From an uncultured Gammaproteobacteria bacterium (GTDB taxonomy: Bacteria > Pseudomonadota > Gammaproteobacteria > JAKDMP01), in contig CAWJLN010000008.1 in NCBI GenBank assembly GCA_963843735.1, positions 164,818 through 228,817 on the forward strand: DNA of 64,000 nucleotides. Reading direction: 5' to 3'. A program made the translations under genes and the position numbers. Positions 1 through 64,000 of this stretch are shown here, in pieces (positions within the stretch are counted from its first letter, which is position 1; each line of letters starts with the position of its first letter). The notes below the pieces were generated by a model. The model ran no database searches. It had not been told where the DNA came from and saw only the letters and a list, made by a program, of their open reading frames with translations.

Positions 1-1524
1 AAACTCGGGCATCCGCGCGCGGCGGCTCTCTGGTTGTGCCGGGCGTTGCGCACGGCGCCGGACAATGCAACCGCGGCCTATCGTCTGGGCAATGCGCTGC
101 GCATGGCCGGACGCGAGCGCGCGGCCGAGAAGATACTCGTGCGGCTGACCCGCGAGCATCCGACCTGGGGCGAGCCGGCGCAGAGTCTCGCCTGGCTGCA
201 GCGACGCGCGGGACGGGCCGAAGCCGCCGCTGACACCCTGGAAGGCTGGCTTGTGGCCGTCGGCCCGCAACGAAAAGCCGCGCTCGCGGTGAGTGCGTTT
301 CTGCAGGACATGGGCATGGACGCGCGCGCCGAGGCCTTGCTTGCCGCGGCGCCGGACGACGCCGGTCTCGCAGCCGAGCACGGTCGCCTGCTGGCCAAGC
401 TGGGACGTTTCGACGAGGCCGAAACGCTGCTGCGCAAGGCGGTGAGCAAAGAGCCGCAACAGGCGGGTGCCTGGCTGCGACTTGCATATCTCAGGCGTTG
501 GGAAAATGCGGAGGAGAGTCCGCTCGCACTGTTTGAAAACGGCTTGCGCTCTGCGCGGCTCGATGCTTCCGTGAGTTCCGCCATCGGCTTCGCACTCGCA
601 AAGGTTCGCGACGATCTGGGAGATTACGGCGCGGCCTGGGCGGCGCTCGATCGGGCCAATGCGCTGCGGGCGGAGAGCGCGCGTTTCGATCGCGCGGCCT
701 GGCACGATTACGAGCAGGCGGTTTATGCCGTCTTTACGCCGGAATTCTTTTCTGCGCCTCCCGCCGCCGAAGAGAATCCGGAGGCACCAGTGTTCATCGT
801 CGGTATGCCGCGCAGCGGCACCACCTTGCTGGAACGTCGACTCGGCCGGCATTCGGCGCTACTTCCCGCCGGCGAACTGGAAACGGTGGAGGCGCTCGGC
901 TTCGAACTTGCAGGCAAGCGCGGCTATCCGGCCGGGATCGCTGCACTCGCTACGAATGACTTTGCCGACGCCGCGCGAACATGGCGATCACGGCTTCCGC
1001 TTGCGCTCGCGCGTTCTACGAAAGAGATCGTTGACAAGAATCCGTTCAACTTCGTGCACCTGGGTCTGATCGCGCGTTTGTTTCCGCGGGCACGCATTCT
1101 GCATTGCCGCCGCGATCCGCTCGATACCGCGCTCTCGATCTGGTTTCAGAACTTCGCGCATCCGAAAGGCGATTACGCCTACCGCATGGCGGACATTGCC
1201 TGGATGTATGCCTTTTACCGGCGGATGATGGCCTACTGGGAACGCGTGCTGCCGAGTCCCGTACGCGCGGTGGATTACGAACGCCTGGCGGCGGCGCCCG
1301 AGACGGAACTGCGCGCCGTGTTCGAATGGTTGGGACTGGCCTGGGAGTCGGCCATCCTCGACGACAGCAGCGCCGACGACGGCGCGATCGCTACCGCAAG
1401 CCTGTGGCAGGCGCGCCAGTCGGTCTATCAACATGCGGTTGGACGCGCGCGCCACTACGCGCCGTGGATTGCTCCGCTCAGGGATGCCTTGCGCGCCGAG
1501 GGGATTTTTTCAGAAACGGCGTGA
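1..1524 (+). CDS. TPR-repeat protein with C-terminal sulfotransferase domain; 5' end probably lies upstream of the window (no in-frame stop between base 1 and 34)
   Basis: ORF 34..1524 plus open frame back to base 1; repeated TPR-like A/L-rich helices in the N-terminal half; sulfotransferase-like PAPS-binding motif FIVGMPRSGTTLL and RDPLDTALSIW. Confidence 0.6.
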   Translation, partial: KLGHPRAAALWLCRALRTAPDNATAAYRLGNALRMAGRERAAEKILVRLTREHPTWGEPAQSLAWLQRRAGRAEAAADTLEGWLVAVGPQRKAALAVSAFLQDMGMDARAEALLAAAPDDAGLAAEHGRLLAKLGRFDEAETLLRKAVSKEPQQAGAWLRLAYLRRWENAEESPLALFENGLRSARLDASVSSAIGFALAKVRDDLGDYGAAWAALDRANALRAESARFDRAAWHDYEQAVYAVFTPEFFSAPPAAEENPEAPVFIVGMPRSGTTLLERRLGRHSALLPAGELETVEALGFELAGKRGYPAGIAALATNDFADAARTWRSRLPLALARSTKEIVDKNPFNFVHLGLIARLFPRARILHCRRDPLDTALSIWFQNFAHPKGDYAYRMADIAWMYAFYRRMMAYWERVLPSPVRAVDYERLAAAPETELRAVFEWLGLAWESAILDDSSADDGAIATASLWQARQSVYQHAVGRARHYAPWIAPLRDALRAEGIFSETA

Positions 1525-2971
1525 GTGCGTCGCGGGTCGCGGCGATGGAGGTCATGATTGACGGTTCGTATTTTTTCGTGCCGTTGACGAGGACCGCGAA
1601 AGCACCCCAACTGTCGTCGGGAAGGCGGAAATAACCGGCGAGTGCGAATACATCCTTGCCGCCGTGCAGCGAACCGGTCTTGGCGGCGATGCGTTCCATC
1701 CACGCCCGGTTGCCCGCGTCCCCGAGCATGTGCACGGGCGTGTAGGCGGGAACCGTCAGCGAACCGAGAAAGGTCGGAAAGAGTCCCGGACTCCGATACA
1801 TCGTATCGAGAAGTGCCGTGAGATCGCGGGCGCTCGCACGGCTCGTCAACGTGAGTCCGCTGCCGCTTGCCAGATTCACTTGCGGCGCGTGCTGGTGCAT
1901 CAGGCCGGAGCGGGATTCCAACTCGCGCGCGACTTCGCTGAGCGCGGCGCCTGCTGCGGTGAGGCTCAGGGGTGGCTGCGTGTGATCGCGCAGTAGATCG
2001 AGCGCCAGCGTGTCGGCCATGAAGTTGTTGCTCCAGGTGAGCATGCGCCGCGCGAGCATCCACATCGGTTCGCCATCCACGGACGCGACTTCCCTGCCGA
2101 CGGGCGGATCGTCCCAACTCACGCGAACGCTGCCGTCAACGCGGATGCCGGCCGCGGCGAGAAAGGCGCGCAGCAGTTCACCGGTGTAGCGGTTCGGATC
2201 GCTTACCGCGACGTAGTAACGGCGCGTCGAAGCGCCTGCCGGTACGGTGCCGCTTGCGGTGAGCAGGTCGCGCCCGTCGTGCGTCGCGCGCGACAAACCG
2301 ATCATCCGGCGTCCGCCGCGCACGGTTTTGACGCGGTTGTTCAACTCGAACATGGGCAGGGCGTAGGGTGTTTGTACGACGCGCGCCATGCTGCCCGCCT
2401 GCGGTGCAGGCGTGACCGCGACGGCGGTGTTCGCGAAGTTGACGGCGGCGGAGGACAGTTCGGCGTCATAGGAGTTGCTGCTTTCGGCGATTGCGGCGCA
2501 GCGATCCTTCGGGATGCAGGCGAGCTTGCCGAAGCGGCCCGCGTTCACGACCAGATCGCCGCTGATCCGCGTGATGCCGCGTTCGCCGAGATGCCGCACC
2601 AGTGTTGCAAGCGTTTCGTTGGTGAAGCCCGGATCGCCGGCGCCGGCAAAGACGAGATCGCCCTCGACGATACCGTTCGCGATCTTGCCGGTGGCGAGCA
2701 GGCGGGTACGGAAGCGGTAATCCGTGCCCCAGTGCGCGAGCGCCGCCGCCGTCACGTAGAGCTTGCTGGTCGAGGCCGGAGTGAGCGCCGTGTCCGGGTC
2801 GAGTGCGGCGAGTACCTTGCCGTTGTCGAGGCGTACGACGAGCGCGCTCACGCGGGCGCCCCGGTCGTTCAGATGCGCGAGTGGCGCGAGCGGCGCGGCA
2901 GCGAACGCTGTTCCTCCTGCCGCAAAAAGGCAGGCGACGAATCCGGGGCACCGGCGCAAAATCCGTTTCAT
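1478..2971 (-). CDS. dacB: D-alanyl-D-alanine carboxypeptidase/endopeptidase, PBP4 family
   Basis: 497 aa; signal peptide; active-site STSK motif (ASTSKLYVTAAAL); family-level similarity to DacB/PBP4. Confidence 0.85.
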   Translation of the reverse strand: MKRILRRCPGFVACLFAAGGTAFAAAPLAPLAHLNDRGARVSALVVRLDNGKVLAALDPDTALTPASTSKLYVTAAALAHWGTDYRFRTRLLATGKIANGIVEGDLVFAGAGDPGFTNETLATLVRHLGERGITRISGDLVVNAGRFGKLACIPKDRCAAIAESSNSYDAELSSAAVNFANTAVAVTPAPQAGSMARVVQTPYALPMFELNNRVKTVRGGRRMIGLSRATHDGRDLLTASGTVPAGASTRRYYVAVSDPNRYTGELLRAFLAAAGIRVDGSVRVSWDDPPVGREVASVDGEPMWMLARRMLTWSNNFMADTLALDLLRDHTQPPLSLTAAGAALSEVARELESRSGLMHQHAPQVNLASGSGLTLTSRASARDLTALLDTMYRSPGLFPTFLGSLTVPAYTPVHMLGDAGNRAWMERIAAKTGSLHGGKDVFALAGYFRLPDDSWGAFAVLVNGTKKYEPSIMTSIAATRDALTPFLKKSPRRARHP

Positions 2972-4320
2972 TTCGTGCTTTCGACGCGGGCGCCGATTTC
3001 GCCGCGTGCGAGACGGGCGCGGATGCGTGCGCCGCGCGCGACCGCATTCGCGTCGCGAAGCACGCGGCCTTCGGCGTCGGAGACGATGGCATAGCCGCGG
3101 GCGAGCGTCTGTTCCGGGCCCAAGGCCTGCAGCCGACCGGCGAAGGATTGCAGGTTTGTACGATGTTGTTCCAGCCAGATGTGTTTACTGTGGGCGAGAT
3201 TGCCCTGTAATTGCCCGAGCTGCATTCGCAGCCGCCCGATGCGGGCAGCAGGCGAAATGTGCGCAAGTTCCGCGCGCAGCGTATCGAGGCGGGCACGCCG
3301 CGCGGCAAGGAAACGCGGAAGGGCGTCCGCAAGCCGGCCCGAGAGCTCGTCGAGGCGTTGCGTGCGTTCCTGCAGGCGGCGGTGCGGATGCTGCACTTCG
3401 ATGCGGCGCGCCAATGCCGCGACGGACTGGCGCCGTTCGCGTGCGCCGCGTTGCCAGCCGTGTGCGATGCGTCCCTTGAGTTGCACGAGACGCGCGAGCA
3501 GTTCTCCGGCATCCGGCGTGACTGCTTCGGCCGCCGCCGACGGCGTGGGCGCACGCAAATCCGCCGCAAAGTCGGCAATGGTGAAGTCGGTCTCGTGGCC
3601 GACGCCGGCGACGACGGGAATCTGGCAGGCGCGGATGGCGCGGGCGACGGTTTCCTCATTGAAAGACCAGAGATCCTCCAGCGAGCCGCCGCCGCGAGCG
3701 AGGATAAGCACGTCGCAGTCGCGCCGTGCCGAGGCGAGTGCAAGCGCTTGAACAATCATGCCCGCGGCCGCATCGCCCTGAACCTGTACGGGATAGATGA
3801 GCACGTCGGCCGCCGGATAGCGGCGCGCAAGCACGTTGAGAATATCGCGCAGCGCCGCGCCGGTGGACGAAGTGACGACGCCGATGCGCCGCGGGTAAGG
3901 TGGCAGCGGACGCTTGAGCGCTTGATCGAACAGGCCCTCGTCCGCGAGCCTTTTCTTCAGCGCCTCGAAGGCGCGCTGCAGGGCGCCGAGTCCGGCTTCT
4001 TCCAGCTCCGAGACATAGAGCTGAAACTCGCCGCGGGCGGGATAGATCGAAACCCGTCCGCGCGCGAGCACCTTGAGCCCGTCGGCGAGCGGAAAGCGAA
4101 CGCGCATCGCCTCGCGCTTGAACAAGGCGCAGCGAAGCTGGGCATCCGCATCCTTCAGCGTGAAATAGACGTGACCCGAGCGCGGACGGGCGAGATTGGA
4201 GATTTCGCCCTCAACCGCCACCGTGCCGAAGCCTTCCTCCAGCAGCTGTTTGGCGGCGCCGACCAGCGCCGAAACCGAGAAAACGGGGTTTTCGAGGGCC
4301 GATTCATCGCTCATGTGCAC
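2968..4320 (-). CDS. xseA: exodeoxyribonuclease VII large subunit
   Basis: 450 aa; N-terminal OB-fold region (VSALVGAAKQLLEEGFGTVAVEGEISN) and catalytic core typical of XseA; stop abuts dacB start (operon-like). Confidence 0.9.
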   Translation of the reverse strand: MHMSDESALENPVFSVSALVGAAKQLLEEGFGTVAVEGEISNLARPRSGHVYFTLKDADAQLRCALFKREAMRVRFPLADGLKVLARGRVSIYPARGEFQLYVSELEEAGLGALQRAFEALKKRLADEGLFDQALKRPLPPYPRRIGVVTSSTGAALRDILNVLARRYPAADVLIYPVQVQGDAAAGMIVQALALASARRDCDVLILARGGGSLEDLWSFNEETVARAIRACQIPVVAGVGHETDFTIADFAADLRAPTPSAAAEAVTPDAGELLARLVQLKGRIAHGWQRGARERRQSVAALARRIEVQHPHRRLQERTQRLDELSGRLADALPRFLAARRARLDTLRAELAHISPAARIGRLRMQLGQLQGNLAHSKHIWLEQHRTNLQSFAGRLQALGPEQTLARGYAIVSDAEGRVLRDANAVARGARIRARLARGEIGARVESTK

Positions 4321-4574
4321 ATTGTACTTGCGCTGATCGAAAGAACGAAAGCGGGTAAAACCCCGAAATCGGCTCTATACTTCTGCGTGTTATACGCTGC
4401 GGGTGACGAACCACGGCAAGCTGGTGGGCCGAGTACGTGTTCAAGAACGGCGATCTCGTGAGCATCCGCGAGATCAAAGACAAGCAATAGACCGATTTTG
4501 CTTCTCCGCGCCACGGCGTCGCGGCAGGGGCGGGCGCTACAATAATCCGTTGCCGCACTCGCGACGGAGCGTTC

Positions 4575-7500
4575 ATGGCGCAGCCGGCCGAAAGTCTGAA
4601 AATCGGGTTTCCGCCCTTCGTATTCGGCGGCGAGGCGCCCGTGCCCGAGGGGCTGCGCGCGGCGATCAACCGCGAGTTCCTGGCCGACGAGACGGCGGCG
4701 ATCGAGCGGCTGATTGCGCAAGCGCGCCCGGACGCGCAAACCGCGCAGTGCATCGAGGCGCGAGCGCGGGGCTTGGTCGAGGCCGTGCGCGGCGCTTCGG
4801 GCGATCAGGGCGGGGTCGAGGCGTTCCTGCACCAGTACGACCTGTCTTCCGAGGAAGGCATCGTGCTCATGTGCCTCGCCGAGGCGCTGATCCGCATTCC
4901 CGACGCCGATACCGCCGACAAACTCATCCGCGACAAGCTGGCGCGCGGAAACTGGTCGGAAAAGCTCGGCGAGAGCCGTTCGCTGTTCGTGAACGCATCC
5001 ACCTGGGGTTTGATGCTCACCGGCCGATTGGTGAGCCTGGACGAAGGCGTGGAAAAAAATCCCGCGTCCTTCCTTGCGCGCATGACGCAGCGCACGGGCG
5101 AACCGATCGTGCGCACGGCGATGCGCCAGGCCATGCGCATCCTCGGACGCCAGTTTGTGATGGGCCGCAACATTAAAGAAGCGCTTTCCCGCGCGGGCGA
5201 ACGCGACAACCGCATCTATCGCTATAGTTTCGACATGCTCGGCGAGGCGGCGCTCACCGAGGCGGACGCGCGACTCTTTCACAAGGCGTACCGAGAGGCG
5301 ATCGAGGCGATCGGCGCGGCGAATAAACAAACCGACATCTTCGATGCGCACGGTATCTCGGTCAAGCTCTCGGCGCTTTATCCACGTTATGAACTCGCGC
5401 GCCGCGACGATGCGCTCGGCGCATTGGTGCCGCGGCTGAAGTCGCTTGCCGAAGCGGCCAAGGTGGCCGGCATCGGCCTCACCGTGGATGCCGAAGAGGC
5501 GGTGCGCCTCGATCTTTCACTGGACATCGTCGAGGCCGTGTACCGCGATCCGATCCTGGACGGTTACGAGGGTTTCGGGCTTGCGGTGCAGGCATATCAG
5601 AAACGCGCGCCCGCGGTTATAGACTGGCTCGCGGCGCTTGCGGCGGAGGTCGGCCGGCGCATCCCGGTGCGTCTCGTGAAGGGCGCGTACTGGGACAGCG
5701 AGATCAAGTTCGCGCAAATCGCGGGCCTCGACGACTATCCGGTGTTCACACGCAAGGTCAATACGGACGTGTGCTACCTCGCCTGCGCCAGGCGCATGCT
5801 GGCCGCGGGCGCTGCCTTGTATCCGCAGTTCGCGACGCACAACGCCTATACGCTTGCCGCGATTGTCGAGTTCGCCGGCGCACGCAGGGACTACGAATTC
5901 CAGCGTCTGCACGGCATGGGCGAGACGCTATACGGCGAACTGCTCGACAAGGAGGGCAAGGGGCGGCATTGCCGCGTGTACGCGCCGGTCGGCGCGCATC
6001 GCGAGCTGCTGCCGTATCTGGTGCGGCGCCTGCTTGAAAACGGCGCCAACACTTCCTTTGTGCACCGCATCGGCGATCCACGCGAGTCGATCGAAAAAAT
6101 CGTAGCCGATCCAATTGCGCTTGCCGCTGCGAACGAACCCAAACGGCATCCGAAGATTCCGCTGCCGCGCGATCTTTATGCACCGCTGCGCAGGAACTCG
6201 CGCGGGATCAACACCGCCGATCTCGCCACGCTTGCAGGCTTGCGCGAGAACATGGAGCAGGTGCTGAGCGAAGATTGGCGCGCAATGCCCATCGTGAACG
6301 GAAAGGAACGCAAGGGGCGTTCGCGTCCGGTCAGCGATCCCGCTGACAACCGGCGCATCGTGGGCGAGGTTGTCGATGCCGACGCGGCGGCGGTGACCGA
6401 AGCCATCGGTATCGCACAGGCGGCGCAGCCGCGCTGGGATGCGACGCCCGCCGTCGAACGTGCGGCGATACTCGATCGCGCAGCGGATCTGCTCGAAGCG
6501 CGCATGCCCGAATTCATGGCGCTGTGCGTGCGCGAGGCAGGCAAGAGCATTCCCGACGGCATCGCCGAAGTGCGCGAGGCGGTGGATCATCTGCGCTACA
6601 ACGCCGCCGAATGCCGACGCCAGTTTGGCGCGCCGCTTGAGTTGCCGGGACCGACCGGTGAACACAACGAATTGCAGTTGCACGGGCGCGGTGTGTTCGT
6701 CTGCATCAGCCCGTGGAATTTTCCGGTCGCAATCTTTCTCGCCCAGGTGAGCGGTGCGCTCGCGGCGGGCAACGCCGTGATCGCGAAACCCGCCGAGCAG
6801 ACTTCGCTGATCGGCTGCCGCGCGGTGCAGCTGTTGCACGAGGCCGGCGTGCCGGGCGATGTGCTGCATTTTCTGCCCGGCGATGGGCCCACCGTCGGAC
6901 AGGCCGCAGTAGGCGATCCACGCATCGCGGGCGTCGCCTTCACCGGTTCCACCGAGACCGCGCGCGCGATCAACCTGACGCTCGCCGAACGCGACGGATC
7001 GCTTGCGACCTTGATCGCCGAAACGGGCGGGCAGAACGCGATGATCGTGGATTCTTCGGCACTGCCCGAACAGGTGGTGCTCGACGTCGCCGGTTCCGCC
7101 TTCGGCAGCGCGGGCCAGCGCTGTTCGGCATTGCGAGTATTGTGCGTGCAGGAGGAAATTGCGCCGCGCGTGCTCGAGATACTCGCTGGCTACATGGAGA
7201 CGCTCACCGTCGGCGATCCGGGACTGCTCGCGACCGACGTCGGTCCGGTGATAGATCACGATGCGCGCAAGATACTCGAAGCGCACGCGGAAGCGATTTC
7301 GCGAAAGGGCAAAGTGATCGCGCACGTGCCCTTGCCGGAGGCCTGTTCGGTCGGCAGTTTCGTCGCGCCGCTCGCGGTCGAAATCGAGGGCATCGAAGTG
7401 CTGGAACGCGAAGTATTCGGCCCCATCTTGCACGTTCTGCGCTACCGCTCGCGTGATCTCAAGCGCCTGGTCGAGGCGGTGAACGCGACCGGTTACGGGC

Positions 7501-7760
7501 TTACCTTCGGCGTACACAGCCGCATCGAGGGCGAGGCCGAACGCCTGACCGCGCGCATCGGTGCGGGCAATTGCTACGTGAACCGCAACATGGTCGGTGC
7601 CGTGGTCGGCGTGCAGCCCTTCGGCGGTTGCGGACTTTCCGGCACCGGCCCCAAGGCGGGCGGGCCGCATTATCTCGCGCGCTTCGCCACCGAGAAGACC
7701 GTTACTATCAATACCGCTGCGGTCGGCGGCAATGCAAGTCTGCTCGCGATGGAAGATTAA
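4575..7760 (+). CDS. putA: bifunctional proline dehydrogenase / delta-1-pyrroline-5-carboxylate dehydrogenase
   Basis: 1061 aa intact ORF; PRODH TIM-barrel region followed by aldehyde dehydrogenase domain with catalytic Cys (GQRCSALR) and nucleotide-binding FTGSTETA. Confidence 0.95.
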
Positions 7761-7762
7761 TC

Positions 7763-9127
7763 ATGGCAATCAGCGTATTCGATTTATTCAAGATCGGCAT
7801 CGGCCCGTCGTCCTCGCATACCGTGGGACCGATGCGCGCCGCGCGCCGGTTTCTTCTCGATGCGAAAGAGGCGAAGGTGTTCGGTCGCGCGGCGCGCCTC
7901 GAAGTCGGACTTTACGGTTCGCTTGCGCTTACCGGCAAGGGTCACGGGACGGATCGCGCGGTGCTGCTTGGACTCGCGGGAGAGGAGGCCGACCGCATCG
8001 AACCCGAACGCATCGGGCCGATTCTCGAGGGCATTGCCGCAAGCGGACGCATCGCCTTGCTCGGCGAACGCGAGATTGCGTTCGATGCCGAACGCGATGT
8101 TCTTTTCCATCGCGAGGAGCAGCTGCCGCGCCACACCAACGGCATGCGCTACCGTCTGCTCGGCGCGGATGACGCGGAGCTTTTGAGCGAGGATTTCTAT
8201 TCGATCGGCGGCGGTTTCATTCTGTGCGGCGACGAGGTCAACGGCGGCGATAACGACGTCGCGTTGCCGCATCCGTTTGCCAGCGGTGCGGAACTGCTGG
8301 CGCGATGCCGGGAGACGGGCAAGCGCATTCCCGTGCTGATGCGCGAGAACGAGAATGCCTTCCGGCCGTGGGAGGAAACGCGCGCGGGGTTGCTCCGCAT
8401 CTGGGCCGTGATGCAGGACTGCGTCGAGCGCGGCATAACGAGTACGGAAACTTCGCTGCCCGGCGGACTGCGCGTGCGCCGTCGGGCGCCGGCGCTGCAT
8501 GCGCGCCTCAAGGCCGAGCACGTCGCCAACCCGCTCGACGTCATGGATTGGGTGAATCTCTTTGCGCTCGCCGTCAACGAGGAGAACGCTGCAGGCGGGC
8601 GAGTGGTCACGGCGCCCACCAACGGCGCGGCTGGAATCGTGCCGGCGGTACTCCATTATTACGCTCGTTTCGTTGAAGGCGCGGACGACGAAGGCGTAGT
8701 GGATTTTCTTCTCGCCGCCGGTGCGATCGGCGCTCTTTACAAGAAGAATGCCTCGATCTCCGGCGCCGAGATGGGTTGCCAGGGCGAGGTTGGCGTCGCC
8801 TGTTCGATGGCGGCGGCGGGGCTTGCGACGGCGATGGGCGCAAGCGGCGAACAGATCGAGAATGCCGCCGAAATCGGCATGGAACATAACCTCGGTCTGA
8901 CCTGCGATCCGATCATGGGTCTGGTGCAGATTCCCTGCATCGAACGCAACGCGATGGGTGCGATGAAGGCGATCAACGCGCAGCGGCTCGCCATGCACAG
9001 CGACGGCACGCATCGGGTGTCGCTCGACGAGGTGATCGCCACCATGCGCCAGACCGGGCGCGACATGCAGAGCATCTACAAGGAAACCTCGCTCGGCGGG
9101 CTTGCCGTCAACGTCATCGAATGCTAG
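7763..9127 (+). CDS. sdaA: L-serine dehydratase (iron-sulfur dependent, single chain)
   Basis: Start chosen at ATG 7763 ([24 protein letters not shown], canonical SdaA N-terminus) rather than the upstream 7571 ORF start; about 454 aa with conserved C-terminal block [26 protein letters not shown]. Confidence 0.9.
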
Positions 9128-9172
9128 TAAAATTTCAAATTAATCAGTTTCATAGTCCTTGGGGGTGCGCTT

Positions 9173-9904
9173 ATGCCTGTGGGGAAAAGGCTCTTCGGCG
9201 GCATTGATTATCATCCGTTCAAGCGCGTATTGAACGGTTATCTGTCGGGACCGGCAGGCGGCGAAAATCGGCCCATTTTCTGGGATACAGACGCTGTCTG
9301 CCCGGAGTTGCACAGGCTGGAAGAGGCCTTTCCTCAGATCAGGGCGGAGGTGGATGCACTGCTTGCCGAGCGTACGAGCATGCCTTCCTATCACGAGATC
9401 AACGAGCCCGCTACCGGGATTTCAGCCGGTACCGAAGGGCGCTGGAACGTATTCATGCTGGAGATTCTCGGCCATCGGATGAAAGAGAATCTCGCCCGCT
9501 GCCCGCAGACGGCGCGCACGCTGGCGCGTATACCGCGGCGGATTCAGGCGTTCTTTTCGGTACTCGATCCCGGCAAGTCGGTGCCCCTGCACGAGGGTCC
9601 GTACCTGGGATACCTGCGCTACCATCTCGGGGTGCGCATACCGGCGGAGAATCCGCCGCTGATCCGGGTGGCCGGCCGCCCCTACGTGTGGAAGGAGGGC
9701 GAGGGGGCCGTTTTCGACGATTCCTGGCCGCACGAGGTCGAAAATCACTGCCGCGAATTGCGGGTGGTTCTGATCGTGGACGTGCGCAGACCCTTGCCGT
9801 TGATTCCCGATCTGGTCAATCGCGCCGTGCTCTATGGCGTCGCGGCGCCGCTTTACGGGCGCGCCGTCATCAAACGCGCACGCCGCCACGCGGCTTCCCG
9901 CTAG
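9173..9904 (+). CDS. aspartyl/asparaginyl beta-hydroxylase family protein (2OG-Fe(II) oxygenase type)
   Basis: 243 aa; conserved hydroxylase-family blocks (SVLDPGKSVPLHEGPYLGYLRYHLGVRIP, FDDSWPHEVEN). Confidence 0.6.
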   Translation: MPVGKRLFGGIDYHPFKRVLNGYLSGPAGGENRPIFWDTDAVCPELHRLEEAFPQIRAEVDALLAERTSMPSYHEINEPATGISAGTEGRWNVFMLEILGHRMKENLARCPQTARTLARIPRRIQAFFSVLDPGKSVPLHEGPYLGYLRYHLGVRIPAENPPLIRVAGRPYVWKEGEGAVFDDSWPHEVENHCRELRVVLIVDVRRPLPLIPDLVNRAVLYGVAAPLYGRAVIKRARRHAASR

Positions 9905-9964
9905 CACTGCAATCGGAGTCTCTGGTTCTCATCGACGATTGCGGCCTGATAACATCGCCGCGCC

Positions 9965-12114
<2,150 letters not shown>

Positions 12115-12161
12115 TGACAAAATTATTTTCGTCACTGACCCATCAATTTTGAGGTAAGCGC

Positions 12162-12494
12162 ATGAATTTCCTGATCTCCGATGCTTGGGCTGCACCCGCA
12201 GCGACCGGACCCGCCGGCGGCAACTGGTCGTTCCTGGTTATCATCGTCGTGATTGGCGTGCTTTTTTACTTCATGCTGATCCGCCCGCAGCAGAAACGCC
12301 AGAAGCAGCACCGGCAGATGGTGGAGCAATTGAGCGCCGGCGATGAGGTGGTCACCAGCGGCGGCATGCTCGGACGGGTAACCCAGGTGAGCGATCAGTT
12401 CATCGGGGTAGAGATTGCCAAGGGCGTGGAAATCCGTGTGCAGAAAAATGCGGTCGGTACCGTCCTTCCCAAGGGCACGGTCAAGCACGGCTGA
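12162..12494 (+). CDS. yajC: preprotein translocase subunit YajC
   Basis: 110 aa; single TM helix followed by the YajC motif FYFMLIRPQQKRQK...GDEVVTSGGMLGRV; conserved queA-tgt-yajC-secDF gene order. Confidence 0.85.
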   Translation: MNFLISDAWAAPAATGPAGGNWSFLVIIVVIGVLFYFMLIRPQQKRQKQHRQMVEQLSAGDEVVTSGGMLGRVTQVSDQFIGVEIAKGVEIRVQKNAVGTVLPKGTVKHG

Positions 12495-12551
12495 GCCGCG
12501 AGGAATGAGTAGAGACGGAGTCGCCCCCGCGGGCCGCACAACAGGAAAGCA

Positions 12552-14414
12552 ATGAACCGTTACCCGCTGTGGAAAAACCTGCTGGTCGTCGTGATCGTGC
12601 TCCTCGGCTTCGTGTTCGCGATGCCGAATCTGTTCGGCGAATCCCCCGCCGTGCAGATCACCCGGATCGGTTCCGCCACCCTGCCGGCCGGCGCGCTTGA
12701 TCACGCCGTCGCCGCGCTGGATGCGGCGCATGTGGCGCATGAGCGCATCGTCCCGGGCTCCGACAAGAGCGTCATCGTTTTCGCCGATACCGACGATCAA
12801 CTGCACGCCAGCCAGGTGGTAAAGGATGCGCTCGGCGACGATTATTCCGTCGCCCTGAACCTGGTGCCGAATACGCCCGCATGGATGCAGTCGCTGGGAT
12901 TGAAGCCGATGGCCAAGGGCCTCGATCTCGTGGGTGGCATCTATTTCCGCCTGAAGGTGGATCTGGTGGCGGCGGTCGCGCAATCACTGGACAACGAAAT
13001 GCGCGACATTCAGGGCGCGTTGCGCGGCGCCGACGTGCGCTATTCAAATGCCGTGCGCGACGGCCAGACGCTCAAGTTTTCCTTCCGTGATTCCGCGGCG
13101 AGTTCGCAGGCCGAACAGGTCATTCGCAAGACTTACCCGAATGTCACCTTCAGCAGCTACGACGTAAAGGGCACCACGGTGCTGAATGTCATTCCGTCGC
13201 CCGCGGACCTTCAGCAGATACGCGATCTCGCAGTGGGCGAGAACGTTTCGGCACTGCGCCGCCGCGTGAACCAGCTTGGCGTTGCCGAACCCATCGTGCA
13301 ACGCCAGGGACAGGATTACGTGATCGTCGAGTTGCCCGGCATGCAGAATGCCGCCCGCGCGAAGCAGCGCCTGGGCGATACCGCCACCGTGCAGTTTCGC
13401 ATGGAGTACCTGGGCGCGAATCCCGCCGAGGCGAAACGCACGGGGCATATTCCGCTCGACGCCGAACTGTACGAGAGGAATGACGTGGGGCATCAGGGCG
13501 AGCCGATTCTGCTCAATCGCGAGATCGTGGCCTCCGGGCCGGAGATCACCGATGCGACCAGCGGATTCGATCAACAGAGCGGAACCCCGTCGGTGAACGT
13601 TTCGCTCAATTCCGCCGGTGCCTCGCGCATGGGCGACACCACGCGGCATAATCTCGGCAAACCGATGGCGGTGCTCTACATCCAGAATCGCACCGAGACC
13701 AAGCAGGTCAACGGCAAGCCGGTGCAGACCACCAAGCAGATCAAGCAGGTCATCAACGTGGCGACCATCCGCGGGGTCTTCTCCAACCGCTTCCAGATCA
13801 CCGGCCTGAGTCAGGAGGAGGCGCAGAGCCTTGCGCTCACTCTGCGCACGCCGCTGGCGGCGCCGGTCAGCATCGTCGAGGAGCAGACGATCGGTCCGAG
13901 CATGGGCAAACAGAACATCCGCTACGGTTTCACTGCCGTGGTGATCGGCTTCTTGCTCGTCGTGATCGGCATGGCGATCTACTACAAGGCCTTCGGCCTG
14001 ATCGCCGATGCCGCGCTGATCATGAACCTTATCCTGATCGTGGCGCTGCTGTCCTTGTTGCAGGCGACGCTGACCCTGCCCGGCATCGCCGGCATCGTGC
14101 TCACCGTCGGCATGGCGGTAGACGCGAACGTGCTGATCAACGAACGCATACGCGAGGAATTGCGCGTGGGCTCCTCGCCGCAGGCAGCAATCCAGGCCGG
14201 CTACCAGCACGCCATGGCCACCATCGTGGACGCCAACCTCACCACCCTGATCGCGGGGCTGGTGCTGTTCGCGATCGGCACCGGGCCGATCAAGGGATTC
14301 GCGGTGACGCTTTCGCTCGGTATCGTCACCTCCATGTTCACCGCGATCATGGGTACGCGCGCCATCGTTAATGGCGTATTCGGCGCGCGCCGTCTGAAAC
14401 GTCTGCCGGTGTAG
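12552..14414 (+). CDS. secD: protein translocase subunit SecD
   Basis: 620 aa; large periplasmic domain plus C-terminal 6-TM SecD/SecF family region. Confidence 0.95.
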   Translation: MNRYPLWKNLLVVVIVLLGFVFAMPNLFGESPAVQITRIGSATLPAGALDHAVAALDAAHVAHERIVPGSDKSVIVFADTDDQLHASQVVKDALGDDYSVALNLVPNTPAWMQSLGLKPMAKGLDLVGGIYFRLKVDLVAAVAQSLDNEMRDIQGALRGADVRYSNAVRDGQTLKFSFRDSAASSQAEQVIRKTYPNVTFSSYDVKGTTVLNVIPSPADLQQIRDLAVGENVSALRRRVNQLGVAEPIVQRQGQDYVIVELPGMQNAARAKQRLGDTATVQFRMEYLGANPAEAKRTGHIPLDAELYERNDVGHQGEPILLNREIVASGPEITDATSGFDQQSGTPSVNVSLNSAGASRMGDTTRHNLGKPMAVLYIQNRTETKQVNGKPVQTTKQIKQVINVATIRGVFSNRFQITGLSQEEAQSLALTLRTPLAAPVSIVEEQTIGPSMGKQNIRYGFTAVVIGFLLVVIGMAIYYKAFGLIADAALIMNLILIVALLSLLQATLTLPGIAGIVLTVGMAVDANVLINERIREELRVGSSPQAAIQAGYQHAMATIVDANLTTLIAGLVLFAIGTGPIKGFAVTLSLGIVTSMFTAIMGTRAIVNGVFGARRLKRLPV

Positions 14415-14425
14415 GTAACACGTTA

Positions 14426-15370
14426 ATGGAACTGTTCAAGAGCACGACACACATCAACTTCATGAAGGCGCGCAAGGTCGCGATTGCCATGTCGTTGCTG
14501 GTGCTGGTGCTCGTCATCGTTTCCTTCTTCGTGCGCGGACTCAATCTCGGCGTTGACTTCACCGGCGGCGTAATCGCCGAGGTGACCTATCCGCAGGCGG
14601 TTCCCACCGAATCGGTCCGCAATACGCTGGACGCGGCCGGATTCAAGGACTTTACGGTGCAGAACTTCGGTTCGCCCACCGACATCATGGTGCGCCTGCG
14701 CCCGCGTGCGGACATGGTGCCGGAGGACGAGGCCGCGGCGGTCATCGCGGCGCTCAAGACGGCGAATCCGGGAGTGCAGAAAAAGCAGACGGGTAGCGTC
14801 GGTCCGCAGGTCGGCGGGGAACTCCGCAACCAGGGCGCGCTCGCGTTGCTGGTCGCCTTGATCCTGATCTTCGTCTATCTGATGGTGCGCTACGAATGGC
14901 GGCTCGCGCTTGGCGCAATTGCGGCGACGCTGCACGACGTCGTGTTCCTCGTCGGCATTTTTTCCATCATGCAGTGGGAATTCAATCTCGACGTGCTCGC
15001 GGCTGTGCTCGCGGTGCTCGGCTATTCGGTCAACGACACGGTGGTGGTCTTCGACCGCATTCGCGAGAACTTCAAGCGCATGCGGCGCGGCAGCGCGCTT
15101 GAGGTCATCAACACCGCCGTCAATCAGACGCTTTCACGCACCATCATGACCTCGGGCATGACGTTGCTGGTGGTGGTCGCGCTGCTCGTCGTCGGCGGGA
15201 CCGCACTGCGCGGTTTTTCACTGGCGCTCCTGATCGGCATCATTGTCGGCACCTACTCCTCGATTTTCATCGCCAGCGCCTCCGCCTACATGCTCGGCGT
15301 GGATCGCAAGCATTTCGCCGCCAAGAAGCGGCCCGGTGCGGAGGGTGCGGAGGTCGAAGAGCAGCCCTGA
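14426..15370 (+). CDS. secF: protein translocase subunit SecF
   Basis: 314 aa; SecD/SecF family TM signature (LGYSVNDTVVVFDRIRE). Confidence 0.95.
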   Translation: MELFKSTTHINFMKARKVAIAMSLLVLVLVIVSFFVRGLNLGVDFTGGVIAEVTYPQAVPTESVRNTLDAAGFKDFTVQNFGSPTDIMVRLRPRADMVPEDEAAAVIAALKTANPGVQKKQTGSVGPQVGGELRNQGALALLVALILIFVYLMVRYEWRLALGAIAATLHDVVFLVGIFSIMQWEFNLDVLAAVLAVLGYSVNDTVVVFDRIRENFKRMRRGSALEVINTAVNQTLSRTIMTSGMTLLVVVALLVVGGTALRGFSLALLIGIIVGTYSSIFIASASAYMLGVDRKHFAAKKRPGAEGAEVEEQP

Positions 15371-15429
15371 AATCAGGGACTCGGGATTCGAAGAATCGCG
15401 AGCAAGCTCGCTCCTACAGTGTCTAGGGT

Positions 15430-16233
15430 TTAACGCCTAACGCCCTTCGGCAGATACGGGGCGAGCGTTTTGCCGAGTGCGGCGTGCACGCGCGGGCTGC
15501 CGGCGAGAATGTCGCCGCCGGCGACCGGCCAGCCGGGTCTTCCTGAGAAATCTCCGAACAGACCACCTGCTTCTTCAATCAGGAGGCAGCCCGCGGCGAT
15601 GTCCCAGGGCTTGAGCGCGAGTTCGAAGAAGCCGTCGAGGCGACCGGCCGCGATCCAGGCCAGATCGAGCGCCGCCGAACCCGCGCGACGCAGACCGCCC
15701 GATTGCTCGATCACGGTGCGCAGCATGGTGAGATAGGCGTCGAGGTCGGTGAAATCGCGGAACGGAAAGCCGGTGCCGATGAGCGCGTCCTTGAGTCCCG
15801 GTCGCGGCGTGACGCGGATGCGCCGGTCGTTCAGAAACGCGCCCCGGCCGTGACTCGCCACATACATTTCCTCGCGCAACGGATCGTACACGACGCCGTG
15901 CACAAGCCGGCCGCATTCGGCGATCGCGATGGAAACCGAAAAGGCGGGGAAGCCGTGCAGGTAATTCGTGGTGCCGTCCAGCGGATCAATGATCCACTCA
16001 TAGTCGCTTTTGCCGCCGCTGATGCCGCTTTCCTCGGCGAGGATGGCATGCTCGGGATGCGCCGTGCGGATGATCTCGATAATGGCCTGTTCGGATTTCC
16101 GATCAATTTCGGAGACATAATCGTTGTGCTGCTTAAGCTCCACGTGCAGGACGTCGAGACGATTCATGCCGCGCAGCACGATGGCGCCGCCGGCGCGCGC
16201 GGCGCTCATGGCAATGTTGAGAAGTGGATCCAC
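15430..16233 (-). CDS. suhB: inositol monophosphatase family protein
   Basis: ORF track gives a 416-aa read-through. Trimmed to GTG start at 16233 (MDPLLNIAMSAARAGG...) giving 267 aa; motifs WIIDPLDGTTNYLHGFP and metal-binding DAA residues typical of SuhB/IMPase. Confidence 0.85.
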   Translation of the reverse strand: MDPLLNIAMSAARAGGAIVLRGMNRLDVLHVELKQHNDYVSEIDRKSEQAIIEIIRTAHPEHAILAEESGISGGKSDYEWIIDPLDGTTNYLHGFPAFSVSIAIAECGRLVHGVVYDPLREEMYVASHGRGAFLNDRRIRVTPRPGLKDALIGTGFPFRDFTDLDAYLTMLRTVIEQSGGLRRAGSAALDLAWIAAGRLDGFFELALKPWDIAAGCLLIEEAGGLFGDFSGRPGWPVAGGDILAGSPRVHAALGKTLAPYLPKGVRR

Positions 16234-16285
16234 GGTCAGCTTGGACGGAAGGGCGCGACTAGAATAACAAAGCTGTGCCCTGACG

Positions 16286-17026
16286 GTGATTGAATTGAGC
16301 GGCGAAATCTCGATCGTGCTGGTGGAGACCAGCCATCCGGGCAATGTCGGTGCGGCGGCGCGCGCCATGCGGGTGATGGGCCTTGGGCGTCTCGTGCTGG
16401 TCGCGCCGCGTTGCCGGATCGCAAGCGAGGCACGTGCGCGCGCCTCCGGCGCCGTGGACGTGCTCGACCAGGCGCGTACCGTGGCGACGTTGGCCGAGGC
16501 AATCGCCGGGGCGCGCTTCGTGATCGGCACCAGCGCCCGCGGCCGCAATCTGGGCCCGCCGCCGCTTGCCGTGCGCGCGGGCATGGGTGAGCTTGCGCGC
16601 GAACTGCGGATGGGCGACGTCGCCATTCTCTTCGGGCCGGAGCGCACCGGGCTCGACAACGCGGCGCTCGCGCGCTGCAATCGCCTGTGGCATATCCCGA
16701 GCGCAGAGAGTTATTCTTCGCTCAATCTGGCGGCAGCCGTTCAGGTGGTGGCCTACGAGGTTTTTCTCGCGCGCGGCGGCGATGCTCCGGCCGCCCGGGT
16801 GCATCCCGCGGCCTCGGCCGAGGAGGTGGCGGGCCTGTTGGGCCACTTCGACCGGGCTGCCCGGGCAATCGGCTTTATCGCGCCCGATGCTCCGCGACTT
16901 GCACTGCGCCGGCTGGAACGCCTTGCCCGCCGGGCGCGTCTGGAGGCGAGCGAGGTTAAACTATTACGCGGATTTCTGAGCGCCGCCGAACGCGGCAAAC
17001 GGCCGCCCAAGCGCCATGACAATTAG
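16286..17026 (+). CDS. trmJ: tRNA (cytidine/uridine-2'-O-)-methyltransferase, SpoU/TrmH class
   Basis: 246 aa; SPOUT motifs (IVLVETSHPGNVGAAARAM; ILFGPERTGL; NLAAAVQVVAYE); divergent from suhB as in other proteobacteria. Confidence 0.8.
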   Translation: MIELSGEISIVLVETSHPGNVGAAARAMRVMGLGRLVLVAPRCRIASEARARASGAVDVLDQARTVATLAEAIAGARFVIGTSARGRNLGPPPLAVRAGMGELARELRMGDVAILFGPERTGLDNAALARCNRLWHIPSAESYSSLNLAAAVQVVAYEVFLARGGDAPAARVHPAASAEEVAGLLGHFDRAARAIGFIAPDAPRLALRRLERLARRARLEASEVKLLRGFLSAAERGKRPPKRHDN

Positions 17027-18206
17027 AAAGCCCGTCTATCTCGATTACGCCGCCACCACGCCGGTGGATCCGGCCGTCGTCGAGGCGATGCTGCCCTATC
17101 TCGGTCCCGAAGGCTGTTTCGCCAATCCCGCCTCCGTCAGCCATGCCGCCGGGCGTGCGGCGCGCAAGGCGGTGGAAGAAGCACGCGCCGAGATTGCGGC
17201 GCTGGTCGGCGCCGATTCCGCGGAAATCGTTTTCACGTCGGGCGCGACGGAATCGAACAATCTGGCCTTGAAGGGCGTCATGCACTGCTGCGGATGCGGG
17301 AGGGAGCATCTCGTGAGCGATCGCATCGAACACAAGGCCGTCCTCGATACGGCACATGCGCTCGAAGCCGAAGGCCATGCGGTGACTCTGATCACGCCGG
17401 CGGCGGACGGGCGGGTGAGCCCGGAAGCGCTCAGTGCGGCGATCCGCAAGGATACGCGGCTCGTTTCCATCATGCTCGTCAACAACGAGATCGGCGTAAT
17501 TCAGGACATTGCGGCGCTGGGCGCGGTCTGCCGCGAGCACGGCGTGCTGTTTCATGTGGACGCGGCCCAGGCCGCCGGCAAGATCGCGATCAATCTTGCC
17601 GGGCTGCCCGTTGATCTGATGTCCTTTTCCGGGCACAAGCTCTACGGGCCGAAGGGCATCGGCGCACTTTACGTGCGCCACGCGCCCGAGGTGCGCCTCG
17701 ACGCCATGATGCACGGCGGCGGGCACGAATCCGGTTTTCGTTCCGGCACGCTCGCCACGCACCAGATCGTCGGCATGGGGCGCGCCTTCGCGATCGCGCG
17801 CGAACGTCTGGACGAGGACGCGGCTCATGCCCGCCGCCTGACCGGTCGGCTGCGCGACGGCTTGTCCGCACTGGGCGGCGTCGAGGTCAACGGTCCCGCC
17901 GACGAATACCGTGCCGCCCATATTCTGAATCTTTCCTTCGATTGCGTGGTAAGCGATACGCTGCTTTATTTTTTGACCGATGTCGCCGTGTCCACCGGTT
18001 CCGCTTGCAGTTCTGCCTCGCGTGCGCCTTCGTACATTCTGAAGGCCTTGGGCTACTCCGACGCGCGGGCTCGTTCCAGCCTGCGCCTGAGCGTGGGCCG
18101 TTTCACCACGATGGAGGAAGTGGAATTCGCCGTCGGGCACATCGGCGCGGCGGTCAACCGCCTGCGCGAGATGGCGCCGAAGGCGGATCGTCGGGCCGCA
18201 AGCTGA
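17016..18206 (+). CDS. iscS: cysteine desulfurase, IscS/NifS family (class V aminotransferase)
   Basis: 396 aa; PLP-lysine motif SFSGHKLYGPKG and catalytic-loop cysteine STGSACSSAS. Confidence 0.85.
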   Translation: MTIRKPVYLDYAATTPVDPAVVEAMLPYLGPEGCFANPASVSHAAGRAARKAVEEARAEIAALVGADSAEIVFTSGATESNNLALKGVMHCCGCGREHLVSDRIEHKAVLDTAHALEAEGHAVTLITPAADGRVSPEALSAAIRKDTRLVSIMLVNNEIGVIQDIAALGAVCREHGVLFHVDAAQAAGKIAINLAGLPVDLMSFSGHKLYGPKGIGALYVRHAPEVRLDAMMHGGGHESGFRSGTLATHQIVGMGRAFAIARERLDEDAAHARRLTGRLRDGLSALGGVEVNGPADEYRAAHILNLSFDCVVSDTLLYFLTDVAVSTGSACSSASRAPSYILKALGYSDARARSSLRLSVGRFTTMEEVEFAVGHIGAAVNRLREMAPKADRRAAS

Positions 18207-18213
18207 GAATCGC

Positions 18214-18597
18214 GTGACGACGCTGGATGATTTCGGAGCCCCGGCTCGCGATCATCTCGCACACCCGCGCAATCACGGTGTCTTTCCGCCGGAAACCGCG
18301 GGGATTATTCTGAGCGGTGCAGCCGGGAGTGTTGCTTCCGGCGCCTTCGTTCGTTTTTATTTGCGCATGGAGGATGGGAGCATTGCCGCCGCGCGCTACG
18401 AAGTGCTGGGCGGGCCCGCGCTTATCGCCGCGGCCTCGTACCTGTCGGAACTGTTGCCGGGGCGGTCGGCCAGTCCCGAGGCGATTCCGCCCGGTTTGGC
18501 GCTTGCCGAAACACTCGGCCTGCCGCGCGTGGAGCACGGCGCTGCGCTCCTCGCCGAAGACGCCGCCCGCGCCTGCTTTGAATCGCAGAAAAGTTGA
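18214..18597 (+). CDS. IscU/NifU-N-like protein lacking all three scaffold cysteines
   Basis: 127 aa; GTG start 8 nt after iscS stop; aligns block-by-block with IscU (HPRNHG ~ NPRNVG; GAAGS ~ GAPACGD; LGGPAL ~ YGCGSA; [10 protein letters not shown] ~ HCSILAEDA) but every Cys position is Ala/Gly/Ser. Confidence 0.6.
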
Positions 18598-18625
18598 AAC
18601 GCCTCAAAAAATCCGGGAGACCCGA

Positions 18626-19468
18626 ATGAACGAACGCGAGCTGGAAGAGAGCATTCACACCGATCTCAAGGATCGGCTCACCTATTCGGGTTATCTCTGC
18701 CTCGATCGGCTGTTTTCGGCGCAGCATCCCTTGAGCGAACCCGAGCATCACGACGAGATGCTGTTCATCATTCAGCATCAGACCTCGGAACTGTGGATCA
18801 AGCTCACCCTGCACGAACTCGAGGCCGCCATTCGTCACGTGCAGAACGATCAGCTCGAACCCTGCTTCAAGATTCTTGCGCGGGTGAAGCAGATACAGAT
18901 GCAGCTTTTCAACCAATGGGCGGTGCTGGAGACACTCACTCCCACTGAATACGCCGAGTTTCGCGGCGTGCTCGCCAACGCTTCCGGCTTCCAGTCGGTG
19001 CAGTACCGCGCGCTCGAATTCATGCTTGGCAACAAGTCGGAAGCGCTGCTGCGCGTGTACGCATACGATCCCGAGGCGCACGCCTTGCTGGACGAGCTTC
19101 TGCATCGTCCGAGTCTCTACGATGAATTCCTGCGCTACCTGGCGCGGCGCGGCCTGCCCGTGCCCGGCGAACGCATCGAGCGCGACTGGGCGCAGCCCTA
19201 CGAAAGCCATCCCGGCGTAACCGCCGTTTTCAAGACCATCTACGAAGATTCCCGCACCTGGTGGGATGCCTACGAAATGTGCGAGAAACTGGTGGACGTG
19301 GAAGAATACTTTCAGCTCTGGCGTTTCCGCCACATGAAAACCGTCGAGCGGATCATCGGGCACAAGCGCGGCACCGGCGGTTCCTCCGGCGTGAACTTCC
19401 TCAAGCAGGCCTTGGACCTGACGTTTTTCCCGGAACTCATAGACGTGCGCACCGAAATTGGCGCCTGA
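18626..19468 (+). CDS. kynA: tryptophan 2,3-dioxygenase
   Basis: Start at ATG 18626 preceded by GGGAGA RBS (not the 18317 ORF start); 280 aa; conserved TDO blocks ([37 protein letters not shown]). Confidence 0.9.
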
Positions 19469-19545
19469 CGCACAGGTTTCTGCGCACGCTGTTGCATAAT
19501 GCGATGTCTTGTCGTGCAAGCGGCCTTTCCATAAGGATCTGAACC

Positions 19546-21024
19546 ATGCATGCTGCCGATACCGATGCCGATGTCCGCGATCCCGGGTTTGCCAATTTCT
19601 GGGGACATCCGCGCCCGCTCTGGATGCTGCTGGGCGTCACCGTTTTTTTCAATTTCGCCTTCTACGGTTTTCGCGCCTATCTGGCTCCCTACATCGAGCA
19701 ACAATTCTATTCCGGGCTGGGCGCGGCGGCGGCCCAGAAGCATGCCGATCTTCTGACCAGCGGTTTTCTGGCGCTGATGTATGCCACGCCGATCATCGGC
19801 GGCTATGTCGCCGACAAGATCCTCGGCGAGGCGCGGGCGTTGCTCATATCGCTGTGGCTGGGCGTAGTGGCGCTGGTTCTGATGGCACTGCCGACCCTGT
19901 TCGGTTTTGAAATCGGCATGGCCCTGTTTGCCTTGTCGGTCGGACTCAGCATTCCGTTGACGGTTCTGATCGGTCGCAACTACGCCAGGGGCGACTCCCG
20001 TCGCGAGGGCGGCTACACGCTGTTTTATCTCGCGATCAATCTGGGTGCTTTCATCGCGCCGTTCATCTGCGCGGATTTCATCGGTCATCGCTACGGCTAT
20101 CGCTGGGGTTTCATCGCCGCCGCCGCCGGCATGGCGCTGGCGGCGCTGTTGTTTCATCTGCGTCGTCATGTGTTGCGACCGGCGCTGCCCCGGGGCGAGC
20201 ATCTGCACGGGCCGATGGCCACCGTCTGGGTGCTGGCGGTGATTGCCGTACTGTTGTATCCCACGGCATTACTGCTGGATTTCCCCACGATATTGAGCTG
20301 GGCCATGTATGCGTTGATGGGCCTGCTGGTGCTGTATTTCATCGTGAATTGCGCGCGCCGCCGCGACTCCGTCCAGACGCAACGCTATTTCGCCTTGCTG
20401 CTGTTGTTCGTGGCGCTGGTGGTGTTCTGGGCGTTCAGCTTGCAGGGCGTGACTTCGCTCAATTTCCTCGCCCGCGACTACGTCAACGCGCCGTTCGATT
20501 ACACGCTGTTCCAGTCGGCCAATCCGCTCTTCATCCTGATTTTCGCACCGCTCATGGCGATACTCTGGCCGTGGTTGGACCGGCGCGGAAGAGATCCCTC
20601 GACGCCACGTAAATTCGGCATCGGTCTGCTGCTGGTGGCGCTGAGCTACGGCGTGCTGGTGCTTGCAATTCGTTATCTGCAAGGAGCGCACGGGCGCATT
20701 TCGTGGTGGCCGTTGGCCTTGTGCTATCTGCTGGCCACGCTCGGCGAGTTGGCGCTGTCGCCGATCGGCTATTCGCTGGTTGGTCAGTTGGCGGCGCAGG
20801 AAGACGCCTCGCTCGCCATGGGCGGCTGGTTTTTCGGTGTGGCTCTGGCCTATCAACTGGCCGGCTGGATCGCGACCCAGACTGCATCCGGTGCCGGCGC
20901 ACTGGGCGGCCTGGGCGATTACGCACATGTCTATGGCCTGTTGTTCTGGCTGGGGCTGGCTGTGGCCGCAGTGTTTCTTGTAGCCGCGCCGTGGATACGA
21001 CGTCTGATGCACGGCGTGCGCTAG
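19546..21024 (+). CDS. proton-dependent oligopeptide transporter (POT/PTR2 family, MFS)
   Basis: 492 aa; multi-TM; POT signature region FYGFRAYLAPYIEQQF and GGYVADKILG. Confidence 0.8.
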   Translation: MHAADTDADVRDPGFANFWGHPRPLWMLLGVTVFFNFAFYGFRAYLAPYIEQQFYSGLGAAAAQKHADLLTSGFLALMYATPIIGGYVADKILGEARALLISLWLGVVALVLMALPTLFGFEIGMALFALSVGLSIPLTVLIGRNYARGDSRREGGYTLFYLAINLGAFIAPFICADFIGHRYGYRWGFIAAAAGMALAALLFHLRRHVLRPALPRGEHLHGPMATVWVLAVIAVLLYPTALLLDFPTILSWAMYALMGLLVLYFIVNCARRRDSVQTQRYFALLLLFVALVVFWAFSLQGVTSLNFLARDYVNAPFDYTLFQSANPLFILIFAPLMAILWPWLDRRGRDPSTPRKFGIGLLLVALSYGVLVLAIRYLQGAHGRISWWPLALCYLLATLGELALSPIGYSLVGQLAAQEDASLAMGGWFFGVALAYQLAGWIATQTASGAGALGGLGDYAHVYGLLFWLGLAVAAVFLVAAPWIRRLMHGVR

Positions 21025-21086
21025 CAGGCGGCCGAAAAGCTACTGCGCTCAAGCTGCCTTCGCTCGCTGCGCTTTTAGACCGCCTG
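21025..21086 (+). terminator. long imperfect hairpin downstream of the POT transporter gene (possible terminator or regulatory structure)
   Basis: caggcggccgaaaagc (21025-21040) pairs with gcttttagaccgcctg (21071-21086); no obvious T-tract, so weak as an intrinsic terminator. Confidence 0.3.
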
Positions 21087-21216
21087 CCGGGTGCATTTGC
21101 CACGCTCGGGTGGAGACCTCGGAGCCGGGGTGGCGGTATACTGGGCGACAGCACTGGCGGGCGAAAATTCGCGTGCCGACAAGCATTTTGAACATGATTG
21201 ACAGGAGGAATACCTC

Positions 21217-22305
21217 ATGAATGCGTCGCTCAACCTTGGCATGCAGGTCACCACCTTCGAGAATCCGATGAAGGTGGACGGTTTCGAGTTCGTGGAATTT
21301 GCAGCACCGGATCCGAAGCTGCTGCACGATCTTTTCCCGCGGCTCGGATTCACCGTTGTAGCCCGGCACAAATCGAAGAAAATCACCCTTTATCGCGAAG
21401 GGAAATGCAACTTCCTGGTCAACGAGGAACCGGGTTCGTTTGCCGCCGATTTTGCCGCGAAGCACGGTCCCTGCGCCTGCGGCTTTGCCATTCGTTTCTC
21501 GCGGCCGGGTGCCGAGGTGCTGCGTGCGACGCTCGCCAACGGCGCCGAGGAAATGACGGACAAGGCTTCGAGCCGCGCCATCAGCGTGCCGGTGATCAAG
21601 GGCATCGGCGGCTGCATGCTGTATCTCGTGGATCGTTACGGCGAAAATGGCGAGGTGTACGAAGACGAATACGAGTGGCTGCCGGGCGTGGATCGCAATC
21701 CCGAGGGTTTCGGCCTGACCTTTATTGACCATCTCACCCACAATCTGCATTTTGGCGAGATGGCAAAGTGGGCCGGCTACTACGAACGCCTGTTCAACTT
21801 TCGCGAGATTCGCTATTTCGACATCAAGGGCGCGAAGACCGGTCTCGTTTCGAAGGCGATGACCGCGCCCGACGGCATGGTACGCATTCCGCTCAACGAA
21901 TCCTCCGATCCGAAGAGCCAGATCAACGAGTATCTTGACGAATACAAGGGCGAGGGCATCCAGCACATCGCCTGCTTTACCGACAGCATTTACGAAACCG
22001 TGGAGGCCATGCGCAAGGCCGGCGTCGAATTTCTCGATACGCCCGATGCCTATTTCGAGATGGTGGACGAGCGCGTCCCGAATCACGGTGAGGATTTGGC
22101 GCGTCTCGCAAAGAACAAGATTCTGATCGACGCCGATACGGAGACGAAGAAGAAACTTCTGCTGCAGATTTTTACACAGAACTGCATCGGACCGATTTTC
22201 TTCGAGATCATCCAGCGCAAGGGCAACGAAGGCTTCGGCGAGGGCAACTTCACCGCGCTGTTCGAGTCCATCGAGCGCGATCAGATGAAACGCGGCGTAC
22301 TTTGA
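21217..22305 (+). CDS. hppD: 4-hydroxyphenylpyruvate dioxygenase
   Basis: 362 aa intact; two VOC-fold modules and C-terminal HPPD iron-ligand region (GIQHIACFTD ... FFEIIQRKG ... GFGEGNFTALFESIE). Confidence 0.9.
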   Translation: MNASLNLGMQVTTFENPMKVDGFEFVEFAAPDPKLLHDLFPRLGFTVVARHKSKKITLYREGKCNFLVNEEPGSFAADFAAKHGPCACGFAIRFSRPGAEVLRATLANGAEEMTDKASSRAISVPVIKGIGGCMLYLVDRYGENGEVYEDEYEWLPGVDRNPEGFGLTFIDHLTHNLHFGEMAKWAGYYERLFNFREIRYFDIKGAKTGLVSKAMTAPDGMVRIPLNESSDPKSQINEYLDEYKGEGIQHIACFTDSIYETVEAMRKAGVEFLDTPDAYFEMVDERVPNHGEDLARLAKNKILIDADTETKKKLLLQIFTQNCIGPIFFEIIQRKGNEGFGEGNFTALFESIERDQMKRGVL

Positions 22306-22324
22306 TATGCTGTACGCACCTGTA

Positions 22325-22779
22325 CCCCCTCTCCCTTTGGGAGAGGGTTGGGGTGAGGGTCAAAGATGGTTCAAGGCAAGAATACACCGCTGCCCACCAT
22401 TACAAAGACTGAAGCGAGGCAACTTCGGAGGAAGACTACAGACGCCGAAAATCAATTGTGGTATTACCTGCGTGCAGGTCGATTGGCGGGATTGAAGTTT
22501 AGGCGCCAGCATCCGGCACCGCCTTATATCCTGGATTTTTACTGCGACAGTGCGAAACTCGTTGTGGAGTTGGATGGGGCGCAGCATAGCGCTGGTGCTG
22601 ATTCGGCTCGCACGAATGCGCTGGAACGCAAGGGGCTGAAAGTTATAAGATTCTGGGACAACGATGCATTACTGGATACGCGAAGCGTGCTGGCGGTAAT
22701 TTTGGACGCAGCGCAAGCGAGAACCCTCACCCCAGCCCTCTCCCGGTGGGAGAGGGGGCAGGAAGATGGAGATGAGTGA
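22325..22779 (+). mobile_element. miniature element: DUF559 (Vsr/endonuclease-like) ORF flanked by about 36-bp inverted repeats, inserted between hppD and hmgA
   Basis: Left repeat ccccctctccctttgggagagggttggggtgagggt (22325-22360); right repeat accctcaccccagccctctcccggtgggagaggggg (22724-22758), the reverse complement with a few mismatches; each arm also contains an internal ccctctccc/gggagaggg hairpin. Confidence 0.6.
22366..22779 (+). CDS. DUF559-domain protein (very-short-patch-repair-endonuclease-like fold)
   Basis: 137 aa; core [21 protein letters not shown]...[17 protein letters not shown] typical of DUF559; the ORF C-terminus runs through the right inverted repeat and its stop overlaps the hmgA start. 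Confidence 0.6.
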
Positions 22780-24089
22780 AGAGATGAAAAACCCCGATTA
22801 CATGTCCGGTTTCGGTAACGAGTTTGCGACCGAGGCTTTGCCGGGCGCATTGCCGGTGGGGCAGAACTCGCCGCAGAAGGCGCCGTACGGACTCTACGCC
22901 GAGCAGCTTTCGGGCACGGCATTTACCGCGCCGCGTCATCTCAACCGCCGCAGTTGGCTGTACCGCATTCGTCCGGGGGCGATGCATAAACCGTTCGAGC
23001 TGCTGGACGAGGGGCGCTTCCACAGCCGCTTTGAAGAACAGCCAGCTACACCCAATCAATTGCGCTGGGATCCTTTCCCGCTGCCGAAAAAAGCCGTCGA
23101 CTTCGTGGACGGTTTGTTCACGCTGGCGGGCAACGGCGGCGCGGCCGAACAGGCCGGCTGCGGCATACATGTTTATGCCGCCAACCGTTCCATGCAGAAT
23201 CGCTTTTTCTACAATGCCGACGGCGAACTGCTTATCGTCCCGGAACAGGGCCGGCTGCGTCTGGCGACGGAACTGGGCGTGCTCGAGATCGCACCGCTGG
23301 AGATCGCCGTGATTCCGCGCGGTCTGCGCTTCCGGGTGGAACTGCCAGACGGGGAGGCGCGCGGCTATGTGGCGCGAGAACTTCGGGACGGCGCTGCGCC
23401 TGCCCGAACTCGGTCCCATCGGCTCCAACTCGCTCGCCAATGCGCGCGATTTTCTTTACCCCGTAGCGGCCTATGAAGACGAGGAAGGAAAGTGTGAACT
23501 CGTCGCAAAATTCCAGGGCCACCTGTGGTCGGCGGAGATGGATCATTCGCCGCTCGACGTCGTCGCCTGGCACGGCAACAACGCGCCATACAAATACGAT
23601 CTCATGCGTTTCAACACCATCGGCTCGATCAGCTACGATCATCCCGATCCCTCGATTTTCACGGTGCTGACCTCGCCGAGCGACACGCCCGGCACCGCGA
23701 ACATGGACTTTGTGATCTTTCCGCCGCGCTGGCTGGTCGCCGAGCACAGCTTCCGCCCGCCGTGGTATCACAGGAACGTGATGAGCGAATTCATGGGCCT
23801 GATCCGCGGCGAATACGATGCCAAGGCCGGCGGTTTCCTGCCCGGCGGCGCCTCGCTGCATAACTGCATGAGCGGCCATGGTCCGGACGCGGAAAGCTAC
23901 GAAAAGGCCGTGGCGGCGGATACATCGAAACCACAGCATGTTGCCGACACCATGGCCTTCATGTTCGAAACGCGCCGCGTGATTCATCCGACCCGCCAGG
24001 CGCTCGAAGCGCAGGAACTGCAAGGCGATTACCACGATGTTGGAGCGGAATCGAAAAACATTTCGATCCGGACCGGCCATGATTTCTGA
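22766..24089 (+). pseudogene. hmgA: homogentisate 1,2-dioxygenase, disrupted by a frameshift near 23,367-23,375
   Basis: N-terminal 200 aa ([25 protein letters not shown]...) lie in frame 2 (ORF 22766..23476). The remainder ([27 protein letters not shown] ... HDF) lies in frame 1 (ORF 23367..24089). Junction ...GEARGYV|(C)ENFG fits a 1-nt indel. Confidence 0.75.
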
Positions 24090-24112
24090 ACAAAACACAA
24101 AGGGATTGATGA

Positions 24113-25103
24113 ATGAAACTGGGAAGTTTGAAGGAGGGCGACCGTGACGGCGCATTGATCGTCGTCAGTCGTGACCTCGACCATGCCGTGCGCGCTGCGG
24201 ACGTTGCCGCCAGCCTGCGCGTGGCGCTGGAAGAATTGGGACGAATGCCGCGCCGCGAACTGAGCGGCGCTCTCGGATGCGTTGAATGCCGGCAAGGCGA
24301 AGGGTGCCTTCGACCTCGATCTTGCCGCACTTGCGGCGCCGCTGCCGCGAGCCTGGGAATTTCTCGACGGCTCGGCCTATCTGCCGCATGTCGAGCGCGT
24401 GCGCAAGGCGCGCGGGGTCGAGGTGCCGGATACCTTCTATACCGATCCGCTCATGTACCAGGCGACGAGCGCCGGTTTTCTCGGGCCGCGCGATCCGATT
24501 CCGGTCGCGAGCGAGGATTACGGCATAGACCTCGAAGCCGAAGTCGTGGTGGTGACCGACGAGGTACCGATGGGTGCCACGCCGGAGCAGGCCGGAGAGA
24601 AAATACGGCTCGTCGGTCTGGTCAACGATGTCAGCCTGCGTGGGCTGATTCCCGCCGAACTCAAGAAGGGTTTCGGCTTCGTGCAGAGCAAACCGCGTTC
24701 GGCGCTATCGCCGGTGTTTGTGACGCCGGACGAACTCGGCGATGCGTGGCGCGATTACAAACTCCATCTGCCGATGCTCACCCGCCTCAACGGCAATCGG
24801 CTGGGCGAGGCCGAGTGCGGCGTGGACATGCAGTTCAGTTTCGCGCAGCTCGTGGCACACGCGGCCAAGACGCGATCGCTTGCGGCCGGCACGCTCATCG
24901 GTTCCGGCACCATCGCCAATCAGGACACGGACAAGGGCGCCTCCTGCCTCGCCGAGCAGCGCACCGTGGAAACGTTGCGCGACGGCAAGCCGACGACGCC
25001 GTTTCTGAAATTCGGCGACAGCGTGCGCATCGAGATTCTCGACGCCGCCGGCAAGAGCATCTTCGGCGCGATCGAACAGACCGTGGAGCAATACAAGCCT
25101 TGA
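24113..25103 (+). pseudogene. fumarylacetoacetate hydrolase (FAH) family protein, disrupted by a frameshift near 24,260-24,285
   Basis: N-terminus MKLGSLKEGDRDGALIVVSRDL (FAH-family start) is in the frame of ORF 24113; the remaining about 270 aa (PLPRAWEFLDGSAYLPHVERVRKARG ... EQYKP) are in the frame of ORF 24282. Confidence 0.7.
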
Positions 25104-25743
25104 TCGAACTCTACGACTACTGGCGATCCTCGGCGGCGTATCGCATTCGCATCGCGCTCAATCTGAAAGGTCTCGCCGCACAGCAGCATTTAGTGAACCT
25201 GCGCGAAGGTGAACAGAAGAGTGCAAGCTATCGGCGCATGAACGCGCTTGGCCGCGTGCCGACGCTGGTGGACGACGGACAGGCGTTCACGCAGTCGCTG
25301 GCGATTCTCGAATACCTGGAAGAGCGCTATCCCGAGCCGCCCCTGCTGCCCGAAGATGTCGCCGCAAGGGCGCGGGTGAGGGCGCTCGCTCAACTCGTTG
25401 CCTGCGACATCCATCCGCTGAACAATCTGGGCGTGCTCAAATTCCTCGAGAACGAATTAAAGATAGGTGAGGAGAAGAAATTGATCTGGTATCGCCACTG
25501 GGTGGCAACCGGATTCGAGGCCCTGGAAACTTTGCTTGCCGGCGATACAGCGTAGCGGCCGTTTCTGTCATGGCGATACGCCGGGTCTTGCCGATGTTTG
25601 TCTTGTTCCGCAGATGTATAACGCGCGCCGCTTCGACTGCGATCTTCTCGGCCTATCCGACTATCGTGCGCATTGATGCCGCCTGCGCCGGGTTGGAAGC
25701 GTTTCGACAAGCTGCCCCCGAACGCCAGCCCGACGCGCAGTAG
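25100..25743 (+). pseudogene. maiA: maleylacetoacetate isomerase (GST zeta), two frameshifts (about 25,545-25,560 and about 25,640-25,655)
   Basis: TTG start overlapping the FAH stop; IELYDYWRSSAAYRIRIALNLKG (GST N-terminal domain) is in frame with ORF 24113..25555 up to ...LLAGDTA*. It continues in a second frame (GRFCHGDTPGLADVCLVPQMYNARRFDCDL) and a third (SAYPTIVRIDAACAGLEAFRQAAPERQPDAQ*). Confidence 0.7.
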
Positions 25744-25799
25744 TTTTTCAGCAGCCTGTTAATGCTTCCAGCTACGGAATGACGGAATGAATCAGAGCC

Positions 25800-26885
25800 C
25801 TATGCGGGCAGGGTTATTTCCAGCCATTCCAGATCGTCGGAACAGTCTTTGAAACCCCGCTCCATGCCTTCCGGAATGACGAATGCGTCACCCGCCGCCA
25901 GATTTGTCTCCGGCCGTTCGCAAGTAAGCAGTGTCAGGCGGCCCTGCAATACGAACGTGAACGCGAAGGCTTTGTCCTGAATTGAGCGTTCGCCTGCGGG
26001 TCCGGGCTCCGCGCTGCGGCGGATGACCTGCCCCCCGGCAAGTCCTTTCGTTGCCGTCGCGATGCCGAGATCGCGCGTCTCGAACGCCGATCCATGTCGC
26101 TTTTCCCAGCGGGCTTTGCTCGCCTGGTGGAACACAAAGGTTTGACCGCCGTAATCGCGTTCCGGCAGATGGCGTCCGGTCGGTAGCCGCATGTCGTGAT
26201 CGAGATAGGTCATGTGTGCGGCCGGGCAGCCGATTTCGACGACTTCTAAACCATCCGAGGACTTCAGCACGCGATGGCGGATATGCGGCGGTTGCAGCAC
26301 GCAGTCGCCGGGGCGCATGACAAACGGTTCGCCCTGATCTTCGTACACCAGGCGCACCCAGCCGCGGTAGCAATAGATGAGTTGAAAGTGGATGTCGTGA
26401 TAATGCACGTTGTCGGCGACCGGCCCGCCTTCGGGAATGCGGATGTGAGAGGCGATTGCGTAGCCGCCGAGGCGATCCGAAATCAGATCGCGATACTGCA
26501 TGCCGGCGCGCCCCGATTTCCAGGCATCTTTCCGGTTGTCGAAGCGCTGAATGCTCAGACCGGCTTTCAGCTCGGGTATGACCATGGGTTCTACGCACGG
26601 TCCGAACTCGATGCGCGTGCCATTGGGCGCGGTCAAGGTTTCGCGCCGCATGCCGCTTTCGGTGCCCAGGCGCAGCGTTCCACCGTCGCCTCTATGCGCG
26701 GCGTCCAGGCGCAGGTTCAGGCCGTGGCCGCTCAACTGCGCGCGCAGCGGATTGTCGGCAGGGCTAATGCTGTCGAGGCGAAAGCCCAGTTCGTCAATGA
26801 AAAAGCGCACGGTTTCGGACAGATTGCCGGCCGGCAATACCGATTCGGCCAAAGCGATTTTGGGCGTGTCAGGATGAGTGGACAA
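25800..26885 (-). CDS. bicupin-domain protein of unknown function
   Basis: 361 aa; two cupin-like beta-barrel modules (HYHDIHFQLIYCYRGWVRLVYEDQGEPFVMRPGDCV and FAFTFVLQGRLTLLTCERPETNLAAGDAFVIP). Confidence 0.55.
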   Translation of the reverse strand: MSTHPDTPKIALAESVLPAGNLSETVRFFIDELGFRLDSISPADNPLRAQLSGHGLNLRLDAAHRGDGGTLRLGTESGMRRETLTAPNGTRIEFGPCVEPMVIPELKAGLSIQRFDNRKDAWKSGRAGMQYRDLISDRLGGYAIASHIRIPEGGPVADNVHYHDIHFQLIYCYRGWVRLVYEDQGEPFVMRPGDCVLQPPHIRHRVLKSSDGLEVVEIGCPAAHMTYLDHDMRLPTGRHLPERDYGGQTFVFHQASKARWEKRHGSAFETRDLGIATATKGLAGGQVIRRSAEPGPAGERSIQDKAFAFTFVLQGRLTLLTCERPETNLAAGDAFVIPEGMERGFKDCSDDLEWLEITLPA

Positions 26886-26905
26886 GCGAGGTTCTCCGTC
26901 CGGCT

Positions 26906-27322
26906 TCAGGCGGCAAAGAGACGGGAAAGGTCGCTGAAGCCCTTGAACTCCAGGGCGTTGCCGGAAGGATCGTAGAGAAAGAACGTGCCCTGTTCGCCGG
27001 GCTCACCCTTGAAACGCAGGTGCGGGGCGATGGCGAATTCGACGCCTTGCGCTTCGAGCCGTCCGGCAAGCGCTTTCCATTCCTTCAGCGTCAACACCAG
27101 TCCGAAGTGCGGGACGGGAACGGCATCGTGATCCACAAGATTTTTGTGCGGTGGTTGCGACCGTTGTTCGACGAGATGGCAGACGAGTTGGTGTCCGCCG
27201 AGATCGAAGTCCACCCAGCTTGCATCGCTGCGGCCTTCGTCGCAACCGAGCAACTCGCCGTAGAAGGCGCGCGCCGCGGCGAGATCGTGCACGGGAATCG
27301 CGAGATGAAAGCGCGGCGGCAT
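26906..27322 (-). CDS. VOC (glyoxalase/bleomycin-resistance/dioxygenase) family protein
   Basis: 138 aa; FHLAIPVHDLAAARAFYGELLGC N-terminal VOC module and HFGLVL...GTFFLYDPSGNALEF second half. Confidence 0.7.
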   Translation of the reverse strand: MPPRFHLAIPVHDLAAARAFYGELLGCDEGRSDASWVDFDLGGHQLVCHLVEQRSQPPHKNLVDHDAVPVPHFGLVLTLKEWKALAGRLEAQGVEFAIAPHLRFKGEPGEQGTFFLYDPSGNALEFKGFSDLSRLFAA

Positions 27323-27347
27323 AGGCGTTTTCTCCTTCAGGGTCGTA

Positions 27348-27812
27348 TCAACGTTTCTCGCGCAGCAGGCGGCCCTGCTCGCGCGCCCAATCGTGCTCCC
27401 GGGAGGCCTGGCGTTTGTCGTGCTGCTTGCGGCCCTTGGCGAGGCCGAGCTCGAGTTTGGCGCGCCCGCGCTTCCAGTACAGGCGCAGCGGCACGAGTGT
27501 ATAGCCGCGGCGTTCGACCGCGCCGGTGAGGTGGCGCAGCTCGCTTGCGTGCATCAGCAGCTTGCGGGTGCGGTCGGGCTCGGGCGTGATATGTGTGGAG
27601 GCGCTCGCGAGCGGCGTGACATGGGAGCCGATCAGCCAGGCCTCGCCCGCACGCAGTATGGCGTGCGCTTCGACGATGCTCGCGCGGCCCGCGCGCAGGG
27701 CCTTCACCTCCCAGCCTTCGAGCGCGAGACCCGCCTCGTAGCGTTCTTCGATAGAATAATCATGGCGCGCGCGGCGGTTTTCCGCGATTGCGGCGCTGGC
27801 GGATTTGTTCAT
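27348..27812 (-). CDS. smpB: SsrA-binding protein
   Basis: 154 aa; canonical SmpB ([32 protein letters not shown]...[24 protein letters not shown]). Confidence 0.9.
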
Positions 27813-27886
27813 GCGCCTATTGTATGCGCGAGTAGCGCGCCGGTATCGGCGCGACCCGCGCCACCATTCGAAGATCGGGGAGAAAT

Positions 27887-28324
27887 TTGCGCGAGATTCA
27901 CCGCTCGGCTCTGGTGCCTTACACGGCCGAGGATATGTTCGATCTGGTGAACGACGTCGAGTCGTATCCCCGGTTCCTGCCCTGGTGCCGCAATTCCTCG
28001 GTGCGCGAGCTCGGCGAGGACGAGCGGGAAGCGAGTCTGGAATTTTCGCGCGCGGGGCTGCACCGGCGCTTCACCACCTGCAATCGCCTGGAGCGCGGGC
28101 GCGCGATCAGGATGGATCTCGTCAACGGCCCGTTTCGCGTACTCGACGGGTGCTGGAGTTTTCACAATCTCGGCGAAGCGGGATCGAAGGTCGCGCTCGA
28201 TCTTCGCTTCGAGTTCGCCTCGCGTCTGCTCGAAGCGGTGTTCGCGCCGGTCTTCGCCGAAGTGATGAATTCTCTGGTGGACGCCTTCGTTGCGCGGGCG
28301 CGCGATCTGCATCATGTCGCCTGA
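27887..28324 (+). CDS. ratA: type II toxin-antitoxin-like ribosome-association toxin RatA (SRPBCC / polyketide-cyclase fold)
   Basis: 145 aa; conserved position next to smpB and rnfH; SRPBCC-type sequence ([25 protein letters not shown]). Confidence 0.75.
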
Positions 28325-28580
28325 GCGCGAGATTCATGTCGAACTTGCGGGCGCCGTGCCGTTTCTCGACGGTCCGGTGGGGATGCGGCTTGCGGCGGGC
28401 GCCTGCATGGCCGATGCGCTCGCCGTGCTCGGTGCGGGCGCGGACGATGCTTTTGAATTCGGGATTTGGGGCCGCAAGGCGTCGCCCGCGACGCCGCTGC
28501 GCAACGGAGACCGGATCGAGTTTTATCGCCCGCTTATCGCCGATCCGAAGACAGCGCGGCGCGCCCGCGCGAAACGCTGA
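28314..28580 (+). CDS. rnfH: RnfH family protein (ubiquitin-like fold)
   Basis: ATG 28314 overlapping the ratA stop; [17 protein letters not shown]...GDRIEFYRPLIADPK typical RnfH. Confidence 0.75.
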   Translation: MSPEREIHVELAGAVPFLDGPVGMRLAAGACMADALAVLGAGADDAFEFGIWGRKASPATPLRNGDRIEFYRPLIADPKTARRARAKR

Positions 28581-28595
28581 CGTCCGTTCGATCGT

Positions 28596-28976
28596 CTATG
28601 TTTTTGAAGCGCTTGCCGGAGACGGTGTTGCGGTCTTCCTGGCTTTCGTCTGGGCGCCGGGCGCCTGGGTAATCGGCTGGGAGGTTTCGAAGCTTGCCAC
28701 CTTGTCGTCCTTGAACTGCACCGTCAGCCGGTAGATGAAGGGTTTGGCGCGGGCGCCGCTCTTGTAGTAATAGACGTAATGCCAGGTGTCGGGATAGAAG
28801 GGATCGGCGAGCATCGGGCTGCCGAACAGAAAGCTCACCTGTTTGGTGGTCATTCCGACCCGCAATTTCGCGAGATCGTCGGCCTTCAGATAGTTGCCCT
28901 GAATAACGGGCGGCACATAGACGCAGCCCGCGAAGGCAAGCAGGGCGGCTCCGGCAAGAAGGAATCGGCAGCGCAT
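28596..28976 (-). CDS. bamE: outer membrane protein assembly factor BamE (SmpA/OmlA lipoprotein)
   Basis: 126 aa; lipobox LLAFAGC; BamE fold motif GNYLKADDLAKLRVGMTTKQVSFLFGSP; divergent from fur as in other proteobacteria. Confidence 0.8.
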   Translation of the reverse strand: MRCRFLLAGAALLAFAGCVYVPPVIQGNYLKADDLAKLRVGMTTKQVSFLFGSPMLADPFYPDTWHYVYYYKSGARAKPFIYRLTVQFKDDKVASFETSQPITQAPGAQTKARKTATPSPASASKT

Positions 28977-29040
28977 GGGGCATCAACTCTGGGCATCAAT
29001 GCGTCATAATAACCGGGAAACCCCCTTCAGCCCAAGCCCC

Positions 29041-29487
29041 ATGACGGAAGATCAGGACCTTCGCGATGCCGGGCTCAAGGTTACGGCACCGCGGCTGAAA
29101 ATTCTGCGGGTGCTGGAATCGAGCCCGCGGCGCCACATGGGCGCCGAGGACGTGTATCGCGCGCTGCTCGAAGCGGGCGAGGAACTCAACCTTGCGACCG
29201 TCTATCGCGTGCTCACCCAGTTCGAGACCGCGGGACTTGTTTCGCGCTTGCACTTCGAGGGGGGGCATTCGAGTTTCGAGCTGGATTCCGGCAAGCATCA
29301 CGACCACATCGTCTGCGTCGTTTGCGGGCGAGTGGACGAATTCGTGGACGAGGTCATTGAGGAGCGCCAGGCCGCCATCGCGAAAAGGCTCGGCTACGAA
29401 ATGACCGATCACGCGCTCTACATCTATGGCCTCTGCTCCAAGTGCCGCGCCGAGGGGCGTATCCCGAGCTCCCATGCCACGCCATAA
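29041..29487 (+). CDS. fur: ferric uptake regulator
   Basis: Start at ATG 29041 (MTEDQDLRDAGLKVTAPRLKIL); DNA-binding helix and HHDHxxCxxC metal site (GKHHDHIVCVVCGRVDEF). Confidence 0.9.
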   Translation: MTEDQDLRDAGLKVTAPRLKILRVLESSPRRHMGAEDVYRALLEAGEELNLATVYRVLTQFETAGLVSRLHFEGGHSSFELDSGKHHDHIVCVVCGRVDEFVDEVIEERQAAIAKRLGYEMTDHALYIYGLCSKCRAEGRIPSSHATP

Positions 29488-29531
29488 ATTTATTATATTA
29501 ACAATAACTTATTTGGCTAAATTAGTGTAAA

Positions 29532-31199
29532 TTATTCCGATTCAGCGCGGGCGATAAGCTCGCGCGCATGGCTGCGCGCGGATTCGCCGACGCGCACGCC
29601 GGCGAGCATGGCCGCGATCGCCTCCACGCGACGTTCGGCATCCAGCGCTTCCACCAGCGTCGTGCTCGCGCCGCTCTTGTTTGCCTTGCTGACGGCGTAA
29701 TGATGATCGGCAAGCGCCGCGACCTGTGGCAGATGCGTCACGCACAGTACCTGGCGCCGCGCGGCAAGCGCCTTGAGGCGCCGGCCGACGAGTTCGGCGA
29801 CGCGCCCACTGACGCCCGCGTCCACTTCGTCGAAGACCATAACCGGTACGCCCGCGGCGGCGCTTGCAAGCACCTCGACGGCGAGTGCAAGACGCGAGAG
29901 TTCGCCGCCGGAGGCGACCTGTGCGATGGGGCCGGGCGTTTGGCCGGCGTTGGTAGCGACCTGAAAAACGATGCGTTCGCGCCCGCCGGGCGGACAGGCA
30001 TCATCCTCCACCGGCGTAAGCGCCGCCTCGAAACGCGCTTGCGGCATGCCGAGTTCGCGCGCCGCCTTGGTAACCGCTGCGGCGAAGCGCGGTGCCGCCT
30101 CGGCACGTTTACGGCTCAAAACCGCCGCTGCGTCCCGATAGTCGTTCCTGACTGCCGCGAGCGCGCGTTCCAGCCGCGCAAGCCGGTCGCCGCCTTCGTC
30201 GAGATCGGCAATTTCCGTCTCGACGGTGGTTTGCCTGTCCGCAAGTTCGCCGGGCGAGCAGTCGTGCTTGCGTGCGAGCGCCTGATAGCGGGCGATGCGT
30301 TCGTTCAGCCATTCGAGGCGATTGGGATCCGCCTCGGCCTCGCGGCGGCGATGCAGTTCGCGCACCGCTTCGTCGGCAAACGCTTCGGCCTGGGCGAGCA
30401 GGCCGGTCGTCTCGGCGAGCCCGGCGCCCGCAGGCAGGCGCGCGAGCGCTTCGCGCGCGGTAGCCAATGCGGCGAGAGCCGGAGCCTCGCCTTCGTCCAG
30501 CGCCGCGAGCGCGGCTGCCAACGCTTCTTCGCTGCGTTCGTGGTGGCGCAGGCTGTCGTATTCGCCGTTCAATTCGTCGTACTCGTCTTCGCGCGGCGCA
30601 AGTTCGCCCAGTTCGCGTTGCTGGAAGCGCAGGAATTCCAGCCGCGCGTCGCGCCCGGCGACGGCCTTGCGCGCATCGGCGAGCGCGGCTTCCGCCTCGC
30701 GCACCGCATCGGCAGCAATCGTCACCTGCGCCGCAAGTGTTTCCGCTTGCGCGAAGGCATCCAGCAATTCGCGCTGATACGCAGGGCGGGCGAGGGCGTG
30801 ATGCTCGTGCTGGCCGTGGATTTCGACCAGCGGTTCGCCGAGTTCGCGCAATGCCGCAAGCGGCATCGGTACGCCGTTCACCCAGGCCCGGCTGCGCCCG
30901 TCGCTGCCCATCTGCCGGTGCAGCATCAGATGGTCTTCCAGCGGCAGATCGCGTGCGGCAAGTGCGTCGCGCAGCGCATTGTTTTCGGGCAGGGAAAATT
31001 CTGCACTGACGCTTGCGCGTTCGGCGCCGCCGCGCACCAGCGACGCCGCGCCACGATCGCCGAGCACGAGTCCCAGCGCATCTACCAGCAGAGATTTCCC
31101 TGCGCCGGTCTCGCCGGTGAGCACGGTGAATCCCGCGCCGGGCTCCATCTCCGCTTCGCTGATGACGGCGAGATCGCGTACCGCGAGGCGGGTCAGCAT
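29532..31199 (-). CDS. recN: DNA repair protein RecN
   Basis: 555 aa; Walker A GETGAGKS, long coiled-coil region, C-terminal ABC signature and Walker B (VMVFDEVDAGVSG). Confidence 0.9.
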   Translation of the reverse strand: MLTRLAVRDLAVISEAEMEPGAGFTVLTGETGAGKSLLVDALGLVLGDRGAASLVRGGAERASVSAEFSLPENNALRDALAARDLPLEDHLMLHRQMGSDGRSRAWVNGVPMPLAALRELGEPLVEIHGQHEHHALARPAYQRELLDAFAQAETLAAQVTIAADAVREAEAALADARKAVAGRDARLEFLRFQQRELGELAPREDEYDELNGEYDSLRHHERSEEALAAALAALDEGEAPALAALATAREALARLPAGAGLAETTGLLAQAEAFADEAVRELHRRREAEADPNRLEWLNERIARYQALARKHDCSPGELADRQTTVETEIADLDEGGDRLARLERALAAVRNDYRDAAAVLSRKRAEAAPRFAAAVTKAARELGMPQARFEAALTPVEDDACPPGGRERIVFQVATNAGQTPGPIAQVASGGELSRLALAVEVLASAAAGVPVMVFDEVDAGVSGRVAELVGRRLKALAARRQVLCVTHLPQVAALADHHYAVSKANKSGASTTLVEALDAERRVEAIAAMLAGVRVGESARSHARELIARAESE

Positions 31200-32080
31200 T
31201 CGGGTGCGCGTCCGCCCCAGCCGAGTTTTTCGCGCAAGGTGGCGAAGTATTCATAACCCTGCGGGTGGACCAGACTCAGTTCGTGTTCTGCGCGGGTTAC
31301 GCGCAGTTCGTCGCCGGGCGCGAGCGCAAGCGTGAGCTGCCCGTCGAGTACGGCTTCGGCGCTTTCTCCCGCCTCAAGCAGCGGACGCAGGCGAATCGGC
31401 TGATCTGCAGGCACTACGGCGGGACGTTCGCCGAGACTGTGCGGGCAGATGGGAACGATCGCGAAGGTATCGAGGCTGGGGGCGAGGATCGGTCCGCCCG
31501 CCGACAGCGCATAGGCGGTCGAACCGGTGGGCGTGGCGACGATCAGCCCGTCGCCGCGGGTGCGGCTGAAATAGGCATCGCCGACCCAGGCTTCCACTTC
31601 AAGCAGACGGGAACCGTCGCGGCGCTTGACGACCACGTCGTTCACGGCATGATGGACTTGCGGATTCGTGCCGTCGGTTGCGACGCGGAGCATGGTGCGC
31701 TGTTCCAGCGTGTAGCGTCCGTCGAGCACAGCGCCGAGTTCTTCGGCCAGCGCACCGGAGCGCACGTCGGCGAGAAAACCGATGCGACCGAGGTTGATGC
31801 CGATCAGAGGCACCGATGCCCAGCCGAGCGCGCGCGCCGCGGCGAGCAGCGACCCGTCGCCGCCGACGACGATAGCGCATTCGGCCCACTGCGCAATCCT
31901 TTCCGGCTCGGCTTCGGCAGCGTGGGGCTGGAGTGTCGTGGCATGGCCGGTGGCGAGAATCTCGCAGTCGGCCTCGCGCAATATGCCGAGCACCGCGTCC
32001 ATGACCGCGCCGGTCGCCGGGTCGGCCACCTTGGCGAACAAACCGATGCGCCGGAAAGGCTTTTGCGTCATATTCGGCAC
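31193..32080 (-). CDS. nadK: NAD(+) kinase
   Basis: 295 aa; GGDGS motif (IVVGGDGSLL), NDVVV and TPTGSTAYALSAGGPI blocks. Confidence 0.9.
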   Translation of the reverse strand: MPNMTQKPFRRIGLFAKVADPATGAVMDAVLGILREADCEILATGHATTLQPHAAEAEPERIAQWAECAIVVGGDGSLLAAARALGWASVPLIGINLGRIGFLADVRSGALAEELGAVLDGRYTLEQRTMLRVATDGTNPQVHHAVNDVVVKRRDGSRLLEVEAWVGDAYFSRTRGDGLIVATPTGSTAYALSAGGPILAPSLDTFAIVPICPHSLGERPAVVPADQPIRLRPLLEAGESAEAVLDGQLTLALAPGDELRVTRAEHELSLVHPQGYEYFATLREKLGWGGRAPEC

Positions 32081-32115
32081 CGTAGCACGGTCCGCGTTAA
32101 ATGAAAAAGTGTAGC

Positions 32116-32826
32116 CTACCGGGAAGCGTCGTGCCGGCGTTGGAACTGGCGGGCGCCGAAAAGGTTTTCGAAGCCGGAGGCGCTTTCGGTGGCCGCGGCG
32201 CGCTCTTTGGCGAGCACCTCCAGTCCGCGCTTCACGGCCGGGCGTTCGGCGATCACGGCAACCCAGCGCTTGATACGCGGGTATTCTTCGATATCAACGG
32301 CACGGTTGTGATGCGAACGCAGCCAGGGGAAGATCGCGATGTCGGCGATCGTGTATTCGTCGCCGGCGACGTACTCGTTGCGTGCGAGTTGTTCGTCGAG
32401 CACACCGTACAGGCGGTTGGCCTCCCGCGTGTAGCGCTCGATGGCGTAGCTGATGCGTTCGGGCGCAGAGCCGCGAAAATGATGCACCTGTCCGAGCATC
32501 GGCCCGATGTGGCCCATCTGGAACATCAGCCATTGCAGCACGGCGTAATGTTTGTGCGGTTCGGCAGGGAAGAATCGCTTGACCTTTTCGGCAAGGTAGA
32601 TGAGGATGGCGCCGGATTCGGCGAGCGCCAGGGGCTTGCCGCCGGGGCCGTCCTCGTCCACGATGGCCGGTATCTTGTTGTTCGGGCTGATGGCGAGAAA
32701 TTCGGGCGCGAACTGGTCGCCCGCGCCGATGTTCACGGGATGTGCCTCGTATGCGAGCCCCGTTTCTTCGAGCATGATATGCACCTTGTGCCCGTTCGGG
32801 GTGGTCCAGGAATAAACTTGGATCAT
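32116..32826 (-). CDS. glutathione S-transferase family protein (YfcG/Nu-like)
   Basis: 236 aa; thioredoxin-fold N-terminus (IQVYSWTTPNGHKVHIMLEE) and alpha-helical C-domain. Confidence 0.8.
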   Translation of the reverse strand: MIQVYSWTTPNGHKVHIMLEETGLAYEAHPVNIGAGDQFAPEFLAISPNNKIPAIVDEDGPGGKPLALAESGAILIYLAEKVKRFFPAEPHKHYAVLQWLMFQMGHIGPMLGQVHHFRGSAPERISYAIERYTREANRLYGVLDEQLARNEYVAGDEYTIADIAIFPWLRSHHNRAVDIEEYPRIKRWVAVIAERPAVKRGLEVLAKERAAATESASGFENLFGARQFQRRHDASR

Positions 32827-32888
32827 CGGCTTGTCCTCGTCGCGTGTATGGAAACCATGATAGCCAAACCGCCTTTATGGAAGAGTGA

Positions 32889-33595
32889 ATGACGACCATG
32901 CAATTTGCACAGCAGGGCTTGCAGGACAGGTCGGACGGCCCGCTGGGCGATTTGCGCTGCCGCGGTTTGCGCAGCACGGCGCTTGCGCGTCTGCCGGAAC
33001 CGTCGCGCGCGCTGGCGGCGCTCCTGCCCGAAGGCGCGGCGCTGCTCGAATCGCGCACGGCGCACCCCGGCGCAGGCTATTCCTTTGTCGCCTTTTCTCC
33101 GCTCGCGGAATTGCGCCTGCAAGCCGAAGGCTTGTTGCTGAGCAGACCGGGGCGCGCGACGGAAACGCTTGCGGGACCGCCACTGGCGCGGCTCTTCGCC
33201 TGTCTGGAAGTGGTGCGGACGATGCCGGGCGCGCCCGAAGTGCCTTTCGCTGGTGGCTGGGTCGGTTACGTTGCGCATGAGCTGGGCTGCCGGATGATGG
33301 ACACGGCGCCCGCCGCCGCAGCGCCGCCCGCGCGGCCGCCGGGGCCGCTGGCCGTGTTCCGTCTTTACCGCGACGCGCTGGTGGTGGATCATCGCGCGGG
33401 CACGGCAACCCAGTATGCGAGCGATTGGGGCGAAGGCGCGGATGCGGTCATGGCGCGCCTGCATCATGCGCGCGAACGACTCGGGGCCGACGCGCCGGAA
33501 ATGGCAACGGCGCCGAGCGTCGTAGATAAGCCGGTCGCGACGCTCGATGCCGGAGAGTTCGCCGAACGGCAGGCGGCACTGCAAAAGCTGATCCG
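32889..33595 (+). pseudogene. N-terminal fragment of a chorismate-utilising enzyme (aminodeoxychorismate/anthranilate synthase component I-like); recognisable similarity ends at about 33,595
   Basis: LPEGAALLESRTAHPGAGYSFVAFSPLAELRLQAEG matches the N-terminal region of PabB/TrpE-family enzymes; no chorismate-binding catalytic domain follows. The frame runs on into reverse-strand IS110 sequence (ORF ends 33671). Confidence 0.55.
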
Positions 33596-34500
33596 CGCCA
33601 GTTCCCGCAATCGCTTGCAGCGTTTCGGCGTTGGGAAACCGGTTGCGGTCGTCGCCAATCCACGCCAGTAGGCGCGCTGGTGTAAGTGGACCGCGTGAGC
33701 CGGGAAAACCCTTCCACCAGGCAGTCTCCGGGTGGGTCATAAACACGGCGGGGAGTTCGCGTTCAAGGCGGCTGCGGGTGTGGTGTAGTTCGCGCAGCAG
33801 CGGAATGAGGATTTGTACCTGAACGATATAACCTGAACTCACGGCAGCGCTGGGCATAGGGGCCTGCAATTGCGCATAAATCAGGTCAAGGCGATCCATG
33901 AAACGGTAATTGTTGCGCTTCAAGAACAACTTCAATTGGTGCTTTGTCAGCGTCCGCGCTTGTTCCGGGGTCGGATGGGCTTCCAAGAATGCGAGGCAGA
34001 TGAGAACTCTCCACATGAGCAAATAACCAATTCGCAGCCGGGAAGTACTGGTAGAGCAAGTAATTCAAGCGATTACCGAGCCGACGTTGGTCAACAATCG
34101 TTTTGTCCAATGCCCGTGCCAGTTCGCGCAGATGAAGGACGAGCGGACTGGAGCGCGTGAGCGGTCGGCAGTCTGGGTCTTTGAGGCGCAGCAGGTGTGC
34201 CAGCAAATACGCATCTGACGGGTCCGATTTGGAGTGGCGAGGCCGTCGGTGCGCGACCACCACGGATGGGGTGATATAGAGCGCCCACCCTTGCGCCAGC
34301 ATCCAATCGACCAGTAACCCGTCGGAGCGCTCAATGTTGAACAGAATATTGGCAGCACCGTAGTGGTTGACGAGACTCTCGAAGCGCTGAAAACCGTGGT
34401 TGGACTGCTTAATTTCCAACTGCTGGACAATGGTACCGTCGTCGTCGAGCAGACACAGGTCATGCTTTTCTGTTGCCCAGTCAATACCAAGATAGTACAT
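33596..34500 (-). mobile_element. IS110-family (DEDD) transposase/recombinase gene, truncated at its 3' end and frameshifted (N-terminal ORF 33886..34500, C-terminal part in the frame of ORF 32823..34022)
   Basis: N-terminus MYYLGIDWATEKHDLCLLDDDG (RuvC-like DEDD domain); C-terminal-domain motifs ...LLAWIGDDRNRFPNAETLQAIAGTG stop abruptly at about 33,596 where pabB-like sequence begins. Confidence 0.7.
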
Positions 34501-34519
34501 GGGAAGCTCTCCTTGCTCC

Positions 34520-34900
34520 TACAGCCAAGAATTGCTGCCACATCGCTACGCACATATGCAGGCTACGGCGCTCATGGCGCAACAAGTTTACGATACGCAT
34601 AGAGATGCCCCACATCAGCGAACAGTCGCCCATAGTTCTCGTGGAACGGCAAGCTAAGGGTTCTGCGGATGTGAGTGGCAGACAAGACAAGTATGCCTGT
34701 TGTCTCCTCTGTCCGGCACACGTAGTGAGCGGGCGCATTGCAGCCGACCTTGCAGTCGGCTGCCCGTCCGCACTGCGGACGGCGGCTAGGCTTGGGTCGC
34801 AGGGGTGACGGTGGCCGCTGTCACCAGTCTACACCCCGACCCAGCTTGGAATGAGCCTCGCTCATGACCCAAGCCTAGCCAGCGAGCTAAAACCTTGCCA
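34520..34900 (-). ncRNA. candidate structured non-coding region immediately 5' of the IS110 recombinase (bridge-RNA-like candidate)
   Basis: Cluster of perfect hairpins: gcagccgac/gtcggctgc (34740-34763), ccgtccgc/gcggacgg (34764-34782), ggtgac/gtcacc (34804-34825), and a 15-bp inverted repeat ggctaggcttgggtc (34784-34798) / gacccaagcctagcc (34866-34880); no convincing ORF. Confidence 0.35.
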
Positions 34901-35651
34901 CCTCACGCGCCGGTGGAGGCTTACAATCGCGTCCACGTGGCGCACCTGCGCCGCGATCCGGGGTGATGGCTGGGCGGTGGGCAGGAATGGTCCCGGCGAC
35001 ATGACGCACCTACTTTTCTTACCTTCTGTAAAATTTTCTCCTTTGCATAGCTGATTTTGGCTGCAAAACGATTCTCTGCTGACTCTCTTTGGGCGAATCA
35101 GTACACCTACGTCTTGTCTCATCCGAGGCACAATCTGGACGCAAATCCGGCCAGGTTTTCGATGACGCGGGGCAAATGACAGCGGGTGCTCCTTGAGAGA
35201 TGAAAGGCGGCCAGAAAACGGTTTTCTGGAAATTTTAGTGCGAGTCTTTGCGCCCGTAATTGGCGCCTCTCGTCTGGCGGCTTCTCCCAAGTCTGCCGCA
35301 CTTTCGCTCACCCTCGTACTAAAATGGATTTTTACCGCCAGTTTTTACGCTTTTTTGACGGTTCTTTTTCGCATAATGACCGCATTTTTACGGGTGTGTG
35401 GATTACACTTCTCGCGTAAGGGATGAAGCGAGCAAGGTTTGTAGACATTTGAGTATCGGTCATGCTAAAAGCGAAGATACTCGTCGTTGACGATGAGCCA
35501 GCCATTCGCAAACTGCTTCAGTACAGGCTGATGGGTTCCCTTAATTGCGCTGCTGGGCAAACTTCGTTTCATCTTGAACGAATCCGGTATCGGCAGACCA
35601 ATAGCCAATACCGGATTTGCCAAGCCGAATAAGTGAGGACGGGACAACAAT

Positions 35652-36128
35652 ATGGCTGGCGAACCGGTCATTATGGTACAGATCGCGGATCATGACTGGA
35701 CTCTGAATGCCGTTCATGCTGCTTGCCAGAAAGCCCGCCAGCGTCACTGGATGGTCGCTCTGGTCAGCCTGATTCCGGTGCAGCACACCGCCTGGCTGGG
35801 AACCGACTGGGGTTACATGAACATAAGTCCTCAAGCTGCGCGTGAGCTTGAGGACTATCAGGCGACAGTGCTGGATTATGGCTTGAACTGCGAGATCGTG
35901 CGCTACCAATATACGGACTTCACCGATGCGCTGGCGGATGCGGCAGATCATCTGAATGCCCGGATCGTCTTCGCCCATTTCCCGCATACGCTGATTCCGG
36001 GGTGGCGGCATTTCCTGCTTTGGCTGCTCAACCGGCGTTTGGCGGAACACCAGCGACAGTTGATTCAGCCACCCGTTCGCGTGCTCCACTCTGCGCCGAC
36101 GCTGGCACCCGAAATCGATCCTCTCTAA
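35652..36128 (+). CDS. hypothetical protein, weakly universal-stress-protein-like
   Basis: 158 aa; alternating hydrophobic beta-strand/helix pattern; the overlapping minus-strand ORF 35541..36089 is an alternative; low confidence. Confidence 0.3.
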   Translation: MAGEPVIMVQIADHDWTLNAVHAACQKARQRHWMVALVSLIPVQHTAWLGTDWGYMNISPQAARELEDYQATVLDYGLNCEIVRYQYTDFTDALADAADHLNARIVFAHFPHTLIPGWRHFLLWLLNRRLAEHQRQLIQPPVRVLHSAPTLAPEIDPL

Positions 36129-36232
36129 AGCGTCATCTTGACGGATTTTTGACGACTTACTCCGCCATTCTTGCAGATTTTTGACGCCTGCCTCTGCTAC
36201 AACTATCAGATCATAGGAAACGGAGACATTCG

Positions 36233-36322
36233 ATGGATGGGCTGTTCATGGGTCTGGCTGTGCTCTTTTTTGCCCTCTGCTGGGGCTTGATCGAACTGGC
36301 CGACCGGATTTCAGGAAGTTGA
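36233..36322 (+). CDS. 29-aa hydrophobic small ORF immediately upstream of kdpF (not in ORF track; below length cutoff)
   Basis: ATG 36233 with GGAAACGGAG RBS; MDGLFMGLAVLFFALCWGLIELADRISGS*; stop 36320-36322, one nt before the kdpF ATG. Confidence 0.35.
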   Translation: MDGLFMGLAVLFFALCWGLIELADRISGS

Positions 36323-36323
36323 G

Positions 36324-36416
36324 ATGAACTGGTTGTACCTCATCGCGGGTCTGGTGGCGCTGCTGCTGCTGATCTATCTGGTGGTCGCGCTGCTGAAACC
36401 GGAGTTGTTCTCATGA
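36324..36416 (+). CDS. kdpF: potassium-transporting ATPase subunit F
   Basis: MNWLYLIAGLVALLLLIYLVVALLKPELFS (single TM, KdpF-like length and C-terminal ALLKPE.F); stop overlaps kdpA ATG. Confidence 0.7.
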   Translation: MNWLYLIAGLVALLLLIYLVVALLKPELFS

Positions 36417-38166
36417 TTCCGATCCCTAACGGAATATTGCAGATCGCTTGCTACCTTGCCGTGCTGTTTCCTGCTGGTGAAGCCGCTTGGCGCGTATATG
36501 GCGAACGTCTACGCCGGGCGGTCGATAGTCAACCGGGTGTTTGCCCCGGTCGAGCGTTGGCTGTATCGTCTACTCGGCACGCGCGCCGATCTGGAGATGA
36601 ACTGGAAAACCTACGCGCTGGCGCTGCTGGTCTTCAACGCTTTGGGGCTGCTGGCGGTTTATGCCTTGCAGCGATTGCAAGGGTCGCTGCCGCTCAACCC
36701 GCTGCATCTCGGCGCGGTGTCGCCTGATTCAGCTTTCAACACGGCGGTCAGCTTTGCCAGCAACACCAACTGGCAGGGCTACGGCGGCGAAACCACCCTG
36801 AGTTACCTGACGCAGATGGCCGGACTGACGGTGCAGAACTTCGTGTCGGCGGCGACAGGAATGGCGATTTTGATCGCGCTGATTCGCGGTTTGGCGCGCC
36901 GCACGATGCAGACGATCGGCAATTTCTGGGTCGATCTGACGCGGACGATCCTCTACATCCTGCTGCCACTGGCGATCATCGGCGCGGTGTTCCTGGTGTC
37001 GCAAGGGGTGGTGCAGACTTTCGCCAGTTCCCAAACGGCGCAGTTGGTCGAGCCGGTGCGCGCTGCCAACGGCAGTACCGCCACCGAGCAGCAGATCGCG
37101 GTTGGCCCGGTGGCCTCGCAGGTCATGATCAAGCAGTTGGGCACCAACGGCGGTGGCTTCTTCAACACCAACTCGGCGCACCCTTTCGAGAACCCAACGC
37201 CGCTGTCGAATTTTGTCGAGCTGCTGGCGATCCTGCTGATCCCGGCGGCGCTGTGCTATACCTTCGGCCAAATGATCGGTGACACACGGCAGGGCTGGGC
37301 GCTGCTGGCGGCCATGACGCTGGTGTTCGTCGTGCTGCTGGGCGTGACCTATGCGGCGGAGCAAAGCGGCAATTCGCGCTTCCCGGCGACAGTCGATCAA
37401 AGCGCCAGCGCTGCCCAGTCGGGCGGCAACATGGAAGGCAAGGAAACCCGCTTCGGCATCGCCAATTCGGCGCTGTGGGCAACGGCGACGACCGCCGCGT
37501 CCAACGGTTCGGTCAATTCGATGCATGACTCGTATACGCCGCTCGGCGGCCTCGCCCCGCTGTGGCTGATCCAGCTGGGCGAGGTGATTTACGGCGGTGT
37601 CGGCTCCGGCCTGTACGGGCTGCTGATGTTCGCCATCGTGGCGGTGTTCGTCGCCGGGCTGATGGTCGGGCGCACGCCGGAATATCTGGGCAAGAAGATC
37701 GAAGCCTACGAGATGAAAATGGCGTCGATTGCCATCCTGGTGCCGCCGGTGCTGGTGCTGCTGGGGACGGCGGTCGCGGTGGTCGCGCAGCCGGGACGTT
37801 GCCTCAATCCTGAATACGCAGCCCGCCGCGCACGGCTTCAGCGAAGTGCTGTACGCCTTCTCGTCGGCGGGCAATAACAACGGCAGCGCCTTCGCCGGGC
37901 TGAACGCCAATACGCCGTTCTACAACATCGCGTTAGGGATCGCCATGCTGTTCGCCCGCTACTGGGTGGCGCTGCCGGTGCTGGCAATCGCCGGGTCGCT
38001 AGCACAGAAGAAGATCATCCCGGCCAGCGCAGGCACGCTGCCGACCCATACGCCGCTGTTCGTCATCATGCTGATCGGAATTGTGGTGGTCGTCGGCGCG
38101 CTGACGTTCTTCCCGGCGCTGGCGCTGGGGCCGATTGTCGAACATCTCATGATGGTGAGTCGCTGA
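36413..38166 (+). pseudogene. kdpA: potassium-transporting ATPase subunit A, two frameshifts (about 36,465-36,475 and about 37,795-37,805)
   Basis: N-terminus [18 protein letters not shown] in the frame of ORF 36413; the body ([13 protein letters not shown]...EMNWKTY...[27 protein letters not shown]...) in the frame of ORF 36456..37877; the C-terminal 120 aa ([34 protein letters not shown]...) in the frame of ORF 37729..38166. Confidence 0.85.
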
Positions 38167-38238
38167 CCCATATTTGGGCACGATATATCGTGCCCCTAGG
38201 GAACGCACACATCGTGTGTAGCAAGCGAAGAGGAAATC

Positions 38239-40323
38239 ATGTCCCTTGAAACTCGTGCCAGCGCGCGACCGCTGTTCGATCCCGAAATCATCGGGCGGGC
38301 GGCGGTCGATGCCCTGCGCAAACTCGATCCGCGCAACCAACTGCGCAACCCCGTGATGTTCATCGTCGAGGTGGGTGCGGCCTTCACCACGCTGCTGTTC
38401 CTGCAAGCCGTACTGACTCCCTACGGCGAATTTCCGCCGCAGCGCGCGGGCTTCATTCTGGCGATTGCCGTCTGGCTGTGGTTCACGGTGATTTTTGCCA
38501 ACTTTGCCGAGGCGATGGCCGAGGGGCGCGGCAAAGCCCAGGCCGACGCGCTGCGCAAAGCTCGGCGCGACGTAACCGCCAGGAAGCTCAGCAGCCCGTC
38601 GCGCGACGGACAGGTCATGTCGGTTTCGGCGACCACGCTGCGCAAAGATGATCTGGTGCTGGTCGAAGCGGGCGACACCATCCCCGGCGATGGCGAAGTG
38701 ATCGAGGGCGTAGCCTCGGTCGATGAGAGCGCCATTACTGGCGAAAGCGCCCCGGTGATCCGCGAGAGCGGCGGCGACCGCAGTTCGGTCACGGGCGGCA
38801 CGCGTGTATTGTCGGACTGGCTGGTGGTGCGCGTCAGCAGCAATCCCGGCGAGGCGTTCCTCGACCGCATGATCGGCATGGTCGAAGGGGCGAAGCGCCA
38901 GAAGACGCCCAACGAGATCGCGCTCAATATTCTGCTGGCGGCGCTGACCATCGTTTTTCTGCTGGCGACAGTGACGCTGCTGCCCTATTCGATTTATGCC
39001 GTGACTGCGACCGGGCAGGGCAGTGTCATCACCGTGACGGTGCTGGTGGCGCTGCTGGTCTGCCTGATCCCGACCACCATCGGCGGCTTGCTCTCGGCGA
39101 TTGGCATCGCCGGGATGGATCGCATGATCCAGGCCAACGTGATCGCGGTGTCCGGGCGCGCGGTCGAGGCGGCGGGCGATGTGGACGTGCTGCTGCTCGA
39201 CAAAACCGGGACGATCACGCTCGGCAACCGGCAGGCGACCGACTTCCTCCCTGCGCCCGGTGTACCCATCGAGCAGTTGGCCGACGCCGCGCAAATTTCC
39301 TCGCTGGCCGACGAGACACCGGAAGGCCGCAGCATCGTCGTGCTGGCGAAGGAGAAATACAACCTGCGCGGGCGCAGCCTGGAAGATGCCACGTTCATCC
39401 CCTTCACCGCGCAGACCCGCATGAGCGGCATCAATCTGGATGGGCGCTGCATCCGCAAAGGCGCGGCGGACGCGGTGAAAGCCTATGTCGAAGACCTGGG
39501 CGGGCAGTTCCCATCAGCGGTGCAGACCTGCGTCGAGGACATCGCCCGCAAAGGTGCGACGCCGCTGGTGGTGGCCGAGAATCGGCGCGTGCTGGGCGTG
39601 ATCCAACTGAAGGATATTGTCAAAGGCGGCATCAAGGAGCGCTTTGCCGAACTGCGCCAGATGGGCATCAAGACCATCATGATCACGGGCGACAATCCGC
39701 TGACCGCTGCCGCCATCGCCGCCGAAGCCGGGGTCGATGACTTTCTGGCGCAGGCCACGCCCGAAGCCAAGCTCAAACTGATCCGCGAGCATCAGGCGGG
39801 CGGGCGGCTGGTCGCCATGACGGGCGATGGGACGAACGATGCTCCGGCACTGGCGCAGGCCGACGTGGCCGTTGCCATGAACACCGGCACGCAGGCCGCC
39901 AAAGAAGCGGGCAACATGGTCGATCTCGACTCCAACCCGACCAAGCTGATCGAGATCGTCGAGATCGGCAAGCAGTTGCTCATGACGCGTGGCTCGCTGA
40001 CCACCTTCAGCATCGCCAACGACGTGTCGAAGTATTTCGCCATCATCCCGGCCGCTTTCGCGGGAACGTATCCCCAGTTGGGCGCGCTTAATATCATGGG
40101 CTTGGCGACGCCGACCAGCGCGATTATGTCGGCAGTGATCTTCAACGCGCTGATCATCATTTTCCTGATCCCGCTGGCGCTGCGCGGTGTGCCCTACCAC
40201 CCAATGAAAGCCTCAACGCTGCTGCGCAACAATTTGCTGATCTACGGCCTGGGCGGGCTGATCACGCCATTCATCGGCATCAAGTTGATCGATCTGATTC
40301 TGGTCGCTCTGCATTTAACCTGA
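38239..40323 (+). CDS. kdpB: potassium-transporting ATPase subunit B (P-type ATPase)
   Basis: 694 aa intact; DKTGT phosphorylation motif ([13 protein letters not shown]), TGDN and [19 protein letters not shown] motifs. Confidence 0.95.
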
Positions 40324-40381
40324 GTCATGACCGTAGAAGCGATTTGCCAGGTCGCCCCTACAAAACAGAAAGCAACATATC

Positions 40382-41033
40382 ATGAATACCCGCATGAACA
40401 TCGATTGGCAGCAGGTCGTCCGCCCGGCGGCGGTCGCCCTGATCATCTTCACCCTCTTGACCGGGCTGCTGTATCCCGCGCTGATTACCGGGATCGCGCA
40501 GAAGGTGTTTCCGCATCAAGCCAACGGCAGCCTGATCACCGACGCCACCGGCAAGGTCGATCGGTTCGGAACTAATCGGCCAACAGTTCACTAACCCGGC
40601 TTATTTCTGGGGACGGCTGTCGGTGACTGCGCCCGTGCCCTATAATGCAGCGGCTTCGGCGGGATCGAACCTTGGCCCGCTCAATCCGGCGCTAATTGGC
40701 GCAAACGGCACAATTCAGCAGCGGATCGACACGCTGAAAGCGGCGGATCAGGCGGCGGGCGTGACCAATCCGCTGCCGATCCCGGTCGATCTGGTGACAG
40801 CTTCGGCCAGCGGGCTTGATTCGCAGATCAGTCCAGCGGCGGCGCACTATCAGGTGGCGCGGGTGGCGGCTTTGCGCGGCGTGAGCCAAGCAACCATTCA
40901 GGCGTTGGTAGACGAATTCACCGAAGGGCGCTGGTTAGGGCTGCTGGGCGAGCCGCGCGTCAATGTGCTGGAACTGAATCTGGCACTCGATCAGCGCTAC
41001 CCCCTGGCAGCAAAGTCGGCGGATAATCAATAG
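40382..41033 (+). pseudogene. kdpC: potassium-transporting ATPase subunit C, frameshift near 40,557-40,565
   Basis: N-terminal TM and [14 protein letters not shown] in the frame of ORF 40382..40594; the rest ([28 protein letters not shown]...[20 protein letters not shown]...VLELNLALD) in the frame of ORF 40623..41033. Confidence 0.8.
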
Positions 41034-41064
41034 TAGGAGTTGATAGTTATCAACCCCTGAAGGA

Positions 41065-43758
41065 TTGATCCATCCAATGGGCGATAAGCGTCCCAATCCC
41101 GACGAACTGCTGGTGCGGTTGCAGCAGGAAGACCTGCGCCGCCAGCGCGGTCGGCTCAAAATTTTTCTAGGCGCGGCGGCGGGCGTCGGCAAAACCTACA
41201 GTATGCTTCAGGCGGCACACGATAAGCTGGCCGAAGGCGTTGAGGTGGTGGTCGGCTACGTTGAACCGCACAGCCGACCGGAAACTGCCGCTCTACTGGA
41301 AGGGCTGGAGGCGATTCCGCCGCTGCTGGTGGAGTATCGCGGCACGCGGCTGAGCGAGTTCGATCTCGACGCTGCGCTCAAGCGGCACCCAGCGCTGATC
41401 CTGGTCGATGAACTGGCACATACCAATGCCGAGGGGATGCGCCACGCCAAGCGCTGGCAGGATGTGCTGGAACTGATCGAGGCGGGCATCAACGTCTACA
41501 CAACGGTCAACGTGCAGCACCTCGAAAGCCTGAACGATGTGGTTGCCCAGATCACCGGGACGATTGTCCGCGAGACGCTGCCCGATGCCGTGCTGGAACA
41601 GGCCGACGAGATCGAGCTGATCGATCTGTCGCCTGACGACCTGCTGCTGCGACTGCGCGATGGCAAAATCTACGCGCCGCAGCAGGCGGAGCAGGCCATG
41701 CGCAGCTTCTTTCGGCGCGGCAACTTGATGGCGCTGCGCGAACTGGCGCTGCGCCGTACCGCCGAACGAGTCGACAGTGATATGCAGAGCTACCGGCAGG
41801 ATAAGGCGGTCGAACCCGTATGGCCTGCCGGAGAACGGATTCTGGTCTGCATCAGTCCGAGTCCCATGTCAGCGCGGATCGTGCGCGCGGCCAAACGGAT
41901 GGCCGCTGGGCTGCACGCTGAATGGATCACGGTGTACGTGGAAAAGCCGCGAGCGGCACCGCTGTCGGACAGCGCCCGCAGTCGCATGATTCAGACGCTG
42001 CAACTGGCCGAGCAGCTTGGCTCGGAGACCGTCACCCTGAGCGGACACGATGTGGCTGAAGAAATCCTGACCTTCGCTCGGCAGCGCAACGTCACCAAAA
42101 TCATCGTCGGCAAACCGATCCACCCCACCTGGCGCGATACGGTTTTCGGCTCGGTGCTCAACCGGCTGGTGCGGCTCAGTGGGGACATTGACGTGTACGT
42201 CATCAGCGGCGAAGGCGAGACGACCCGCCCGCAGACTTATCCGCGTTGGCGGCGACCGCGCCAACCGGTGCGCTACGTGTGGACGCTGCTGATCGTCGCG
42301 GCCTGCACGGTGCTGGCGGCGCTGATGTTCCCGTATTTTGCCCCGGCCAACGTGGTCATGGTTTTTCTGGTGGGGATCGTGATCGTCGCCACTCGCTTCG
42401 GACGCAGCCCAGCGATTCTGGCGTCGATCATCAGCGTGATCGCCTTCGACCTGTTCTTCGTGCCGCCGCAGCTTACTTTCGGCGTCAGCGATACCCAGTA
42501 TCTGGTCACCTTCGCCGTGCTGCTGCTGGTGGGGCTGACCATCAGCAGCCTAACGGTGCGTATCAAGGAGCAGGCCGAAACCGCCCGCGAGCGCGAACGG
42601 CGCACCGCCAGTCTGTACGGGATGAGCCGGGAGTTTGCCAGCGCTAACACGATTGATGCTCTGGCGCAGACCGCCATTCAGCATCTTGAAGACGCTTTTC
42701 ACAGCCGGGTGGCACTGCTGCTGAATGAGGCCGACGGTCAGCTTAAAACTCATGGCTCGGACAGTATTCAGGATAATCTGACCGCCCATGAACAGAATGT
42801 CGCCCGCTGGGTCTACGATCATGGACAGGTGGCCGGACGCGGCACCCAAACGCTGCCGGGATCGCAAGGACTGTATCTGCCGCTCAACACTTCCCAGGGG
42901 CGGATGGGCGTCCTGGGCATTTATCCGAGCGTGCCCGATCAGTTGTTGTCGCCCGATCAGATGCATCTGCTGGAAGCCTATGCTAACCAAACAGCAGTCG
43001 CCATCGGGCGGGTGAAGTTCAGTCAGGAGACCGAGCACGCCAGGATACAGGTCGAAACCGAACAGCTTCGCAGTTCGCTGTTGAGTTCGGTGTCGCACGA
43101 TTTGCGCACGCCGCTGGCGGCCATCACGGGCGCGGCCAGCGGCCTGATAGAGAGCGCCGCGAACCTCGATCCGGCGCAGCGCGAACTAGCGCAAATCGCC
43201 TATGAGGAAGCCGAACGCCTGAACCGCCTGTTAGGCAATCTGCTGGAAATGACCCGGCTGGAGTCGGGCGGCGTCCGTGTCGATAAAGAATGGCAGCCGC
43301 TTGAGGAGGTTATCGGATCAACACTGGCGCGGATGGATACGGCTTTCGACGACCATCCGCTGTCCACGCATCTACCCGACGATCTGCCGCTGGTGCCGAT
43401 TGACGGCATCCTGATCGAACTGGTGTTGGTCAATCTACTGGAAAATGCCGTAAAATATACCCCGGTCAGTGTACCGATTGATATATCGGCCTTTGCCGAA
43501 CCGAACGAGGTCGTGGTCGAGGTGGCAGATCGCGGCGCGGGCATCTCGCCAGGAGAAGAGCAGCGCATCTTTGAGAAATTCTATCGCAGCCGCCCGGCCA
43601 CCACCGGAGGTGTCGGGCTGGGATTGACCATTTGCCAAGCGATTGTCGAGGCGCACGGCGGGCGAATTTGGGTCAGTAATCGCCCGGGCGGGGGTGCCGT
43701 TTTCCACTTTACCTTACCATTGGAGGGGCAGCCGCCTCAAGTGAGTACCGACGCATGA
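41065..43758 (+). CDS. kdpD: sensor histidine kinase KdpD
   Basis: 897 aa intact; N-terminal KdpD P-loop domain (GAAAGVGKT), Usp-like domain, 4 TM, GAF-like region, HisKA (SVSHDLRTPLAAI) and HATPase (GVGLGLTICQAIVEAHGG). Confidence 0.9.
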   Translation: MIHPMGDKRPNPDELLVRLQQEDLRRQRGRLKIFLGAAAGVGKTYSMLQAAHDKLAEGVEVVVGYVEPHSRPETAALLEGLEAIPPLLVEYRGTRLSEFDLDAALKRHPALILVDELAHTNAEGMRHAKRWQDVLELIEAGINVYTTVNVQHLESLNDVVAQITGTIVRETLPDAVLEQADEIELIDLSPDDLLLRLRDGKIYAPQQAEQAMRSFFRRGNLMALRELALRRTAERVDSDMQSYRQDKAVEPVWPAGERILVCISPSPMSARIVRAAKRMAAGLHAEWITVYVEKPRAAPLSDSARSRMIQTLQLAEQLGSETVTLSGHDVAEEILTFARQRNVTKIIVGKPIHPTWRDTVFGSVLNRLVRLSGDIDVYVISGEGETTRPQTYPRWRRPRQPVRYVWTLLIVAACTVLAALMFPYFAPANVVMVFLVGIVIVATRFGRSPAILASIISVIAFDLFFVPPQLTFGVSDTQYLVTFAVLLLVGLTISSLTVRIKEQAETARERERRTASLYGMSREFASANTIDALAQTAIQHLEDAFHSRVALLLNEADGQLKTHGSDSIQDNLTAHEQNVARWVYDHGQVAGRGTQTLPGSQGLYLPLNTSQGRMGVLGIYPSVPDQLLSPDQMHLLEAYANQTAVAIGRVKFSQETEHARIQVETEQLRSSLLSSVSHDLRTPLAAITGAASGLIESAANLDPAQRELAQIAYEEAERLNRLLGNLLEMTRLESGGVRVDKEWQPLEEVIGSTLARMDTAFDDHPLSTHLPDDLPLVPIDGILIELVLVNLLENAVKYTPVSVPIDISAFAEPNEVVVEVADRGAGISPGEEQRIFEKFYRSRPATTGGVGLGLTICQAIVEAHGGRIWVSNRPGGGAVFHFTLPLEGQPPQVSTDA

Positions 43759-44474
43759 GCAGCCCAGCCGACGACCAACCCCAATCGCCGCTGATCCTTG
43801 TCATCGAGGACGATCCCCAGATGCGGCGATTTTTGCGGGCGACGCTCACGACCAACGGCTATGCGTTTCTGGAAGCAACCACCGCACTGGAGGGCATCAA
43901 GCAGACGACTCTGCATCACCCCGATTTGATCATTCTGGATTTAGGACTGCCCGATCTGGATGGCCTGGAAGTGACCCGACAGCTTCGTGAATGGACAAAC
44001 ACACCGATTGTGGTGCTGTCCGCGCGGGATCGGGAAGGTGACAAGATTGCGGCCCTGGATGCGGGCGCGGATGATTACCTGACTAAGCCGTTCGGCACCG
44101 GCGAACTGCTGGCGCGGATGCGGGTAGCGCTGCGCCACGCAATTTTAGCCATCCAAGGTGACGATGAACCCGTTTTTAAGACCGGCGATTTACGTGTTGA
44201 TCTCGCTCATCGGCAGGTGTTTGTAAAAGATCAGGAAGTTCACCTGACACCCATCGAGTACAAACTGCTGCTGACGCTGATCCAGCACGCCGGCAAAGTG
44301 GTGACCCGTCGCCAGCTTTTGCACGACGTGTGGGGGCCAAGCTACGTGACCGAGACTCACTATCTACGCATTTACATGGCGCAGCTCCGCCACAAATTAG
44401 AAACCGATCCCGCCCGCCCTCGCTATCTCATCACCGAAGCTGGCGTCGGCTACCGCTTGAAAATCGAAATGTGA
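43755..44474 (+). CDS. kdpE: two-component response regulator KdpE (OmpR family)
   Basis: 239 aa; receiver domain (ILVIEDDPQMRRFL...DLIILDLGLPD) and winged-helix output; start overlaps kdpD stop. Confidence 0.9.
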   Translation: MSSPADDQPQSPLILVIEDDPQMRRFLRATLTTNGYAFLEATTALEGIKQTTLHHPDLIILDLGLPDLDGLEVTRQLREWTNTPIVVLSARDREGDKIAALDAGADDYLTKPFGTGELLARMRVALRHAILAIQGDDEPVFKTGDLRVDLAHRQVFVKDQEVHLTPIEYKLLLTLIQHAGKVVTRRQLLHDVWGPSYVTETHYLRIYMAQLRHKLETDPARPRYLITEAGVGYRLKIEM

Positions 44475-44865
44475 TTACTGCGTAGCTCACGTAGTTTGAA
44501 TAACGTCCATAAAGGTATATTGCTCAACATCTCCTTGGGACTGACTATATCGAACATATCTATCGGTATGCGTGAGGATTAGCGTTTGCCTGAAATAGAT
44601 TATCACTCCCGGCGTGCTCATTTCCCACTCCAACCTCCAATTGATAACGCCGGTGTCATTGCTCTCAGCCTCTCCTCAACTAAAGCAGCGCAACGGTTTT
44701 GCTTTTGTCTTGTCTCATTCTTGGGAGGCAATGACCGGCTATAATGACTTGATCTTGTGACGCGTTCACGCTCGAAACGACAGAAGCTCATGCCCGTCCT
44801 CTCAGCCGGCATCCGCACCAGAATGCCAACCAACTCAAGTTGGTTTGACAAACTTATAGTCAAAC

Positions 44866-46311
44866 TCAACCTGCGTCGATGAGCCAGCGCCAAACTACCG
44901 CCAACGCTTCCACATCGGCGCGCTGATAGGCGCACGCTCGCGCCAGTGCCTCAGAATCATTCTCCATCCGCCACGCCTGATAATCGCCCCAGGCTTGCTG
45001 TGCGTTCGACCCGTCCGGCCAGCGATAGCCGAAATAGTTCGCCACTGATTTGATGCTGCGGCTGCGCACGGGCAGCATGACCTTCCGCTTGAAGGTCTGG
45101 AGCAGATCGTGCATTCGCGGCTGCAACACGGCGACCGCATCGGCGGGTGCGGTGCTACGCAGGCGCTCCTGCTCAAAGCCGCTCCAGTGATAGACCCGCC
45201 CGTCGAGCCGCTCGGCGGCCTTCGCTACCAAGCGCCAGCCCGCGTCGCTGTCCGGGATGATGAGGATGGCGCGGCCATCGGGCAAGGTCAACGCTTCGCC
45301 GTCGAAATAAGCCGAGACCACCGCCACCCGCACCTGCCCGTCGCCCTCTGACCAGCCGAAGCACCAGGGACGCCCCACCGCATCGCCGGTCATCTCGGTT
45401 TCGATGTCCAGCATCACCCCCGGCGGCAGATCGTCTATGACTTGATCGTCACGCCGGATCGGCTCCTGCTGTTGATGCGCGCGGGCGCTGTCGAGGTAGG
45501 CGCGGGCTTTGGCCGCCCCAACTCCGTCGAACTTCCGCAGTTCCGCCGCCGACAGCGCCAGAACATCGGCCAATGTCCTTATACCGTCTCGCTGGAAATG
45601 CGCCCAGGTCTTGCGCGTCAAATCCGGCAGCAGCGTGATGTCGCCCGCCGCCTCGGCGATCTGCTGGCAAGCGGTGTGCCAGCCGCACTGCTCGCAGTGG
45701 GACGCCAGAAAGATTGGCGGCGCGTCGGCCAGCGCCAGCGTCTCGGCGACCTGCTGGAACGCCCCGAACAGCCACGCTTCGTCGAACTCATGCGTCAGTC
45801 GGCGCAGCGGATAGCCGTCCGCATCCCGCCCCAGCCAAAATTCCCCGGCGACCGGCTCCGGCTGCACCGCTTGCAGCAGCCACAGGTAAAAATCGAGCTG
45901 GAGGCGGTCGGCGGGCTGTACCTGCGCCCGCTGCTTGATCTCGACCGGCACGTACCAGCCGCGACCGGGCACGCGCACCAATCGATCCACCCGCCCACGC
46001 GCCCGCACCGGCGGATCGAGCGGGACAGTGCGTTCCAGCGCGGCATTGCCGATGGCGTCCGCGCCCTGCGCCATCAACTCATGCGTGACCTGCGCCGCTT
46101 CCGCCCAGGAAGTCGTCGTAATGCGCCGCTGGGCACCCGCCGCAAACTGCACGACCTGCTCGTGCGCCAGCCCGGCCATTTGTGCCCAGGATGGCGGCGG
46201 CTCGTGATAGTCGGCGCGCTCGCCATGCTGATCAAGCCAGATGCGCCGCTGGCACTGATCGAGCGCCCGCAGCGTGTAGGCGGTGATGGTCGGCAGCCTG
46301 TCTCCGGTCAT
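44866..46311 (-). CDS. TM0106-type RecB-family nuclease: Cas4-like PD-(D/E)xK domain with four Cys, helix-hairpin-helix, and C-terminal RNase H-like (YprB-type) exonuclease domain
   Basis: 481 aa; N-terminal LRALDQCQRRIWLD (first Cys), catalytic GRVDRLVRV...YVPVEIKQ, Fe-S Cys triad HCEQCGWHTAC; HhH LADVLALSAAELRKFDGVGAAKA; acidic DIETEMTGD of an RNase H-like fold; start overlaps the stop of the upstream STAND gene (ATGA). Confidence 0.7.
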   Translation of the reverse strand: MTGDRLPTITAYTLRALDQCQRRIWLDQHGERADYHEPPPSWAQMAGLAHEQVVQFAAGAQRRITTTSWAEAAQVTHELMAQGADAIGNAALERTVPLDPPVRARGRVDRLVRVPGRGWYVPVEIKQRAQVQPADRLQLDFYLWLLQAVQPEPVAGEFWLGRDADGYPLRRLTHEFDEAWLFGAFQQVAETLALADAPPIFLASHCEQCGWHTACQQIAEAAGDITLLPDLTRKTWAHFQRDGIRTLADVLALSAAELRKFDGVGAAKARAYLDSARAHQQQEPIRRDDQVIDDLPPGVMLDIETEMTGDAVGRPWCFGWSEGDGQVRVAVVSAYFDGEALTLPDGRAILIIPDSDAGWRLVAKAAERLDGRVYHWSGFEQERLRSTAPADAVAVLQPRMHDLLQTFKRKVMLPVRSRSIKSVANYFGYRWPDGSNAQQAWGDYQAWRMENDSEALARACAYQRADVEALAVVWRWLIDAG

Positions 46312-49300
46312 TGATCGAGCGCCGCCAGCACCTCGTCGGCATCGACCTGCCCCCAGTGATAACCCATCGCCGCGCTGTCGCTTTTGGCGCGGCTGGCTTC
46401 GCTGCGCGCCTGATCCTTGTCGCTCGCGCGCAGATGCGCCCAGGCCAGCCCGACCCGGATGTCGGCTTCGTAGATGCGGAAGCCGCCGGCGAGCGCGTAG
46501 CCGAGCACTTCGTTGAGGTCGTTGAAAGCGCTGGCCGGGTCGTTCATGAACCGGGCGTACCAGCGACCGCGCGCCAGCAGCGCCTCGATCAGCACATCAC
46601 GCTGCTGGATGCCGTGGGCGAGGCTGAGCGCCTGATCGTAATGGGCGCGGGCGGAGTCATGATCCCCGGCATCAGCGTCCAGATCGCCCAGCACGCGGTG
46701 ACTGCCGCTGAGATCGCCTTTCCAGCCATTGCGCTCGCAGATAGTCAGGTTGGCCTCGCTGACGCGGCGGGCATAGGCGGCATCCCCGGCGCGGCGCTGA
46801 TGCTCGGCGTGGAAAATACCACGCAGACCGTAAAGGTACTGCTTGTTCGGGTCGATCTTGCGTTCCAGCGCCTCGGCGCGGGCGAATTCAGCGGTGGCTT
46901 CGGCCAGCCCACCGCGCAGGTGCAGCGCACGGGCCAGAGTCGTCCGCGCGTCTCTCTCAGACGTATAGCGAGGGTTTTCATGCATTGTTAACTTGGCTAA
47001 CGCCGCCGCTACGCGCGTTGCTACTCCAGCGCCACGCGCGAGCAACTCCAGCGCCACGCGCGCTACTTCTACGCCCCGGTCGAGCTCGCCAAGGTAGATG
47101 TAGAGCGAGGTAAGGATCAGGTAGTCGATACTACCGTTGAACCAATCATCAGCACTAGCATTGACCTGGATAACACGCTCAATAAATGGCACGGCTGCAC
47201 GCAACCGCCCCAGGCTCATCAGGCACAAGCCGATGGCGCTAAGGATGATGCGCTGGTTGCCGGGACTGCTGACCGCCGGGTCGTGACTCAGGTCGCCACC
47301 AGGGAAGAATTCGGTCATCAGCGCAAGATCCGTCTCCCACGCGCCGAGAGCATAGACGAGTACACCTCGCTGACCCAGATAAATCCGTTTCCTATAGACT
47401 TGCCATGCTTCGTCATACGCTCCAGCATGGCACAGATGATGCACGATCTCGATGTAGGGCGCGAGGTCGTCCAGCGTCGGGAAGCGCGGCAGGCTTTGCT
47501 TGGCGTCGGCCTGATAGTAGTCGGCGATCTGACGGTGGGCGGCGGCGCTGCTGCCGCTTTCCAGCCGCTCGGCGTAGTGCGCCCGGATCAGCGGGTGGGC
47601 GCTGTAGGCGGCAGCGCCGTCCTGCGTCACCCAGCGCGAATCAGGCGGCGCGCGATCAGGCCCGCGACCAGCGCGGCGAAAGCGGCATCGTCCAGCCCGG
47701 TCAGCGGCGCGTTGAGGGCGGTGGCGTCGGTGGCGGTGCGGAACACTTTGCCGAAGGCAGCTTTCGCGCACGGGCAGGCGGAAGGCGCTGAAGATCAGCA
47801 GGAAGGCGCGTTCGGCTGCGCTCAGATGCTCGTCGTAGCGGCGCAGCACCCGCGCCACCCGCTCGTAATGGTCGTCACTCGCCTGCGGTGCGGGCAGGTC
47901 GCCGACGTGCGCCACGTCGCCGCCGAAACGCTCAGCCAGATATGATCCGAGCAGGCTCAAGGTCAGCGCGTGGCCGTCCCAATCGCGCACCACCCGATCC
48001 AGCGCTGCGTCGCTGCCGGTCACGCCGACCCGCCGCAGCAAGTCGCGCCCGTCTGCTTCACTCAGGCGGGTCACGTCGCGCTGGCGATAGGTGGTGTGCG
48101 CCAGCAGATCGACCAGCGGCGCGCGGCTGGTGATCAGGCAGACCGAGTCGTGAAAGGGCGAGGCGAACAAGTCGAGGAAGTCGCGCAGCGCCTCGCTGAT
48201 GATCAGGCCATAATCGTCGCCGGTGTCGTGCTGCATGACCTCGAAGCCGTCCAGCACGAACACGCAGCTCTTGGTGCTCAACAGCCCGGCCAGCAAGCCC
48301 GCCCGCGCTGAGGCCGAGGTCACAGTCTTCGCCAGCGCTGCGCCGCCCAGGTAGGTCAGCGCCGCCTCGAAGAATTCGTCGCTGCTGCGCTGCTCGTAGA
48401 ACGACCACCAGAAGACCGCCGTCGGGCGATTCGATCCGCTGAGGATGGCATCGAGCGCTTTGCGGGCGAGGCTGGTCTTGCCCTCGCCGCCGAAGCCGAT
48501 CAGCCCGGTCACGCGGACGGCGGAGTCGGCGTAGTCAGCGGCGATGCTCGCCAGCAAATCGGCGCGCCCGACCCACTCCGGCAGCACGTCCGGCGCGCGG
48601 CTGAGGTCGAAGGCGGCAGGCGTCGGCGCAGCCTTGACCTGCTGCTGCTGCTGGTCGGTTAAGCGTGGCGTGGTGCTTTCCTGGCGCGGATATGCCTCAT
48701 ACAGTGTCAAACTGAGTGGCACGAGGCTCAGCACCCGCGCGTTGACGCCGAAGGCCGTGTCGCGATCTTTGCTGCTCGCCAGCGGATACCAGGTTTGGGA
48801 GATGAGGCCAACGACAACATTGTTTTCCACATCCAGCACCGCCGCGCCGCTCATCCCTTTATCGATGTCGTCCGATTTCAGTTGCAGTGGTTCGGTCAGC
48901 CAGTTTTCGTCTTCCGGCGCGAAAGTCGAGCCGACGATGACCCCTGAAGCGTAGTTGATCTGGAATTTGTCGAGGCGACGATAGCCCCAACTCTGAAAAC
49001 GGTCACCGTCCGCTTCATCCCCGCTGCCGAGGTGCGCATACTTGCCCGGCTCGACTGGCGATAGACCCGCCGTCAATTCCAGCAGCACGATGTCGTCGTC
49101 ATGGTCAGGCAGGCAGCCCACAACGCGCGCCTCGCGCCGTTTTTCCTCCTCGCGGCGTGCTTGCGGAAAATAAACGCGGATGGTCTGCCCGATGCAGTCG
49201 CGCGGGTGACTCTCGCCATCAATGGCGTTGCGGACGACATGAGCACAGGTCGCAATCTTCCCATCGTCGGAGACAACAACTCCTGTACCGATGATGGCCT

Positions 49301-49370
49301 TGTCCGCGTTGCAGATACCAATGGTGAACTCACGCAACCGCTGGTTGATGACATGCCTATCCTGGCTCAT
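46308..49370 (-). CDS. three-module protein: N-terminal trypsin-like serine protease, central STAND/NB-ARC-type P-loop NTPase, C-terminal TPR/alpha-solenoid repeats (Avs/NLR-like architecture)
   Basis: 1020 aa intact; protease triad candidates TCAHVV (His), DIVLLEL (Asp), GMSGAAV (Ser); Walker A GFGGEGKTSLA and Walker B CVFVLDGFE; winged-helix/arm region and about 350 aa of helical repeats at the C-terminus. Confidence 0.8.
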   Translation of the reverse strand: MSQDRHVINQRLREFTIGICNADKAIIGTGVVVSDDGKIATCAHVVRNAIDGESHPRDCIGQTIRVYFPQARREEEKRREARVVGCLPDHDDDIVLLELTAGLSPVEPGKYAHLGSGDEADGDRFQSWGYRRLDKFQINYASGVIVGSTFAPEDENWLTEPLQLKSDDIDKGMSGAAVLDVENNVVVGLISQTWYPLASSKDRDTAFGVNARVLSLVPLSLTLYEAYPRQESTTPRLTDQQQQQVKAAPTPAAFDLSRAPDVLPEWVGRADLLASIAADYADSAVRVTGLIGFGGEGKTSLARKALDAILSGSNRPTAVFWWSFYEQRSSDEFFEAALTYLGGAALAKTVTSASARAGLLAGLLSTKSCVFVLDGFEVMQHDTGDDYGLIISEALRDFLDLFASPFHDSVCLITSRAPLVDLLAHTTYRQRDVTRLSEADGRDLLRRVGVTGSDAALDRVVRDWDGHALTLSLLGSYLAERFGGDVAHVGDLPAPQASDDHYERVARVLRRYDEHLSAAERAFLLIFSAFRLPVRESCLRQSVPHRHRRHRPQRAADRAGRCRFRRAGRGPDRAPPDSRWVTQDGAAAYSAHPLIRAHYAERLESGSSAAAHRQIADYYQADAKQSLPRFPTLDDLAPYIEIVHHLCHAGAYDEAWQVYRKRIYLGQRGVLVYALGAWETDLALMTEFFPGGDLSHDPAVSSPGNQRIILSAIGLCLMSLGRLRAAVPFIERVIQVNASADDWFNGSIDYLILTSLYIYLGELDRGVEVARVALELLARGAGVATRVAAALAKLTMHENPRYTSERDARTTLARALHLRGGLAEATAEFARAEALERKIDPNKQYLYGLRGIFHAEHQRRAGDAAYARRVSEANLTICERNGWKGDLSGSHRVLGDLDADAGDHDSARAHYDQALSLAHGIQQRDVLIEALLARGRWYARFMNDPASAFNDLNEVLGYALAGGFRIYEADIRVGLAWAHLRASDKDQARSEASRAKSDSAAMGYHWGQVDADEVLAALDQ

Positions 49371-49714
49371 GGCTTGCCCCAGGTCAGTTTGACGGTGATG
49401 GTCGCCTCGGCACTGGTCGTCACCACCGCATCCAAACCGGCATTGAACTTGATGCCGAACTCGACCTCTGCGCCCGAAAGCGACTGCGGGTTGTCGGCGT
49501 CGTGCAGATCGTTGACCAGCATTTCGGTTTTGCGCGCGATTTTGTAGATGGTGTGGAAGGCTTCGAACAGCAGGTCGTCGGAAAGCTGCTTGACGACCTC
49601 CTGCGCTCGTCCGCTGCGTGTAGTTTCCTGCAAGCCGCCTTGCTCGGCAGACGGTTTGGCAGTGATCTCGACCTGGATCGGGCGGTTGTCATCAGTGAAG
49701 TGACGGGCATTCAT
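49367..49714 (-). CDS. small protein (115 aa) translationally coupled to the protease-STAND gene; function unknown
   Basis: Stop overlaps the STAND gene ATG (ATGA); mixed charge, predicted helical (MNARHFTDDNRPIQVEITAKPSAEQGG...); no motif I can name with confidence. Confidence 0.5.
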   Translation of the reverse strand: MNARHFTDDNRPIQVEITAKPSAEQGGLQETTRSGRAQEVVKQLSDDLLFEAFHTIYKIARKTEMLVNDLHDADNPQSLSGAEVEFGIKFNAGLDAVVTTSAEATITVKLTWGKP

Positions 49715-49908
49715 CAGGCGCTCCTGGAGGTGAGTATTAAGCTGATATCATCTATAGTATAGAAGGATTTGGTGAGCTCAGCTCAGAAAACGGTTTTCCA
49801 ATGATGCCGTCATTCGATCTTCTATCCGCAGCGCATGATTCAGTTCCAGCCCCTACCCCACCTATCATTCGCCAGAAAACCCATACAGTTTTCCCCCAAT
49901 CAGCCAAT

Positions 49909-50631
49909 TTACTTCGAGATGACTTCCTCGACCAGTGCCGCCAGCCCACTAGCACTGGGATCATCATCGACCAGCCACTCCCGCGCCAGCTCCTCACGCC
50001 CCGCAAATTCCCGTTCGGCATAGTCGGGAAAGCGCAGATACAGCCAATGGCGCATAACGCCATACAGGCGGCGCTCCTGGGTGGCCTCATCGTCTGGATA
50101 CCACTCCTCCAGCAGCTCGCAGAGCTTGACCCGCAGATCACCCGGCAGTTCCTGCCGAGCCGCCTCGTGGCAAAGCATCTGCGACAGTTCCTCGAATTCC
50201 AGCCGTTCGGCAAACGGCAGCTCAAACGGCAGTACCCGCGTACAGTCTGCCGCTAGGACGATGCGTTCGGTTTTCGTGTTCAAGTCGATGGCCTGAAAAG
50301 TATGCGGGTCGATTGACTCACCCAGCACCAGGAGCTTCCCCTCAGCATCGCGCACCAGATGCCCGGAACCAACTTCGTGGAAGAACCGATCCAATAACTC
50401 AACTTTGATCTGAAGCGCCACTTCAATTTGTGACGGGGTTAACGTGCTCAAGGGGATCAGCTGGACATGCTCACGCTCGACACCGTAGACGCTGTGATCG
50501 AGGAATAAGGTCTCGTACCACCCACTCACCGCTAAATCTTCAATGACCGCCGGTTGGTCGATCACCAGGCCCGATTCTGGGTCGTGGTAGCGGACATGAA
50601 CGACATCATAAATCAGAGGACGACGTGACAT
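49909..50631 (-). CDS. hypothetical protein (240 aa), same strand and about 195 bp upstream of the small-protein/STAND/nuclease operon
   Basis: Long ORF with a coherent hydrophobic pattern; acidic C-terminus; no recognised domain. Confidence 0.4.
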   Translation of the reverse strand: MSRRPLIYDVVHVRYHDPESGLVIDQPAVIEDLAVSGWYETLFLDHSVYGVEREHVQLIPLSTLTPSQIEVALQIKVELLDRFFHEVGSGHLVRDAEGKLLVLGESIDPHTFQAIDLNTKTERIVLAADCTRVLPFELPFAERLEFEELSQMLCHEAARQELPGDLRVKLCELLEEWYPDDEATQERRLYGVMRHWLYLRFPDYAEREFAGREELAREWLVDDDPSASGLAALVEEVISK

Positions 50632-51005
50632 CCGATTGAACTCCTACTCTATTTAGGCACTCAGGTCATGATCTTCCTCTCTACTCCAGCTCACCCGACG
50701 AGTTTTCCATTAAGCAGCGGTTGAACTTTCTGGGCAACTTCCCTCAGAATCATTCTGGGGAAACCGCTGGGGAAAATCCATCAACAGCCGCCCCAAAGGC
50801 CATTTTAAGCCCCAAATCGGCTCGCAGGTGGAATTACACATGCAGGAGGCTTTACGGCGCTTCTAGCCCCGATTTTGTGCGTTTCTGACCCCTTCTACTT
50901 GCCAGTTTCCTCGCTTACTAGTAGAATAGAGTTGCTATTTGAACCGATCTGAAATGTCCTGAACCGACCCCCTTTTCCGGTTTCCTATTCCCAGGATATT
51001 TCTCC

Positions 51006-51587
51006 ATGACTCAATCCCTCCCGCTCACTAACAGTTCCAAGCTCGCCCTCGTCGATGACGACCTGTTCGATGACTTATCTCGCTATCGCTGGCGGCTCAA
51101 CAGCTACGGCTATGTTGTGCGTTCGTATCGCACCGACGCTGGTCGGAACACCTATGTCTGCCTTCATCGCCAGATCATGAACGCTCAGCACGGTCAATAC
51201 ATTGACCACAGGAACAACGATAAGTTGAACAATGTCCGCGCCAATCTCCGCTTCTGCTCCCAGAGCCAGAACCTCGCCAATCGACGCCTCCACCAGAACA
51301 ACTCCTCCGGCTTCAAAGGCGTGATTTTCCAGCACGGGAAATGGCACGCCCGCATCCAAAAAGACCGCCGTGACCTCCATCTCGGCTTCTACGCCGATCT
51401 CCGCTGTGCCGCTCTCGCCTACGACTGTGCGGCCAAACTGCTCTACGCCGATTTCGCTCGCCTCAATCTCCCCGACTGCCCTACCCCACCCGACATCGAG
51501 GCCAAGGTGCTGCATGTACCTCACCCGCCACGCCGCCACGCTGAGCGTGCGGTTTCATCACTTCCATCACCGCTGTATACAAACTGA
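51006..51587 (+). CDS. HNH endonuclease with AP2-type DNA-binding domain (free-standing homing-endonuclease-like)
   Basis: 193 aa; HNH_3-like YVCLHRQIMNAQHGQYIDHRNNDKLNNVRANLR and AP2 domain SSGFKGVIFQHGKWHARIQKDRRDLHLGFYADLRCAALAYDCAAKLLYADFARLN. Confidence 0.7.
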   Translation: MTQSLPLTNSSKLALVDDDLFDDLSRYRWRLNSYGYVVRSYRTDAGRNTYVCLHRQIMNAQHGQYIDHRNNDKLNNVRANLRFCSQSQNLANRRLHQNNSSGFKGVIFQHGKWHARIQKDRRDLHLGFYADLRCAALAYDCAAKLLYADFARLNLPDCPTPPDIEAKVLHVPHPPRRHAERAVSSLPSPLYTN

Positions 51588-51664
51588 TCGAGCGCATCCA
51601 AAAGGCGGGCAACAAACCTGTTCGTATAGCCTATATCAGTGATTTCGATCCCGCAGGTGCGTCG

Positions 51665-52225
51665 ATGCCGCTGGCCTTCTCCCGCAAGCTCGAATTCATG
51701 CTGGTCAAGTACCTCGGCGATAAGGTCGATGTGCGGCTCAAGCAGATTGCCCTCAATCAGCAGCAGGTCGAGCAGTACGACATCGTGCGCGTCCCGATCA
51801 AGGAGACTGAGCTGCGCGCCGGTCGCTTTGAGGCTACTCATGGTGGCGTGGGCGGTGCCGAGCTGGACGCTCTCGAAGCGCTGCACCCTGGCACCCTGGC
51901 GGCGATGGTCGAGAATTTCTTCGAGGACTACTACAGCCACGATGCTGCCCGCTTCGCCGAACGGCAGGCCCGCGCGCTGCGCCAAGACGTTCAGGAACAG
52001 CTTGAGGCTATCCGCGAGGAATATGCCGAACAGTTCGACGCCCTGAAAGCCGCGCTGGATGAGATGCGCGCTGTGAAGCCAAGCCAGCGCTATACCGTCG
52101 AGGCGTTCAAGGCGGAAGTCGAAGAAACCGACGACTGGCTGTTCGACAGCAGCCGGGACTATTTCGAGCAGCTAAAGTCGTATCAGGCGCACAAGAATGG
52201 GCACAACCTGGCGGACGCCCGATGA
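51665..52225 (+). CDS. hypothetical protein (186 aa), possibly phage-related
   Basis: ATG 51665 with AGGTG RBS; acidic and coiled-coil rich; no recognised domain. Confidence 0.4.
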   Translation: MPLAFSRKLEFMLVKYLGDKVDVRLKQIALNQQQVEQYDIVRVPIKETELRAGRFEATHGGVGGAELDALEALHPGTLAAMVENFFEDYYSHDAARFAERQARALRQDVQEQLEAIREEYAEQFDALKAALDEMRAVKPSQRYTVEAFKAEVEETDDWLFDSSRDYFEQLKSYQAHKNGHNLADAR

Positions 52226-52243
52226 GCCCGCGTTGATTCAGTT

Positions 52244-53470
52244 TCAGGCAGCGCCCTCCCCTACCCGTTCCAGCCATTCTTCCTTGAGCAGACAGCAAAT
52301 CTCCACTGGCTGCCCGTACACGTCCCCCAGCACCCGCTTGATCAGCCGAGCCAGCCGGTAGCGCAGCAGATCGCGCGCGTAAGCCTGAAAAGCGACCAGC
52401 ACGAAAGTGTGGGTGTCTGGCTCGAAATCGACCAGCACTGCGGGTTGGAGTGCCTGATAGAACGAGCCAGAGTCCATTTGTAGTTGCAGTTGATGAGCCG
52501 CCCACAGCCAGGCGTCCTTCACCGTTTCCCCGGCTTCGCTGAAGCGCGTCCAGGGGATATTCAACCGTTCCGTTGTCGGCAGTGGGGTTTCTTGGACAGT
52601 TTCCGGCGCTTCGTCCAACTCCGTCTCGGTGAATATCGCCCAGGCTTGCGGGTTCGAGGCCGCTGGCGCGGCGGCCACCAACTCGTTTGCCAGCGCCCGG
52701 ACGACATAGTTCCAACTGTGCCCCCGCGGCACGCAGCGGTCGAGGACTTCGCGGACTTGGATTGCTCCCAGCCGGTCAAGCTGTGTCCGTAACAGCGGCT
52801 GAATGCTCTTCTTTAAATGGCCGAAGCGTTTTTCGTAAGTGGCAAATATCTGAAAATCGGAATCATCGTCCGGGTGGAGGGTGGGCTCAGGTTGAGACTG
52901 ATCTTCTGAAATGGATTCTGATGAAGTAGTCTCTGTATCCGTAGAAGACCCTACGCAATGTTCAGTATCCATACCGGGCAATGTTAAGGATCGATCCTTA
53001 ACATTGTTGGGGATCGATCCTTGACATTGTTCAGGATCGCCCTGCCCGAGCAGCCGTTGGATCGTTTCCAGAAAAACGTCGCGGTTGACCCGGTAATGGA
53101 CAGTCGGCGCGCCGGTCTTGTGCGCCTTCTTGACCACCGTTTCGATGCCCAGGTCATGCAGCGTGAACTGCGTCCGTTTGACACGCGGATCGCCCTGTAC
53201 GATGCGGCGCACCTGCGCCTCGCTCAGGCCGAGTTCGGCTTGCCAATCGGCATAGCTTTTGTAGAACCAGCCCTCCGGGTCTTGGGTGCGTTCCGACCAG
53301 TAGAGAATCTGGTTGAGCAGCATGGCGGCCAGATGATCATCGTCGAACAATTTGAGAAACGGTTTGGGGCACACACTGACGGTATTGTCACTGTAGGACT
53401 CGCCGAGCAGCGCTAACACTGCTTTGCGGAAACTAGCGCGGGGTTTGGGGTGTGGTAAAGTCATTTGCAT
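52244..53470 (-). CDS. putative replication initiator (N-terminal winged-helix-like DNA-binding region, acidic Ser/Thr-rich linker, C-terminal DnaD/DnaB_2-like domain)
   Basis: 408 aa; the C-terminal third has the YE..FG...L...W pattern of DnaD-like replisome-organiser domains (ATYEKRFGHLKKSIQPLLRTQLDRLGAIQVREVLDRCVPRGHSWNYVVRAL); the linker coincides with the DNA repeats at 52955-53035. Confidence 0.5.
   Translation of the reverse strand: MQMTLPHPKPRASFRKAVLALLGESYSDNTVSVCPKPFLKLFDDDHLAAMLLNQILYWSERTQDPEGWFYKSYADWQAELGLSEAQVRRIVQGDPRVKRTQFTLHDLGIETVVKKAHKTGAPTVHYRVNRDVFLETIQRLLGQGDPEQCQGSIPNNVKDRSLTLPGMDTEHCVGSSTDTETTSSESISEDQSQPEPTLHPDDDSDFQIFATYEKRFGHLKKSIQPLLRTQLDRLGAIQVREVLDRCVPRGHSWNYVVRALANELVAAAPAASNPQAWAIFTETELDEAPETVQETPLPTTERLNIPWTRFSEAGETVKDAWLWAAHQLQLQMDSGSFYQALQPAVLVDFEPDTHTFVLVAFQAYARDLLRYRLARLIKRVLGDVYGQPVEICCLLKEEWLERVGEGAA
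52955..53035. repeat. iteron-like palindromic repeats inside the replication-initiator coding sequence (candidate origin)
   Basis: caatgttcagtatcc / caatgttaaggatcgatccttaacattgtt (perfect 26-bp palindrome aatgttaaggatc|gatccttaacatt at 52980-53005) / ggggatcgatccttgacattgttcaggatcg; motif (c)aatgt(t/c)aag(g)atc occurs about 4 times in both orientations. Confidence 0.5.
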
Positions 53471-54013
53471 CGATCCTTCAATCGAGTATAAGTGAGACGC
53501 CTGTTCATCGGCGCTGATCGACCAGATCAGCCCACTACCAGGGCATCAGTGCTTGCTCCTACCCAAACAGATCGATGTAATGGGTTGAAAAAAAGGAAAA
53601 TTAAACCTTAGGCTCGCAGGGCTTGCCTTTTTCAGGCATTTACGTTACCATTTGAGGTAACAAAGCCTCGGGCTATTTGCCCTGCGGGCCGCATATACAA
53701 TCTGTAGGGCAAAAGTGGCTTCGTTGCTTGGTCGGCATGTGGAAGCCTCTTTTTGCGTTAGGGTGCTGCACTGTTTCTAAGTGTCCACCATCGACACTGC
53801 TACATAATTCGGCTACATAAATCACTCCTCAAATAAACAGCCCCAAAGGCGGAAAGCTGCCGTTTGTGGCCGATCTTCAGTCCCAAGAAGTCATTCTCAA
53901 AACGGCGTTGGTAGTCATTACTAATCTGATCACCAACGTCTAAAACTATACCCGAAAACGGGCGATTTAAGCAAGCAATTCGATCCTGCCCTACTCGGCC
54001 TCTGGCGATCAGC

Positions 54014-54454
54014 CTAATCGAAAAAGCTGCTGGCATAGTTCTTCAAGAAGTTGTCGGCGACAGTCTTGGCGCTGGCTTTGCTGCTGCCGGTGATGACCAC
54101 GCCCGGCTCATCGCTGGGCGCTGAGTGCATCCGGGGCGCACCTAGTGGCGGCTGGATCGGAACATTGCCTTGTGCCAGCAGCAGCGCTTCCAGGCGGCTG
54201 ATTTGTTCCTGTAGCCGCTGCTCAGTCGGCACGGGAACGGGCTGTAGGGCTTCGCGTACCCAGGGGAATAACTCGAACAAAACCACGGTCTGCCCGGCGC
54301 GCAGGTCGCAAATCAGGCGAATACCGTCACGGATAGTTTTCGCAAATAAGCGTTCTTGTTTCAAAACTTCAATCTGCTCTATCAAAGCGTCTTCTTCTGT
54401 TTTAGTTGTGTCCAACCAAAACATGAACTTAAGTCGGAATCCCTGTTTGGACAT
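54014..54454 (-). CDS. hypothetical protein (about 146 aa from the second Met), divergent from the MerR-like gene
   Basis: ORF 54014..54514; internal start MSKQGFRLKFMFWLDTT... is more plausible; no recognised domain. Confidence 0.3.
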   Translation of the reverse strand: MSKQGFRLKFMFWLDTTKTEEDALIEQIEVLKQERLFAKTIRDGIRLICDLRAGQTVVLFELFPWVREALQPVPVPTEQRLQEQISRLEALLLAQGNVPIQPPLGAPRMHSAPSDEPGVVITGSSKASAKTVADNFLKNYASSFFD

Positions 54455-54590
54455 TTGCGATACTTTCAGTCTAGGCTTACACTTAGTGCAACTGTCACTT
54501 AGTGATAGTAACATAAAATAGGCGTTTATCCAAGCTGATGATCATCGTAGCATTAAACTAGTTTCATTTGGGCTTTGAGTTTACATGGAT

Positions 54591-54849
54591 GAGCGCTCAC
54601 TGGACGTTAAATGTGACGGTAAAGACCAAGTAGGGCTAACTCATCCAGGAATTGATGCTTGGTGGAGCCAAAATCGGAGGCTAATGGACTTAGAGATAGC
54701 GAAAACGAGCGCTCACTGGACATCAAATGTGACAGCCTTTCCAATGCCCACCAGCTTGTGCTACAACGCAATTCTCAATTCATGTTAAATTAGAGCTTCT
54801 TGGACTTAGAGATATGCTGAGTGAGCGCTCACTGGACGTAAAATTTGGC
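54591..54849. repeat. three about 27-bp direct repeats about 116 bp apart in the divergent intergenic region (candidate operators / regulator binding sites)
   Basis: gagcgctcactggacgttaaatgtgac (54591-54617), gagcgctcactggacatcaaatgtgac (54707-54733), gagcgctcactggacgtaaaatttggc (54823-54849); copies 2 and 3 are each preceded by ggacttagagata (54686, 54802); the gagcgctc core is palindromic. Confidence 0.6.
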
Positions 54850-54865
54850 AACCATCTCTTAAACA

Positions 54866-55429
54866 GTGGGTAATTTCCAAATGGCATATACAACCAATGA
54901 CTTGAAAACGTTGTTTAACGTTGCTCCAGAAACAATTCGGAATTGGACGCGAGAGTTTGCTCGCCACTTATCGGTTACGGCTAATCCTGAGAATGGCCGT
55001 ACTCGGATTTACAATGAGGAAGACCTCAAAATTATCGATCTCGTTCATCAGATGCGTGATCAGGGCCATCCTTATGAAGAAATTCATGCTGCGCTGGACG
55101 CAGGGCAGCGTGGAGCAGGCCCAGGCGTATCCCCTGAGGAACTCAAATCGATAGTCACAGGGGAGACTGAACGGCAGCTTTCCCTCGAAATTCAAATGCT
55201 GCGCCGTCAGCTTGCTATTGCGGACGAACGACTTCAGGAACTGGATGCGCTGCGTGAGCAGAATATCCGCCTGGATGCCGAGAAAGAAGCGGAAAAACGT
55301 CGCACTGATGAAATCAGCCTTCGGTTGAATGAGACTCAAGAGAAACTTGAAGCGCTTCTACGGGAGGTTGGACGCGCTTATCACGAGGGTTATATGGATG
55401 CTCTGAAAGAGAGCAAAGATCAAGATTGA
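54866..55429 (+). CDS. MerR-family helix-turn-helix regulator with C-terminal coiled coil
   Basis: 187 aa; N-terminal YTTNDLKTLFNVAPETIRNWTREF (MerR-type HTH) followed by a heptad-rich region (QLSLEIQMLRRQLAIADERLQELDALREQNIRL...). Confidence 0.65.
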   Translation: MGNFQMAYTTNDLKTLFNVAPETIRNWTREFARHLSVTANPENGRTRIYNEEDLKIIDLVHQMRDQGHPYEEIHAALDAGQRGAGPGVSPEELKSIVTGETERQLSLEIQMLRRQLAIADERLQELDALREQNIRLDAEKEAEKRRTDEISLRLNETQEKLEALLREVGRAYHEGYMDALKESKDQD

Positions 55430-55599
55430 GGTTCCTTGAGCCAGTTCTATCCAACTAGAGCTGAACGTGTGCCATGTCAGAATGTATCCGAAGCTTCGAC
55501 AGACTTTTCGCGGGAAATGTGGCACGATAGATGGTATCTGGTTCATCTGACAAGTTTGGTGCTAGACAGTGGAGTTGGTGTTCACTCTCTAATTTGGAG

Positions 55600-55905
55600 T
55601 CATAACATGAGTGCACTTGAGAGAGAGAGATTATTGAGAAGTTTCACCAGTTGGACAAAGATGCGCAGCAGCGAGTACGAGCGCTGATTGATCAGGAAGC
55701 AGAAGGCGGGCAGGGCGTCCGCGCTGTCGGGATCATCCACCAGCGAGGCGAAAATCACCGCCCGCGCCGCCACCAACGGTCGCCGCGCCCACCACAGATG
55801 CAGCGTGGACGGATGCCCGTGCCGGATGGATTTCTCGCGGGCGCTGGCGACATCGATCGCTTCCAGCGGCAGCGCGACTTCGATCAGCTTTTTACGAGTG
55901 GTCAT
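55600..55905 (-). pseudogene. N-terminal fragment (about 100 aa) of a DUF1156-family protein (putative defence-associated methyltransferase); body of the gene missing
   Basis: [59 protein letters not shown] is the conserved DUF1156 N-terminus; similarity decays after about 65 aa and the ORF stops at 55600, whereas full-length members are several hundred aa longer. Confidence 0.55.
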
Positions 55906-56348
55906 GAGGCGTTTTCCGGTGAAACTAGGGTAATTTGGTCATTAAAACGTTTGAGGTCGGCTGTATTCAGGGTCAATAGGGTGTCGATGCCGTATACCAG
56001 CATGGTCGCGACGATGTTGGTGTCATGCACCTGCTTGCCCGCCGTCGGATAGGTTTTCAGGAGTTCCAGTAATTTGACACGCACAGCGACGGTTTCGTCG
56101 GCAATCTGAAACAGCGGCGTGATTTTGTTGATTTCATCGACCACTTCCCCCATCGTCAGCGGTATTTTGAGCGTTTTCGGATGCGTCGCTTGCACCATAA
56201 ATTCGCGGATGACCTGCCCATTGATCCACAGTTCGGTATTTTCGCGCAGCATTCGCCGGAACAGGGTGTCACATTCGGCGTGCAGGTTCATATCGGTGAA
56301 GACCGTGCGCAGCAAAATATTGGTATCGACAAAGGCTTTAACGGCCAT
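55902..56348 (-). CDS. vapC: PIN-domain ribonuclease toxin VapC
   Basis: Start at [13 protein letters not shown] (Met 15 of ORF 55902..56390); PIN acidic residues (D in VDTN, E in ...HAECD..., D in VHDTN...). Confidence 0.8.
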
Positions 56349-56568
56349 CGTCGTCGTACCAATCCTCACGGCGCACCGAAGGCGCTTCATTCATCGGATT
56401 ACTCAGCGTCGCCGCGTCCAGCAGTTGCAATTTTTCATCGACGGTCAGCGGGCGCTGTTCGGCACGGCGTGCCAGCACCCGAACAATCAGGGTCTTTTGT
56501 TGCTCTTCTGGGAGCTGCTCAACCAGTTCAATCAGTTGCTCGTAGTCAATTTTCAACTGCACAGCCAT
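56338..56568 (-). CDS. vapB: VapB-type antitoxin (small DNA-binding protein)
   Basis: 76 aa; overlaps the vapC start by 11 nt; typical toxin-antitoxin gene organisation. Confidence 0.55.
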   Translation of the reverse strand: MAVQLKIDYEQLIELVEQLPEEQQKTLIVRVLARRAEQRPLTVDEKLQLLDAATLSNPMNEAPSVRREDWYDDDGR

Positions 56569-59500
56569 TATCGTGGCTCCTCGCTCATTGCCAGTAGGTC
56601 ACCTAGATTATAGTTCACGCTGGTCACATTCAAGTCGGGTTCGCGGCTGAACGGTTGGCGCACATACCGCGCCGGACGCGCCGCCTGTCCCTCAATCTCC
56701 ACCAGCGCCAGGATAAACTGCTCTTGAGTATTGAACGCCGTCAAAATCTCGTTGCGCGTCACTGTGACGGTATGCGCATCCGGCGCGCCGCCCCTTCACC
56801 TCGATGAAGCGCAGCCGCCCACTGCGCCCGTCGCGGCTCTCAATGTCATAGCCGATCTTCGCGCCGCTCACATCGCGCGGATCATTCCCCAGCGCGATCT
56901 CAGCTTCCGTCACCGCCCGCATGGCGATCTGCTCCGTGATGCGAGTGTCCAGAGTTGCTGCTAATCCGTCACTATCCGTCACTAGCCCGATGGGGACGAT
57001 CAGCGCCCCACCCATGATGGTTGGCGGCGCGGCGGTGATTTGCCGCTCCTGCTCAAGCTGGATTTTGCGCTGCTTCAGCCGCTCGGCCAGCCGATCCGCC
57101 CGTTCCTGCGCCCGCCCGGAATTGAGCTTGGCGTTAGGCTTGCCTGCTTGTTCCTGCGCCCGTAGTTCGCCTGCGCGGAAGTCCCAGTAGTTGATTTCTT
57201 TGGTCAGCCGCTCCTGCACCGCCGCCTCAATTTTGGCAATCAGTTCCAGCCGCCGCTGGCGTACCCGCTCCAAGTGCGGCGGCACCAGTTGCTCAATGGC
57301 GTAGGCTGTCGCCTGCCGTTCTAACGCCGTCCCCTTCAGCCAGTCCCGTTCCAATACCGGACGCAGCAGAGCGATTTCTTCGGCAGTTGCCGGTCGGTAG
57401 TCGAGATAGAGTGCGCCCCCGCCCGCTCGCACTTTTCCCTCGGCATCAATCTCCACAAAATGCACCTCCCGCGAGATGATTCTTCTCTCAAAACCGGGGG
57501 TTGGCGCTGCATCCCGGATGGCTTGTTCCAGGTAGAACAGGGCGCGGGGCTGGTCGCCTGCGTCCGTCTCATCGATCAGGATAGCACCTTGTTGCAGCAC
57601 GTCCCGGAATCGTTCTAGCAGCAGCCCAATGGTCGCATCGAGCAGGGGATGACCAGGGCAGATAAAGGCCGCAGGCGGCAGGTTCAACTGGTTGATCAGG
57701 GATTTCTCAAAACAGATACGCTCATACCGGGTGCTGATCGCGCCCAAACCGCGCTCTTTAGCCCAGTGGCGAATGCTGGCTGGGACGTTGTGGATGGCGT
57801 AGCGCCCGCTCTCGCGCTCATAGATTGTGCCGCCAAGCTGCTCGAAAGCTTGCAGGAAAAATGCTTTGATGTAGTAGGGCTGCAAACGCCGGGCAGAAGC
57901 GCGCTCCATCTCCTCGCGGATACGAATAATCTGGCTCACATCGAGCTGCGTTTGTACCAGCGATTCCCGTTCAAGCAGGTCGCGTACATGTTCCCGATCC
58001 ATAACATTGTCAACCACCTGCTCCAGGCGCGCCCGGATGGCTGGATCATTGCCATAACGCACTGCTTCTACCAACAGCTTGCGCAGCGATGTTTCCTGAA
58101 ACAGCTTGCCCAATACATCGAACACCTGCCCATCGAGGGCATGACGCTCGGCTTCCAATTTCTTCAAGAGCCGCTGGTAAACGCCGCCTTCACGCGTTTC
58201 GCCTGCTACCAGATTCCAGAGATGGCAAATCTCAGTCTGCCCAATCCGGTGAATCCGCCCGAAACGTTGTTCCAGTCGGTTGGGATTCCAAGGTAGGTCA
58301 TAGTTGACCATCAGATGAGCGCGCTGAAGATTGATACCTTCGCCAGCGGCATCCGTTGCCAGCAGGATGAATACCTCCGGGTCGTTGCGGAATTGATCTT
58401 CGATCCGACGACGTTCGTCACGTGGTACGCCACCATGAATGCAGACAATCGGTTCGGTTCGACCGAGCAGGGTGGTCAGCCGTTCCCGCAGATAATTGAG
58501 CGTATCGCGATGTTCGGTGAAAATTACCAGTTTGCGCAGCCCTTGAATGGGATCGCGCATTTCTGGAGTGTCTTGCAGCAAACGGAGTAACTCGTTCCAC
58601 TTTCGATCCGTACCACTTCGTCTTAACTGAAGTGCCTGCTGCTCCAGCGTTCGTAAACTGGTAATTTCCGCTTGTAGTTCGGTGATGGTTCGGGCAGCGG
58701 TCGCGCTGTCCACGAGTTCCATCTCAACTGCCTCGACTTCAGCATCGGGAGCATCGTCTATATCATCCCAGTAATCTTCATCCAGAACGGGATATTCAGT
58801 GAGGGGCAGTTCGCGGCTGTGTTGAACATCTTTTAAGCGTTTTTCGAGCCGTTCTTTCCACCGCTTGAGCGATTGGTAAATGGCTTCTGGGGAGGAAGCT
58901 AACCGTCGTTGCAAAACGGTCAAGGCAAAGCCGATAGTACCTTTGCGGCCATCGTTTTCAAGTTGATCAGCCCGGTTAAACTCTTCCCGCACATAATCCG
59001 TAACAGCCTCGTAGAGAACCGCCTCTTCGGAGGAGGGGGCATGGTTGACGGTATAAGCTCGGCGTTCCGGGAACAGCGGCTTACCATCGAATTTGAGCAG
59101 TTTCTCCTTGACCATTCGACGCATTAAGTCGGAGACATCCACCCGATGAACTCCATCCCGGAACCGGCCTTCAAATCGATCTGCGTCGAGCAGAGCCAGA
59201 AAAAGCTGAAAAATCTTCTTCTTTGCCATTGTGGGGCGTGGCAGTCATCAGCAGCAGGTGGCGAGTGAGAGTCCCCAGTAATTTGCCCAGCTTGTAGCGT
59301 TTCGTCTCTTTCAGTTCGCCGCCAAAGAAGGAGGCCGATAACTTGTGGGCTTCGTCACACACCACTAAATCCCAATCAGTTGCTTGCAGACGGGTTTGCA
59401 AATCTTCGCTGAGGCTGACCTGATCCAGGCGGACGATAAGCTGGTCATATTCGGCGAAGGGATTACCACTGCGGGCCGTCTCCGCCATTTCCCGGCTGAG

Positions 59501-60094
59501 AATCTTGAAGTCGAGTTGGAATTTAGTCCATAGCTCGTCCTGCCATTGTTCCGTCAGGTTGCCTGGAGCGCAGATCAAACAGCGCTTCACATCTCCCCGA
59601 ACGATCAACTCACGGATCAGCAGCCCGGCCATGATCGTTTTCCCAGCACCGGGATCATCGGCCAACAGATAACGCAGTGGTTGGCGTGTGAGCATCTCAT
59701 CGTAGACAGCTGTGATCTGATGGGGGAGGGGTTCGATCAAGGAAGTGTGGACAGCCAGCAAAGGATCGAAGAGGTGAGCCAAGTGAATCCGATAGGCTTC
59801 CGACACAAGGCGTAGAAGCGCGCCGTCCGCGCTGAAAGCCCAACGCCGTTCGTTGGTGACAATTTCGAGCAGCGGCTCATCGCTGCGGTAGACGAGCTGT
59901 GAGCCGAGTTGCCCATCAGCACGCTTGAAAATGACTTCGACGGCAGTCGCGCCATGCTGTTGCGCATCAATCAAAGTCACAGTTTGCTGGGGGACGAGGC
60001 CACGAACCTGAATGCCACGTTGTAAATCTTCGAGTTTAATCATTTGAGGGTTCAGTAGATCAAGTAATGCCAACCTGAAAATAGCTATGTACAA
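56568..60094 (-). pseudogene. SNF2-family helicase with C-terminal DUF3883-like (restriction-endonuclease-like) domain; at least two frameshifts
   Basis: N-terminal part (ORF 59171..60094) has DEXH helicase motifs DDPGAGKT, DEAHK, TATPHNG. Middle/C part (ORF 56692..59229) has HELICc motifs (LLATDAAGEGINLQ, NYDLPWNPNRLEQRFGRIHRIGQ) and ...GYDIESRDGRSGRLRFIEVKG. The tail continues in the frame of ORF 56568..56762 (TVTRNEILTAFNTQEQFILALVEIEGQA). Frameshift 1 is in an A5/T5 run at about 59,209-59,215; frameshift 2 at about 56,775-56,795. Confidence 0.75.
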
Positions 60095-60500
60095 TCAATA
60101 GTTATGAAAATTACTTTACTCTCATGAGAGTAGCTTGTCTAGACGCGATCTCTTAAGGGTGGTTTACCTAAATGAATGGGTGTTTCGGTGACTTCACAGC
60201 CACGCCATTTCCGCATTTTCCTCTCTTCGCTTGGCGCTATGGCCGAGGAGCGCCTACTGGCATTGCAAGGATGTGAACCCGACGAATTTCCTCTGCCGAC
60301 TGAGAATCTTCTCGTTATTATGGAAGCCACAGAGCTGAGGTAGACAGAAAAGCACCTGGAGAATTCAGTAGAGGAAACGCAACTTGCTCATCGTTTTAGT
60401 TGACTGGAACCAACAGCACCGGAATAGGTTCCAGCGATCCGCAAGCAAGAAGGGGAGGGGGCGTCAGGCTTATTTCAACCGGCAAGAAGGTGAGATAGGC

Positions 60501-61049
60501 TTACTCTGGGAACATATCTCGGACAGCCATTTTGAAGCCAGGCAGCACCTCGCCGCCGTCGATGACTTCATCGACACCCATTATTTCAACTGGCTGATCA
60601 GGGGCATACACTTCGACGGTTTGGCGCTGAGGACGAACCAGCCAGACGAGCACATCTGCTTCGGCATAGATCGCTAGTTTCCGCCGGATGGCTGGTTCCC
60701 GGTCGGTAGGGGAGACTACCTCGACCACCGGATCAGGGGCTAGAGGGTTATAGCCTTCACGGGCAAGATGATCCTGTCGCGCCGCAGCGACGAAGGCTAC
60801 ATCGGGCGACAGTTTCCGACCTACAACGAGGTAACCGGCACCTTCCCCGGTAACGCGCCCCAACTTGCGGGAGCGAACGAAAGCCAACAAGGCAGCAGCG
60901 ATCACAATCGCAATTTCGGAGCAAAAGGCGTTGGAAGGCACTTCGATGATCTCCCCGTCGATGAATTCAAACCGCAAATCGGCGTTTTCGGGCAAGGCGA
61001 TATAGTCATCAAAGTCCTGAGCGCTCACACCGGTCTTTTGGACAGCCAT
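60501..61049 (-). CDS. Uma2-family (DUF820) PD-(D/E)xK endonuclease
   Basis: 182 aa; FEFIDGEIIEVPSNAFCSEIA ... YLVVGRKLSPDVAFV ... VVEVVSPTD (catalytic D..E.K-like arrangement typical of Uma2). Confidence 0.75.
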   Translation of the reverse strand: MAVQKTGVSAQDFDDYIALPENADLRFEFIDGEIIEVPSNAFCSEIAIVIAAALLAFVRSRKLGRVTGEGAGYLVVGRKLSPDVAFVAAARQDHLAREGYNPLAPDPVVEVVSPTDREPAIRRKLAIYAEADVLVWLVRPQRQTVEVYAPDQPVEIMGVDEVIDGGEVLPGFKMAVRDMFPE

Positions 61050-61248
61050 GTTTCGTATGACCTATCTACTCCATATCGAGTATAGCACGTCAAATCAGGC
61101 GCGCAGCGTGAGCGGAAGTCCGTCAAGGTGAATGCGGTATCACTGGGGAACAACCCGCCCAAAAGCATCCATCATACCAATGTCGAGGCTTTCGCGATCC
61201 GTGTGCAGCATATAATACTCGCGGCGTTTATCGGCATGATGAAGTGTC

Positions 61249-64000
61249 TTATACTGATTTGCCCCCGGAGTTTAGACCAGCTTGAGTGAGAGTTGAGCTT
61301 GATCTCGAATTAGCTGCCGCGCTGTTTTTCATCACCCGCCAAAGGATAAGATGACCATTACCCACCTTGTCATCCGTTTCCAGAAAAGAGACCTCGGTTA
61401 GTTGGGTGTCGAGATGGGCAGCATTATACCAATCCGCGATGGCGCGCAGGCTTTCTGGTGAAAAAACGCTGTAATGTAGTATGACTGGCGTCCCGGCAGC
61501 AAACGCACGTGCCGGATGCGTTGAGCGAAGCTCATAATGTTTGATGTGTTCTTCTATCGGTGTGATTGGACGCCCGTGATCGGTAGGTTCGGCATCCCGC
61601 TTGGGCACAATCGCCAGGATGTACCCATTCGGGCGGACAACGCGACACCATTCTTCAAGTGCACCCAACGGATTAGCGATATGTTCCCAAACATGAGAAC
61701 TTAACACGAAATCCTGACTGCTATCGCGCACCGGAATATCTTCTGCTGAAGCAGGAATATCGATGCGGGCCCAGTCTCCGCACATTTGAATCTGGGAAGC
61801 TCTGTAAAAATCGAAGTCTTCAGCGTCGAGTTCTCGCGTCAGACCGACGTTTTTCGTCTGGAGTTCGAAACGGGTTATGCGCCGCCGCGCCGATCTCGAG
61901 ACCTTTCAATCCATCAAGAAATTGGTGGGCAAGGGGCGATTCCCGAAACCGTAGGCTGCGATTACTGGGAGTTGTAGGTTCAGCAAGCGCCGGCTTTACC
62001 TGTTCACGCAGAATTTGTTGATAAACGCTTAGCGTATGTGCACTTTGTGCCTCGGATGTATAACGCGCCAGAACATCCCGCCGGGCATTTTTGCCGAGTC
62101 GCTCCCGCACTTCAGGATCGGTGATCAGAATGCGTAGGTAGGTATACCAATCATCTGGTTCAGTCGCCAGGAAACCCGTTTCGCCGTGACGGATCGCGAT
62201 GCGGAAATCCTCGGTCGAGGAGGCGATAGTGGGAACTTCGACAATAGCGGCCTCAAAGTATTTGAGGGCACTTTTACCTAAGGTAAACGGATTGATTGCC
62301 AGAGGGGCAATGTTCACGTCAAAATGCGCCGTATCTTCAACAAGCTGCTCCCACGACGTGTATTTAGATCGCTCTACCTGAGCCGCAAAAAGGGATAATT
62401 CCGGGGGGAGCTCAAGAAAACCCTGAACGATGAGCCTTACCGTGGGAAATTCGCTCAGGATGCGTGCCAGGGCAGGAACAGCAGCGGCGAAATCTTGTTG
62501 GTGGGTGGGTGATCCGCTTAGATAACCGATCCGTACCTCTGAAGTTGGCTGTTTTTGTTGCAATGCCTGCTCTGCCAACTCTAATTGGCGATCATTCAAC
62601 CCGTTACGGATGACAAATGCCTCTTTTCCCTGCCTTCGTGCACTATTTGAGATATGTTCCGTGCTGCCAATGAAAAAGTCGCAGCAGCGCAGCATTTGGC
62701 TGTACCCACTCATTCCCGCTACATAGGTTTCCAGTTCATGCCCCGCAAGCGTTGAGGCCGTATTGATGTATTGCAGCATCGATGTGTCGAAAATAAGATC
62801 GTCTATCTCAAACACGATGGGAATGCCGAGATTACGCGCTTCTTTCAAAAAAGGAGCCATTTCGGGGGTATAGGCTACGCGAGCAAAAACCACAATATTG
62901 AATTGCAGCGCTCGCTGGGGCATCATGAGGAACTCTCGCTCGTCGATCCAATTGGTTTTGATATTCTTCTTCTGAAGCTGCTCCTGGATATTGAATACGC
63001 GATAGCGCTTGCTCGATATTTCTGGAACAGGAACAATAAATAAGATGGTGAAATTGCTGAGCATGGGTCGCTGGCGGCTTTCCGGGAATTTCTGCCGAGC
63101 GAGCGCTTTCTTTACGCCGTTCTGAGCTCGGCTGGGAAAATAGCGCCGCTCTCCTCGCAACCAGCGATAAAGGCGGTTGGCGAAGGGAATAACGCCTTCT
63201 GTGCGCAGAATACTGAATGATGTTCGCAGCAGCATAAAGACTCGCTCACGGCTTCGCTGGATTGTGAACAACCGGTGAGACGGCAAAAATTGTAAGCTGC
63301 TTTCTTTCGTTGGTACGATTTGATCATCATAAAGGCCCATAGCGAGGGTAGTCTGTGCACGGAGCTCCTCAATTTGCGCAGTGTACGCCTCAGCAAGCTT
63401 GATACGTTTTTCTTTTTCCCGCCTTAGAGCTGTCTCCAATATGGCCTGAGTTTCACCCCCGCCCGCGATGGAGCTGTTTTTAATCGTTTCATGCTGCTCG
63501 ATCAGAAGTGCGTTCTCCTGACGCACCTGTTCAAGTAGGCTGCGGCTGTTGAGAATTTCGCGTTGCTGATTCCACATATGATTGCCATAGTCCCGGAGAA
63601 TCTGAGGGAGTACCGGCGGGCGTCGTTGAAAAATCATCGCCCAAGCAGAGATATACGAAGCATCTAGTTCAGGGACATAAATCAACCCATGCTGGGCAAA
63701 TCTCTCGATCCAGTATCCGGGTTTTTGCACATTGACATGCGTCGGCTCAGAGAAATCGTCGGGTGTTGACGAAAATACAATGGTATCGCCCCAGCGGGAT
63801 AAGTTTGCAATGGCGACATCGGCCTCCGATTCGGAGAGATGTTCAAGCACTTCAATGCAGGTGATAATGTCATAACGTTTCGTGACCGCGTTTGGGTTGA
63901 GTACATTGTCGATGCTAACGTATGGTTTGAGATGATCGGGTACCTGGCTTACAGCATATTCCGAGATGTCAAAACCTTCCGCCGCGACACCGTAGTTACG
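61249..64000 (-). pseudogene. partial multidomain protein: class I SAM-methyltransferase (N-terminus beyond window end) - coiled coil - GT1/GT4 glycosyltransferase - second class I SAM-methyltransferase; frameshift near 61,855-61,875 between ORF 61820..63850 and ORF 61249..61785
   Basis: Window end region encodes ...DIITCIEVLEHLSESEADVAIANLSRWGDTIVFSSTP (MTase post-motif-II). GT1 C-terminal domain (EAAIVEVPTIASSTEDFRIAIRHGETGFLA). Second MTase motif I GLEIGAAAHNPF, then in the next frame ...IDIPASAEDIPVRDSSQDFVLSSHVWEHIANPLGALEEWCRVVRPNGYILAIVP. Confidence 0.65.

Follow-up and report, generated by a model that had tools for sequence, protein, structure and literature searches.

Clustered small indels in the homogentisate catabolic operon of an uncultured gammaproteobacterium: residual consensus errors or recent gene loss

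Introduction

The canonical gene cluster for homogentisate catabolism is that of Pseudomonas putida, in which hpd/hppD is found together with hmgA-hmgB-hmgC. In pyomelanogenic Pseudomonas aeruginosa, hmgA is mutated or deleted while HppD remains functional, which results in hyperpigmentation. In Vibrio anguillarum 531Ad, disruption of hmgA in the presence of a functional HppD is reported to have the same consequence (PMC6787238). In Xanthomonas fuscans subsp. fuscans 4834-R, 81 of the 137 pseudogenes are frameshifts, and the small-indel frameshift of its pseudo-hmgA has been proposed to explain why homogentisate accumulates and a brown diffusible pyomelanin is formed (PMC3826837). In addition, errors in the consensus of long-read assemblies are known to give rise to spurious 'pseudogenes' with frameshifts (PMC12007338).

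Here, we examined a homogentisate operon in a window of 64,000 nucleotides (the whole stretch of DNA that was analysed) from an uncultured gammaproteobacterium. An initial annotation had described an intact hppD followed by broken hmgA, FAH-family and maiA genes, and had predicted a loss of homogentisate degradation if these breaks are real. Comparison with homologous sequences suggests instead that the indels are probably locally clustered consensus or assembly errors, which would fit the data better than natural pseudogenization.

Organization of the operon

The genes at this locus form a canonical tyrosine/homogentisate catabolic operon, in the order POT transporter, hppD, DUF559, hmgA, FAH-family hydrolase and maiA (the coordinates given below for these genes and their lesions refer to the plus strand). 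It is orthologous to, and collinear with, intact operons of related Rhodanobacteraceae-like bacteria. Comparison with the orthologous loci of the closest relatives (85-89% nucleotide identity), a check already suggested by the initial annotation, showed the same six genes in the same order with every gene unbroken, and confirmed that the lesions in the operon are indels. Scans of the window for tRNA genes and Rfam families gave no match.

The gene identities assigned previously held. HppD reached 388 bits against TIGR01263 (cutoff 277; profile positions 2-353 of 353), and, once the indels were removed, both HmgA (699 bits against TIGR01015, cutoff 511; profile positions 3-429 of 429; two indels removed) and MaiA (297 bits against TIGR01262, cutoff 171; two insertions removed) also exceeded their equivalog cutoffs. 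The gene for HppD, 4-hydroxyphenylpyruvate dioxygenase (21217-22305), is indeed intact as one open reading frame (ORF) of 362 aa. It has the same length as its orthologues in the relatives L161 and L162, its DNA alignment with the closest relatives contains no indel, and its dN/dS value versus L161 is 0.066. An exact look-up of this HppD gave no match on record.

A DUF559 endonuclease-like gene (22366-22779; 137 aa, intact; NF007294, E 1e-29) follows hppD and overlaps the start of hmgA. It is flanked by an inverted repeat with arms of 36 nt that are 89% complementary; the left arm (22325-22360) holds the hairpin CCCTCTCCC-NNN-GGGAGAGGG, and the right arm (22723-22758) lies within the 3' end of the DUF559 ORF. 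The hairpin motif has only two copies in the window, with zero expected by chance. We considered whether this gene could be a recent insertion that broke the operon. This was rejected since relatives with an intact operon keep the gene: L161, L162 and L163 all have a 137-aa PF04480 gene in the same slot, and dN/dS values of 0.14-0.24 indicate purifying selection. Within this clade, the DUF559 gene is a conserved component of the operon.

Small indels in hmgA, the FAH-family gene and maiA

The initial annotation had counted four frameshifts in the operon; we found seven small indels in 2.3 kb. The hmgA gene, encoding homogentisate 1,2-dioxygenase (22766-24082), is split into two ORF pieces (22766-23476 and 23367-24089), and its reading passes from frame 2 to frame 3 and back to frame 2. 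The change from frame 2 to 3 at ~23370 was seen with 77 relatives and that from frame 3 to 2 at ~24030 with 42. The best HmgA homologues are 89-90% identical, 432 aa long and named HmgA, and the intact orthologues have the same 432-aa length. By frameshift-aware alignment and DNA alignment to L161 and L163, the lesions could be placed as a +1 insertion at 23373 (GTC GGC GAG in relatives, GTG G[C]GC GAG in the window) and a -1 deletion at 24034-24035 (TAC CAC CAA TGC TGG in relatives, TACCA-CGATGTTGG in the window). The break previously noted at about 23,370 is therefore present, whereas the second one had been overlooked.

The next gene encodes an FAH-family hydrolase (24113-25103) that is probably the fumarylacetoacetase of the pathway, as judged from the conserved position of the gene between hmgA and maiA; intact 328-aa orthologues occupy this position in relatives. 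The repaired protein, also of 328 aa, matched PF18288 (positions 1-78 of 78) and PF01557 (positions 5-213 of 214), and scored 22 bits against the TIGR01266 equivalog (cutoff 375). The gene is present as two pieces, 24113-24232 in frame 2 and 24264-25103 in frame 3. A single frameshift at ~24270, as first described, misplaces a conserved Trp and a conserved Pro, whereas three insertions at 24231 (+1), 24244 (+1) and 24262-24263 (+2) restore exact collinearity with the closest relatives. Without these insertions the gene reads LENWDDAAPRTAALSDAL, where a relative has LEDWDDDAPRLAALAEAL. More distant relatives gave another parse, namely a +1 insertion plus an inserted TGA codon. All three insertions fall within 35 nt (24231-24263), in the most variable stretch of the FAH protein. 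The chance that three of the seven events would fall within 35 nt of this gene is ~0.014, and such a concentration resembles a local consensus problem.

The last gene, maiA, encodes maleylacetoacetate isomerase (25100-25743) and starts with a TTG codon that overlaps the FAH stop; its reading passes from frame 2 to 3 and then to 1, and intact orthologues in relatives have 212 aa. Here both breaks of the initial annotation were recovered as +1 insertions, one within 25544-25553 (~25550), adjoining a natural extra codon relative to L161, and one within 25647-25650, where relatives have CTC GCC CCG TAT and the window has CTT CTC GGC C TAT.

It might be proposed that these genes are functional in spite of the frameshifts, by programmed ribosomal frameshifting, transcriptional slippage or split subunits. 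We found nothing in favour of this. Three genes would together need seven such events, no slippery motif is shared between the sites, long A/T tracts are absent from them, and hmgA is split inside its catalytic fold. Together with orthologues that are single uninterrupted ORFs, the absence of a common site motif effectively refutes programmed frameshifting, and we regard any of these mechanisms as extremely improbable.

Selection on the repaired genes

After removal of the indels, the broken genes show no sign of relaxed selection. The dN/dS values between the window and L161 or L163 were 0.087-0.124 for hmgA, 0.096-0.108 for the FAH-family gene and 0.142-0.147 for maiA, compared with 0.089, 0.070 and 0.149, respectively, between intact relatives. 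Unique changes at otherwise invariant columns were also rare: none at 122 columns in HmgA, one in MaiA and four in the FAH protein, with two in the intact HppD. The Kdp proteins encoded elsewhere in the window had none (KdpA, 0 of 97; KdpB, 0 of 219; KdpC, 0 of 16). A near-identical strain, with which indels and substitutions could be counted directly, was not found among the homologues: identity reached 90% for the best HmgA homologue and 85-89% for the best DNA relatives, so that dN/dS values and invariant columns are indirect tests of decay.

These data bear on the reading that the operon was genuinely and very recently inactivated, in which hmgA was lost first, the then useless FAH-family and maiA genes became frameshifted and hppD stayed functional. 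Homogentisate would be excreted in this case and auto-oxidize to pyomelanin. The reading has precedents: a natural hmgA frameshift with brown pigment is known in the same order (PMC3826837), and V. anguillarum is a further case (PMC6787238). On the other hand, the accumulation of seven indels in 2.95 kb implies that the genes had long been neutral, but neither dN/dS nor invariant sites show an excess of substitutions, and it is improbable that three insertions would arise independently within 35 nt. We therefore consider genuine inactivation possible, but less probable than a technical origin.

Lesions elsewhere in the window

The operon is not the only disrupted part of the window. Resolved lesions amounted to two in hmgA, three in the FAH-family gene, two in maiA, two in kdpA, one in kdpC and two in a DUF3883 helicase gene; those in kdpA, kdpC and the helicase gene are all +1. 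An IS110 transposase gene and a methyltransferase gene are frameshifted as well. Since lesions also occur in kdp, the transposase, the horizontally acquired helicase and the methyltransferase genes, nothing about them is specific to homogentisate catabolism. The remaining genes, more than 45 kb, are clean, with full-length Pfam matches for putA, secD, secF, tgt, queA, xseA and others. It had been stated that the housekeeping genes upstream of the operon are intact; this is true for putA, secD and others, which are full-length, and recN, also a full-length ORF, is located downstream (29532-31199). A GC3 frame plot, which can detect frameshifts independently of homologues, was too noisy at 60% GC.

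Twelve lesions could be resolved against homologues, comprising 11 insertions and one deletion (p = 0.006 versus a 1:1 ratio; 3e-4 if insertions made up 40%), and three further lesions, seen by frame only, are net +1. No nonsense codon was left once the indels were removed, and of the 14 lesions none is a nonsense mutation or a larger deletion. At the insertion sites, the longest run is a TTT extended to TTTT; there are no long homopolymers, and about half of the insertions duplicate the neighbouring base. At least seven of the 14 events lie in some 2.3 kb of the 64 kb (p ~5e-5 under uniform placement), and the first 23 kb of the window have none (p = 0.006).

Uniform error is rejected by this clustering, in agreement with the initial annotation, and genuine loss gains from it accordingly. 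The further step that had been taken, from non-uniform error to real loss, is not supported, considering that at least five other genes are hit, that relaxed selection is lacking and that the spectrum is biased toward insertions. For genuine loss, the lesions outside the operon could be part of a wider pseudogenization of accessory genes in the lineage (kdpFABC, the defence helicase and the IS transposase). The hits are functionally coherent, with hmgA, FAH and maiA affected together and kdpA with kdpC, as real operon decay would give. The genes with lesions are all conditionally dispensable and core housekeeping genes are spared: ~17 kb of core sequence is intact, as are many further genes. 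The argument from dispensability is weak because dispensable genes make up over half of the window, and the estimated probability that about five independent clusters would miss ~17 kb of core genes is ~0.2. The lack of nonsense mutations and larger deletions speaks against real decay. So does the 11:1 insertion bias, since pseudogenes of bacteria are generally reported to be biased toward deletions (reportedly described by Mira, Ochman and Moran in 2001). If all lesions were real, an uncultured Rhodanobacteraceae-like lineage would have very recently lost homogentisate degradation together with the Kdp potassium pump and the defence helicase, kept hppD and become a pyomelanin producer, through a mutational process of almost only +1 events that left no trace in substitutions; this full scenario appears doubtful.

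Taken together, we infer that the indels most likely have a technical origin. They are the only type of lesion, occur several per gene in coding sequence that is otherwise conserved, and are found irrespective of pathway. Neither an even spread nor a homopolymer context, which could mark artefacts, was observed, as the events are clustered and most sites are outside homopolymers. The strong non-uniformity means that a technical origin requires patchy quality, and insertions outside long homopolymers fit poorly to the classic homopolymer signature of 454, Ion or Nanopore data. In that case, indel errors remaining in the consensus or assembly would be concentrated in patches of poorer support, possibly because the coverage of accessory regions was low or heterogeneous between strains, or because parts of a long-read or hybrid assembly had not been polished.

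A related possibility is that strains co-existing in a metagenome-assembled genome (MAG) were merged into a chimeric consensus, with alleles collapsed into a sequence that is present in no single cell; real indel variants, or alleles of accessory operons that have diverged, might be present in some of the strains. The close relatives are all MAGs from environmental samples, which implies that the source may be a MAG too. Moreover, the genes with lesions are accessory or belong to islands, in which strains differ most, and the FAH cluster lies in the stretch where that protein varies most. However, a chimera would be one form of technical origin, inseparable from the others on sequence alone, and we rate it as rather unlikely.

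If the indels are technical, the organism would probably have functional copies of hmgA, the FAH-family gene and maiA, and a pyomelanin phenotype would not be expected. The reasoning that loss of hmgA with an intact hppD leads to homogentisate accumulation and then pyomelanin is sound. The predicted brown-pigment phenotype is nevertheless unproven and conditional, since the lesion profile is atypical of pseudogene decay and typical of patchy indel errors in a consensus.

Comparison with known systems

Should the lesions be real, the organism would represent another natural hmgA-null lineage with intact hppD and predicted brown pigment, as in X. fuscans. It would have some ecological interest, as pyomelanin affects oxidative-stress tolerance as well as iron and electron shuttling, and the odd insertion-only mutation spectrum would deserve a look. 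Should they be artefacts, about one-eighth of the genes in the window would be wrongly called pseudogenes, and the metabolism predicted from this genome would be wrong with regard to tyrosine catabolism and high-affinity K+ uptake.

As in the P. putida cluster, the four enzymatic steps are encoded together. The window differs from the canonical arrangement in that its hydrolase is of a ~330-aa FAH-family type (PF18288 and PF01557) and not the ~420-aa fumarylacetoacetase of TIGR01266, and in that a DUF559 gene with flanking inverted repeats lies between hppD and hmgA. In V. anguillarum and P. aeruginosa the lesions are single and experimentally verified (a 410-bp duplication, large deletions), whereas those of the window are multiple 1-nt insertions. 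X. fuscans 4834-R is similar in belonging to the same order, in having an indel frameshift in hmgA and in the presence of the remaining tyrosine pathway. However, it has one frameshift, in hmgA only, with the other pathway genes apparently functional and the phenotype present in all strains, whereas the window has seven lesions over hmgA, FAH and maiA that are of doubtful reality. The resemblance to errors of long-read or hybrid assemblies (PMC12007338) lies in the restriction to indels, in repeated hits within one gene, in a coding sequence that is perfectly conserved apart from them, and in the apparent pseudogenes that result; such errors are usually assembly-wide and often in homopolymers, whereas the lesions of the window are patchy and mostly outside them. 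Under either reading the locus is no new kind of biological system.

Organization of the homogentisate operon

The locus has the layout of a textbook homogentisate operon. The uninterrupted 362-aa ORF of hppD (21217-22305) matched the TIGR01263 equivalog (4-hydroxyphenylpyruvate dioxygenase) from end to end (388 bits, cutoff 277). It is followed by a DUF559 gene (22366-22779, 137 aa), by hmgA (22766-24082), by the gene of a FAH-family hydrolase (24113-25103) and by maiA (25100-25743), whose TTG start overlaps the FAH stop. After indel removal, the hmgA product matched TIGR01015 (699 bits, cutoff 511), the FAH product matched PF18288 and PF01557 over its full length, and the maiA product matched TIGR01262 (297 bits, cutoff 171). 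The nearest HppD relatives are environmental MAGs with at most 88% identity, and the source organism is Rhodanobacteraceae-like, within Lysobacterales. In the loci of the three closest relatives (L161, L162 and L163), the order POT transporter, hppD (362 aa), DUF559 (137), hmgA (432), FAH (328) and maiA (212) was the same and all genes were intact; therefore, the broken state observed in the window is derived. Directly upstream of hppD lie kynA (tryptophan 2,3-dioxygenase, TIGR03036) and a POT-family peptide transporter gene (18314-21024). Relatives keep the POT-hppD linkage, suggesting that genes for the catabolism of peptides and aromatic amino acids are grouped here.

The DUF559 endonuclease-like gene between hppD and hmgA overlaps the hmgA start and is flanked by a 36-nt inverted repeat (arms 22325-22360 and 22723-22758), each arm containing the hairpin CCCTCTCCC/GGGAGAGGG. 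The closest relatives have it at the same position and with the same length, and its dN/dS of 0.14-0.24 indicates purifying selection; the gene therefore resembles a small element that has been domesticated or is stably resident, rather than a recent insertion. The hmgA N-terminus carries a 12-nt in-frame insertion (22787-22798, coding KNPD) relative to L161 and L163, which is natural length variation and no lesion.

Frameshift lesions in hmgA, FAH and maiA

Using blastx of the window against the ORFs of 80 related loci, we identified consistent frame changes at ~23370 (77 subjects), ~24030 (42), 24240-24270, ~25560 (23) and ~25650 (22), and no further one within 18.2-32 kb. Lesions were placed by frameshift-aware protein-to-DNA alignment and by aligning the DNA directly with that of the closest relatives, themselves obtained via an HmgA search. 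The initial annotation had reported four frameshifts in these genes; the breaks are present, but the alignments gave seven lesions. hmgA, thought to be broken once, has +1 at 23373 and a second lesion that had been missed (-1 at 24034), and the supposedly single FAH frameshift consists of three insertions inside 35 nt (+1 at 24231, +1 at 24244 and +2 at 24262-63). maiA contains +1 near 25550 and +1 near 25650. With its three insertions removed, FAH reads LENWDDAAPRTAALSDAL, where the relative has LEDWDDDAPRLAALAEAL.

Lesions elsewhere in the window

The main ORFs throughout the window were scanned with Pfam. The housekeeping genes described earlier as intact indeed had full-length matches, including dacB, xseA, putA, sdaA, queA, tgt, yajC, secD, secF, suhB, smpB, bamE, fur, recN, nadK and others. 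The same scan revealed more split genes: kdpA, kdpC, an IS110 transposase, a SNF2/ResIII-DUF3883 helicase and a methyltransferase. kdpA (36413-38166) is divided over two ORFs that match profile positions 7-431 and 437-548, and kdpC (40337-41033) over ORFs that match positions 2-46 and 70-182; alignment to kdp relatives from metagenomes gave +1 at ~36467 and +1 at ~37800 in kdpA and +1 at ~40557 in kdpC. kdpB (38239-40323), kdpD (41065-43758) and kdpE (43755-44474) are intact and lesion-free.

The helicase gene with a DUF3883/NOV_C domain (56692-60094, minus strand) is split by +1 at ~59212 and +1 at ~56778, as read by alignment to full-length homologues of ~1158 aa. Its top homologues (identity up to 85%) are mostly from Chloroflexota, and the gene was therefore probably acquired horizontally. 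An IS110-family transposase remnant (~33600-34500, minus strand), seemingly C-terminally truncated, has a frameshift near 34020 and adjoins an anthranilate-synthase-I-like gene that retains the N-terminal domain only (32889-33668, within 32889-34500). The class I methyltransferase ORF (61249-61785 in region 61249-61900, minus strand) has the domain without its N-terminal half; the SAM-binding motif that it lacks (GLEIGAAAHNPF) is encoded in a different frame, at the 3' end of a glycosyltransferase ORF (61820-63850), which indicates one more net +1 shift near 61870. By frame, the breaks in the IS110, helicase and methyltransferase genes are each net +1. In total, at least 14 lesions in eight genes were found in the 64 kb, and homogentisate catabolism is not singled out by them.

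Two stretches differ in composition. Between the IS110 remnant and kdpA, ~1.9 kb of low GC (~55%; 34500-36400) has short ORFs only, with no Pfam hits, Rfam match or tRNA. From 44866 to 64000, GC is 50-57% (60-68% elsewhere) and the content is island-like or defence-like, with genes for a PD-(D/E)XK/RNase_H_2 protein, a 1020-aa trypsin-TPR protein with an adjoining Trypco1 gene, HNH, MerR, PIN and Uma2 proteins, the split helicase and the glycosyltransferase; several ORFs at 49.7-56.6 kb had no match in the Pfam scan.

Origin of the lesions

Three features speak against an artefact: the distribution of the lesions is very uneven, with 7 of the 14 in 2.3 kb (p ~5e-5) and the first 23 kb free of them (p=0.006), core genes are spared, and the sites lie outside long homopolymers. 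The sparing of core genes is weak evidence, since dispensable genes make up most of the window. On the other hand, dN/dS of the window against L161 and L163 (hmgA 0.087-0.124, FAH 0.096-0.108, maiA 0.142-0.147) is essentially that between intact relatives (0.089, 0.070 and 0.149, respectively); the value for intact hppD is 0.066. Repaired HmgA changes none of the 122 columns invariant among 71 relatives, MaiA changes one and FAH four, compared with two in intact HppD; KdpA (0/97), KdpB (0/219) and KdpC (0/16) change none, kdpA and kdpC being repaired. Seven indels in 2.95 kb, if neutral, are expected alongside several-fold more substitutions, and neither dN/dS nor the invariant columns showed such an excess. 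The 12 lesions resolved against homologues comprise 11 insertions and one deletion (p=0.006), with no nonsense substitution among the 14 and no larger deletion, and the FAH micro-cluster is itself improbable by chance (p ~0.014). Selection, invariant sites, spectrum and micro-clustering all agree with consensus error of the indel type and agree poorly with the natural decay of pseudogenes.

We therefore lean towards a technical origin and regard real inactivation as a possible but rather doubtful reading; programmed recoding is effectively excluded. Given the uneven spread, the spared core genes and the lack of long homopolymers, an artefact would need poorly supported patches, for example accessory regions with low or mixed coverage, or else stretches left unpolished. 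About half of the inserted bases stand directly 5' of GC(G/C) (sites 23373, 24246, 24265, 25550, 37800 and 56778), which could be a signature of the insertion-making process, the base placement being ambiguous.

Predicted consequence of a real loss

The initial annotation had proposed a real loss with a pyomelanin phenotype; its observation of lesions is confirmed and extended and its logic is plausible, but the molecular-evolution evidence does not support the loss. Were the lesions real, HppD would keep making homogentisate from 4-hydroxyphenylpyruvate, which without HmgA would be excreted and auto-oxidized to pyomelanin, and FAH and MaiA, left without substrate, would be free to decay. This would be one more case of a known phenomenon, pyomelanin production upon hmgA loss, and nothing new. 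The same mechanism has been shown for an hmgA duplication in Vibrio anguillarum (PMC6787238), and in Xanthomonas fuscans (PMC3826837) it has been put forward to explain the brown pigment; hmgA carries a single frameshift there, whereas the window has seven lesions over hmgA, FAH and maiA.

Follow-up and report, generated by a model that had tools for sequence, protein, structure and literature searches.

The question raised by this locus is what kind of unit lies between hppD and hmgA in an uncultured gammaproteobacterium, where a short DUF559 gene is enclosed by two inverted repeats and the genes downstream are in decay. A sequence-only reading had raised the idea of a selfish unit inserted into the operon, with a polar effect on hmgA as the possible cause of the decay. 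The locus was analysed within a window of 64,000 nt (contig CAWJLN010000008.1, positions 164,818 to 228,817) and compared with loci of relatives, to which L-numbers refer. The features concerned are as follows, in window coordinates.

21217 to 22305, forward strand: hppD (4-hydroxyphenylpyruvate dioxygenase), intact upstream host gene (Pfam Glyoxalase_5 at 4e-53, plus Glyoxalase)
22325 to 22360, forward strand: left inverted-repeat arm, BoxC/PIT/TMECO triplex motif
Blocks of the left arm: C-rich block 22327 to 22335, loop 22336 to 22338, complementary G-rich block 22339 to 22347, spacer 22348 to 22350, mirror G-rich block 22351 to 22359
22355 to 22359, forward strand: GAGGG of the inner G block, probable ribosome-binding site for the DUF559 ORF, with 6 nt between it and the ATG
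22366 to 22779, forward strand: DUF559 ORF, 137 aa (Pfam PF04480), Vsr-like PD-(D/E)XK nuclease fold
22723 to 22758, reverse strand: right inverted-repeat arm, same triplex motif (22724 to 22756), within the 3' end of the DUF559 ORF
22766 to 24089, forward strand: hmgA (homogentisate 1,2-dioxygenase), frameshifted downstream host gene
24113 to 25103, forward strand: fahA (fumarylacetoacetase), frameshifted near its 5' end, outside the cassette and given for context only

The 137-aa ORF between hppD and hmgA is a DUF559 protein, as first read, with residues 14 to 115 matching Pfam PF04480 at E = 1.3e-34 and 118.8 bits (gathering cut-off 20.6). A profile of 37 homologues was searched against the PDB and gave 3HRL_A, from the only solved DUF559 member, as the best match (E = 9.2e-37), followed by 3R3P at a non-significant E of 0.38. 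The match to NCBIfam PRK09767, the YcjD equivalog (1e-29, 102.9 bits), is below the cut-off of 218 and places the protein in the same domain family, outside the YcjD orthologue group. Residues D57, E68, D70 and H74, which occupy catalytic-type columns, are invariant in the 37 homologues, and going by the Vsr sequence and a published clade assignment they may correspond to the catalytic residues of Vsr. In that assignment DUF559, Vsr and 3R3P are grouped in one PD-(D/E)XK clade (PMC3424549). The protein is under purifying selection, the dN/dS ratio of the DUF559 gene being 0.24 against L001, the closest relative's locus, and 0.09 to 0.24 over the pairs compared. Searches for anti-phage defence genes (PADLOC) returned only fragments of large proteins at E of about 0.004, and phage protein families (PHROGs) gave no match. 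The DUF559 family is very large, with at least 1,345 significant homologues, and we know of no biochemical activity for any of its members.

The arms are 36 nt each and lie 362 nt apart, and 32 of the 36 positions pair (89 % complementary), so that the inverted repeats described earlier are real and the term near-perfect was slightly generous. Each arm also contains the hairpin noted by the sequence-only reading, which had not identified the arms as BoxC/PIT/TMECO. The hairpin motif, CCCTCTCCC-NNN-GGGAGAGGG, and a 22-nt segment, GGGAGAGGGTTGGGGTGAGGGT, each occur in exactly two copies in the 64-kb window and in none of 100 shuffles. The pattern CCCTCNCCC-N3-6-GGGNGAGGG-N3-GGGNGAGGG, published for the BoxC/PIT/TMECO repeat (PMC4666352), is matched exactly at 22327 to 22359 (forward strand) and 22724 to 22756 (reverse strand), again with no occurrence in 100 shuffles. 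The window arms are copies of this known repeat.

The general plan of an arm is a C-rich block of 9 to 10 bp, a loop, the complement of the block, 2 to 3 nt and a G-rich block mirroring the complement, which amounts to a hairpin able to accept a third strand. The window arms are inverted with their third blocks facing inward, the geometry of the E. coli BoxC pair at hrpB|mrcB. Formation of an intrastrand triplex (purine motif, G-rich strand) has been observed in vitro with E. coli oligonucleotides (PMC4666352). Among the arms compared, the variable pair of the hairpin is T:A in 99, C:G, a compensatory change, in 12, and mismatched in 10, and in six lineages or more the third block has a matching change at its mirror position (GGGGGAGGG with GGGTGGGGG). 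Hairpin and third block covary in the way expected of a triplex, indicating structural constraint on the arms at the DNA level. Such three-way covariation is evolutionary evidence, beyond the reach of biophysical work, for in vivo selection of a triplex-compatible arrangement. At gathering thresholds no Rfam family was found in the window, and the matches at the arms were at chance level only (E of 0.55 to 0.99).

The repeat has reportedly been known since the 1990s, and Hoyne et al. in 2000 and Hoyne and Maher in 2002 are said to be among its literature. No paper tying DUF559 to BoxC was found in the literature consulted, where the work of Hoyne et al. (2000, 2002) is represented by citation only. 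In the published survey by Holder et al. (2015), 3,610 copies are counted over 262 proteobacterial genomes, the repeats mark variable regions in E. coli genomes, and the 23 copies of E. coli K-12 are all stated to be intergenic; no function, partner gene or mobile element is given for BoxC, and DUF559 or an endonuclease is never mentioned (PMC4666352). Five inverted K-12 pairs resemble the window arms in facing inward just past a stop codon between co-directional genes. They differ in spacing, the E. coli pairs being about 16 to 30 nt apart and the window arms 362 nt apart around the DUF559 ORF, and in their relation to coding sequence, since the E. coli copies are intergenic and have no associated gene whereas the right arm of the window lies inside one.

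The association of DUF559 genes with palindromic modules, asserted in general terms by the sequence-only reading, is borne out on a wider scale. Flanks were tested with a Smith-Waterman inverted-repeat score against a shifted-window null, and the score exceeded the 99th percentile of the null in 61 of 77 genome loci from many phyla (observed median 55; null mean 20, maximum 33). The 80 genome loci collected had been ordered by how closely they matched a query containing the arm-encoded protein tail, which gives a mild bias towards arm-bearing homologues and leaves the left arm as independent evidence. Over 787 kb scanned, 109 of 141 motif matches lie within 200 nt of the ends of a DUF559 gene and 32 lie elsewhere in the same loci. 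Close DUF559 relatives are found at other junctions (pilC|coaE, after an E2 acyltransferase gene, and rfbB|rfbA), and the same arm-ORF-arm unit also occurs at DUF308|ubiA. Tandem arrays of arms are present in L037 and L011, and pairs of arms with no ORF in L024, L036 and L047. The ORF-less pairs found away from hppD|hmgA keep ATGAAC about 10 nt past the inner block, and because the start codon of the ORF is retained they are more likely to be deletion derivatives than independently made repeats. The architecture is common and not universal: at the DUF559 loci of E. coli (ycjD), Neisseria, Azospirillum and the cyanobacterium Picosynechococcus the motif is degenerate, one-sided or directly repeated. 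The cassette is very rarely carried by plasmids (44 of 72,556 records, most of them chromids or chromosomes with a wrong label) or by phages (2 of 50,697 records).

The junction itself was followed across relatives. The relatives of its hppD and hmgA place the host as a Xanthomonadales-like gammaproteobacterium. The cassette occupies hppD|hmgA in 35 Xanthomonadales-like lineages spanning an order-level clade, and at all 35 occupied sites the DUF559 ORF has the orientation of the operon. Clean empty junctions, which lack the repeat and have spacers from -8 to about 60 nt, were found in L084, L086, L096, L105 and L108, of which L086 is the closest hppD relative. With such insertion-free spacers available, and with the same unit present in unrelated operons, the ORF and its two repeats stand out as a discrete unit, as first read; the opposite picture, of an ancestral gene carried by all relatives and lacking repeat boundaries, was not found, as carriers have arms and many relatives have no gene. 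On the host-gene tree (neighbour-joining trees of 97 to 400 columns) lineages with the cassette are intermixed with lineages that lack it, and the outgroups lack it too. Decay in place is seen in L109, where the ORF is internally deleted and the right arm intact, in L111, an ORF-less arm pair that is sister to the occupied L020, and in L100, which has a single hairpin at the junction.

Comparisons of sister pairs were used as the decisive evidence of ORF turnover. L092 and L021 share 97 % identity in hppD and 95 % in hmgA and only 60 % in DUF559, and L016 and L097 share 95 % in both host genes and 61 % in DUF559; these pairs belong to Pseudoxanthomonas/Aquimonas-like relatives. In a sister-pair comparison, the DNA is about 98 % identical as far as the hppD stop, stays conserved in the arms and drops to about 65 % identity between them. 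The ORF has thus been replaced between constant arms, because near-identical hosts carry DUF559 ORFs that are only 60 % identical. The syntenic DUF559 proteins fall into at least two to three clades mixed with non-syntenic ones, and synonymous divergence (dS) in DUF559 is two to four times that of the flanks in several pairs; Mantel tests of DUF559 against host-gene distances were weak, with too much noise to tell vertical descent from horizontal. Between the window and L001 (hppD 98 % identical at the amino acid level) synonymous divergence is 0.41 in the cassette, 0.52 in hppD and 0.57 in hmgA; the cassette is as diverged as its flanks, which indicates vertical inheritance from an ancestor shared with L001. 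The hppD|hmgA junction is an old and repeatedly re-used site that shows presence and absence, decay in situ and ORF replacement.

Taken as a whole, the feature probably belongs to a widespread class of compact chromosomal cassettes, each a DUF559 gene of about 400 bp within an inverted BoxC/PIT/TMECO pair, that spread in a homing-like manner. These results support the earlier idea of a selfish unit, and they suggest that the DUF559 nuclease is the missing protein partner of the BoxC/PIT/TMECO repeat. The cassette would have no promoter of its own and would ride on transcription of the operon, a pattern scan having found no promoter-like or terminator-like site within it. The inner G block would supply its ribosome-binding site, and translation is probably held low by pairing between the arms; in 24 of 34 parsed cassettes the first in-frame start follows the inner block by 0 to 15 nt, and the predicted RNA fold pairs the arms over their full length (-194.5 kcal/mol, z = -5.8). 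The nuclease may recognise folded arms, an ORF-less arm pair or a rival cassette, the choice of target being a guess, and would break the DNA there. Host recombination would then repair the break from a cassette-bearing template, with the arms of about 45 bp and the flanks serving as homology, and by this homing-like gene conversion cassettes would spread or replace one another. Later internal deletions could yield ORF-less BoxC pairs, and recombination between two hairpins a solo hairpin.

A homing-like, repair-dependent route is favoured for the movement of the cassette, and a close comparison is with free-standing homing endonuclease genes. These include the EDxHD family (I-Bth0305I, PDB 3R3P), which has a Vsr-like fold, and they too are small nuclease genes with no other function at junctions of conserved genes. 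The interleaved occupied and empty hppD|hmgA sites correspond to their patchy occupancy of a single site in close relatives, the two pairs with host identity of 95 to 97 % and DUF559 identity of 60 to 61 % to their host-incongruent phylogeny and re-invasion, and L109, L111 and L100 to their cycle of invasion, degeneration and loss. Classical homing endonuclease genes differ in that each is flanked by the two parts of a target site within one particular gene, whereas the cassette is bounded by a portable inverted repeat that spans phyla. Any target is more likely to be the repeat than a host gene, because the same DUF559 subfamily occupies unrelated junctions. IS200/IS605 elements and MITEs are similar in that a protein of about 130 aa is combined with hairpin-forming ends, probably read as single-stranded DNA, and in that ORF-less derivatives keep both ends. 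They differ in that the cassette has no HUH or DDE transposase, its ends are true inverted repeats, and neither a target-site duplication nor a circular intermediate is in evidence. The Pfam search found only DUF559, and no transposase domain, in the cassette ORF, and no target-site duplication was separable at the flanks, where a direct and an inverted repeat are indistinguishable because the outer ends extend as palindromic CTTnAAG. An integron cassette was considered and rejected, there being no attC or integrase and two symmetric ends. Several points tell against the homing-like cassette as the explanation: strand transfer is beyond PD-(D/E)XK nucleases, and colonisation of new sites is therefore not accounted for; clean empty sites hold no arm pair for homing; arms of about 45 bp are marginal as recombination homology; and the scarcity on plasmids and phages offers no evident vehicle for horizontal transfer.

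REPtrons are reportedly the subject of work by Nunvar in 2010 and by Bertels and Rainey in 2011. By analogy with these systems, DUF559 could be a resident, roughly single-copy, vertically inherited and immobile gene that makes or mobilises dispersed BoxC/TM repeats in trans, as RAYTs do, the arms being merely the nearest repeats. The likeness to REP/REPIN-RAYT systems (PMC3116915) has several sides: in both a small nuclease-type gene lies between inverted copies of its cognate hairpin repeat, gene-less repeat doublets are dispersed, and the genes are chromosomal, rare on plasmids and phages and long-lived in their lineages, here with residence at one syntenic site across an order. Repeats away from DUF559 genes (the 32 of 141 matches, the arrays of L037 and L011 and the pairs of L024, L036 and L047) would also be expected, as would the state of E. 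coli, which has 23 repeat copies (PMC4666352) and one DUF559 gene, ycjD. We nevertheless consider this account unlikely. RAYTs are stably inherited, whereas the DUF559 gene comes and goes and, in hosts that are almost identical, has been replaced while its arms stayed constant; its close homologues are spread over several junctions, clean empty junctions are seen in close relatives, and the start codon kept in ORF-less pairs speaks for deletion derivatives. The chemistry also differs, DUF559 being a hydrolytic Vsr-like PD-(D/E)XK nuclease that lacks the covalent chemistry of the HUH/Y1 (IS200-like) transposases, and the BoxC arm has a third, mirror block.

It is quite improbable that the ORF is an ordinary host gene, a housekeeping or repair nuclease that does not move, with arms that regulate in cis through RNA or DNA structure, be it as an mRNA panhandle, as a control on translation or stability, or as a means of uncoupling the expression of hppD and hmgA. 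The full-length RNA pairing of the arms, the likely ribosome-binding site within the inner block, the purifying selection on the protein and the single orientation at all 35 occupied sites agree with such a gene. Presence and absence, turnover and decay at one junction do not, and neither does the same unit in unrelated operons. Across phyla the arms keep their sequence as well as their pairing, the third block shows a mirror covariation that RNA helices do not need, and the same repeat occurs with no ORF, as at E. coli hrpB|mrcB. Purine-motif triplexes cannot form in RNA (PMC4666352). A role of the DUF559 gene in tyrosine catabolism was rejected on account of the empty sites and the unrelated contexts.

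The scenario of the sequence-only reading, if taken as a one-off recent insertion that was polar on hmgA and led to decay of the genes downstream, is very improbable. The decay is real: hmgA is split into two ORFs (22766 to 23476 and 23367 to 24089), both matching HgmA_N/HgmA_C, with one extra nucleotide at 23373 and one missing near 24035 when compared with L001; fahA has +1, +1 and +2 nt at 24231 to 24263; and maiA has further indels. The genes upstream of the cassette are intact, hppD among them, its stop lying 20 nt from the left arm. The cassette also touches hmgA, as had been claimed, since the DUF559 stop (22777 to 22779) falls within the first hmgA codons (ATG at 22766 or 22772) and the ORFs overlap by 8 to 14 nt, although not as a literal ATGA overlap. 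However, the same co-oriented cassette stands before a full-length hmgA in L001, L002, L003 and in isolates of Dyella, Lysobacter and Rhodanobacter, and fahA and maiA are also full-length in most cassette-bearing relatives. Isolates with the cassette include Dyella sp. KULCS107, Lysobacter koreensis and Rhodanobacter sp. Si-c. The polar-effect account is unsupported because these relatives keep an intact hmgA, and the cassette offers no terminator-like site. The repeat is reported to have no terminator activity in a statement citing Hoyne and Maher 2002 (PMC4666352). The insertion is neither recent nor private to this genome, with 35 lineages occupied; the equal synonymous divergence of cassette and flanks against L001 makes it older than that split, and the frameshifts are not. 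The window cassette is not the cause of the frameshifts in hmgA, fahA and maiA. An invertible segment, with the arms as substrates of a programmed inversion by which expression of DUF559 or hmgA is switched, is scarcely credible. A published screen, which worked from inverted repeats overlapping coding sequences, found DUF559 proteins 14-fold enriched among its predicted targets of programmed inversion (PMC9881135), and the position of the right arm inside the ORF is a simple explanation of that enrichment. No recombinase gene adjoins the cassette, and the ORF is in operon orientation at 35 of 35 occupied hppD|hmgA sites.

The comparative data tie DUF559, a large family with a solved structure, to the BoxC/PIT/TMECO repeat. 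They offer a predicted substrate for DUF559 proteins and a testable origin for BoxC repeats as the ends and deletion remnants of nuclease cassettes. A broader proposal is tentative and, on balance, somewhat doubtful: that DUF559 proteins are structure-specific nucleases whose substrate is the folded BoxC/PIT/TM repeat, and that arm-DUF559-arm is the autonomous form of an unrecognised class of mobile element with ORF-less repeats as its non-autonomous derivatives. If it were true, the ORF-less BoxC/TM repeats, which number thousands over hundreds of genomes, would count as such derivatives, an orphan repeat family would gain an origin and the DUF559 family a function, and triplex DNA would have its first natural case as the recognition element of a selfish-element nuclease.

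Proteins of this kind are often named 'very-short-patch-repair endonuclease' in databases. They do share with Vsr a related fold and motif layout (D...E/D-x-D-G-x-x-H; ...RFWxxE), but the DUF559 protein has no Pfam match to the Vsr family (PF03852), for which the search gave only DUF559 and a sub-threshold MTES_1575; no cytosine methyltransferase adjoins, the neighbours being hppD and hmgA; and the flanking architecture is another. The label is an annotation transfer and is probably wrong for these genes. The last 18 or so residues of the DUF559 protein are the right arm in translation, and such an arm-encoded tail forms the C-terminus of 103 of the 121 closest protein homologues, in two to three different reading frames. 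In annotation, C-terminal tails of the PLPxGEG type are to be read as translated repeat and not as a protein motif.

The gap between hppD and hmgA is filled by a cassette of two arms and a DUF559 ORF, and what the sequence-only reading had described at this position, an ORF of 137 aa within 36-nt inverted repeats, was confirmed. The features of the locus are as follows:

21217-22305, hppD, intact
22325-22360 and 22723-22758, inverted-repeat arms of 36 nt, 89 % complementary, bracketing the DUF559 ORF
22366-22779, + strand, DUF559 ORF of 137 aa (Pfam DUF559, E=1.3e-34)
22766-23476 and 23367-24089, hmgA in two pieces, with a frameshift between them

Each arm reads CCCTCTCCC-NNN-GGGAGAGGG, then GGGGTGAGGG on the ORF side; the arm hairpin and a longer 22-nt segment each occurred twice in the 64-kb window and in none of 100 shuffles, and the DUF559 stop codon falls inside the opening codons of hmgA. 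A full-text literature search with the repeat sequence turned up Holder et al. 2015 (PMC4666352), where the repeat is named in succession BoxC, PIT (potential intrastrand triplex) and TMECO and is given the pattern 5'-CCCTCNCCC N3-6 GGGNGAGGG N3 GGGNGAGGG-3', which both window arms, one per strand, fit exactly. The same paper lists 3,610 TMECO copies across 262 proteobacterial genomes; E. coli K-12 has 23, which include five inverted pairs. It describes a stable triplex formed in vitro by the isolated G-rich strand, flanking genes without a common function, and no link to transposons, phages or plasmids, and with reference to Hoyne and Maher 2002 it reports no promoter or terminator activity. 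The words "endonuclease" and "DUF" are absent from its text, and among the searched papers that mention DUF559 none treats repeats, the closest approach being the inversion screen of PMC9881135, described below. The repeat and the DUF559 domain are each already known, and the composite cassette, with DUF559 as the partner of the repeat, appears in no searchable paper, the work of Hoyne et al. in JMB being represented by citations of it.

Nearly all of the closest protein homologues (57-84 % identity) end in RTLTPxPLPxGEGL or a variant, a tail that is the translated right arm and was present, by strict patterns, in 103 of 121 homologues. The tail uses two or three reading frames (12 residues, not shown, in the window protein; ...TLTPSPSPEGRG in others), and it is therefore the DNA, not the peptide, that is conserved. 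Eighty loci with DUF559 relatives were collected, one genome per species, and the 77 with enough flank were scored by the best inverted repeat between upstream and downstream flanks, with shifted windows as the null. The observed median was 55 against a null mean of 20 and maximum of 33, and 61 of the 77 loci scored above the 99th percentile of the null, in a set whose ranking with a tail-containing query is slightly biased to arm-bearing genes, the left arm being independent of that ranking. In 787 kb scanned, 109 of 141 motif matches lay within 200 nt of a DUF559 end. The full repeat of about 45-50 nt comprises, in order, CTTnAAG, C block, loop, G block, TT, mirror G block and TnCGG, and the same arm motif was found in Gamma-, Beta- and Alphaproteobacteria, Nitrospirota, Desulfobacterota, Chloroflexota, Elusimicrobiota and others. 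Close relatives 57-62 % identical to the window protein, from the same taxonomic order, lie at pilC (T2SSF)|coaE, after an E2 acyltransferase gene, at rfbB|rfbA and at a DUF308 gene|ubiA, all four contexts being intergenic, directly past a stop codon and with the upstream gene co-oriented; co-orientation with the upstream gene was found in 42 of 62 other loci by a rough ORF heuristic.

The dN/dS of DUF559 is 0.09-0.24, so the protein is maintained, and homologues show no variation at D57, E68, D70 and H74 or in FRRQHP and RFW. Among solved structures the nearest is 3HRL (E=9e-37), an "endonuclease-like protein" from Neisseria gonorrhoeae determined by structural genomics, for which no function is published; the second PDB match, the homing endonuclease I-Bth0305I, was not significant (E=0.38), and a published classification holds Vsr, DUF559 and I-Bth0305I in one PD-(D/E)XK clade (PMC3424549). 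The window protein matched none of the Vsr family, defence-system models or phage families. DUF559 genes are scarcely found on plasmids or phages: they were present in 44 of 72,556 plasmid records, mostly chromids or mislabelled chromosomes, and in 2 of 50,697 phages. Outside the main group, DUF559 genes carry repeats related to, yet different from, the arms: C5/G5/G5 hairpin-plus-third-block units in direct orientation on both sides in Picosynechococcus PCC 7002 plasmid pAQ6 (L170:1300-2000), a degenerate left motif only in N. gonorrhoeae (L169), and a left arm only, a one-T/A variant, in Azospirillum (L171).

The three closest homologues of the window protein (84, 72 and 62 % identity) occupy the hppD-DUF559-hmgA position with both arms present, and among them the arms are more conserved than the ORF. 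The arrangement was also found in Rhodanobacter, Dokdonella, Thermomonas, Arenimonas, Aquimonas, Xanthomonas chitinilytica, Lysobacter, Luteimonas and Pseudoxanthomonas, in Dyella, Lysobacter koreensis and Rhodanobacter isolates, and in 16 metagenomic contigs, bringing the occupied junctions to 35 lineages, with the ORF co-oriented with the operon in all. Junction states were further sampled by a metagenome scan seeded on the hppD C-terminus. The spacer comparison proposed with the sequence-only reading yielded clean, repeat-free junctions of -8 to about 60 nt in close relatives (contigs L084, L086, L096, L105 and L108) and in others, and the most similar hppD of all (93 %) belongs to L086. 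Contig L100 holds one hairpin, GAAGCCCCTCTCCCACCGGGAGAGGGGCTTTGAAG, which recombination between two arm hairpins would be expected to leave; L091 holds a hairpin that resembles a terminator and has the same outer bases, L109 an intact right arm beside a DUF559 with an internal deletion, and L111 an arm pair without an ORF, and unrelated insertions fill some further junctions. On a neighbour-joining tree of hppD+hmgA, occupied sites extend across the whole ingroup from the deepest branch, interleaved with empty ones; all four outgroups are empty, and the ORF-less L111 is sister of the occupied L020.

The syntenic genes are spread over at least 2-3 clades of the DUF559 tree, mixed with genes of other contexts. 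Contigs L092 and L021 share 97 % identity in hppD and 95 % in hmgA against 60 % in DUF559, L016 and L097 share 95/95 against 61 %, and L021 and L090 share 98/96 against 89 %. The DNA alignment of L092 and L021 runs at 98 % up to the hppD stop, stays high through the left arm, drops to about 65 % over the ORF and is high again from the right arm into hmgA, a dip confined to the ORF, which therefore was replaced between constant arms. In several pairs DUF559 has accumulated 2-4 times the synonymous divergence of its flanks, and the deep residence at hppD|hmgA is, on these comparisons, not simple vertical descent. Between the window and L001, its closest relative, dS is 0.41 for DUF559, 0.52 for hppD and 0.57 for hmgA, so the window cassette has descended vertically since that split. 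The BoxC pair at E. coli hrpB|mrcB has a geometry identical to that of the cassette, begins 12 nt past the hrpB stop and has 16 nt in place of the ORF. ORF-less pairs in L024 (4428-4524) and L058 (4789-4905, 5316-5432) keep ATGAAC or ATGAAT about 10 nt past the inner block, and the L024 remnant ATGAACCCTCCG translates to MNPP, the usual DUF559 N-terminus; because of these remnants, such pairs look like internal-deletion products of ORF-bearing cassettes.

Of 143 arms, 121 were parsed, and in these only one hairpin pair varies: 99 have T:A there, 12 have C:G, a double change that preserves pairing, and 10 have a mismatch. The compensated changes indicate that the hairpin is under selection. The third block is the mirror of the second, not its copy: a second block GGGGGAGGG or GGGGAGGG is followed by a third block GGGTGGGGG or GGGTGGGG, with the mirror change in at least six lineages (Lysobacter, Luteimonas, Rhodanobacter, Azospirillum, Hyphomonas and a gammaproteobacterial MAG). 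This relation is exactly what an antiparallel purine-motif triplex (G*G:C, T*A:T, A*A:T) would require; the variants L005, L053 and L093 fit it imperfectly. An alternative hairpin and a direct duplication were considered, and neither predicts the mirror relation. Purine-motif triplexes do not form in RNA, according to literature cited in PMC4666352, so the arm constraint points to single-stranded DNA. At the RNA level the two arms are predicted to pair along their full length (z=-5.8), the inner block places GAGGG 6 nt upstream of the DUF559 ATG, and the first in-frame start lies 0-15 nt past the inner block in 24 of 34 parsed cassettes; translation of DUF559 is probably arm-controlled. A scan of the cassette for promoter- or terminator-like sites found none.

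We are confident in describing the cassette as a discrete repeat-bounded unit with a selected nuclease-fold protein, gained, swapped, degraded and lost at operon junctions, with structurally selected arms, and the "discrete, possibly selfish unit" of the sequence-only reading is supported. It is similar to homing endonuclease genes and to REP-RAYT systems, yet it lacks one defining feature of each class. The favoured mechanism is offered tentatively and with low confidence: read-through from the host operon would express the cassette, the nuclease would act on folded arms, ORF-less pairs or rival cassettes, repair from a cassette-bearing template, with arms and flanks as homology, would spread or replace the ORF, and later deletion would give BoxC pairs and solo hairpins. 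The main rival, a REPtron-like system in which a resident DUF559 gene services dispersed repeats in trans, is improbable; the chromosomal habit of DUF559 genes and the long residence at the site fit it, whereas ORF turnover, the multiple genomic contexts and the start-codon remnants in ORF-less pairs fit it poorly. Programmed inversion is unlikely because all 35 hppD|hmgA cassettes have the same orientation; the 14-fold enrichment of "DUF559 domain-containing protein" (10-fold for "endonuclease domain-containing protein") among genes overlapped by inverted repeats in an inversion screen (PMC9881135) arises because the arm sits inside the ORF. The window locus alone is one ordinary cassette copy; as a lead, the cassette connects two long-standing unknowns, the BoxC/PIT/TMECO repeat and DUF559, and is directly testable.

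The further suggestion that a polar effect of the insertion is behind the decay of the operon was not supported, since hmgA is full-length in cassette-bearing relatives, most of which also keep full-length fahA and maiA; the cassette is moreover older than the separation from L001, in which these genes are undamaged. Over window positions 22766-25750, small indels relative to L001 affect hmgA, fahA and maiA alike. No such damage is seen in hppD or in the genes for a transporter and tryptophan dioxygenase upstream. The frameshift cluster looks like a real loss of the homogentisate-degrading steps, a local assembly error being less likely. An intact hppD with a broken hmgA is expected to cause homogentisate accumulation (the pyomelanin phenotype), unless the indels are assembly errors.

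A different small nuclease, a GIY-YIG ORF (PF01541, 1e-17), lies in the hppD|hmgA spacer of L088 (3481-4079) and, frameshifted, of L120 (3481-3964), flanked by a different palindromic repeat of about 110 nt (GCCCTTCGACTTCGC...GCTACGCTCAGGGTGA...), solo remnants of which lie in the L116 and L137 spacers; the junction is a hot spot for at least two kinds of nuclease-plus-repeat cassettes. The L127 spacer (2246-2692) has neither cassette and holds a hairpin with GTAG/CTAC-type ends (CTCCTACATGCGGG...GGATGTAGGAGCGCC), which we take to be reminiscent of GTAG-tagged REP elements. Elsewhere, four right-arm-type units stand in tandem with a period of about 72 nt upstream of the L037 cassette (4550-4860), and in L011 the left arm is triplicated, with a degenerate middle copy, and the right arm duplicated (4819-4974 and 5336-5476). 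Motif pairs in L047 (1966-2076 and 6509-6594) have the reverse geometry, with third blocks outward and 10-35 nt between hairpins, and look like the point where two cassettes abut, or like another type of derivative. The E. coli gene ycjD (L060:5001-5545; also L173) lies co-oriented between sapF and fabI and ends in a degenerate hairpin (CCCTCTCCCTGAAAGAGCGAGGGGG), after which come a shortened second copy of the gene's 3' end and then one TMECO copy in "left-arm" orientation; the locus looks like a rearranged cassette relic, and at least 80 % of the ycjD stretch is present in 3,377 of 5,426 complete E. coli genomes.

Follow-up and report, generated by a model that had tools for sequence, protein, structure and literature searches.

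The window, by which we mean the whole 64,000-nt stretch of DNA analysed here, is made up of two parts that meet inside two truncated genes (Table 1). The left part is core chromosome of a gammaproteobacterium and ends in the N-terminal portion of a TrpE/PabB-family gene. The right part, assigned to a Chloroflexota-like genome, begins with an IS110-family transposase pseudogene on the opposite strand, followed by the 5′ non-coding end of the element, a short spacer, a kdp locus and a region of mobile and defence genes. An earlier note made from this DNA had placed a breakpoint at about 33,595, with both genes truncated there. This is confirmed, and alignment to a related IS copy refines the position to 33599-33601.

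Table 1. Features on both sides of the junction, with the basis of each assignment.
Feature	Coordinates	Strand	Basis or remark
Left flank, gammaproteobacterial core chromosome	1..32826	.	Pfam, nucleotide collinearity, SecF cluster
Truncated TrpE/PabB-family (chorismate-utilising) gene, 237 codons	32889..33599	+	Pfam Anth_synt_I_N, NCBIfam
Junction	33599..33601	.	L001 alignment
IS110-family transposase pseudogene	33600..34500	-	Pfam PF01548, NCBIfam, comparison with L001 and P0044
5′ non-coding end of the IS	34501..34946	-	Conserved in 5 copies from ~34899 downward
Low-GC spacer, from IS left end to kdp-lineage block	34947..35341	.	No Pfam match for its ORF
OmpR-type response-regulator gene remnant	35342..35630	+	Comparison with relatives
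158-aa lineage-specific ORF, small ORF, kdpFABCDE	35652..44474	+	Pfam, tblastn against L089 proteins
kdpF	36324-36413	+	
kdpA	36456-38166	+	+1 nt at 37797
kdpB	38239-40323	+	
kdpC	40382-41033	+	+1 nt at 40559
kdpD	41065-43758	+	
kdpE	43755-44474	+	
Rest of right flank	44866..64000	.	Pfam, homologue clusters, L092
TM0106 RecB-like nuclease	44866-46311		Pfam

Only the N-terminal ~46% of the TrpE/PabB-family gene, the regulatory domain, is left. The reading frame continues across the junction into a 260-aa ORF (32889..33671), of which Anth_synt_I_N (PF04715) is the sole Pfam match (residues 38-171, E = 3.7e-13); the C-terminal chorismate-binding catalytic domain is absent from this ORF by Pfam. 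The ORF is sensible up to ...LQKLIRA (33599), after which we would presumably expect a Gly-Asp motif in these families, and then runs through 24 codons of antisense IS sequence to a stop. The remainder of the gene is not present elsewhere in the window, and a search of all six frames of the whole window revealed no chorismate-binding catalytic motifs. The gene had been described as pabB-like. Its truncation stands, with the N-terminal domain only, but the choice of pabB over trpE does not: on this short fragment the NCBIfam TrpE models scored 33 and 32 bits (positions 17-208 of 455) and the PabB models 24 and 19 bits (positions 31-152 of 453), far below cut-offs of more than 500 bits. The fragment can be assigned to the TrpE/PabB family, and on what remains pabB and trpE are indistinguishable. 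In a search of 5.8 billion proteins the fragment matched nothing but the ORF of the window itself, the candidates probably being swamped by Ala/Pro-rich words, and a metagenome scan gave one weak match at 35%.

The transposase approaches the junction from the other side. Its DEDD_Tnp_IS110 domain (PF01548) is complete on the ORF 33886..34500 (residues 4-154, matching all 155 positions of the profile, E = 5e-25), and the NCBIfam model transpos_IS110 (NF033542, 'IS110 family RNA-guided transposase') matches in two stretches, positions 1-150 and 136-258 of 343. A single extra base at ~34006 causes a +1 frameshift, beyond which the protein runs on to ...FPNAETLQAIAGT and breaks off at ...LQAIAGT. 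The gene lacks its last 100 codons, among them the APVTRRSGKS stretch of an intact relative, and no match to the C-terminal Transposase_20 domain (PF02371), with its serine-containing motif, was detected on 33600-34022. The relative P0044 (94-96% identity) has PF02371 and continues ...AIAGT-APVTRRSGKS... at this point. An IS copy on L001 (ERZ25039533 contig_42971) is 96% identical at the nucleotide level and aligns from window position 34946 down to 33601 (L001 position 8377); past the breakpoint its transposase ORF continues for a further 304 nt, followed by downstream sequence. The claim that the transposase is cut at the same breakpoint as the chorismate-enzyme gene is borne out; homology to L001 starts exactly at 33601.

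The right end of the IS is absent from the window, so that the two ends of the element are not both present. The left boundary lies between ~34899 and 34946. The 5′ non-coding region is strongly structured, with 144 predicted pairs, 4 of them showing compensatory changes among the five copies. It matches no Rfam family at threshold, and could possibly correspond to the bridge-RNA region. The element resembles the IS110 bridge recombinases such as IS621 in its N-terminal DEDD/RuvC-like domain and in its long, conserved, structured upstream non-coding region. It differs in that the SG-containing Transposase_20 stretch is gone, the non-coding RNA falls outside Rfam and the copy is dead, having a frameshift and lacking both the C-terminal domain and the right end. 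Copies that are 87-96% identical occur widely in metagenomes. As its intact left end is joined to right-flank DNA, we assign the IS to the right flank.

Alignment to L001 sets the breakpoint at 33599/33600 or 33600/33601: the last base of the pabB side is 33599 and the first IS-homologous base is 33601. The A at 33600 is a lone base that fits neither parent unambiguously. L001 reads ...gcgggaac followed by cgctcccg, and the minus strand of the window reads ...gcgggaac followed by tggcgcgg. The junction bears no recombination signature. We found no microhomology or repeats there beyond chance 7-10-mers, no sequence common to the pabB side and the missing part of the IS, and no adapter remnants when the junction was compared with adapter sequences. 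No tRNA or Rfam family was found in the 64-kb window, no integrase among the right-flank ORFs scanned, and neither flanking or att-like repeats nor a second IS copy in the window. The 260-aa read-through ORF is 100% identical on a 238,176-nt NCBI/ENA contig, on which proteins of both flanks are also found. The junction is therefore in the deposited contig and was not produced by cutting out the window. Exact look-ups of the GST, 158-aa ORF, P0045 and KdpB proteins of the window in an index of gene positions gave no match. The junction did not turn up independently elsewhere: a 24-mer across it had no exact match in JGI metagenomes, an uninformative result.

The left flank carries xseA, putA (1061 aa, with DNA-binding domain), sdaA, queA-tgt-yajC-secD-secF, suhB adjoining trmJ and a cysteine desulfurase gene, TDO and POT genes, the tyrosine catabolism genes hppD-hgmA-fahA-maiA, smpB, ratA-rnfH, bamE, fur and recN-nadK; at its end a GST gene is followed by the truncated TrpE/PabB-family gene. 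The orders queA-tgt-yajC-secDF and smpB/ratA-rnfH/bamE/recN-nadK are those that we take to be found in E. coli, and bamE is an outer-membrane biogenesis gene. Positions 9965-20445 are collinear, at 86-88% nucleotide identity, with JBOIAX010000038.1 of MAG GCA_050739215.1, named 'Gammaproteobacteria bacterium'. Three proteins from Gammaproteobacteria MAGs share a cluster with SecF at the ≥90% level. A search of genome contigs with NadK yielded no confirmed relative. Gene content, gene order and collinearity assign the left 33.6 kb to the Gammaproteobacteria.

On the right flank, the block that starts at 35342 with the response regulator and continues with the ~160-aa ORF and kdp is common to five relatives, L008, L091, L095 (ERZ25039495), L089 and L090. 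The last two come from the NCBI MAGs GCA_034432495.1 and GCA_016124285.1, both named Chloroflexota. The order in 5/5 relatives is amino-acid permease, OmpR-type response regulator, ~160-aa ORF, small ORF, kdpF, A, B, C, D and E. The permease has no match in the window. What remains of the response regulator is the upstream intergenic sequence, ~25 codons at the start of the gene (35462-35536) and ~75 nt at its end; ~555-590 nt in between are deleted. These two lesions look real, and the decay could include the truncation of the IS. The kdp block is 77-80% identical at the nucleotide level to L008 and L095. The KdpB protein is 91-92% identical to that of the relatives and 91% to MBI1258502.1 from a 'Chloroflexota bacterium'. 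KdpB alone is uninformative for the taxon, because the matches listed in a search of genome contigs were spread over many phyla at 70-79% identity; they did not include the >90% cluster.

Downstream of kdp, the ten best homologue clusters of the TM0106 nuclease contain only Anaerolineae and Chloroflexota as named taxa. It is followed by genes for a trypsin-STAND/TPR protein and Trypco1, a mobile-element remnant (HNH and an O/DnaD-like initiator), MerR, a DUF1156 methylase fragment, a PIN protein, a split HmaA helicase, Uma2 and a methyltransferase-glycosyltransferase. Of the accessory genes listed earlier for this side, kdp and defence genes (split HmaA and trypsin-STAND) are confirmed, as is a PIN protein, but the supposed prophage is a replication-initiator/HNH mobile-element remnant and not a phage. 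Positions 61183-64000 are 95% identical at the nucleotide level to L092, a contig of ERZ25039495, the sample with three of the kdp relatives. A 142-nt element (35042-35183) in the spacer next to the IS matches intergenic sequence of the same contig at 76% identity. L092 came up through a search with the glycosyltransferase, whose close matches bore no taxon names. The right flank carries no universal marker gene within the window. It can be called Chloroflexota-like on the basis of MAG names given by the depositors and of two gene systems, the kdp block and the TM0106 nuclease.

The earlier note had proposed comparing tetranucleotide composition and taxonomic assignment on the two sides of the breakpoint, and both comparisons were made. 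The second gives Gammaproteobacteria on the left and Chloroflexota-like on the right. For the first, symmetrised tetranucleotide deviations were correlated between 10-kb pieces, and the measure was calibrated on 42 loci that span many phyla. Comparing the 10-kb pieces at either end of a locus, a same-genome pair, gave r = 0.893 +/- 0.034 (5% quantile 0.823, minimum 0.785), and GC-matched pairs from different genomes a median r of 0.767. Within the window, left-left pairs reached 0.90-0.93 and right-right pairs 0.85-0.88. The nine left-right pairs gave 0.69-0.84, 6/9 lying below the same-genome minimum, near the median of the GC-matched different-genome pairs, and 7/9 below the 5% quantile. The pair adjacent to the junction (L3-R1, 0.83) is in the lowest 5-10% of same-genome pairs and not outside their range. 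When homologous parts were masked, the nearest neighbour of the right flank was the rest of L092 (0.897). Chloroflexota-type loci are among the top eight neighbours of the right flank and absent from the top eight of the left flank, whose nearest neighbours by tetranucleotides are a mixture of Beta/Gammaproteobacteria and Acidobacteria and are not taxon-specific. The GC figures given previously need revision: upstream GC, put at 65-70%, is 0.57-0.69 (mean ~0.64), and GC beyond 50 kb, put at 45-57%, is 0.48-0.61. The 'progressive' fall downstream is mostly an internal feature of the right flank, which has a GC of 0.60-0.63 as far as 49.7 kb and of 0.53-0.54 farther on, in the mobile/defence region, and not a property of the junction. 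Tetranucleotide and taxonomic discordance are also expected from a recent foreign island.

Eight 1-nt indels were identified in the 64 kb, on both flanks. Two are on the left (hgmA, ~23378; fahA, ~24240-24290) and six on the right (IS110 transposase, 34006; kdpA, 37797; kdpC, 40559; HmaA, ~59200; and a compensating pair in the trypsin-STAND gene, ~47770 and ~47615), a split that is not significant (binomial p ~0.11). The relatives are on 'contig_N' assemblies and are frameshifted themselves, and many of the GTDB matches listed in the KdpB search are MFD bins. PMC12313526 describes a Nanopore-only metaFlye assembly with one round of Medaka. The indel pattern fits a lightly polished long-read assembly of this type, and from the relatives we infer an origin of the window in such a Nanopore assembly.

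The breakpoint is real in the sequence, and we consider it probable, at roughly 70%, that it is an assembly or library chimera and not a biological rearrangement. Gammaproteobacterial DNA would have been broken at a random point inside the trpE/pabB-family gene, and Chloroflexota-like DNA at a random point inside one IS110 copy. The two ends would have been joined when an error-prone long-read metagenome was made into a library or assembled. Each gene would be intact in its own genome, and the double truncation and the 260-aa 'fusion' ORF would be by-products. Breaks inside both genes with no boundary mark point to a homology-free join in vitro or in silico, or else to illegitimate recombination in vivo; two genes cut internally with no shared sequence, IS end, tRNA or, among the ORFs scanned, integrase are what random fragment ends give. 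A chimera is favoured because the phylum-level discordance extends for at least 30 kb to either side, because the right-hand block keeps the conserved chromosomal synteny of its own lineage, because losing half of a core biosynthetic gene would be costly, and because the assembly is evidently error-prone. The cost would presumably be that of losing the catalytic half of such a gene in a free-living gammaproteobacterium.

As to the route, a join so clean and free of adapter sequence leads us to favour a chimeric molecule or read formed by physical ligation. In-silico Nanopore chimeras usually retain adapter sequence, and its absence here counts against the chimera reading. The lone A at 33600 would be compatible with ligation of dA-tailed fragments, on a speculative view. 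A synonymous variant of the IS would account for it just as well, so that little weight attaches to it. Classical misjoins occur at repeats common to two genomes, whereas the cuts here are in a unique gene and inside an IS that have no sequence in common, so that a chimeric molecule or read is indicated and not the collapse of a repeat. The earlier suggestion of a chimera joined at a repeated IS copy is supported as to the chimera, by the phyla of the flanks, their composition and the long-read error profile. It fails as to the repeated copy, since a repeat misjoin would leave the IS whole and the pabB side has nothing in common with the missing part of the IS. The case resembles the inter-genome chimeric contigs of the GUNC type in its blocks of discordant phylum and oligonucleotide composition and in its single switch with no recombination signature. 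GUNC, a detector of chimerism in MAGs, is cited in PMC12313526.

The main alternative is a genuine junction, in which a gammaproteobacterium would have acquired at least 30 kb of DNA from Chloroflexota and would then have lost the 3′ part of trpE/pabB, the right end of the IS and the intervening DNA, either by illegitimate recombination or in a subsequent deletion. We regard this as unlikely. Its best argument is the decay of the right flank, which is full of mobile and defence genes and of decayed ones (response regulator, DUF1156, HmaA), like an ageing island; genomic islands likewise place a foreign segment with IS, defence and toxin genes beside core genes. The junction stands in the deposited contig, the join is clean and adapter-free, and the L3-R1 correlation of 0.83 is inside the same-genome range. 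However, the boundary shows none of the marks of a genomic island, namely tRNA, integrase (among the right-flank ORFs scanned), direct or att-like repeats or an IS terminus. The donor phylum would be very distant, and the transfer of at least 30 kb would have to include a chromosomal-type kdp locus in lineage-specific synteny. Moreover, a core biosynthetic gene would have been inactivated, there is no return to gammaproteobacterial DNA within 30 kb, the 1-nt indels on both flanks speak for an error-prone assembly, and the search of JGI metagenomes with the 24-mer gave no independent occurrence of the junction. The organism implied, a soil gammaproteobacterium that recently acquired at least 30 kb of Chloroflexota DNA (kdp, IS110, defence) by a homology-free join inside a trpE/pabB-family gene, is accordingly one in whose existence we place little confidence.

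A hybrid of the two readings is improbable. It would make the pabB′/IS110′ junction real in the gammaproteobacterium, the assembler having switched to a Chloroflexota-like genome inside the shared IS (33601-34946). Repeat-mediated misjoins are the classical assembler error, and with IS copies at 87-96% identity so widespread in metagenomes, two genomes of one sample could share the element. Nevertheless, two independent events would be needed, a real truncation and a misjoin, and a long-read assembler would have had to be misled by a repeat of 1.3 kb. Identity along the alignment with L001 gives no sign of a switch, and the presence of the IS in Gammaproteobacteria is not supported. Least probable, and practically ruled out, is an IS-mediated rearrangement or deletion within one genome, which the earlier note had offered as one of its two explanations in view of the IS110-family element at the breakpoint, and which we rejected in each of its forms (transposition into pabB, IS-adjacent deletion, recombination between two IS copies): transposition, IS110-type site-specific recombination and IS-adjacent deletion create junctions at IS termini, but the break falls within the transposase ORF, 304 nt short of the stop codon and at least 304 nt from the right end of the IS, the 96% identical copy L001 excluding a true terminus at 33600; an exchange between copies would have left the IS whole, and no second copy is in the window; an element with neither C-terminal domain nor right end cannot act; and the flanks differ in phylum-level affinity.

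If the junction is a chimera, the 238-kb NCBI/ENA contig would mix two phyla and contaminate a MAG, and a spurious 260-aa 'fusion' protein would have entered the protein databases. It would also invite false inference of cross-phylum transfer, of pabB loss and of IS-mediated rearrangement. A misjoin of this type, clean, repeat-free and inside genes, is missed by repeat-based checks. If the junction is real, it would represent a very large and recent transfer from Chloroflexota to Gammaproteobacteria, from a monoderm-type to a diderm organism, with decay already under way. The feature is important as a flag for contamination or misassembly of a public contig, and as biology it is most likely not real.

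Approximately 400 nt of non-coding DNA upstream of the IS110 transposase gene is conserved among copies that are 87-96% identical, including the 96%-identical copy on contig L001 and those on contigs L002-L005. The predicted fold of this region is a series of long hairpins, e.g. GGCTAGGCTTGGGTC...GACCCAAGCCTAGCC, and comparison across copies revealed 4 compensatory pairs within it. No Rfam family matched the region, which is a candidate bridge-RNA region.

Coordinates of the features described (window positions unless a contig is named).
Feature	Position	Strand	Further copies
IS110 5′ non-coding region	34501-34946	-	L001 7035-7479; 5′ regions of L002-L005
Three-gene cluster: Trypco1, trypsin-like protease, TM0106 nuclease	44866-49714	-	
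Mobile-element remnant: HNH endonuclease, lambda-O/DnaD-like replication initiator	51006-54853		
Degraded Hma-type defence locus	55600-60094	-	

An OmpR-type response-regulator gene precedes kdp in the five related contigs that share the kdp block. At 35342-35630 of the window only a remnant of this gene is present: ~25 codons from its start and ~75 nt from its end remain, with ~555-590 nt deleted internally. The permease gene located upstream of the response regulator in the relatives yielded no match in the window. Compared to Chloroflexota-type relatives, kdpA (37797) and kdpC (40559) each carry one inserted base and are thereby split; kdpB, kdpD and kdpE are intact.

The three-gene cluster further downstream looks like a defence module. 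The trypsin-like protease (1020 aa) contains STAND/TPR regions, and the TM0106 RecB/Cas4-like nuclease is fused to an RNase H-like domain. A compensating pair of frameshifts is located at ~47770/47615 in the protease gene, where the alternative frame gives a sensible reading. In the Hma-type locus, a break at ~59200 divides the HmaA SNF2 helicase (PADLOC PDLC00659 scores of 1083 and 458 bits) and a 101-aa fragment is all that is left of the DUF1156 methylase, with a PIN-domain gene lying between the two. Within the mobile-element remnant, the coding sequence of the initiator gene (52244-53470) contains inverted repeats at 52947-53038, an arrangement reminiscent of an origin located inside the initiator gene. 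Three 67-nt repeats with a common GAGCGCTCACTGGAC core follow at 54555-54853, spaced by 116 nt.

Indels are not limited to the right flank, since on the gammaproteobacterial side (22766-25103) one frameshift splits the homogentisate dioxygenase gene hgmA and another splits the fumarylacetoacetase gene fahA. Between hppD and hgmA, a 36-nt inverted repeat (22325-22360/22723-22758; 89% complementary, GGGAGAGGG-rich) encloses 362 nt and resembles either a MITE or an element of the REP type. On contig L094 of the related gammaproteobacterial MAG, the genes for cysteine desulfurase and tryptophan dioxygenase have a separate NifU_N (IscU-like) gene (8601-9029) between them. At the equivalent position of the window (18154-18624), the tryptophan dioxygenase ORF carries a 117-residue N-terminal extension, which may be a further frame error or a fusion.

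Finally, a 142-nt non-coding element (35042-35183) recurs with 76% identity at 8618-8759 of L092, a contig of sample ERZ25039495. The window copy lies next to the IS left end and the L092 copy is intergenic. The same contig matches the window's far right end at 95%. Together, these two matches connect the two ends of the right flank with a single lineage.

Follow-up and report, generated by a model that had tools for sequence, protein, structure and literature searches.

Bridge RNAs have been predicted for most IS110 elements, and the bridge RNA of IS621 has two loops, the first of which recognizes the target and the second the joined element ends; the 3′ side of the loops is complementary to the core and the right half-site (PMC11208160). 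IS621 carries this RNA in a long left end, 5′ of the gene for a DEDD/serine recombinase (PMC11208160, PMC11208158). In the IS1111 group, the guide RNA (bridge RNA or seekRNA) is found 3′ of the gene in a long right end (PMC11208160), and the elements have sub-terminal inverted repeats of 7 to 17 bp at both ends. For ISPpu10, a hairpin in the target has been described as a requirement, and such hairpins as widespread in the IS110 family (bioRxiv 10.64898/2026.03.19.712850).

Here we analyzed a stretch of DNA of 64 kb (the window), in which the region upstream of an IS110 recombinase gene had been put forward as a candidate bridge RNA. We found that this region has homologues, that its structure covaries among them, that it has a two-loop layout and that its loops match the junctions of the element. 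Positions 34501-34880 (minus strand) thus very probably represent the left non-coding end of a Chloroflexota-associated insertion sequence (IS) of the IS110 group and encode its bridge RNA, a reading that we favor because the sequences of four loop segments agree with the target and donor junctions of the respective elements and covary with them. As a bridge RNA is expected for the IS110 family, the kind of element is already known; the clade is an uncharacterized one from Chloroflexota, and its leader is unusually long. Like IS621, the window element has its predicted RNA in a long left end, 5′ of a DEDD/serine recombinase gene. It shares the recombinase superfamily and the two-loop logic with the IS1111 group, but its RNA lies on the other side of the gene and its right end is only about 150 nt long. 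With neither a guide RNA in a long right end nor repeats at both ends, it falls outside that group.

The recombinase gene and its relatives

The DEDD domain of IS110 (PF01548, E = 5e-25) was identified on an ORF that starts at the ATG at position 34500 of the minus strand, behind a ribosome-binding site that is kept in the alignment of the relatives. The gene features are as follows.

34509..34514, minus strand: ribosome-binding site AAGGAG, 8 nt 5′ of ATG 34500
33601..34500, minus strand: IS110-family DEDD recombinase pseudogene, frameshift near 34020, cut at 33601

A protein search returned only 44 relatives, and scans of genomes and metagenomes yielded 67 loci (numbered L001 onward), about 35 of which were at least 50% identical. 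The named loci among these 35 were all from Chloroflexota (Anaerolineae, Aggregatilineales, Ca. Flexifilum), in genomes assembled from metagenomes. We distinguished a near clade, made up of the window, L002-L008, L015, L038-L040 and L066, plus L001 and L037, from a distant clade with about 55% protein identity to it. L001 is the closest full-length protein match and contributed little beyond about -240 on the upstream side, where it is separated from its neighbours by an ISL3 element.

The full-length recombinase of L004 has 400 aa and aligns along its entire length with NF033542, "IS110 family RNA-guided transposase," at a score of 129.8 bits that is slightly below the cut-off of 140. Its sole relative of solved structure was IS621 (8wt6, E = 3e-6), to whose recombinase it is thus only distantly related. 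Public genomes contain an intact recombinase of 400 aa, one source being JADKGC010000018.1.

Ends of the element, core dinucleotide and target

The original prediction had suggested comparing copies to delimit the element, and this comparison placed the left terminus at 34880. L012 and L065 lie in contexts without the usual upstream flank, and their homology to the relatives starts exactly at the predicted left junction. L083, a viral contig, contains an unoccupied site, ..GGCGAGCTTTTAGCTCG-CT-CCCCACCCCGCCG.., in which the usual left flank is directly joined to the usual right flank. Since the homology of this empty site (TTAGCTCG-CT-CCCC) to the window stops at 34881, the first base of the element is 34880. 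Other homology boundaries agreed with the predicted ends, namely, that of L012 versus L013 at -340 and those of right ends at +1348 to +1376. By these boundaries, positions 34501-34880 of the minus strand are the complete 380-nt left end of an IS110-family element. Two other placements of the left end, at 34946, where the homology between the window and L002 ends, and at about 35010 (-510), the boundary between L002 and L004, were ruled out by L012, L065 and L083.

In 12 of 16 elements, one and the same dinucleotide (CG or CT) flanks the element at either end. Our best reading is a 2-nt C-N core that would be duplicated at both junctions as in IS621, whose core, in contrast, is a fixed CT; the assignment is not certain because the other 4 elements carry different dinucleotides at their two junctions. 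The overlaps of the guides could also be read as a core of GT (right) and GC (left), whose asymmetry would give directionality. This candidate was dropped, as the C-N dinucleotide one base further on is the one that is identical in the 12 elements and fits L083.

The sequence beyond the terminus, 34881-35010, is common to the flanks of L004, L006 and L008 and to the empty site of L083. As it is also common to L002, L004 and others, we considered it as a part of the IS, and rejected this view in favor of conserved target DNA. In most near-clade loci, a corresponding right half of about 133 nt is found behind the right end, with the hairpin GGCGCTGCTGCnAGGCAGCGCC as its last feature. On this comparative evidence, 34881-35010 makes up the left half of a conserved element of ~245 nt that has multiple hairpins and serves as the insertion site of these ISs. 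The left target lies within the 3′ arm of a hairpin of the form GCnAGC-GTTTTA-GCTnGC, and the hairpins of the target element covary among loci. The features next to the left terminus are the following.

34881-34882, minus strand: core dinucleotide CT (best reading), next to the left terminus of the element
34883-34890, minus strand: left target TTAGCTCG, in the 3′ arm of a hairpin with the loop GTTTTA
34881..35010, minus strand: left half of the hairpin-rich target element, flanking DNA outside the IS; its 5′ hairpins are degenerate in the window

The situation resembles that of ISPpu10, where the left target also lies in one arm of a hairpin and the target is also a repeated intergenic palindromic element, but the ISPpu10 target is a short REP and not a multi-hairpin element of this length. 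An Rfam scan of the empty target site gave no match. A search of viral contigs with the 221-aa neighbour protein gave none either, and Pfam and NCBIfam contained no family for this protein.

A promoter pattern at the joined ends

Past the stop codon, the right end is short (about 150 nt) and carries only a -35 box and the left half of the donor. When the right end was joined to the left end, TTGACA-17 nt-TAnnnT (TA(G/A/C)nnT) appeared in 15 of 17 loci, which is a sequence pattern only. Circularization would thus bring the TTGACA of the right end to 17 nt from the TAGGCT of the left end and generate a promoter for the RNA and the recombinase, much as in IS621, where the right end supplies the -35 box and the left end the -10 box, and only the circle unites the two. 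No sigma-70-like promoter was found in the linear window copy, and no terminator-like hairpin with a T run was found in the region of the window copy. The junction of ISPpu10, in contrast, has a hairpin and a U tract that were described as a terminator.

Conserved structure of the predicted RNA

About 250 nt 5′ of the ATG are conserved in about 35 loci of both clades, with visible compensatory changes. As the original prediction had proposed, we folded the minus strand: a 420-nt RNA had a free energy of -197 kcal/mol, compared with -169 ± 6 for dinucleotide shuffles (z = -4.6, 0/100). We then aligned 11 near-clade sequences from the left junction to the ATG. RNAalifold predicted 96 pairs in this alignment, 33 of them compensatory, and 90 pairs were kept for testing. 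In the latter, 96.7% of the cells were paired, versus 34 to 40% when the partner was slid by 1 to 3 columns. Homologous IS copies do covary, with changes on both sides in 33 of the 90 pairs compared with 13.8 ± 2.4 after shuffling (0/500) and 3 to 5 after sliding, figures whose independence is overstated by the relatedness of the loci. G·U combinations outnumbered A·C combinations by 80 to 9 in the tested pairs, an excess that fits folding of the recombinase-sense strand. The window retains 88 of the 90 consensus pairs, by which measure its RNA gene is itself intact.

In an alignment of both clades, 14 of 20 pairs were compensatory, and P1, P5 and the two loop arms were present in both. The outer stem of the donor arm was not recovered in this alignment, in which the clades differ in length, and has near-clade support only (helix 12). 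Helices 8 to 13 were 94 to 100% paired, with 15 compensatory pairs, and P5 (helix 8) comprised 12 pairs, 6 of which had changed on both sides.

From the left terminus, the order is P1 with two small hairpins, P2, P3 and then P4, which encloses P5 and two arms. In each arm, a large internal loop separates an outer stem from an inner hairpin. The predicted core features are listed below.

34536..34718, minus strand: predicted bridge-RNA core, ~183 nt, with P4 around P5 and the target and donor arms
34715-34718 with 34536-34539, minus strand: closing helix P4
34679..34711, minus strand: P5 5′ stem-loop with the conserved loop GGCATACTT, at the position of the IS621 5′ stem-loop
34609..34675, minus strand: target-binding-loop (TBL) arm, outer stem and inner hairpin GTTCCACGAGAAC (34635-34647)
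34649-34657, minus strand: predicted left target guide (LTG) TTAGCTTGC, 5′ side of loop 1
34625-34631, minus strand: predicted right target guide (RTG) GGGCGAC, 3′ side of loop 1
34540..34608, minus strand: donor-binding-loop (DBL) arm, outer stem and inner hairpin GCGCCATGAGCGC (34568-34580)
34582-34590, minus strand: predicted left donor guide (LDG) TAAACTTGT, 5′ side of loop 2
34558-34567, minus strand: predicted right donor guide (RDG) CGTAGCCTGC, 3′ side of loop 2

The core has a length of ~183 nt, compared with 177 nt for the IS621 RNA, from which it differs by the closing helix P4 around three arms. The bridge RNA of ISPpu10 was reported to have no 5′ stem-loop, whereas the RNA described here has P5 and a long leader.

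The outcome of the suggested search with covariance models depended on the source of the model. Scanning positions 32500-36500 with Rfam 15 (E ≤ 10) gave chance matches only and no family match. A model that we built from 27 other elements, with the window and L002 left out, had a single match in the 64 kb, at 34538-34675 of the minus strand (123 bits, E about 9e-33). Because Rfam 15 gave no match, membership rests on the alignment and the model made in this analysis.

Loop segments match and covary with the element junctions

For the comparison of loops and junctions, we use LE and RE for the left and right non-coding ends, LT and RT for the target to the left and right of the core, and LD and RD for the last bases of RE and the first bases of LE; LTG, RTG, LDG and RDG would read LT, RT, LD and RD, respectively.

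In loop 2, LDG reproduces the 9 nt that terminate RE, and in most intact loci it does so with 0 mismatches; the identical 9-mer is found about 140 nt past the stop codon, immediately after TTGACA. Variants of LDG change together with this 9-mer (TAAACCTGT, TAAAAACGT, TAAAATCGT and TAAAGATGT). On the other side of loop 2, the reverse complement of RDG equals the core and the start of LE, and covaries with them (GGCTA, TGCTA, TGTTA, TGGTA, TCACTA).

In loop 1, LTG equals LT in about 30 loci, including those with the variants TTACCT and TGTG, with a frequent mismatch at position 7; the left-target variants across loci are TTAGCT, TTACCT and TGTG. We had at one time regarded the likeness of LTG to the hairpin TTTTAGCTCGC, which covaries freely, as a coincidence, and dropped this view as LT variants track LTG variants. 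RTG consists of variable bases followed by a conserved GAC. Its reverse complement equals the right flank over 6 to 9 nt in L003, L004, L005, L007, L051 and L066, whose sequences differ; the matches include GTCGCCCAA, GTCGCTCCC, TCGCCAGA, GTCGACAC and GTCAACCC. On average, the RTG of a locus matched its own right flank at 3.17 of 6 variable positions, versus 1.75 of 6 for permuted combinations (0/20000), a comparison in which the relatedness of the loci overstates independence. In several loci of the distant clade (L011, L044, L047-49), the match of RTG to the right flank did not extend past GTC; among the distant-clade loci, some had a match at GTC or GTCTT only, and a few had none at all.

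LTG combined with the reverse complement of RDG gives a predicted left junction, which was found 340 to 395 nt 5′ of the ATG in 30 of 36 sequences, the window included, with 2 to 5 mismatches over 17 positions, and both of its halves covary. In the window's own left junction, 8 of 9 positions of LT and 8 of 10 positions of RD agree with the guides, and the right junction is missing. The original prediction held that this region could disclose the target and donor specificity of the element. This applies to LT and RD, which can be read from the window. The left half of the donor and the match to the right target are readable only from L002 or other relatives because the window copy has no right end. 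Thus, LD for the window guide was read from L002, a copy that is 96% identical. From the RTG of the window, the predicted target is TTAGCTNG-CG-CCC(A), the site at which the element of L004 is inserted.

These matches bear on another reading of the region, namely, that it is an ordinary 5′ leader that acts in cis on the transposase mRNA, such as an attenuator or an insulator against read-through, without guide function. Its position directly 5′ of the ribosome-binding site and the ATG would suit such a leader, as would the GC-rich perfect hairpins P2 and P3, which are attenuator-like, and the lack of a detectable promoter in the linear copy. However, this reading leaves unexplained why four loop segments match and covary with termini and flanks in about 30 loci, and why the layout has two loops as in IS621; nor does the region contain the terminator hairpin and T run that it would lead one to look for. 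We thus regard it as improbable for the region as a whole. It may apply to the part with P1 to P3 alone.

In its loops, the predicted bridge RNA departs from that of IS621 in several respects. The 5′ side of loop 1 is nearly invariant among the elements of the Chloroflexota clade, and therefore the left target is conserved. RTG extends over as many as 9 nt in near-clade elements, and its conserved 3′ AC pairs with the last two bases of RE, at the position of the handshake guide of IS621.

Proposed mode of action

The matches suggest how the predicted bridge RNA might work. Loop 1 would read the target: TTAGCTTGC on its 5′ side is in the sense of the left target, and its 3′ side (GGGCG-AC) would be complementary to the core and the right target and also to the last two bases of RE. 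Loop 2 would read the joined ends, as TAAACTTGT on its 5′ side repeats the 9 terminal nt of RE and GTAGCCTGC on its 3′ side would pair with the core and the first bases of LE (GGCTAGG). The predicted donor is TAAACTTGT-CG-GGCTAGG, and the predicted form of the target is TTACCTAG-CG-CCCAAC. By inference from IS621, the DEDD/serine recombinase with its RNA would pair the circular element with 5′-TTAGCTNG-C(G/T)-CCC..-3′. Strand exchange would take place at the 2-nt core, after the circle junction had been bound by loop 2 and the hairpin site in the target by loop 1.

By analogy, transcription, protein binding and catalysis are expected to proceed as in IS621, because the protein, the RNA layout, the guide logic and the junction promoter are homologous. 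The element thus offers a worked example of a bridge RNA from Chloroflexota, distant from IS621, whose guide code could be read from natural sequence.

The hairpins of the leader

The original prediction was based on a series of perfect stem-loops, said to be nested within a 15-bp inverted repeat in a region with no credible ORF. Only overlapping mechanical ORFs of 49 to 111 aa were present, and the changes between relatives are not codon-patterned. We conclude that the upstream region is non-coding because the indels that separate the relatives are non-triplet and the changes in pairs are compensatory. The 15-bp perfect inverted repeat was found as described, with arms 67 nt apart at 34784-34798 and 34866-34880. 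The stem-loops resolved into two with perfect 9-bp stems, at 34740-34763 and 34764-34782, and shorter ones at 34804-34825 and 34852-34864. Only the two shorter hairpins are nested within the repeat; the two 9-bp hairpins adjoin its 3′ side. All these perfect hairpins, at 34740-34880, belong to a clade-specific 5′ leader outside the guide loops, and the guide-bearing part is 34536-34718. The left end thus differs from that of IS621 by its length of 380 nt and by an extra structured leader of 161 nt, whose features are as follows.

34719-34880, minus strand: leader, 161 nt, P1 to P3, structured, between the terminus and the core RNA
34866..34880, minus strand: P1 5′ arm GGCTAGGCTTGGGTC, which is the left terminus and the right half of the donor (RD), GGCTAGG...
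34872-34877, minus strand: -10-like hexamer TAGGCT, inside the P1 5′ arm
34852..34864, minus strand: hairpin P1a (TGAGC-gag-GCTCA), within P1, helix 3 of the alignment
34804..34825, minus strand: hairpin P1c (GGTGAC...GTCACC), within P1, sequence differing between relatives
34784..34798, minus strand: P1 3′ arm GACCCAAGCCTAGCC, complementary to the LE terminus
34764..34782, minus strand: hairpin P2, perfect 9-bp stem, near-clade-specific
34740..34763, minus strand: hairpin P3, perfect 9- to 10-bp stem with the loop CTGCAAGG, near-clade-specific

Both-side changes were found in 5 of the 13 pairs of P1 (helix 1), which were 100% paired, in 3 of the 7 pairs of P2 (helix 5) and in 5 of the 10 pairs of P3 (helix 6). 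No counterparts of P2 and P3 could be aligned in the distant clade. P1 is kept with covariation in both clades, across their protein identity of ~55%.

Perfect GC-rich palindromes of this sort look like REP units, and the flank at 34881-35010 truly belongs to a repeated structured element. One might therefore take the hairpins for a REP- or MITE-like palindromic repeat that lies upstream of the gene by chance. However, no second copies of the hairpin sequences were found elsewhere in the 64-kb window, and because the hairpins of 34740-34880 are unique there, they do not represent a dispersed repeat. They also lie inside the mapped ends of the element, and every near-clade element has them, with compensatory changes, at a constant position with respect to the recombinase gene, which makes a chance repeat extremely unlikely.

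Through P1, the terminus and the -10 box pair with a segment that lies 67 nt further downstream, and covariation extends to the outermost pairs of this stem. Its 5′ arm lies upstream of the start site expected from the junction promoter. P1 might be a helix that forms in read-through RNA, a feature that acts in the DNA, or a pairing of the RNA with left-end DNA. If it acted in DNA, it might be a sub-terminal inverted repeat or an extruded hairpin recognized by the recombinase, in the manner of IS1111 or IS200/IS605 elements. Such a role would account for a 5′ arm that is the terminus itself together with the -10 box and that precedes the junction-promoter transcript, and covariation is blind to whether RNA-RNA, RNA-DNA or DNA-DNA pairing is involved. 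However, both arms of P1 are at one end of the element, whereas the sub-terminal repeats of IS1111 occur once per end, and the few non-Watson-Crick cells of the leader are mostly G·U (22 versus 3 A·C), which fits a single strand of the recombinase sense. Action of P1 in DNA is thus rather unlikely, and it concerns P1 only, leaving the guide loops of the predicted bridge RNA untouched.

We also considered, as a speculative and probably incorrect reading, that the leader is a state-sensing switch that couples the activity of the RNA to the integrated or circular state of the element. In the read-through transcript of an integrated copy, the terminus would be transcribed and be bound by the 3′ arm, so that P1 would form. 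A transcript from the junction promoter, without the 5′ arm of P1, would leave the 3′ arm (34784-34798) free, and the latter might then serve, for instance, as an extended donor guide on left-end DNA or refold the RNA.

State of the window copy

The window ORF comprises 204 aa; a frameshift is present near 34020, after which reading continues in another frame. The homology of the gene stops at 33601, before the conserved RRSGKS serine motif. The window thus has no segment that aligns with the serine-containing region of IS621, PF02371 gave no match on the window ORF, and RE is absent. L002, on a metagenome contig, aligns with the window only from 34946 down to 33601. Beyond this breakpoint, L002 has another 300 nt of the gene, including the RRSGKS motif, and then a right end. 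L086, a short Logan contig, is 100% identical to 34551-33601 and then goes on as IS sequence. The breakpoint at 33601 reflects either a rearrangement of one copy or an assembly join.

The window copy has neither the intact DEDD and Tnp domains with the catalytic serine nor the two ends of a functional IS. Because its recombinase is frameshifted and the element is cut off at 33601, it is, as judged from its sequence, a broken, non-functional relic that would be unable to move by itself. The structured region is thus best explained as a guide-RNA gene in a dead copy and not as a new class of feature.

At 33600, the window becomes an opposite-strand ORF for the N-terminal part of an anthranilate/aminodeoxychorismate-synthase-like protein. 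A shift in GC content, from about 0.55 to 0.70, occurs at the same position.

Target element

In L083, a viral contig from IMG/VR carrying an empty insertion site, we found an unoccupied copy of the ~245-nt structured target element (12700-13060, minus strand), which gave no match in Rfam. The element comprises several covarying hairpins and could be repeated or mobile in its own right. We compared the flank of the insertion sequence (IS) fragment in the window, which retains part of the target element, with L002, a metagenomic copy, at 34882-34916 and 34947-35010. Locally, divergence between the two is much greater, with approximately 50% identity over 64 nt, vs 96% over the remainder. Moreover, one hairpin of the window flank combines a 5′ arm resembling that of near-clade locus L039 (GGCAAG) with the 3′ arm found in L003, of the same clade (GCTCGC), and its pairing is therefore broken. 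At the sequence level, the local divergence together with the mixed arms suggests that this flank has undergone decay or patchwork recombination.

The dinucleotides proposed as the 2-nt core at the element ends differ between the two junctions of L003, L005, L006, and L007 (CT or CC on the left, CG or CA on the right), unlike those of the other 12 elements. Donor and target cores that differ at the second base may account for these mismatches.

Neighboring genes and additional element ends

At least 14 loci, drawn from both clades, carry a pair of divergently oriented genes upstream of the target element, with 37 to 85% identity (L004 [800-1836], L006, L007, L008, L009, L011, L013, L014, L015, L016, L017, L049, L053, and L001). 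One gene codes for a 124-residue protein with a weak ribbon-helix-helix signature, and the other for a 221-residue protein with an HLHTHVILPG motif and no family match. Neither the window nor L002 has the pair, and it is also missing at the empty site of L083. Other ISs lie upstream of the copies in L001 and L002. L002 has an IS21 istA/istB pair upstream of the flank (L002 2145-3999). In L001, of the near clade, an ISL3 transposase gene (L001 1033-2622) precedes the recombinase ATG by 380 nt, and there the homology to the left end of the near clade breaks off.

Two loci contain a second left end. That of L046 (2440-2800) is complete, includes the bridge RNA region, and follows the first element ~850 nt downstream; that of L066 (4768-4930, minus strand) is an inverted, truncated fragment without a gene.

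Lower-GC island and its boundaries

The IS fragment lies in an island of lower GC content (33601-36400; 0.48 to 0.58), flanked by regions at 0.65 to 0.70 with NAD kinase-like, GST-like, and kdpA-like ORFs. No family match was obtained for the ORFs at 35541-36128 within the island, and the named relatives of the IS all belong to Chloroflexota genomes assembled from metagenomes. The island may have originated either by horizontal transfer or by a mis-join.

An AT-richer flank (35202-35325) contains two inverted repeats:

35211-35229, perfect 9-bp palindrome, CCAGAAAAC-g-GTTTTCTGG
35232-35244 and 35313-35325, 13-nt repeat, inverted

Between the arms of the latter, at 35247-35298, a Guanidine-III match scored below threshold (14.9 bits, E = 8.9) and most probably reflects chance.

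Within 33595-33675, the IS fragment ends abruptly at position 33601, abutting the N-terminal part of the following ORF:

32889-33671, plus strand, anthranilate/aminodeoxychorismate-synthase-like ORF, PF04715 only

This join reflects a rearrangement or, alternatively, a chimeric assembly. The GC content there rises from ~0.55 to 0.70, and a Logan contig (L086) that is 100% identical to 34551-33601 continues with IS sequence beyond that point.

Follow-up and report, generated by a model that had tools for sequence, protein, structure and literature searches.

The gene at positions 44866-46311 of the window, the 64,000-nucleotide stretch of DNA analysed as a whole, encodes a nuclease of the TM0106 family that is probably a stand-alone DNA-end-processing enzyme, vertically inherited in Anaerolineae and independent of the mobile Trypco1-STAND module that adjoins it. 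The protein is full-length, with intact catalytic motifs and the fold expected of its family, and it has no conserved linkage to the module. The gene and its domains are arranged as follows:

44866..46311, reverse strand: TM0106-family RecB-like nuclease gene, 481 aa (TIGR03491 and Pfam matches)
45658..46287, reverse strand: Cas4/AddB-like PD-(D/E)xK domain, residues 9-218 (conserved residues, fold matches)
45457..45633, reverse strand: helix-hairpin-helix (HhH), putative DNA-binding segment, residues 227-285 (sub-threshold Pfam and family-profile matches)
44878..45429, reverse strand: RNase H-like PolB-type DEDDy 3'-5' exonuclease domain, residues 295-478 (RNase_H_2 match, conserved residues, fold)

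A sequence-only reading of this DNA had proposed a Cas4-like Fe-S PD-(D/E)xK domain, a helix-hairpin-helix and an RNase H-like exonuclease in the TM0106 arrangement, and profile searches, the predicted structure and the motifs all bear this out. TIGR03491 (TM0106 family RecB-like putative nuclease), the alignment suggested by that reading, matches the 481-aa ORF with 161.3 bits (E=3.7e-47) against the curated NCBIfam cutoff of 97.45 bits, so that family membership is far above chance level. In Pfam the protein exceeds the cutoffs of PDDEXK_1 (35.5 bits, cutoff 22), Cas_Cas4 (28.5 bits, cutoff 22.7) and, in its C-terminal part, RNase_H_2 (PF13482; 43.6 bits, cutoff 22). The proposed kinship with Cas4 holds at the level of the Pfam domain but not at that of the equivalog, as the cas4 model TIGR00372 scores 28.6 bits, below its cutoff of 65. 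The helix-hairpin-helix is weaker at first sight, with HHH_5 at 18.7 bits and thus under the Pfam threshold of 27. It is backed by a search of PDB sequences with the nuclease family profile, in which residues 227-285 match the HhH domains of the RAD51/RadA N-terminal region, NusA and the C-terminal part of RNA polymerase alpha (best E=7e-5).

Since this segment was the only part of the protein that the PDB sequence search reached, the two nuclease domains were tied to solved structures by fold comparison. The AlphaFold model of the nuclease has a pLDDT of 92 and a pTM of 0.82. Its N-terminal part matches the folds of Cas4 SSO0001 (4ic1), which is the top structural match, and of AdnAB, Dna2, EXO5 and MGME1, while the C-terminal part matches the exonuclease domains of family-B DNA polymerases, RNase AS and the T7 polymerase exonuclease.

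The motifs named in the sequence-only reading (DRLVRV, EIK, C...CxxC...C and DIETE) are all present in the ORF. DRLVRV begins at D109, EIK comprises residues 124-126 and a RecB-type QxxxY motif follows at residues 138-142 (Q138-LDF-Y142); in the alignment D109, E124-I-K126 and Q138/Y142 are kept in at least 24 of the 25 homologs. The cysteines C20 and H-C206-EQ-C209-GWHTA-C215 form the pattern C...CxxCx5C. C20, C206 and C215 are invariant among the 25 homologs and C209 is found in 24 of them, and the four residues constitute a putative Fe-S ligand set. DIETE lies at residues 302-306, and the DEDDy set D302, E304, E380, Y462 and D466 is conserved among the 25 homologs, position 380 being D or E. 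Compared with solitary orthologs, the nuclease of the window has no clade-specific insertion or tail.

The nuclease is therewith an ordinary further member of a catalogued, uncharacterised family (TIGR03491/COG2251; Pfam DUF83/PDDEXK_1 plus PF13482), whose architecture was described by Majorek et al. (2014), with COG2251/PF13482 assigned to a 3'-5' exonuclease clade. The window protein shares the full-length architecture and all catalytic and cysteine motifs of the family, differs in nothing essential and is an Anaerolineae ortholog, with 36-79% identity to other Chloroflexota members. Some COG2251 members carry SF1-helicase/AAA extensions, of which a 1118-aa plasmid homolog is an example; the 481-aa window protein has none. 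In the literature we found no experimental study of any TM0106/TIGR03491 member, the text matches to TM0106 being unrelated corrosion standards.

The comparison with studied enzymes suggests what such a protein may do. With Cas4 it has in common the PD-(D/E)xK core and the C...CxxCx5C cysteine pattern, but it differs by the added HhH and exonuclease domains; neither cas genes nor a CRISPR array were found in the window by Pfam/NCBIfam annotation and a CRISPR scan. The fold of its N-terminal domain is also that of the AddB/AdnAB nuclease domains, Dna2, EXO5 and MGME1, and the Fe-S staple pattern is common to all of these except MGME1, yet the window nuclease is fused to a 3'-5' exonuclease instead. 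No helicase motor was detected in the protein (Pfam) or as a recurrent neighbour among 47 loci. On the other side, PolB-type DEDDy exonucleases and YprB/COG3359 RNase_H_2 proteins share with it the motifs DxE ... (H)WxxF(D/E) ... YxxxD, and the exonuclease domains of family-B polymerases have the same fold as its C-terminal domain; here, however, the polymerase domain is missing and the exonuclease is joined to a Cas4-like nuclease.

Domain homology is the guide to substrate polarity and cellular role, and it suggests the following scheme. Where the DNA has an end or a flap, the HhH segment may bind its backbone in a non-specific manner. The Fe-S nuclease domain would then thread and cut 5' single-stranded tails, as is expected from its likeness to Cas4, AddB/AdnAB, Dna2, EXO5 and MGME1, and the DEDDy domain would trim 3' tails. 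Together the two nuclease domains could process DNA ends of either polarity independently of a helicase, and the enzyme may thus serve in repair or recombination, or in the clearing of linear DNA. As TM0106/COG2251 is widespread and we found no experimental characterisation of it, the prediction of a helicase-free DNA-end trimmer, combining an Fe-S 5'-tail nuclease with a 3'-5' exonuclease, offers a testable starting point for the family.

In the window the nuclease gene is preceded by two genes on the same strand, which form the adjoining module:

46308..49370, reverse strand: trypsin-like protease, NB-ARC STAND NTPase and TPR protein, 1020 aa (Pfam)
49367..49714, reverse strand: Trypco1 (Pepco-type) small protein, 115 aa (Pfam; NCBIfam CU044_2847)
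47630..47761, reverse strand: stretch of about 44 codons of the STAND ORF in a shifted frame (two compensating indels; the called ORF gives an Arg-rich peptide)

The STAND protein matches Trypsin_2 with 58.6 bits (cutoff 27.6), NB-ARC weakly, and contains TPRs; its residues H44, D93 and S174 and the Walker A motif GGEGK298 (G292-K298) are invariant in an alignment of 20 homologs. Trypco1 scores 46.9 bits on the 115-aa protein (cutoff 24.6). In published work, Pepco proteins (Trypco1/2) are cleaved by a trypsin-Avs4 protein and act as pore-forming effectors, site-specific cleavage and pore formation having been demonstrated only for the Streptomyces Pepco-Avs4 pair. The upstream pair conforms to such Pepco-trypsin-STAND/Avs modules, with Trypco1 immediately upstream of a trypsin-NB-ARC-TPR protein that has an intact H/D/S triad. 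One difference is that a long C-terminal tail is removed from the studied Streptomyces Pepco, while the Trypco1 of the window has no obvious tail of this kind. A Trypco1-like ORF lies directly upstream of STAND in 46 of 65 testable homolog loci, whereas downstream of STAND homologs no gene recurs, the largest family occurring in 5 loci and being of a housekeeping type (glycogen phosphorylase or LepA-like). Trypco1 is thus the conserved partner and likely effector of the protease-STAND gene. As the conserved partner of this immune-sensor cassette lies upstream, the nuclease is placed outside it. These two genes would be a unit of their own that moves horizontally, and in it the triggered trypsin-STAND sensor may cleave and activate the Trypco1/Pepco effector. 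In PADLOC only the protease domain of the STAND protein finds matches, to RT-Protease models, and no PADLOC v2 Avs model captures it. The neighbouring orf240 (49909-50631) was considered as a further component and rejected, since searches of Pfam, NCBIfam and PADLOC gave no match to it and none of 80 STAND loci has a homolog nearby.

The distribution of the two units differs as well. All 57 homologs of the nuclease belong to Chloroflexota, while the 670 STAND homologs are spread over several phyla, those at about 50% identity coming from Chloroflexi, LCP-89 and one bin labelled Promethearchaeota; this contrast argues for a vertically inherited nuclease beside a mobile module. In a scan of Anaerolineae species-level genomes, where the closest nuclease match has 49% identity, none of the 45 nuclease loci has a STAND, Trypco1 or orf240 homolog within 10 kb, in a sampling that is incomplete because loci were located by two peptide patterns. 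Nor does any other neighbour recur, the maximum being a generic ABC transporter in 7 of 47 loci. Conversely, tblastn and profile HMM searches found the nuclease near none of 80 metagenomic STAND loci. For 36 of these the available sequence reaches 1.5 kb or more downstream, and for 36 it reaches 1.9 kb or more upstream. At E<=1e-30 the TM0106 family profile matches 284 cluster representatives, a number that rises to 1984 at E<=1e-10. Cyanobacteria contribute 1381 TM0106 matches, which are solitary genes in housekeeping contexts, and in some cyanobacterial groups the family is near-ubiquitous. A phage or virus origin was also considered and rejected, as neither INPHARED phages nor IMG/VR gave a match to the nuclease and IMG/VR gave none to STAND. 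The absence of the nuclease from these collections speaks neither for nor against a role in defence.

Adjacency of nuclease and module is confined to the window and its closest relative, the contig L001 (76% identity). There the genes point in the same direction in the order nuclease, Trypco1, STAND, the module directly flanking the nuclease on the opposite side from that in the window. A further relative, L002 (79% identity), has a fragment of orf240 followed by the nuclease and lacks the module. Between the window and L001 the nuclease DNA and the module DNA are each about 82% identical. As both have diverged to a similar degree, the adjacency is inherited within this small clade and could be functional.

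One difficulty for our interpretation is the layout of the window itself, where Trypco1, the trypsin-NB-ARC-TPR gene and the nuclease are three co-directional genes, each overlapping the next by 4 bp, with the nuclease last in the operon as the sequence-only reading had stated. The STAND gene ends and the nuclease gene starts within the shared sequence ATGA, and neither a promoter nor a terminator is predicted at this junction, the counts being those expected for shuffled sequence. The 4-bp overlap suggests co-transcription, and possibly translational coupling, in the genome of the window. We infer that such co-transcription is probably an accident of insertion. At 6 other loci the nuclease start overlaps unrelated upstream genes by the same 4 bp, among them a pyroglutamyl peptidase, a glycosidase-like gene and an 87-aa ORF. 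In the window the nuclease borders the core genes kdpDE on the one hand and a variable island on the other; scans of the region for Rfam families, tRNAs and CRISPR arrays found nothing.

The alternative that survives best, although we regard it as unlikely, is that the TM0106 protein is an autonomous defence nuclease, degrading for example linear invading DNA from both ends, and that it therefore sits in defence or variable islands beside immune genes with which it has no mechanistic link. The island next to the window nuclease, which is of low GC and contains HNH, PIN, SNF2/NOV_C and Uma2 genes, would suit such a role, as would the three STAND-like NTPases around the L001 nuclease and the conflict-type genes adjoining distant plasmid homologs (an E1/E2/multiubiquitin operon; an ADP-ribosylglycohydrolase). 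Cas4-like and DEDD exonuclease chemistry is moreover of the kind employed in CRISPR prespacer trimming. However, in Anaerolineae and cyanobacteria most copies have metabolic or housekeeping genes as neighbours, the distribution appears vertical within classes, and PADLOC models give only weak Cas4 matches on the nuclease, with no match at the system level.

The sequence-only reading had proposed a different role, in which the nuclease is a DNA-degrading effector of the STAND protein or a partner processing nucleic acids. On such a model it would be expressed from the same operon and switched on by oligomerisation of the sensor. The overlapping co-directional genes and the adjacency kept in L001 are compatible with this, and PD-(D/E)xK nuclease effectors are known in Avs proteins; in an Avs4 chimera a PD-DExK domain can functionally replace the Pepco-protease pair. 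Nevertheless, we consider the proposal very unlikely. Linkage fails in both directions, in the 45 nuclease loci as in the 80 STAND loci, and the nuclease is thus no component of Pepco/protease-STAND modules. STAND already has its own protease and a conserved Trypco1/Pepco effector, the nuclease is kept without the module in L002, the gene order changes between the window and L001, the start overlap recurs with unrelated genes, and no PADLOC system model joins STAND and nuclease. In the 45 species genomes the nuclease is a conserved gene with neither STAND nor Trypco1 in its vicinity, an outcome that the sequence-only reading had itself named as contrary to its proposal.

A narrower version is limited to the clade of the window and L001, where the Trypco1-trypsin-STAND module may have captured the resident TM0106 nuclease as a second output arm, protease-activated or recruited by the oligomerised sensor. 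This is a faint prospect; if true, activation of the sensor would lead to membrane permeabilisation and also to the breakdown of DNA ends of either polarity. Least credible of all is its specific form in which the STAND trypsin domain would have the nuclease as a second, zymogen-like substrate, latent until cut at a specific site and recruited only in this clade. In its favour, the effectors linked to proteases are varied and modular, with MBL-fold hydrolases and alpha/beta-hydrolases among those that site-specific cleavage activates, and the adjacency is inherited. Against it, the co-occurrence is seen in two contigs only, the window nuclease has no clade-specific insertion or tail that solitary orthologs lack, and in the L001 copy C209Y and a garbled N-terminal region point to relaxed constraint or an assembly error rather than specialisation.

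We therefore retain the reading of a stand-alone DNA-end-processing enzyme. In it, what looks like an operon of a STAND sensor and a nuclease effector is two unrelated units side by side, so that the main value of the result is negative and lies in guarding catalogues of defence systems against a false entry.

One observation concerns the sequence of the upstream gene. In this assembly the approximately 44 out-of-frame codons at 47630..47761 fall between the NB-ARC and TPR regions of the STAND ORF. Like the split of the SNF2 gene in the region 59100-59300, this double frameshift may be a true mutation or an error of assembly. Read in the alternative frame, the stretch gives AAFGKVFRTATDATALNAPLTGLDDAAFAALVAGLIARRLIR, which agrees with the L001 ortholog and with the consensus of the family; the peptide of the called frame does not.

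In the window, the genes for Trypco1 (Pepco-type), the trypsin-NB-ARC-TPR protein STAND and the nuclease are co-directional, with a 4-bp overlap at each junction. Downstream, kdpD and kdpE are convergent toward the nuclease. Upstream of orf240, an ORF preceding Trypco1 that has no match in Pfam, NCBIfam or PADLOC, the GC content drops from about 0.61-0.66 to 0.50-0.57. In gene content and low GC this stretch (about 50000-61100) resembles a variable or defence island; tRNA and Rfam scans found no tRNA gene or Rfam element marking a border. With the kdpDE core genes on one side and island genes on the other, the nuclease thus lies at the core/island border. The features are as follows.

44866-46311, minus strand: nuclease ORF, 481 aa
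46308-49370, minus strand: STAND, 1020 aa, Trypsin_2, NB-ARC and TPR
49367-49714, minus strand: Trypco1, 115 aa, Pfam Trypco1 (46.9 bits), NCBIfam CU044_2847
49909-50631, minus strand: orf240, 240 aa
51006-51587: HNH endonuclease, low-GC stretch
54866-55429: MerR, low-GC stretch
55902-56390: PIN domain protein, low-GC stretch
56692-60094, minus strand: split SNF2/ResIII helicase, low-GC stretch; N-terminal part 59171-60094 and Helicase_C plus NOV_C part 56692-59229, ORFs overlapping
60501-61049: Uma2, low-GC stretch

The sequence-only reading had described the nuclease as a RecB/Cas4-type core fused to a helix-hairpin-helix and a DIETE-type RNase H-like domain. Family scores, motifs, alignment, structural model and Foldseek matches confirm this in every detail. 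NCBIfam TIGR03491 ("TM0106 family RecB-like putative nuclease") matches with 161.3 bits (E=3.7e-47; curated cutoff 97.45), in agreement with the proposed TM0106 architecture, and Pfam places PDDEXK_1 (aa 55-216), Cas_Cas4 (aa 105-216) and RNase_H_2/PF13482 (aa 369-477) each above its gathering score. The nuclease core comprises D109-RLVRV, E124-I-K126, the RecB-type Q138xxxY142 and the cysteines C20 and C206-xx-C209-x5-C215, and the C-terminal domain carries D302-I-E304-T-E with the further DEDDy exonuclease residues D/E380 (HWxxF(D/E) motif) and Y462xxxD466. Across 25 homologs of 33-79% identity, all of them are invariant or almost invariant. A profile of the family matches, over residues 227-285, the HhH domains of RAD51/RadA, NusA and the RNA polymerase alpha C-terminal domain, HHH_5 itself (aa 243-271) being sub-threshold in Pfam. 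An AlphaFold2 model from the 25-homolog alignment is confident (mean pLDDT 92.1, pTM 0.82); the nearest Foldseek matches of its N-terminal half are Cas4 SSO0001 (4ic1), the AdnAB nuclease domains, Dna2, EXO5 and MGME1, and those of its C-terminal half are family-B DNA polymerase exonuclease domains, RNase AS and the T7 polymerase exonuclease. The protein adds an unremarkable new member to a family that has a name but no characterisation. Its DUF83/PD-(D/E)xK plus PF13482 architecture corresponds to COG2251, whose RNase H-like domain has been grouped with PolB-related 3'-5' exonucleases (Majorek et al., NAR 2014).

The nuclease had also been proposed to be coupled to the STAND sensor, and here comparative genomics does not support the suggestion. 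We detected 57 nuclease homologs, in Chloroflexota only, and a scan of one genome per GTDB species yielded 45 loci, all Anaerolineae or Chloroflexota (36-49% identity). Within flanks of up to 10 kb on each side, tblastn with the entire STAND protein and its individual domains, Trypco1 and orf240 found none of the three at any of these loci (0/45). Clustering of all flanking ORFs gave no recurrent neighbour, the biggest family being a generic ABC transporter at 7 of 47 loci. Annotated loci have metabolic surroundings; at L003, another compared locus, the nuclease overlaps a pyroglutamyl peptidase upstream and an aldo-keto reductase downstream. Since a 4-bp overlap at the nuclease start also occurs in six other loci, where the gene upstream is an unrelated one (Peptidase_C15, a glycosidase-like gene, an 87-aa ORF), the overlap in the window says little about function.

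The same holds from the side of the STAND gene, where tblastn and the family HMM found a TM0106-type nuclease at none of 80 metagenomic loci; at 36 of these the sequence continues for 1.5 kb or more past a complete gene on the downstream side, and at 36 there is 1.9 kb or more on the upstream side. At least 670 STAND homologs were found at E<=1e-10, and those at about 46-56% identity are labelled Chloroflexi, Herpetosiphonaceae, candidate division LCP-89 and one Promethearchaeota bin, a horizontally mobile distribution. In 46 of the 65 testable loci the STAND gene is immediately preceded by a Trypco1-like ORF, and we found no recurring gene family downstream. Taken together with the missing nuclease, this indicates that the conserved unit is a two-gene Trypco1-STAND cassette, and by gene neighbourhood the real partner of the STAND sensor is most probably Trypco1/Pepco.

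Trypco1 and Trypco2 were defined as trypsin-co-occurring domains of NTP-dependent conflict systems (Kaur et al., eLife 2020) and renamed Pepco in a 2025 preprint (10.1101/2025.11.14.688446). There, the protease of a Streptomyces trypsin-Avs4 protein cleaves the Pepco encoded by the gene immediately upstream; this Pepco forms 9-10-mer beta-barrels, is required for toxicity and, when precisely truncated, is toxic by itself; the authors read it as a protease-activated membrane pore. The STAND protein of the window thus already has a conserved effector, one whose mechanism has experimental support, and needs no nuclease. The Streptomyces protein is activated by loss of a charged C-terminal tail of about 2 kDa, whereas the Trypco1 of the window stops just behind its final predicted strand (...ATITVKLTWGKP) and carries a long polar stretch at the N-terminus. 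Cleavage in the Trypco1 subfamily may therefore take place at another site.

We then compared the window by blastn with the loci of the two closest relatives, L001 and L002, whose nucleases are 76% and 79% identical at the amino acid level. The L001 order (nuclease, Trypco1, STAND) is a circular permutation of that in the window, at similar divergence for the nuclease (82.4%) and the Trypco1-STAND module (81.7-83.7%). In L002, the first 51 codons of orf240, encoding its N-terminus, are followed by 207 unrelated bases and then the nuclease, and the rest of orf240, Trypco1 and STAND (window about 46297-50478) are absent; the nuclease is thus kept when the module is lost. These 51 codons mark the left edge of the missing segment. 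Inheritance inside a very small clade best accounts for the adjacency in the window and L001, and tandem duplication followed by differential loss would yield the permutation without selection for linkage. The L001 nuclease lies amid other STAND-like genes (4443-7268 and 12580-16083): upstream, one for a 941-aa DUF4062, P-loop and TPR protein and, beyond the Trypco1-STAND pair on the downstream side, one for a 1167-aa P-loop protein that matches nSTAND6 weakly. The locus is thus confirmed as plastic.

Domain homology suggests that the nuclease would be a helicase-independent DNA-end or flap-processing enzyme. Backbone binding would fall to the HhH segment, cutting of 5' single-stranded tails to the Fe-S PD-(D/E)xK domain (the role it has in Cas4, EXO5, Dna2 and AddB) and trimming of 3' tails to the DEDDy domain. 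An autonomous defence nuclease is unlikely: the island location, the STAND-rich L001 locus and two distant plasmid homologs beside conflict-type genes (an E1/E2/multiubiquitin/DUF6527 operon; an ADP-ribosylglycohydrolase) speak for it, but the contexts are predominantly housekeeping. An effector of STAND, favoured by the operon structure and by adjacency within the clade of the window and L001, is in our view rather improbable given the separate distributions of the two genes. That the nuclease is a protease-activated zymogen is hardly to be expected.

The TM0106 family comprises 284 representatives of 50%-identity clusters at E<=1e-30 and 1984 at E<=1e-10, and is rare on plasmids; the phage and viral collections searched gave no matches. 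Its cyanobacterial branch (1381 matches) includes complete chromosomes of Crocosphaera, Gloeothece and Rippkaea, and in all three cyanobacterial loci examined the gene is solitary among unrelated neighbours (Tic22, dnaA, transporter and regulator genes). A literature search found no experimental paper on any family member, and the residual value of the case lies in this unexplored biochemistry. On plasmid pA of Phenylobacterium sp. LH3H17 (L130, 1510-8243), a distant 1118-aa family protein ends a co-directional run of multiubiquitin, E2/UBC, ThiF (E1), DUF6527 and one hypothetical gene, a ubiquitin-like conflict system to which a TM0106 nuclease might belong.

Several reading frames appear disturbed. 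At 47630-47761 (minus strand), between the NB-ARC and TPR regions of STAND, about 44 codons are out of frame: as called, they encode a peptide rich in Arg (SCLRQSVPHRHRRHRPQRAADRAGRC...), and the alternative frame (AAFGKVFRTATDATALNAPLTGLDDAAFAALVAGLIARRLIR) agrees with the family consensus and the L001 ortholog. This implies two compensating indels, either assembly errors or a real lesion. The helicase ORFs have the look of a single gene divided by a frameshift, again a sign that the contig contains indel errors or decaying genes. The nuclease orthologs at L001 7620-9041 (P0003) and L002 553-1992 (P0002) also look damaged as called: P0003 shows C209Y and loses homology at aa ~29-60, and the P0002 call begins in the wrong frame, the intact N-terminus (SESERLPIITAYTLRALDQCQRRIWLD) lying in another. 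The cause is either decay or indel errors in the metagenomes. The TPR-coding part of STAND contains a 22-nt tandem repeat (47007-47062; 2.5 copies, 88% matches). Finally, a 21-nt imperfect direct repeat (46253-46273 and 46309-46329; 18/21 matches) flanks the junction of STAND stop and nuclease start, encoding ...ALDQ at the STAND C-terminus and ...RALDQC at the nuclease N-terminus; it could be chance or microhomology involved in rearrangement. The L001 STAND runs 9 aa past ALD.
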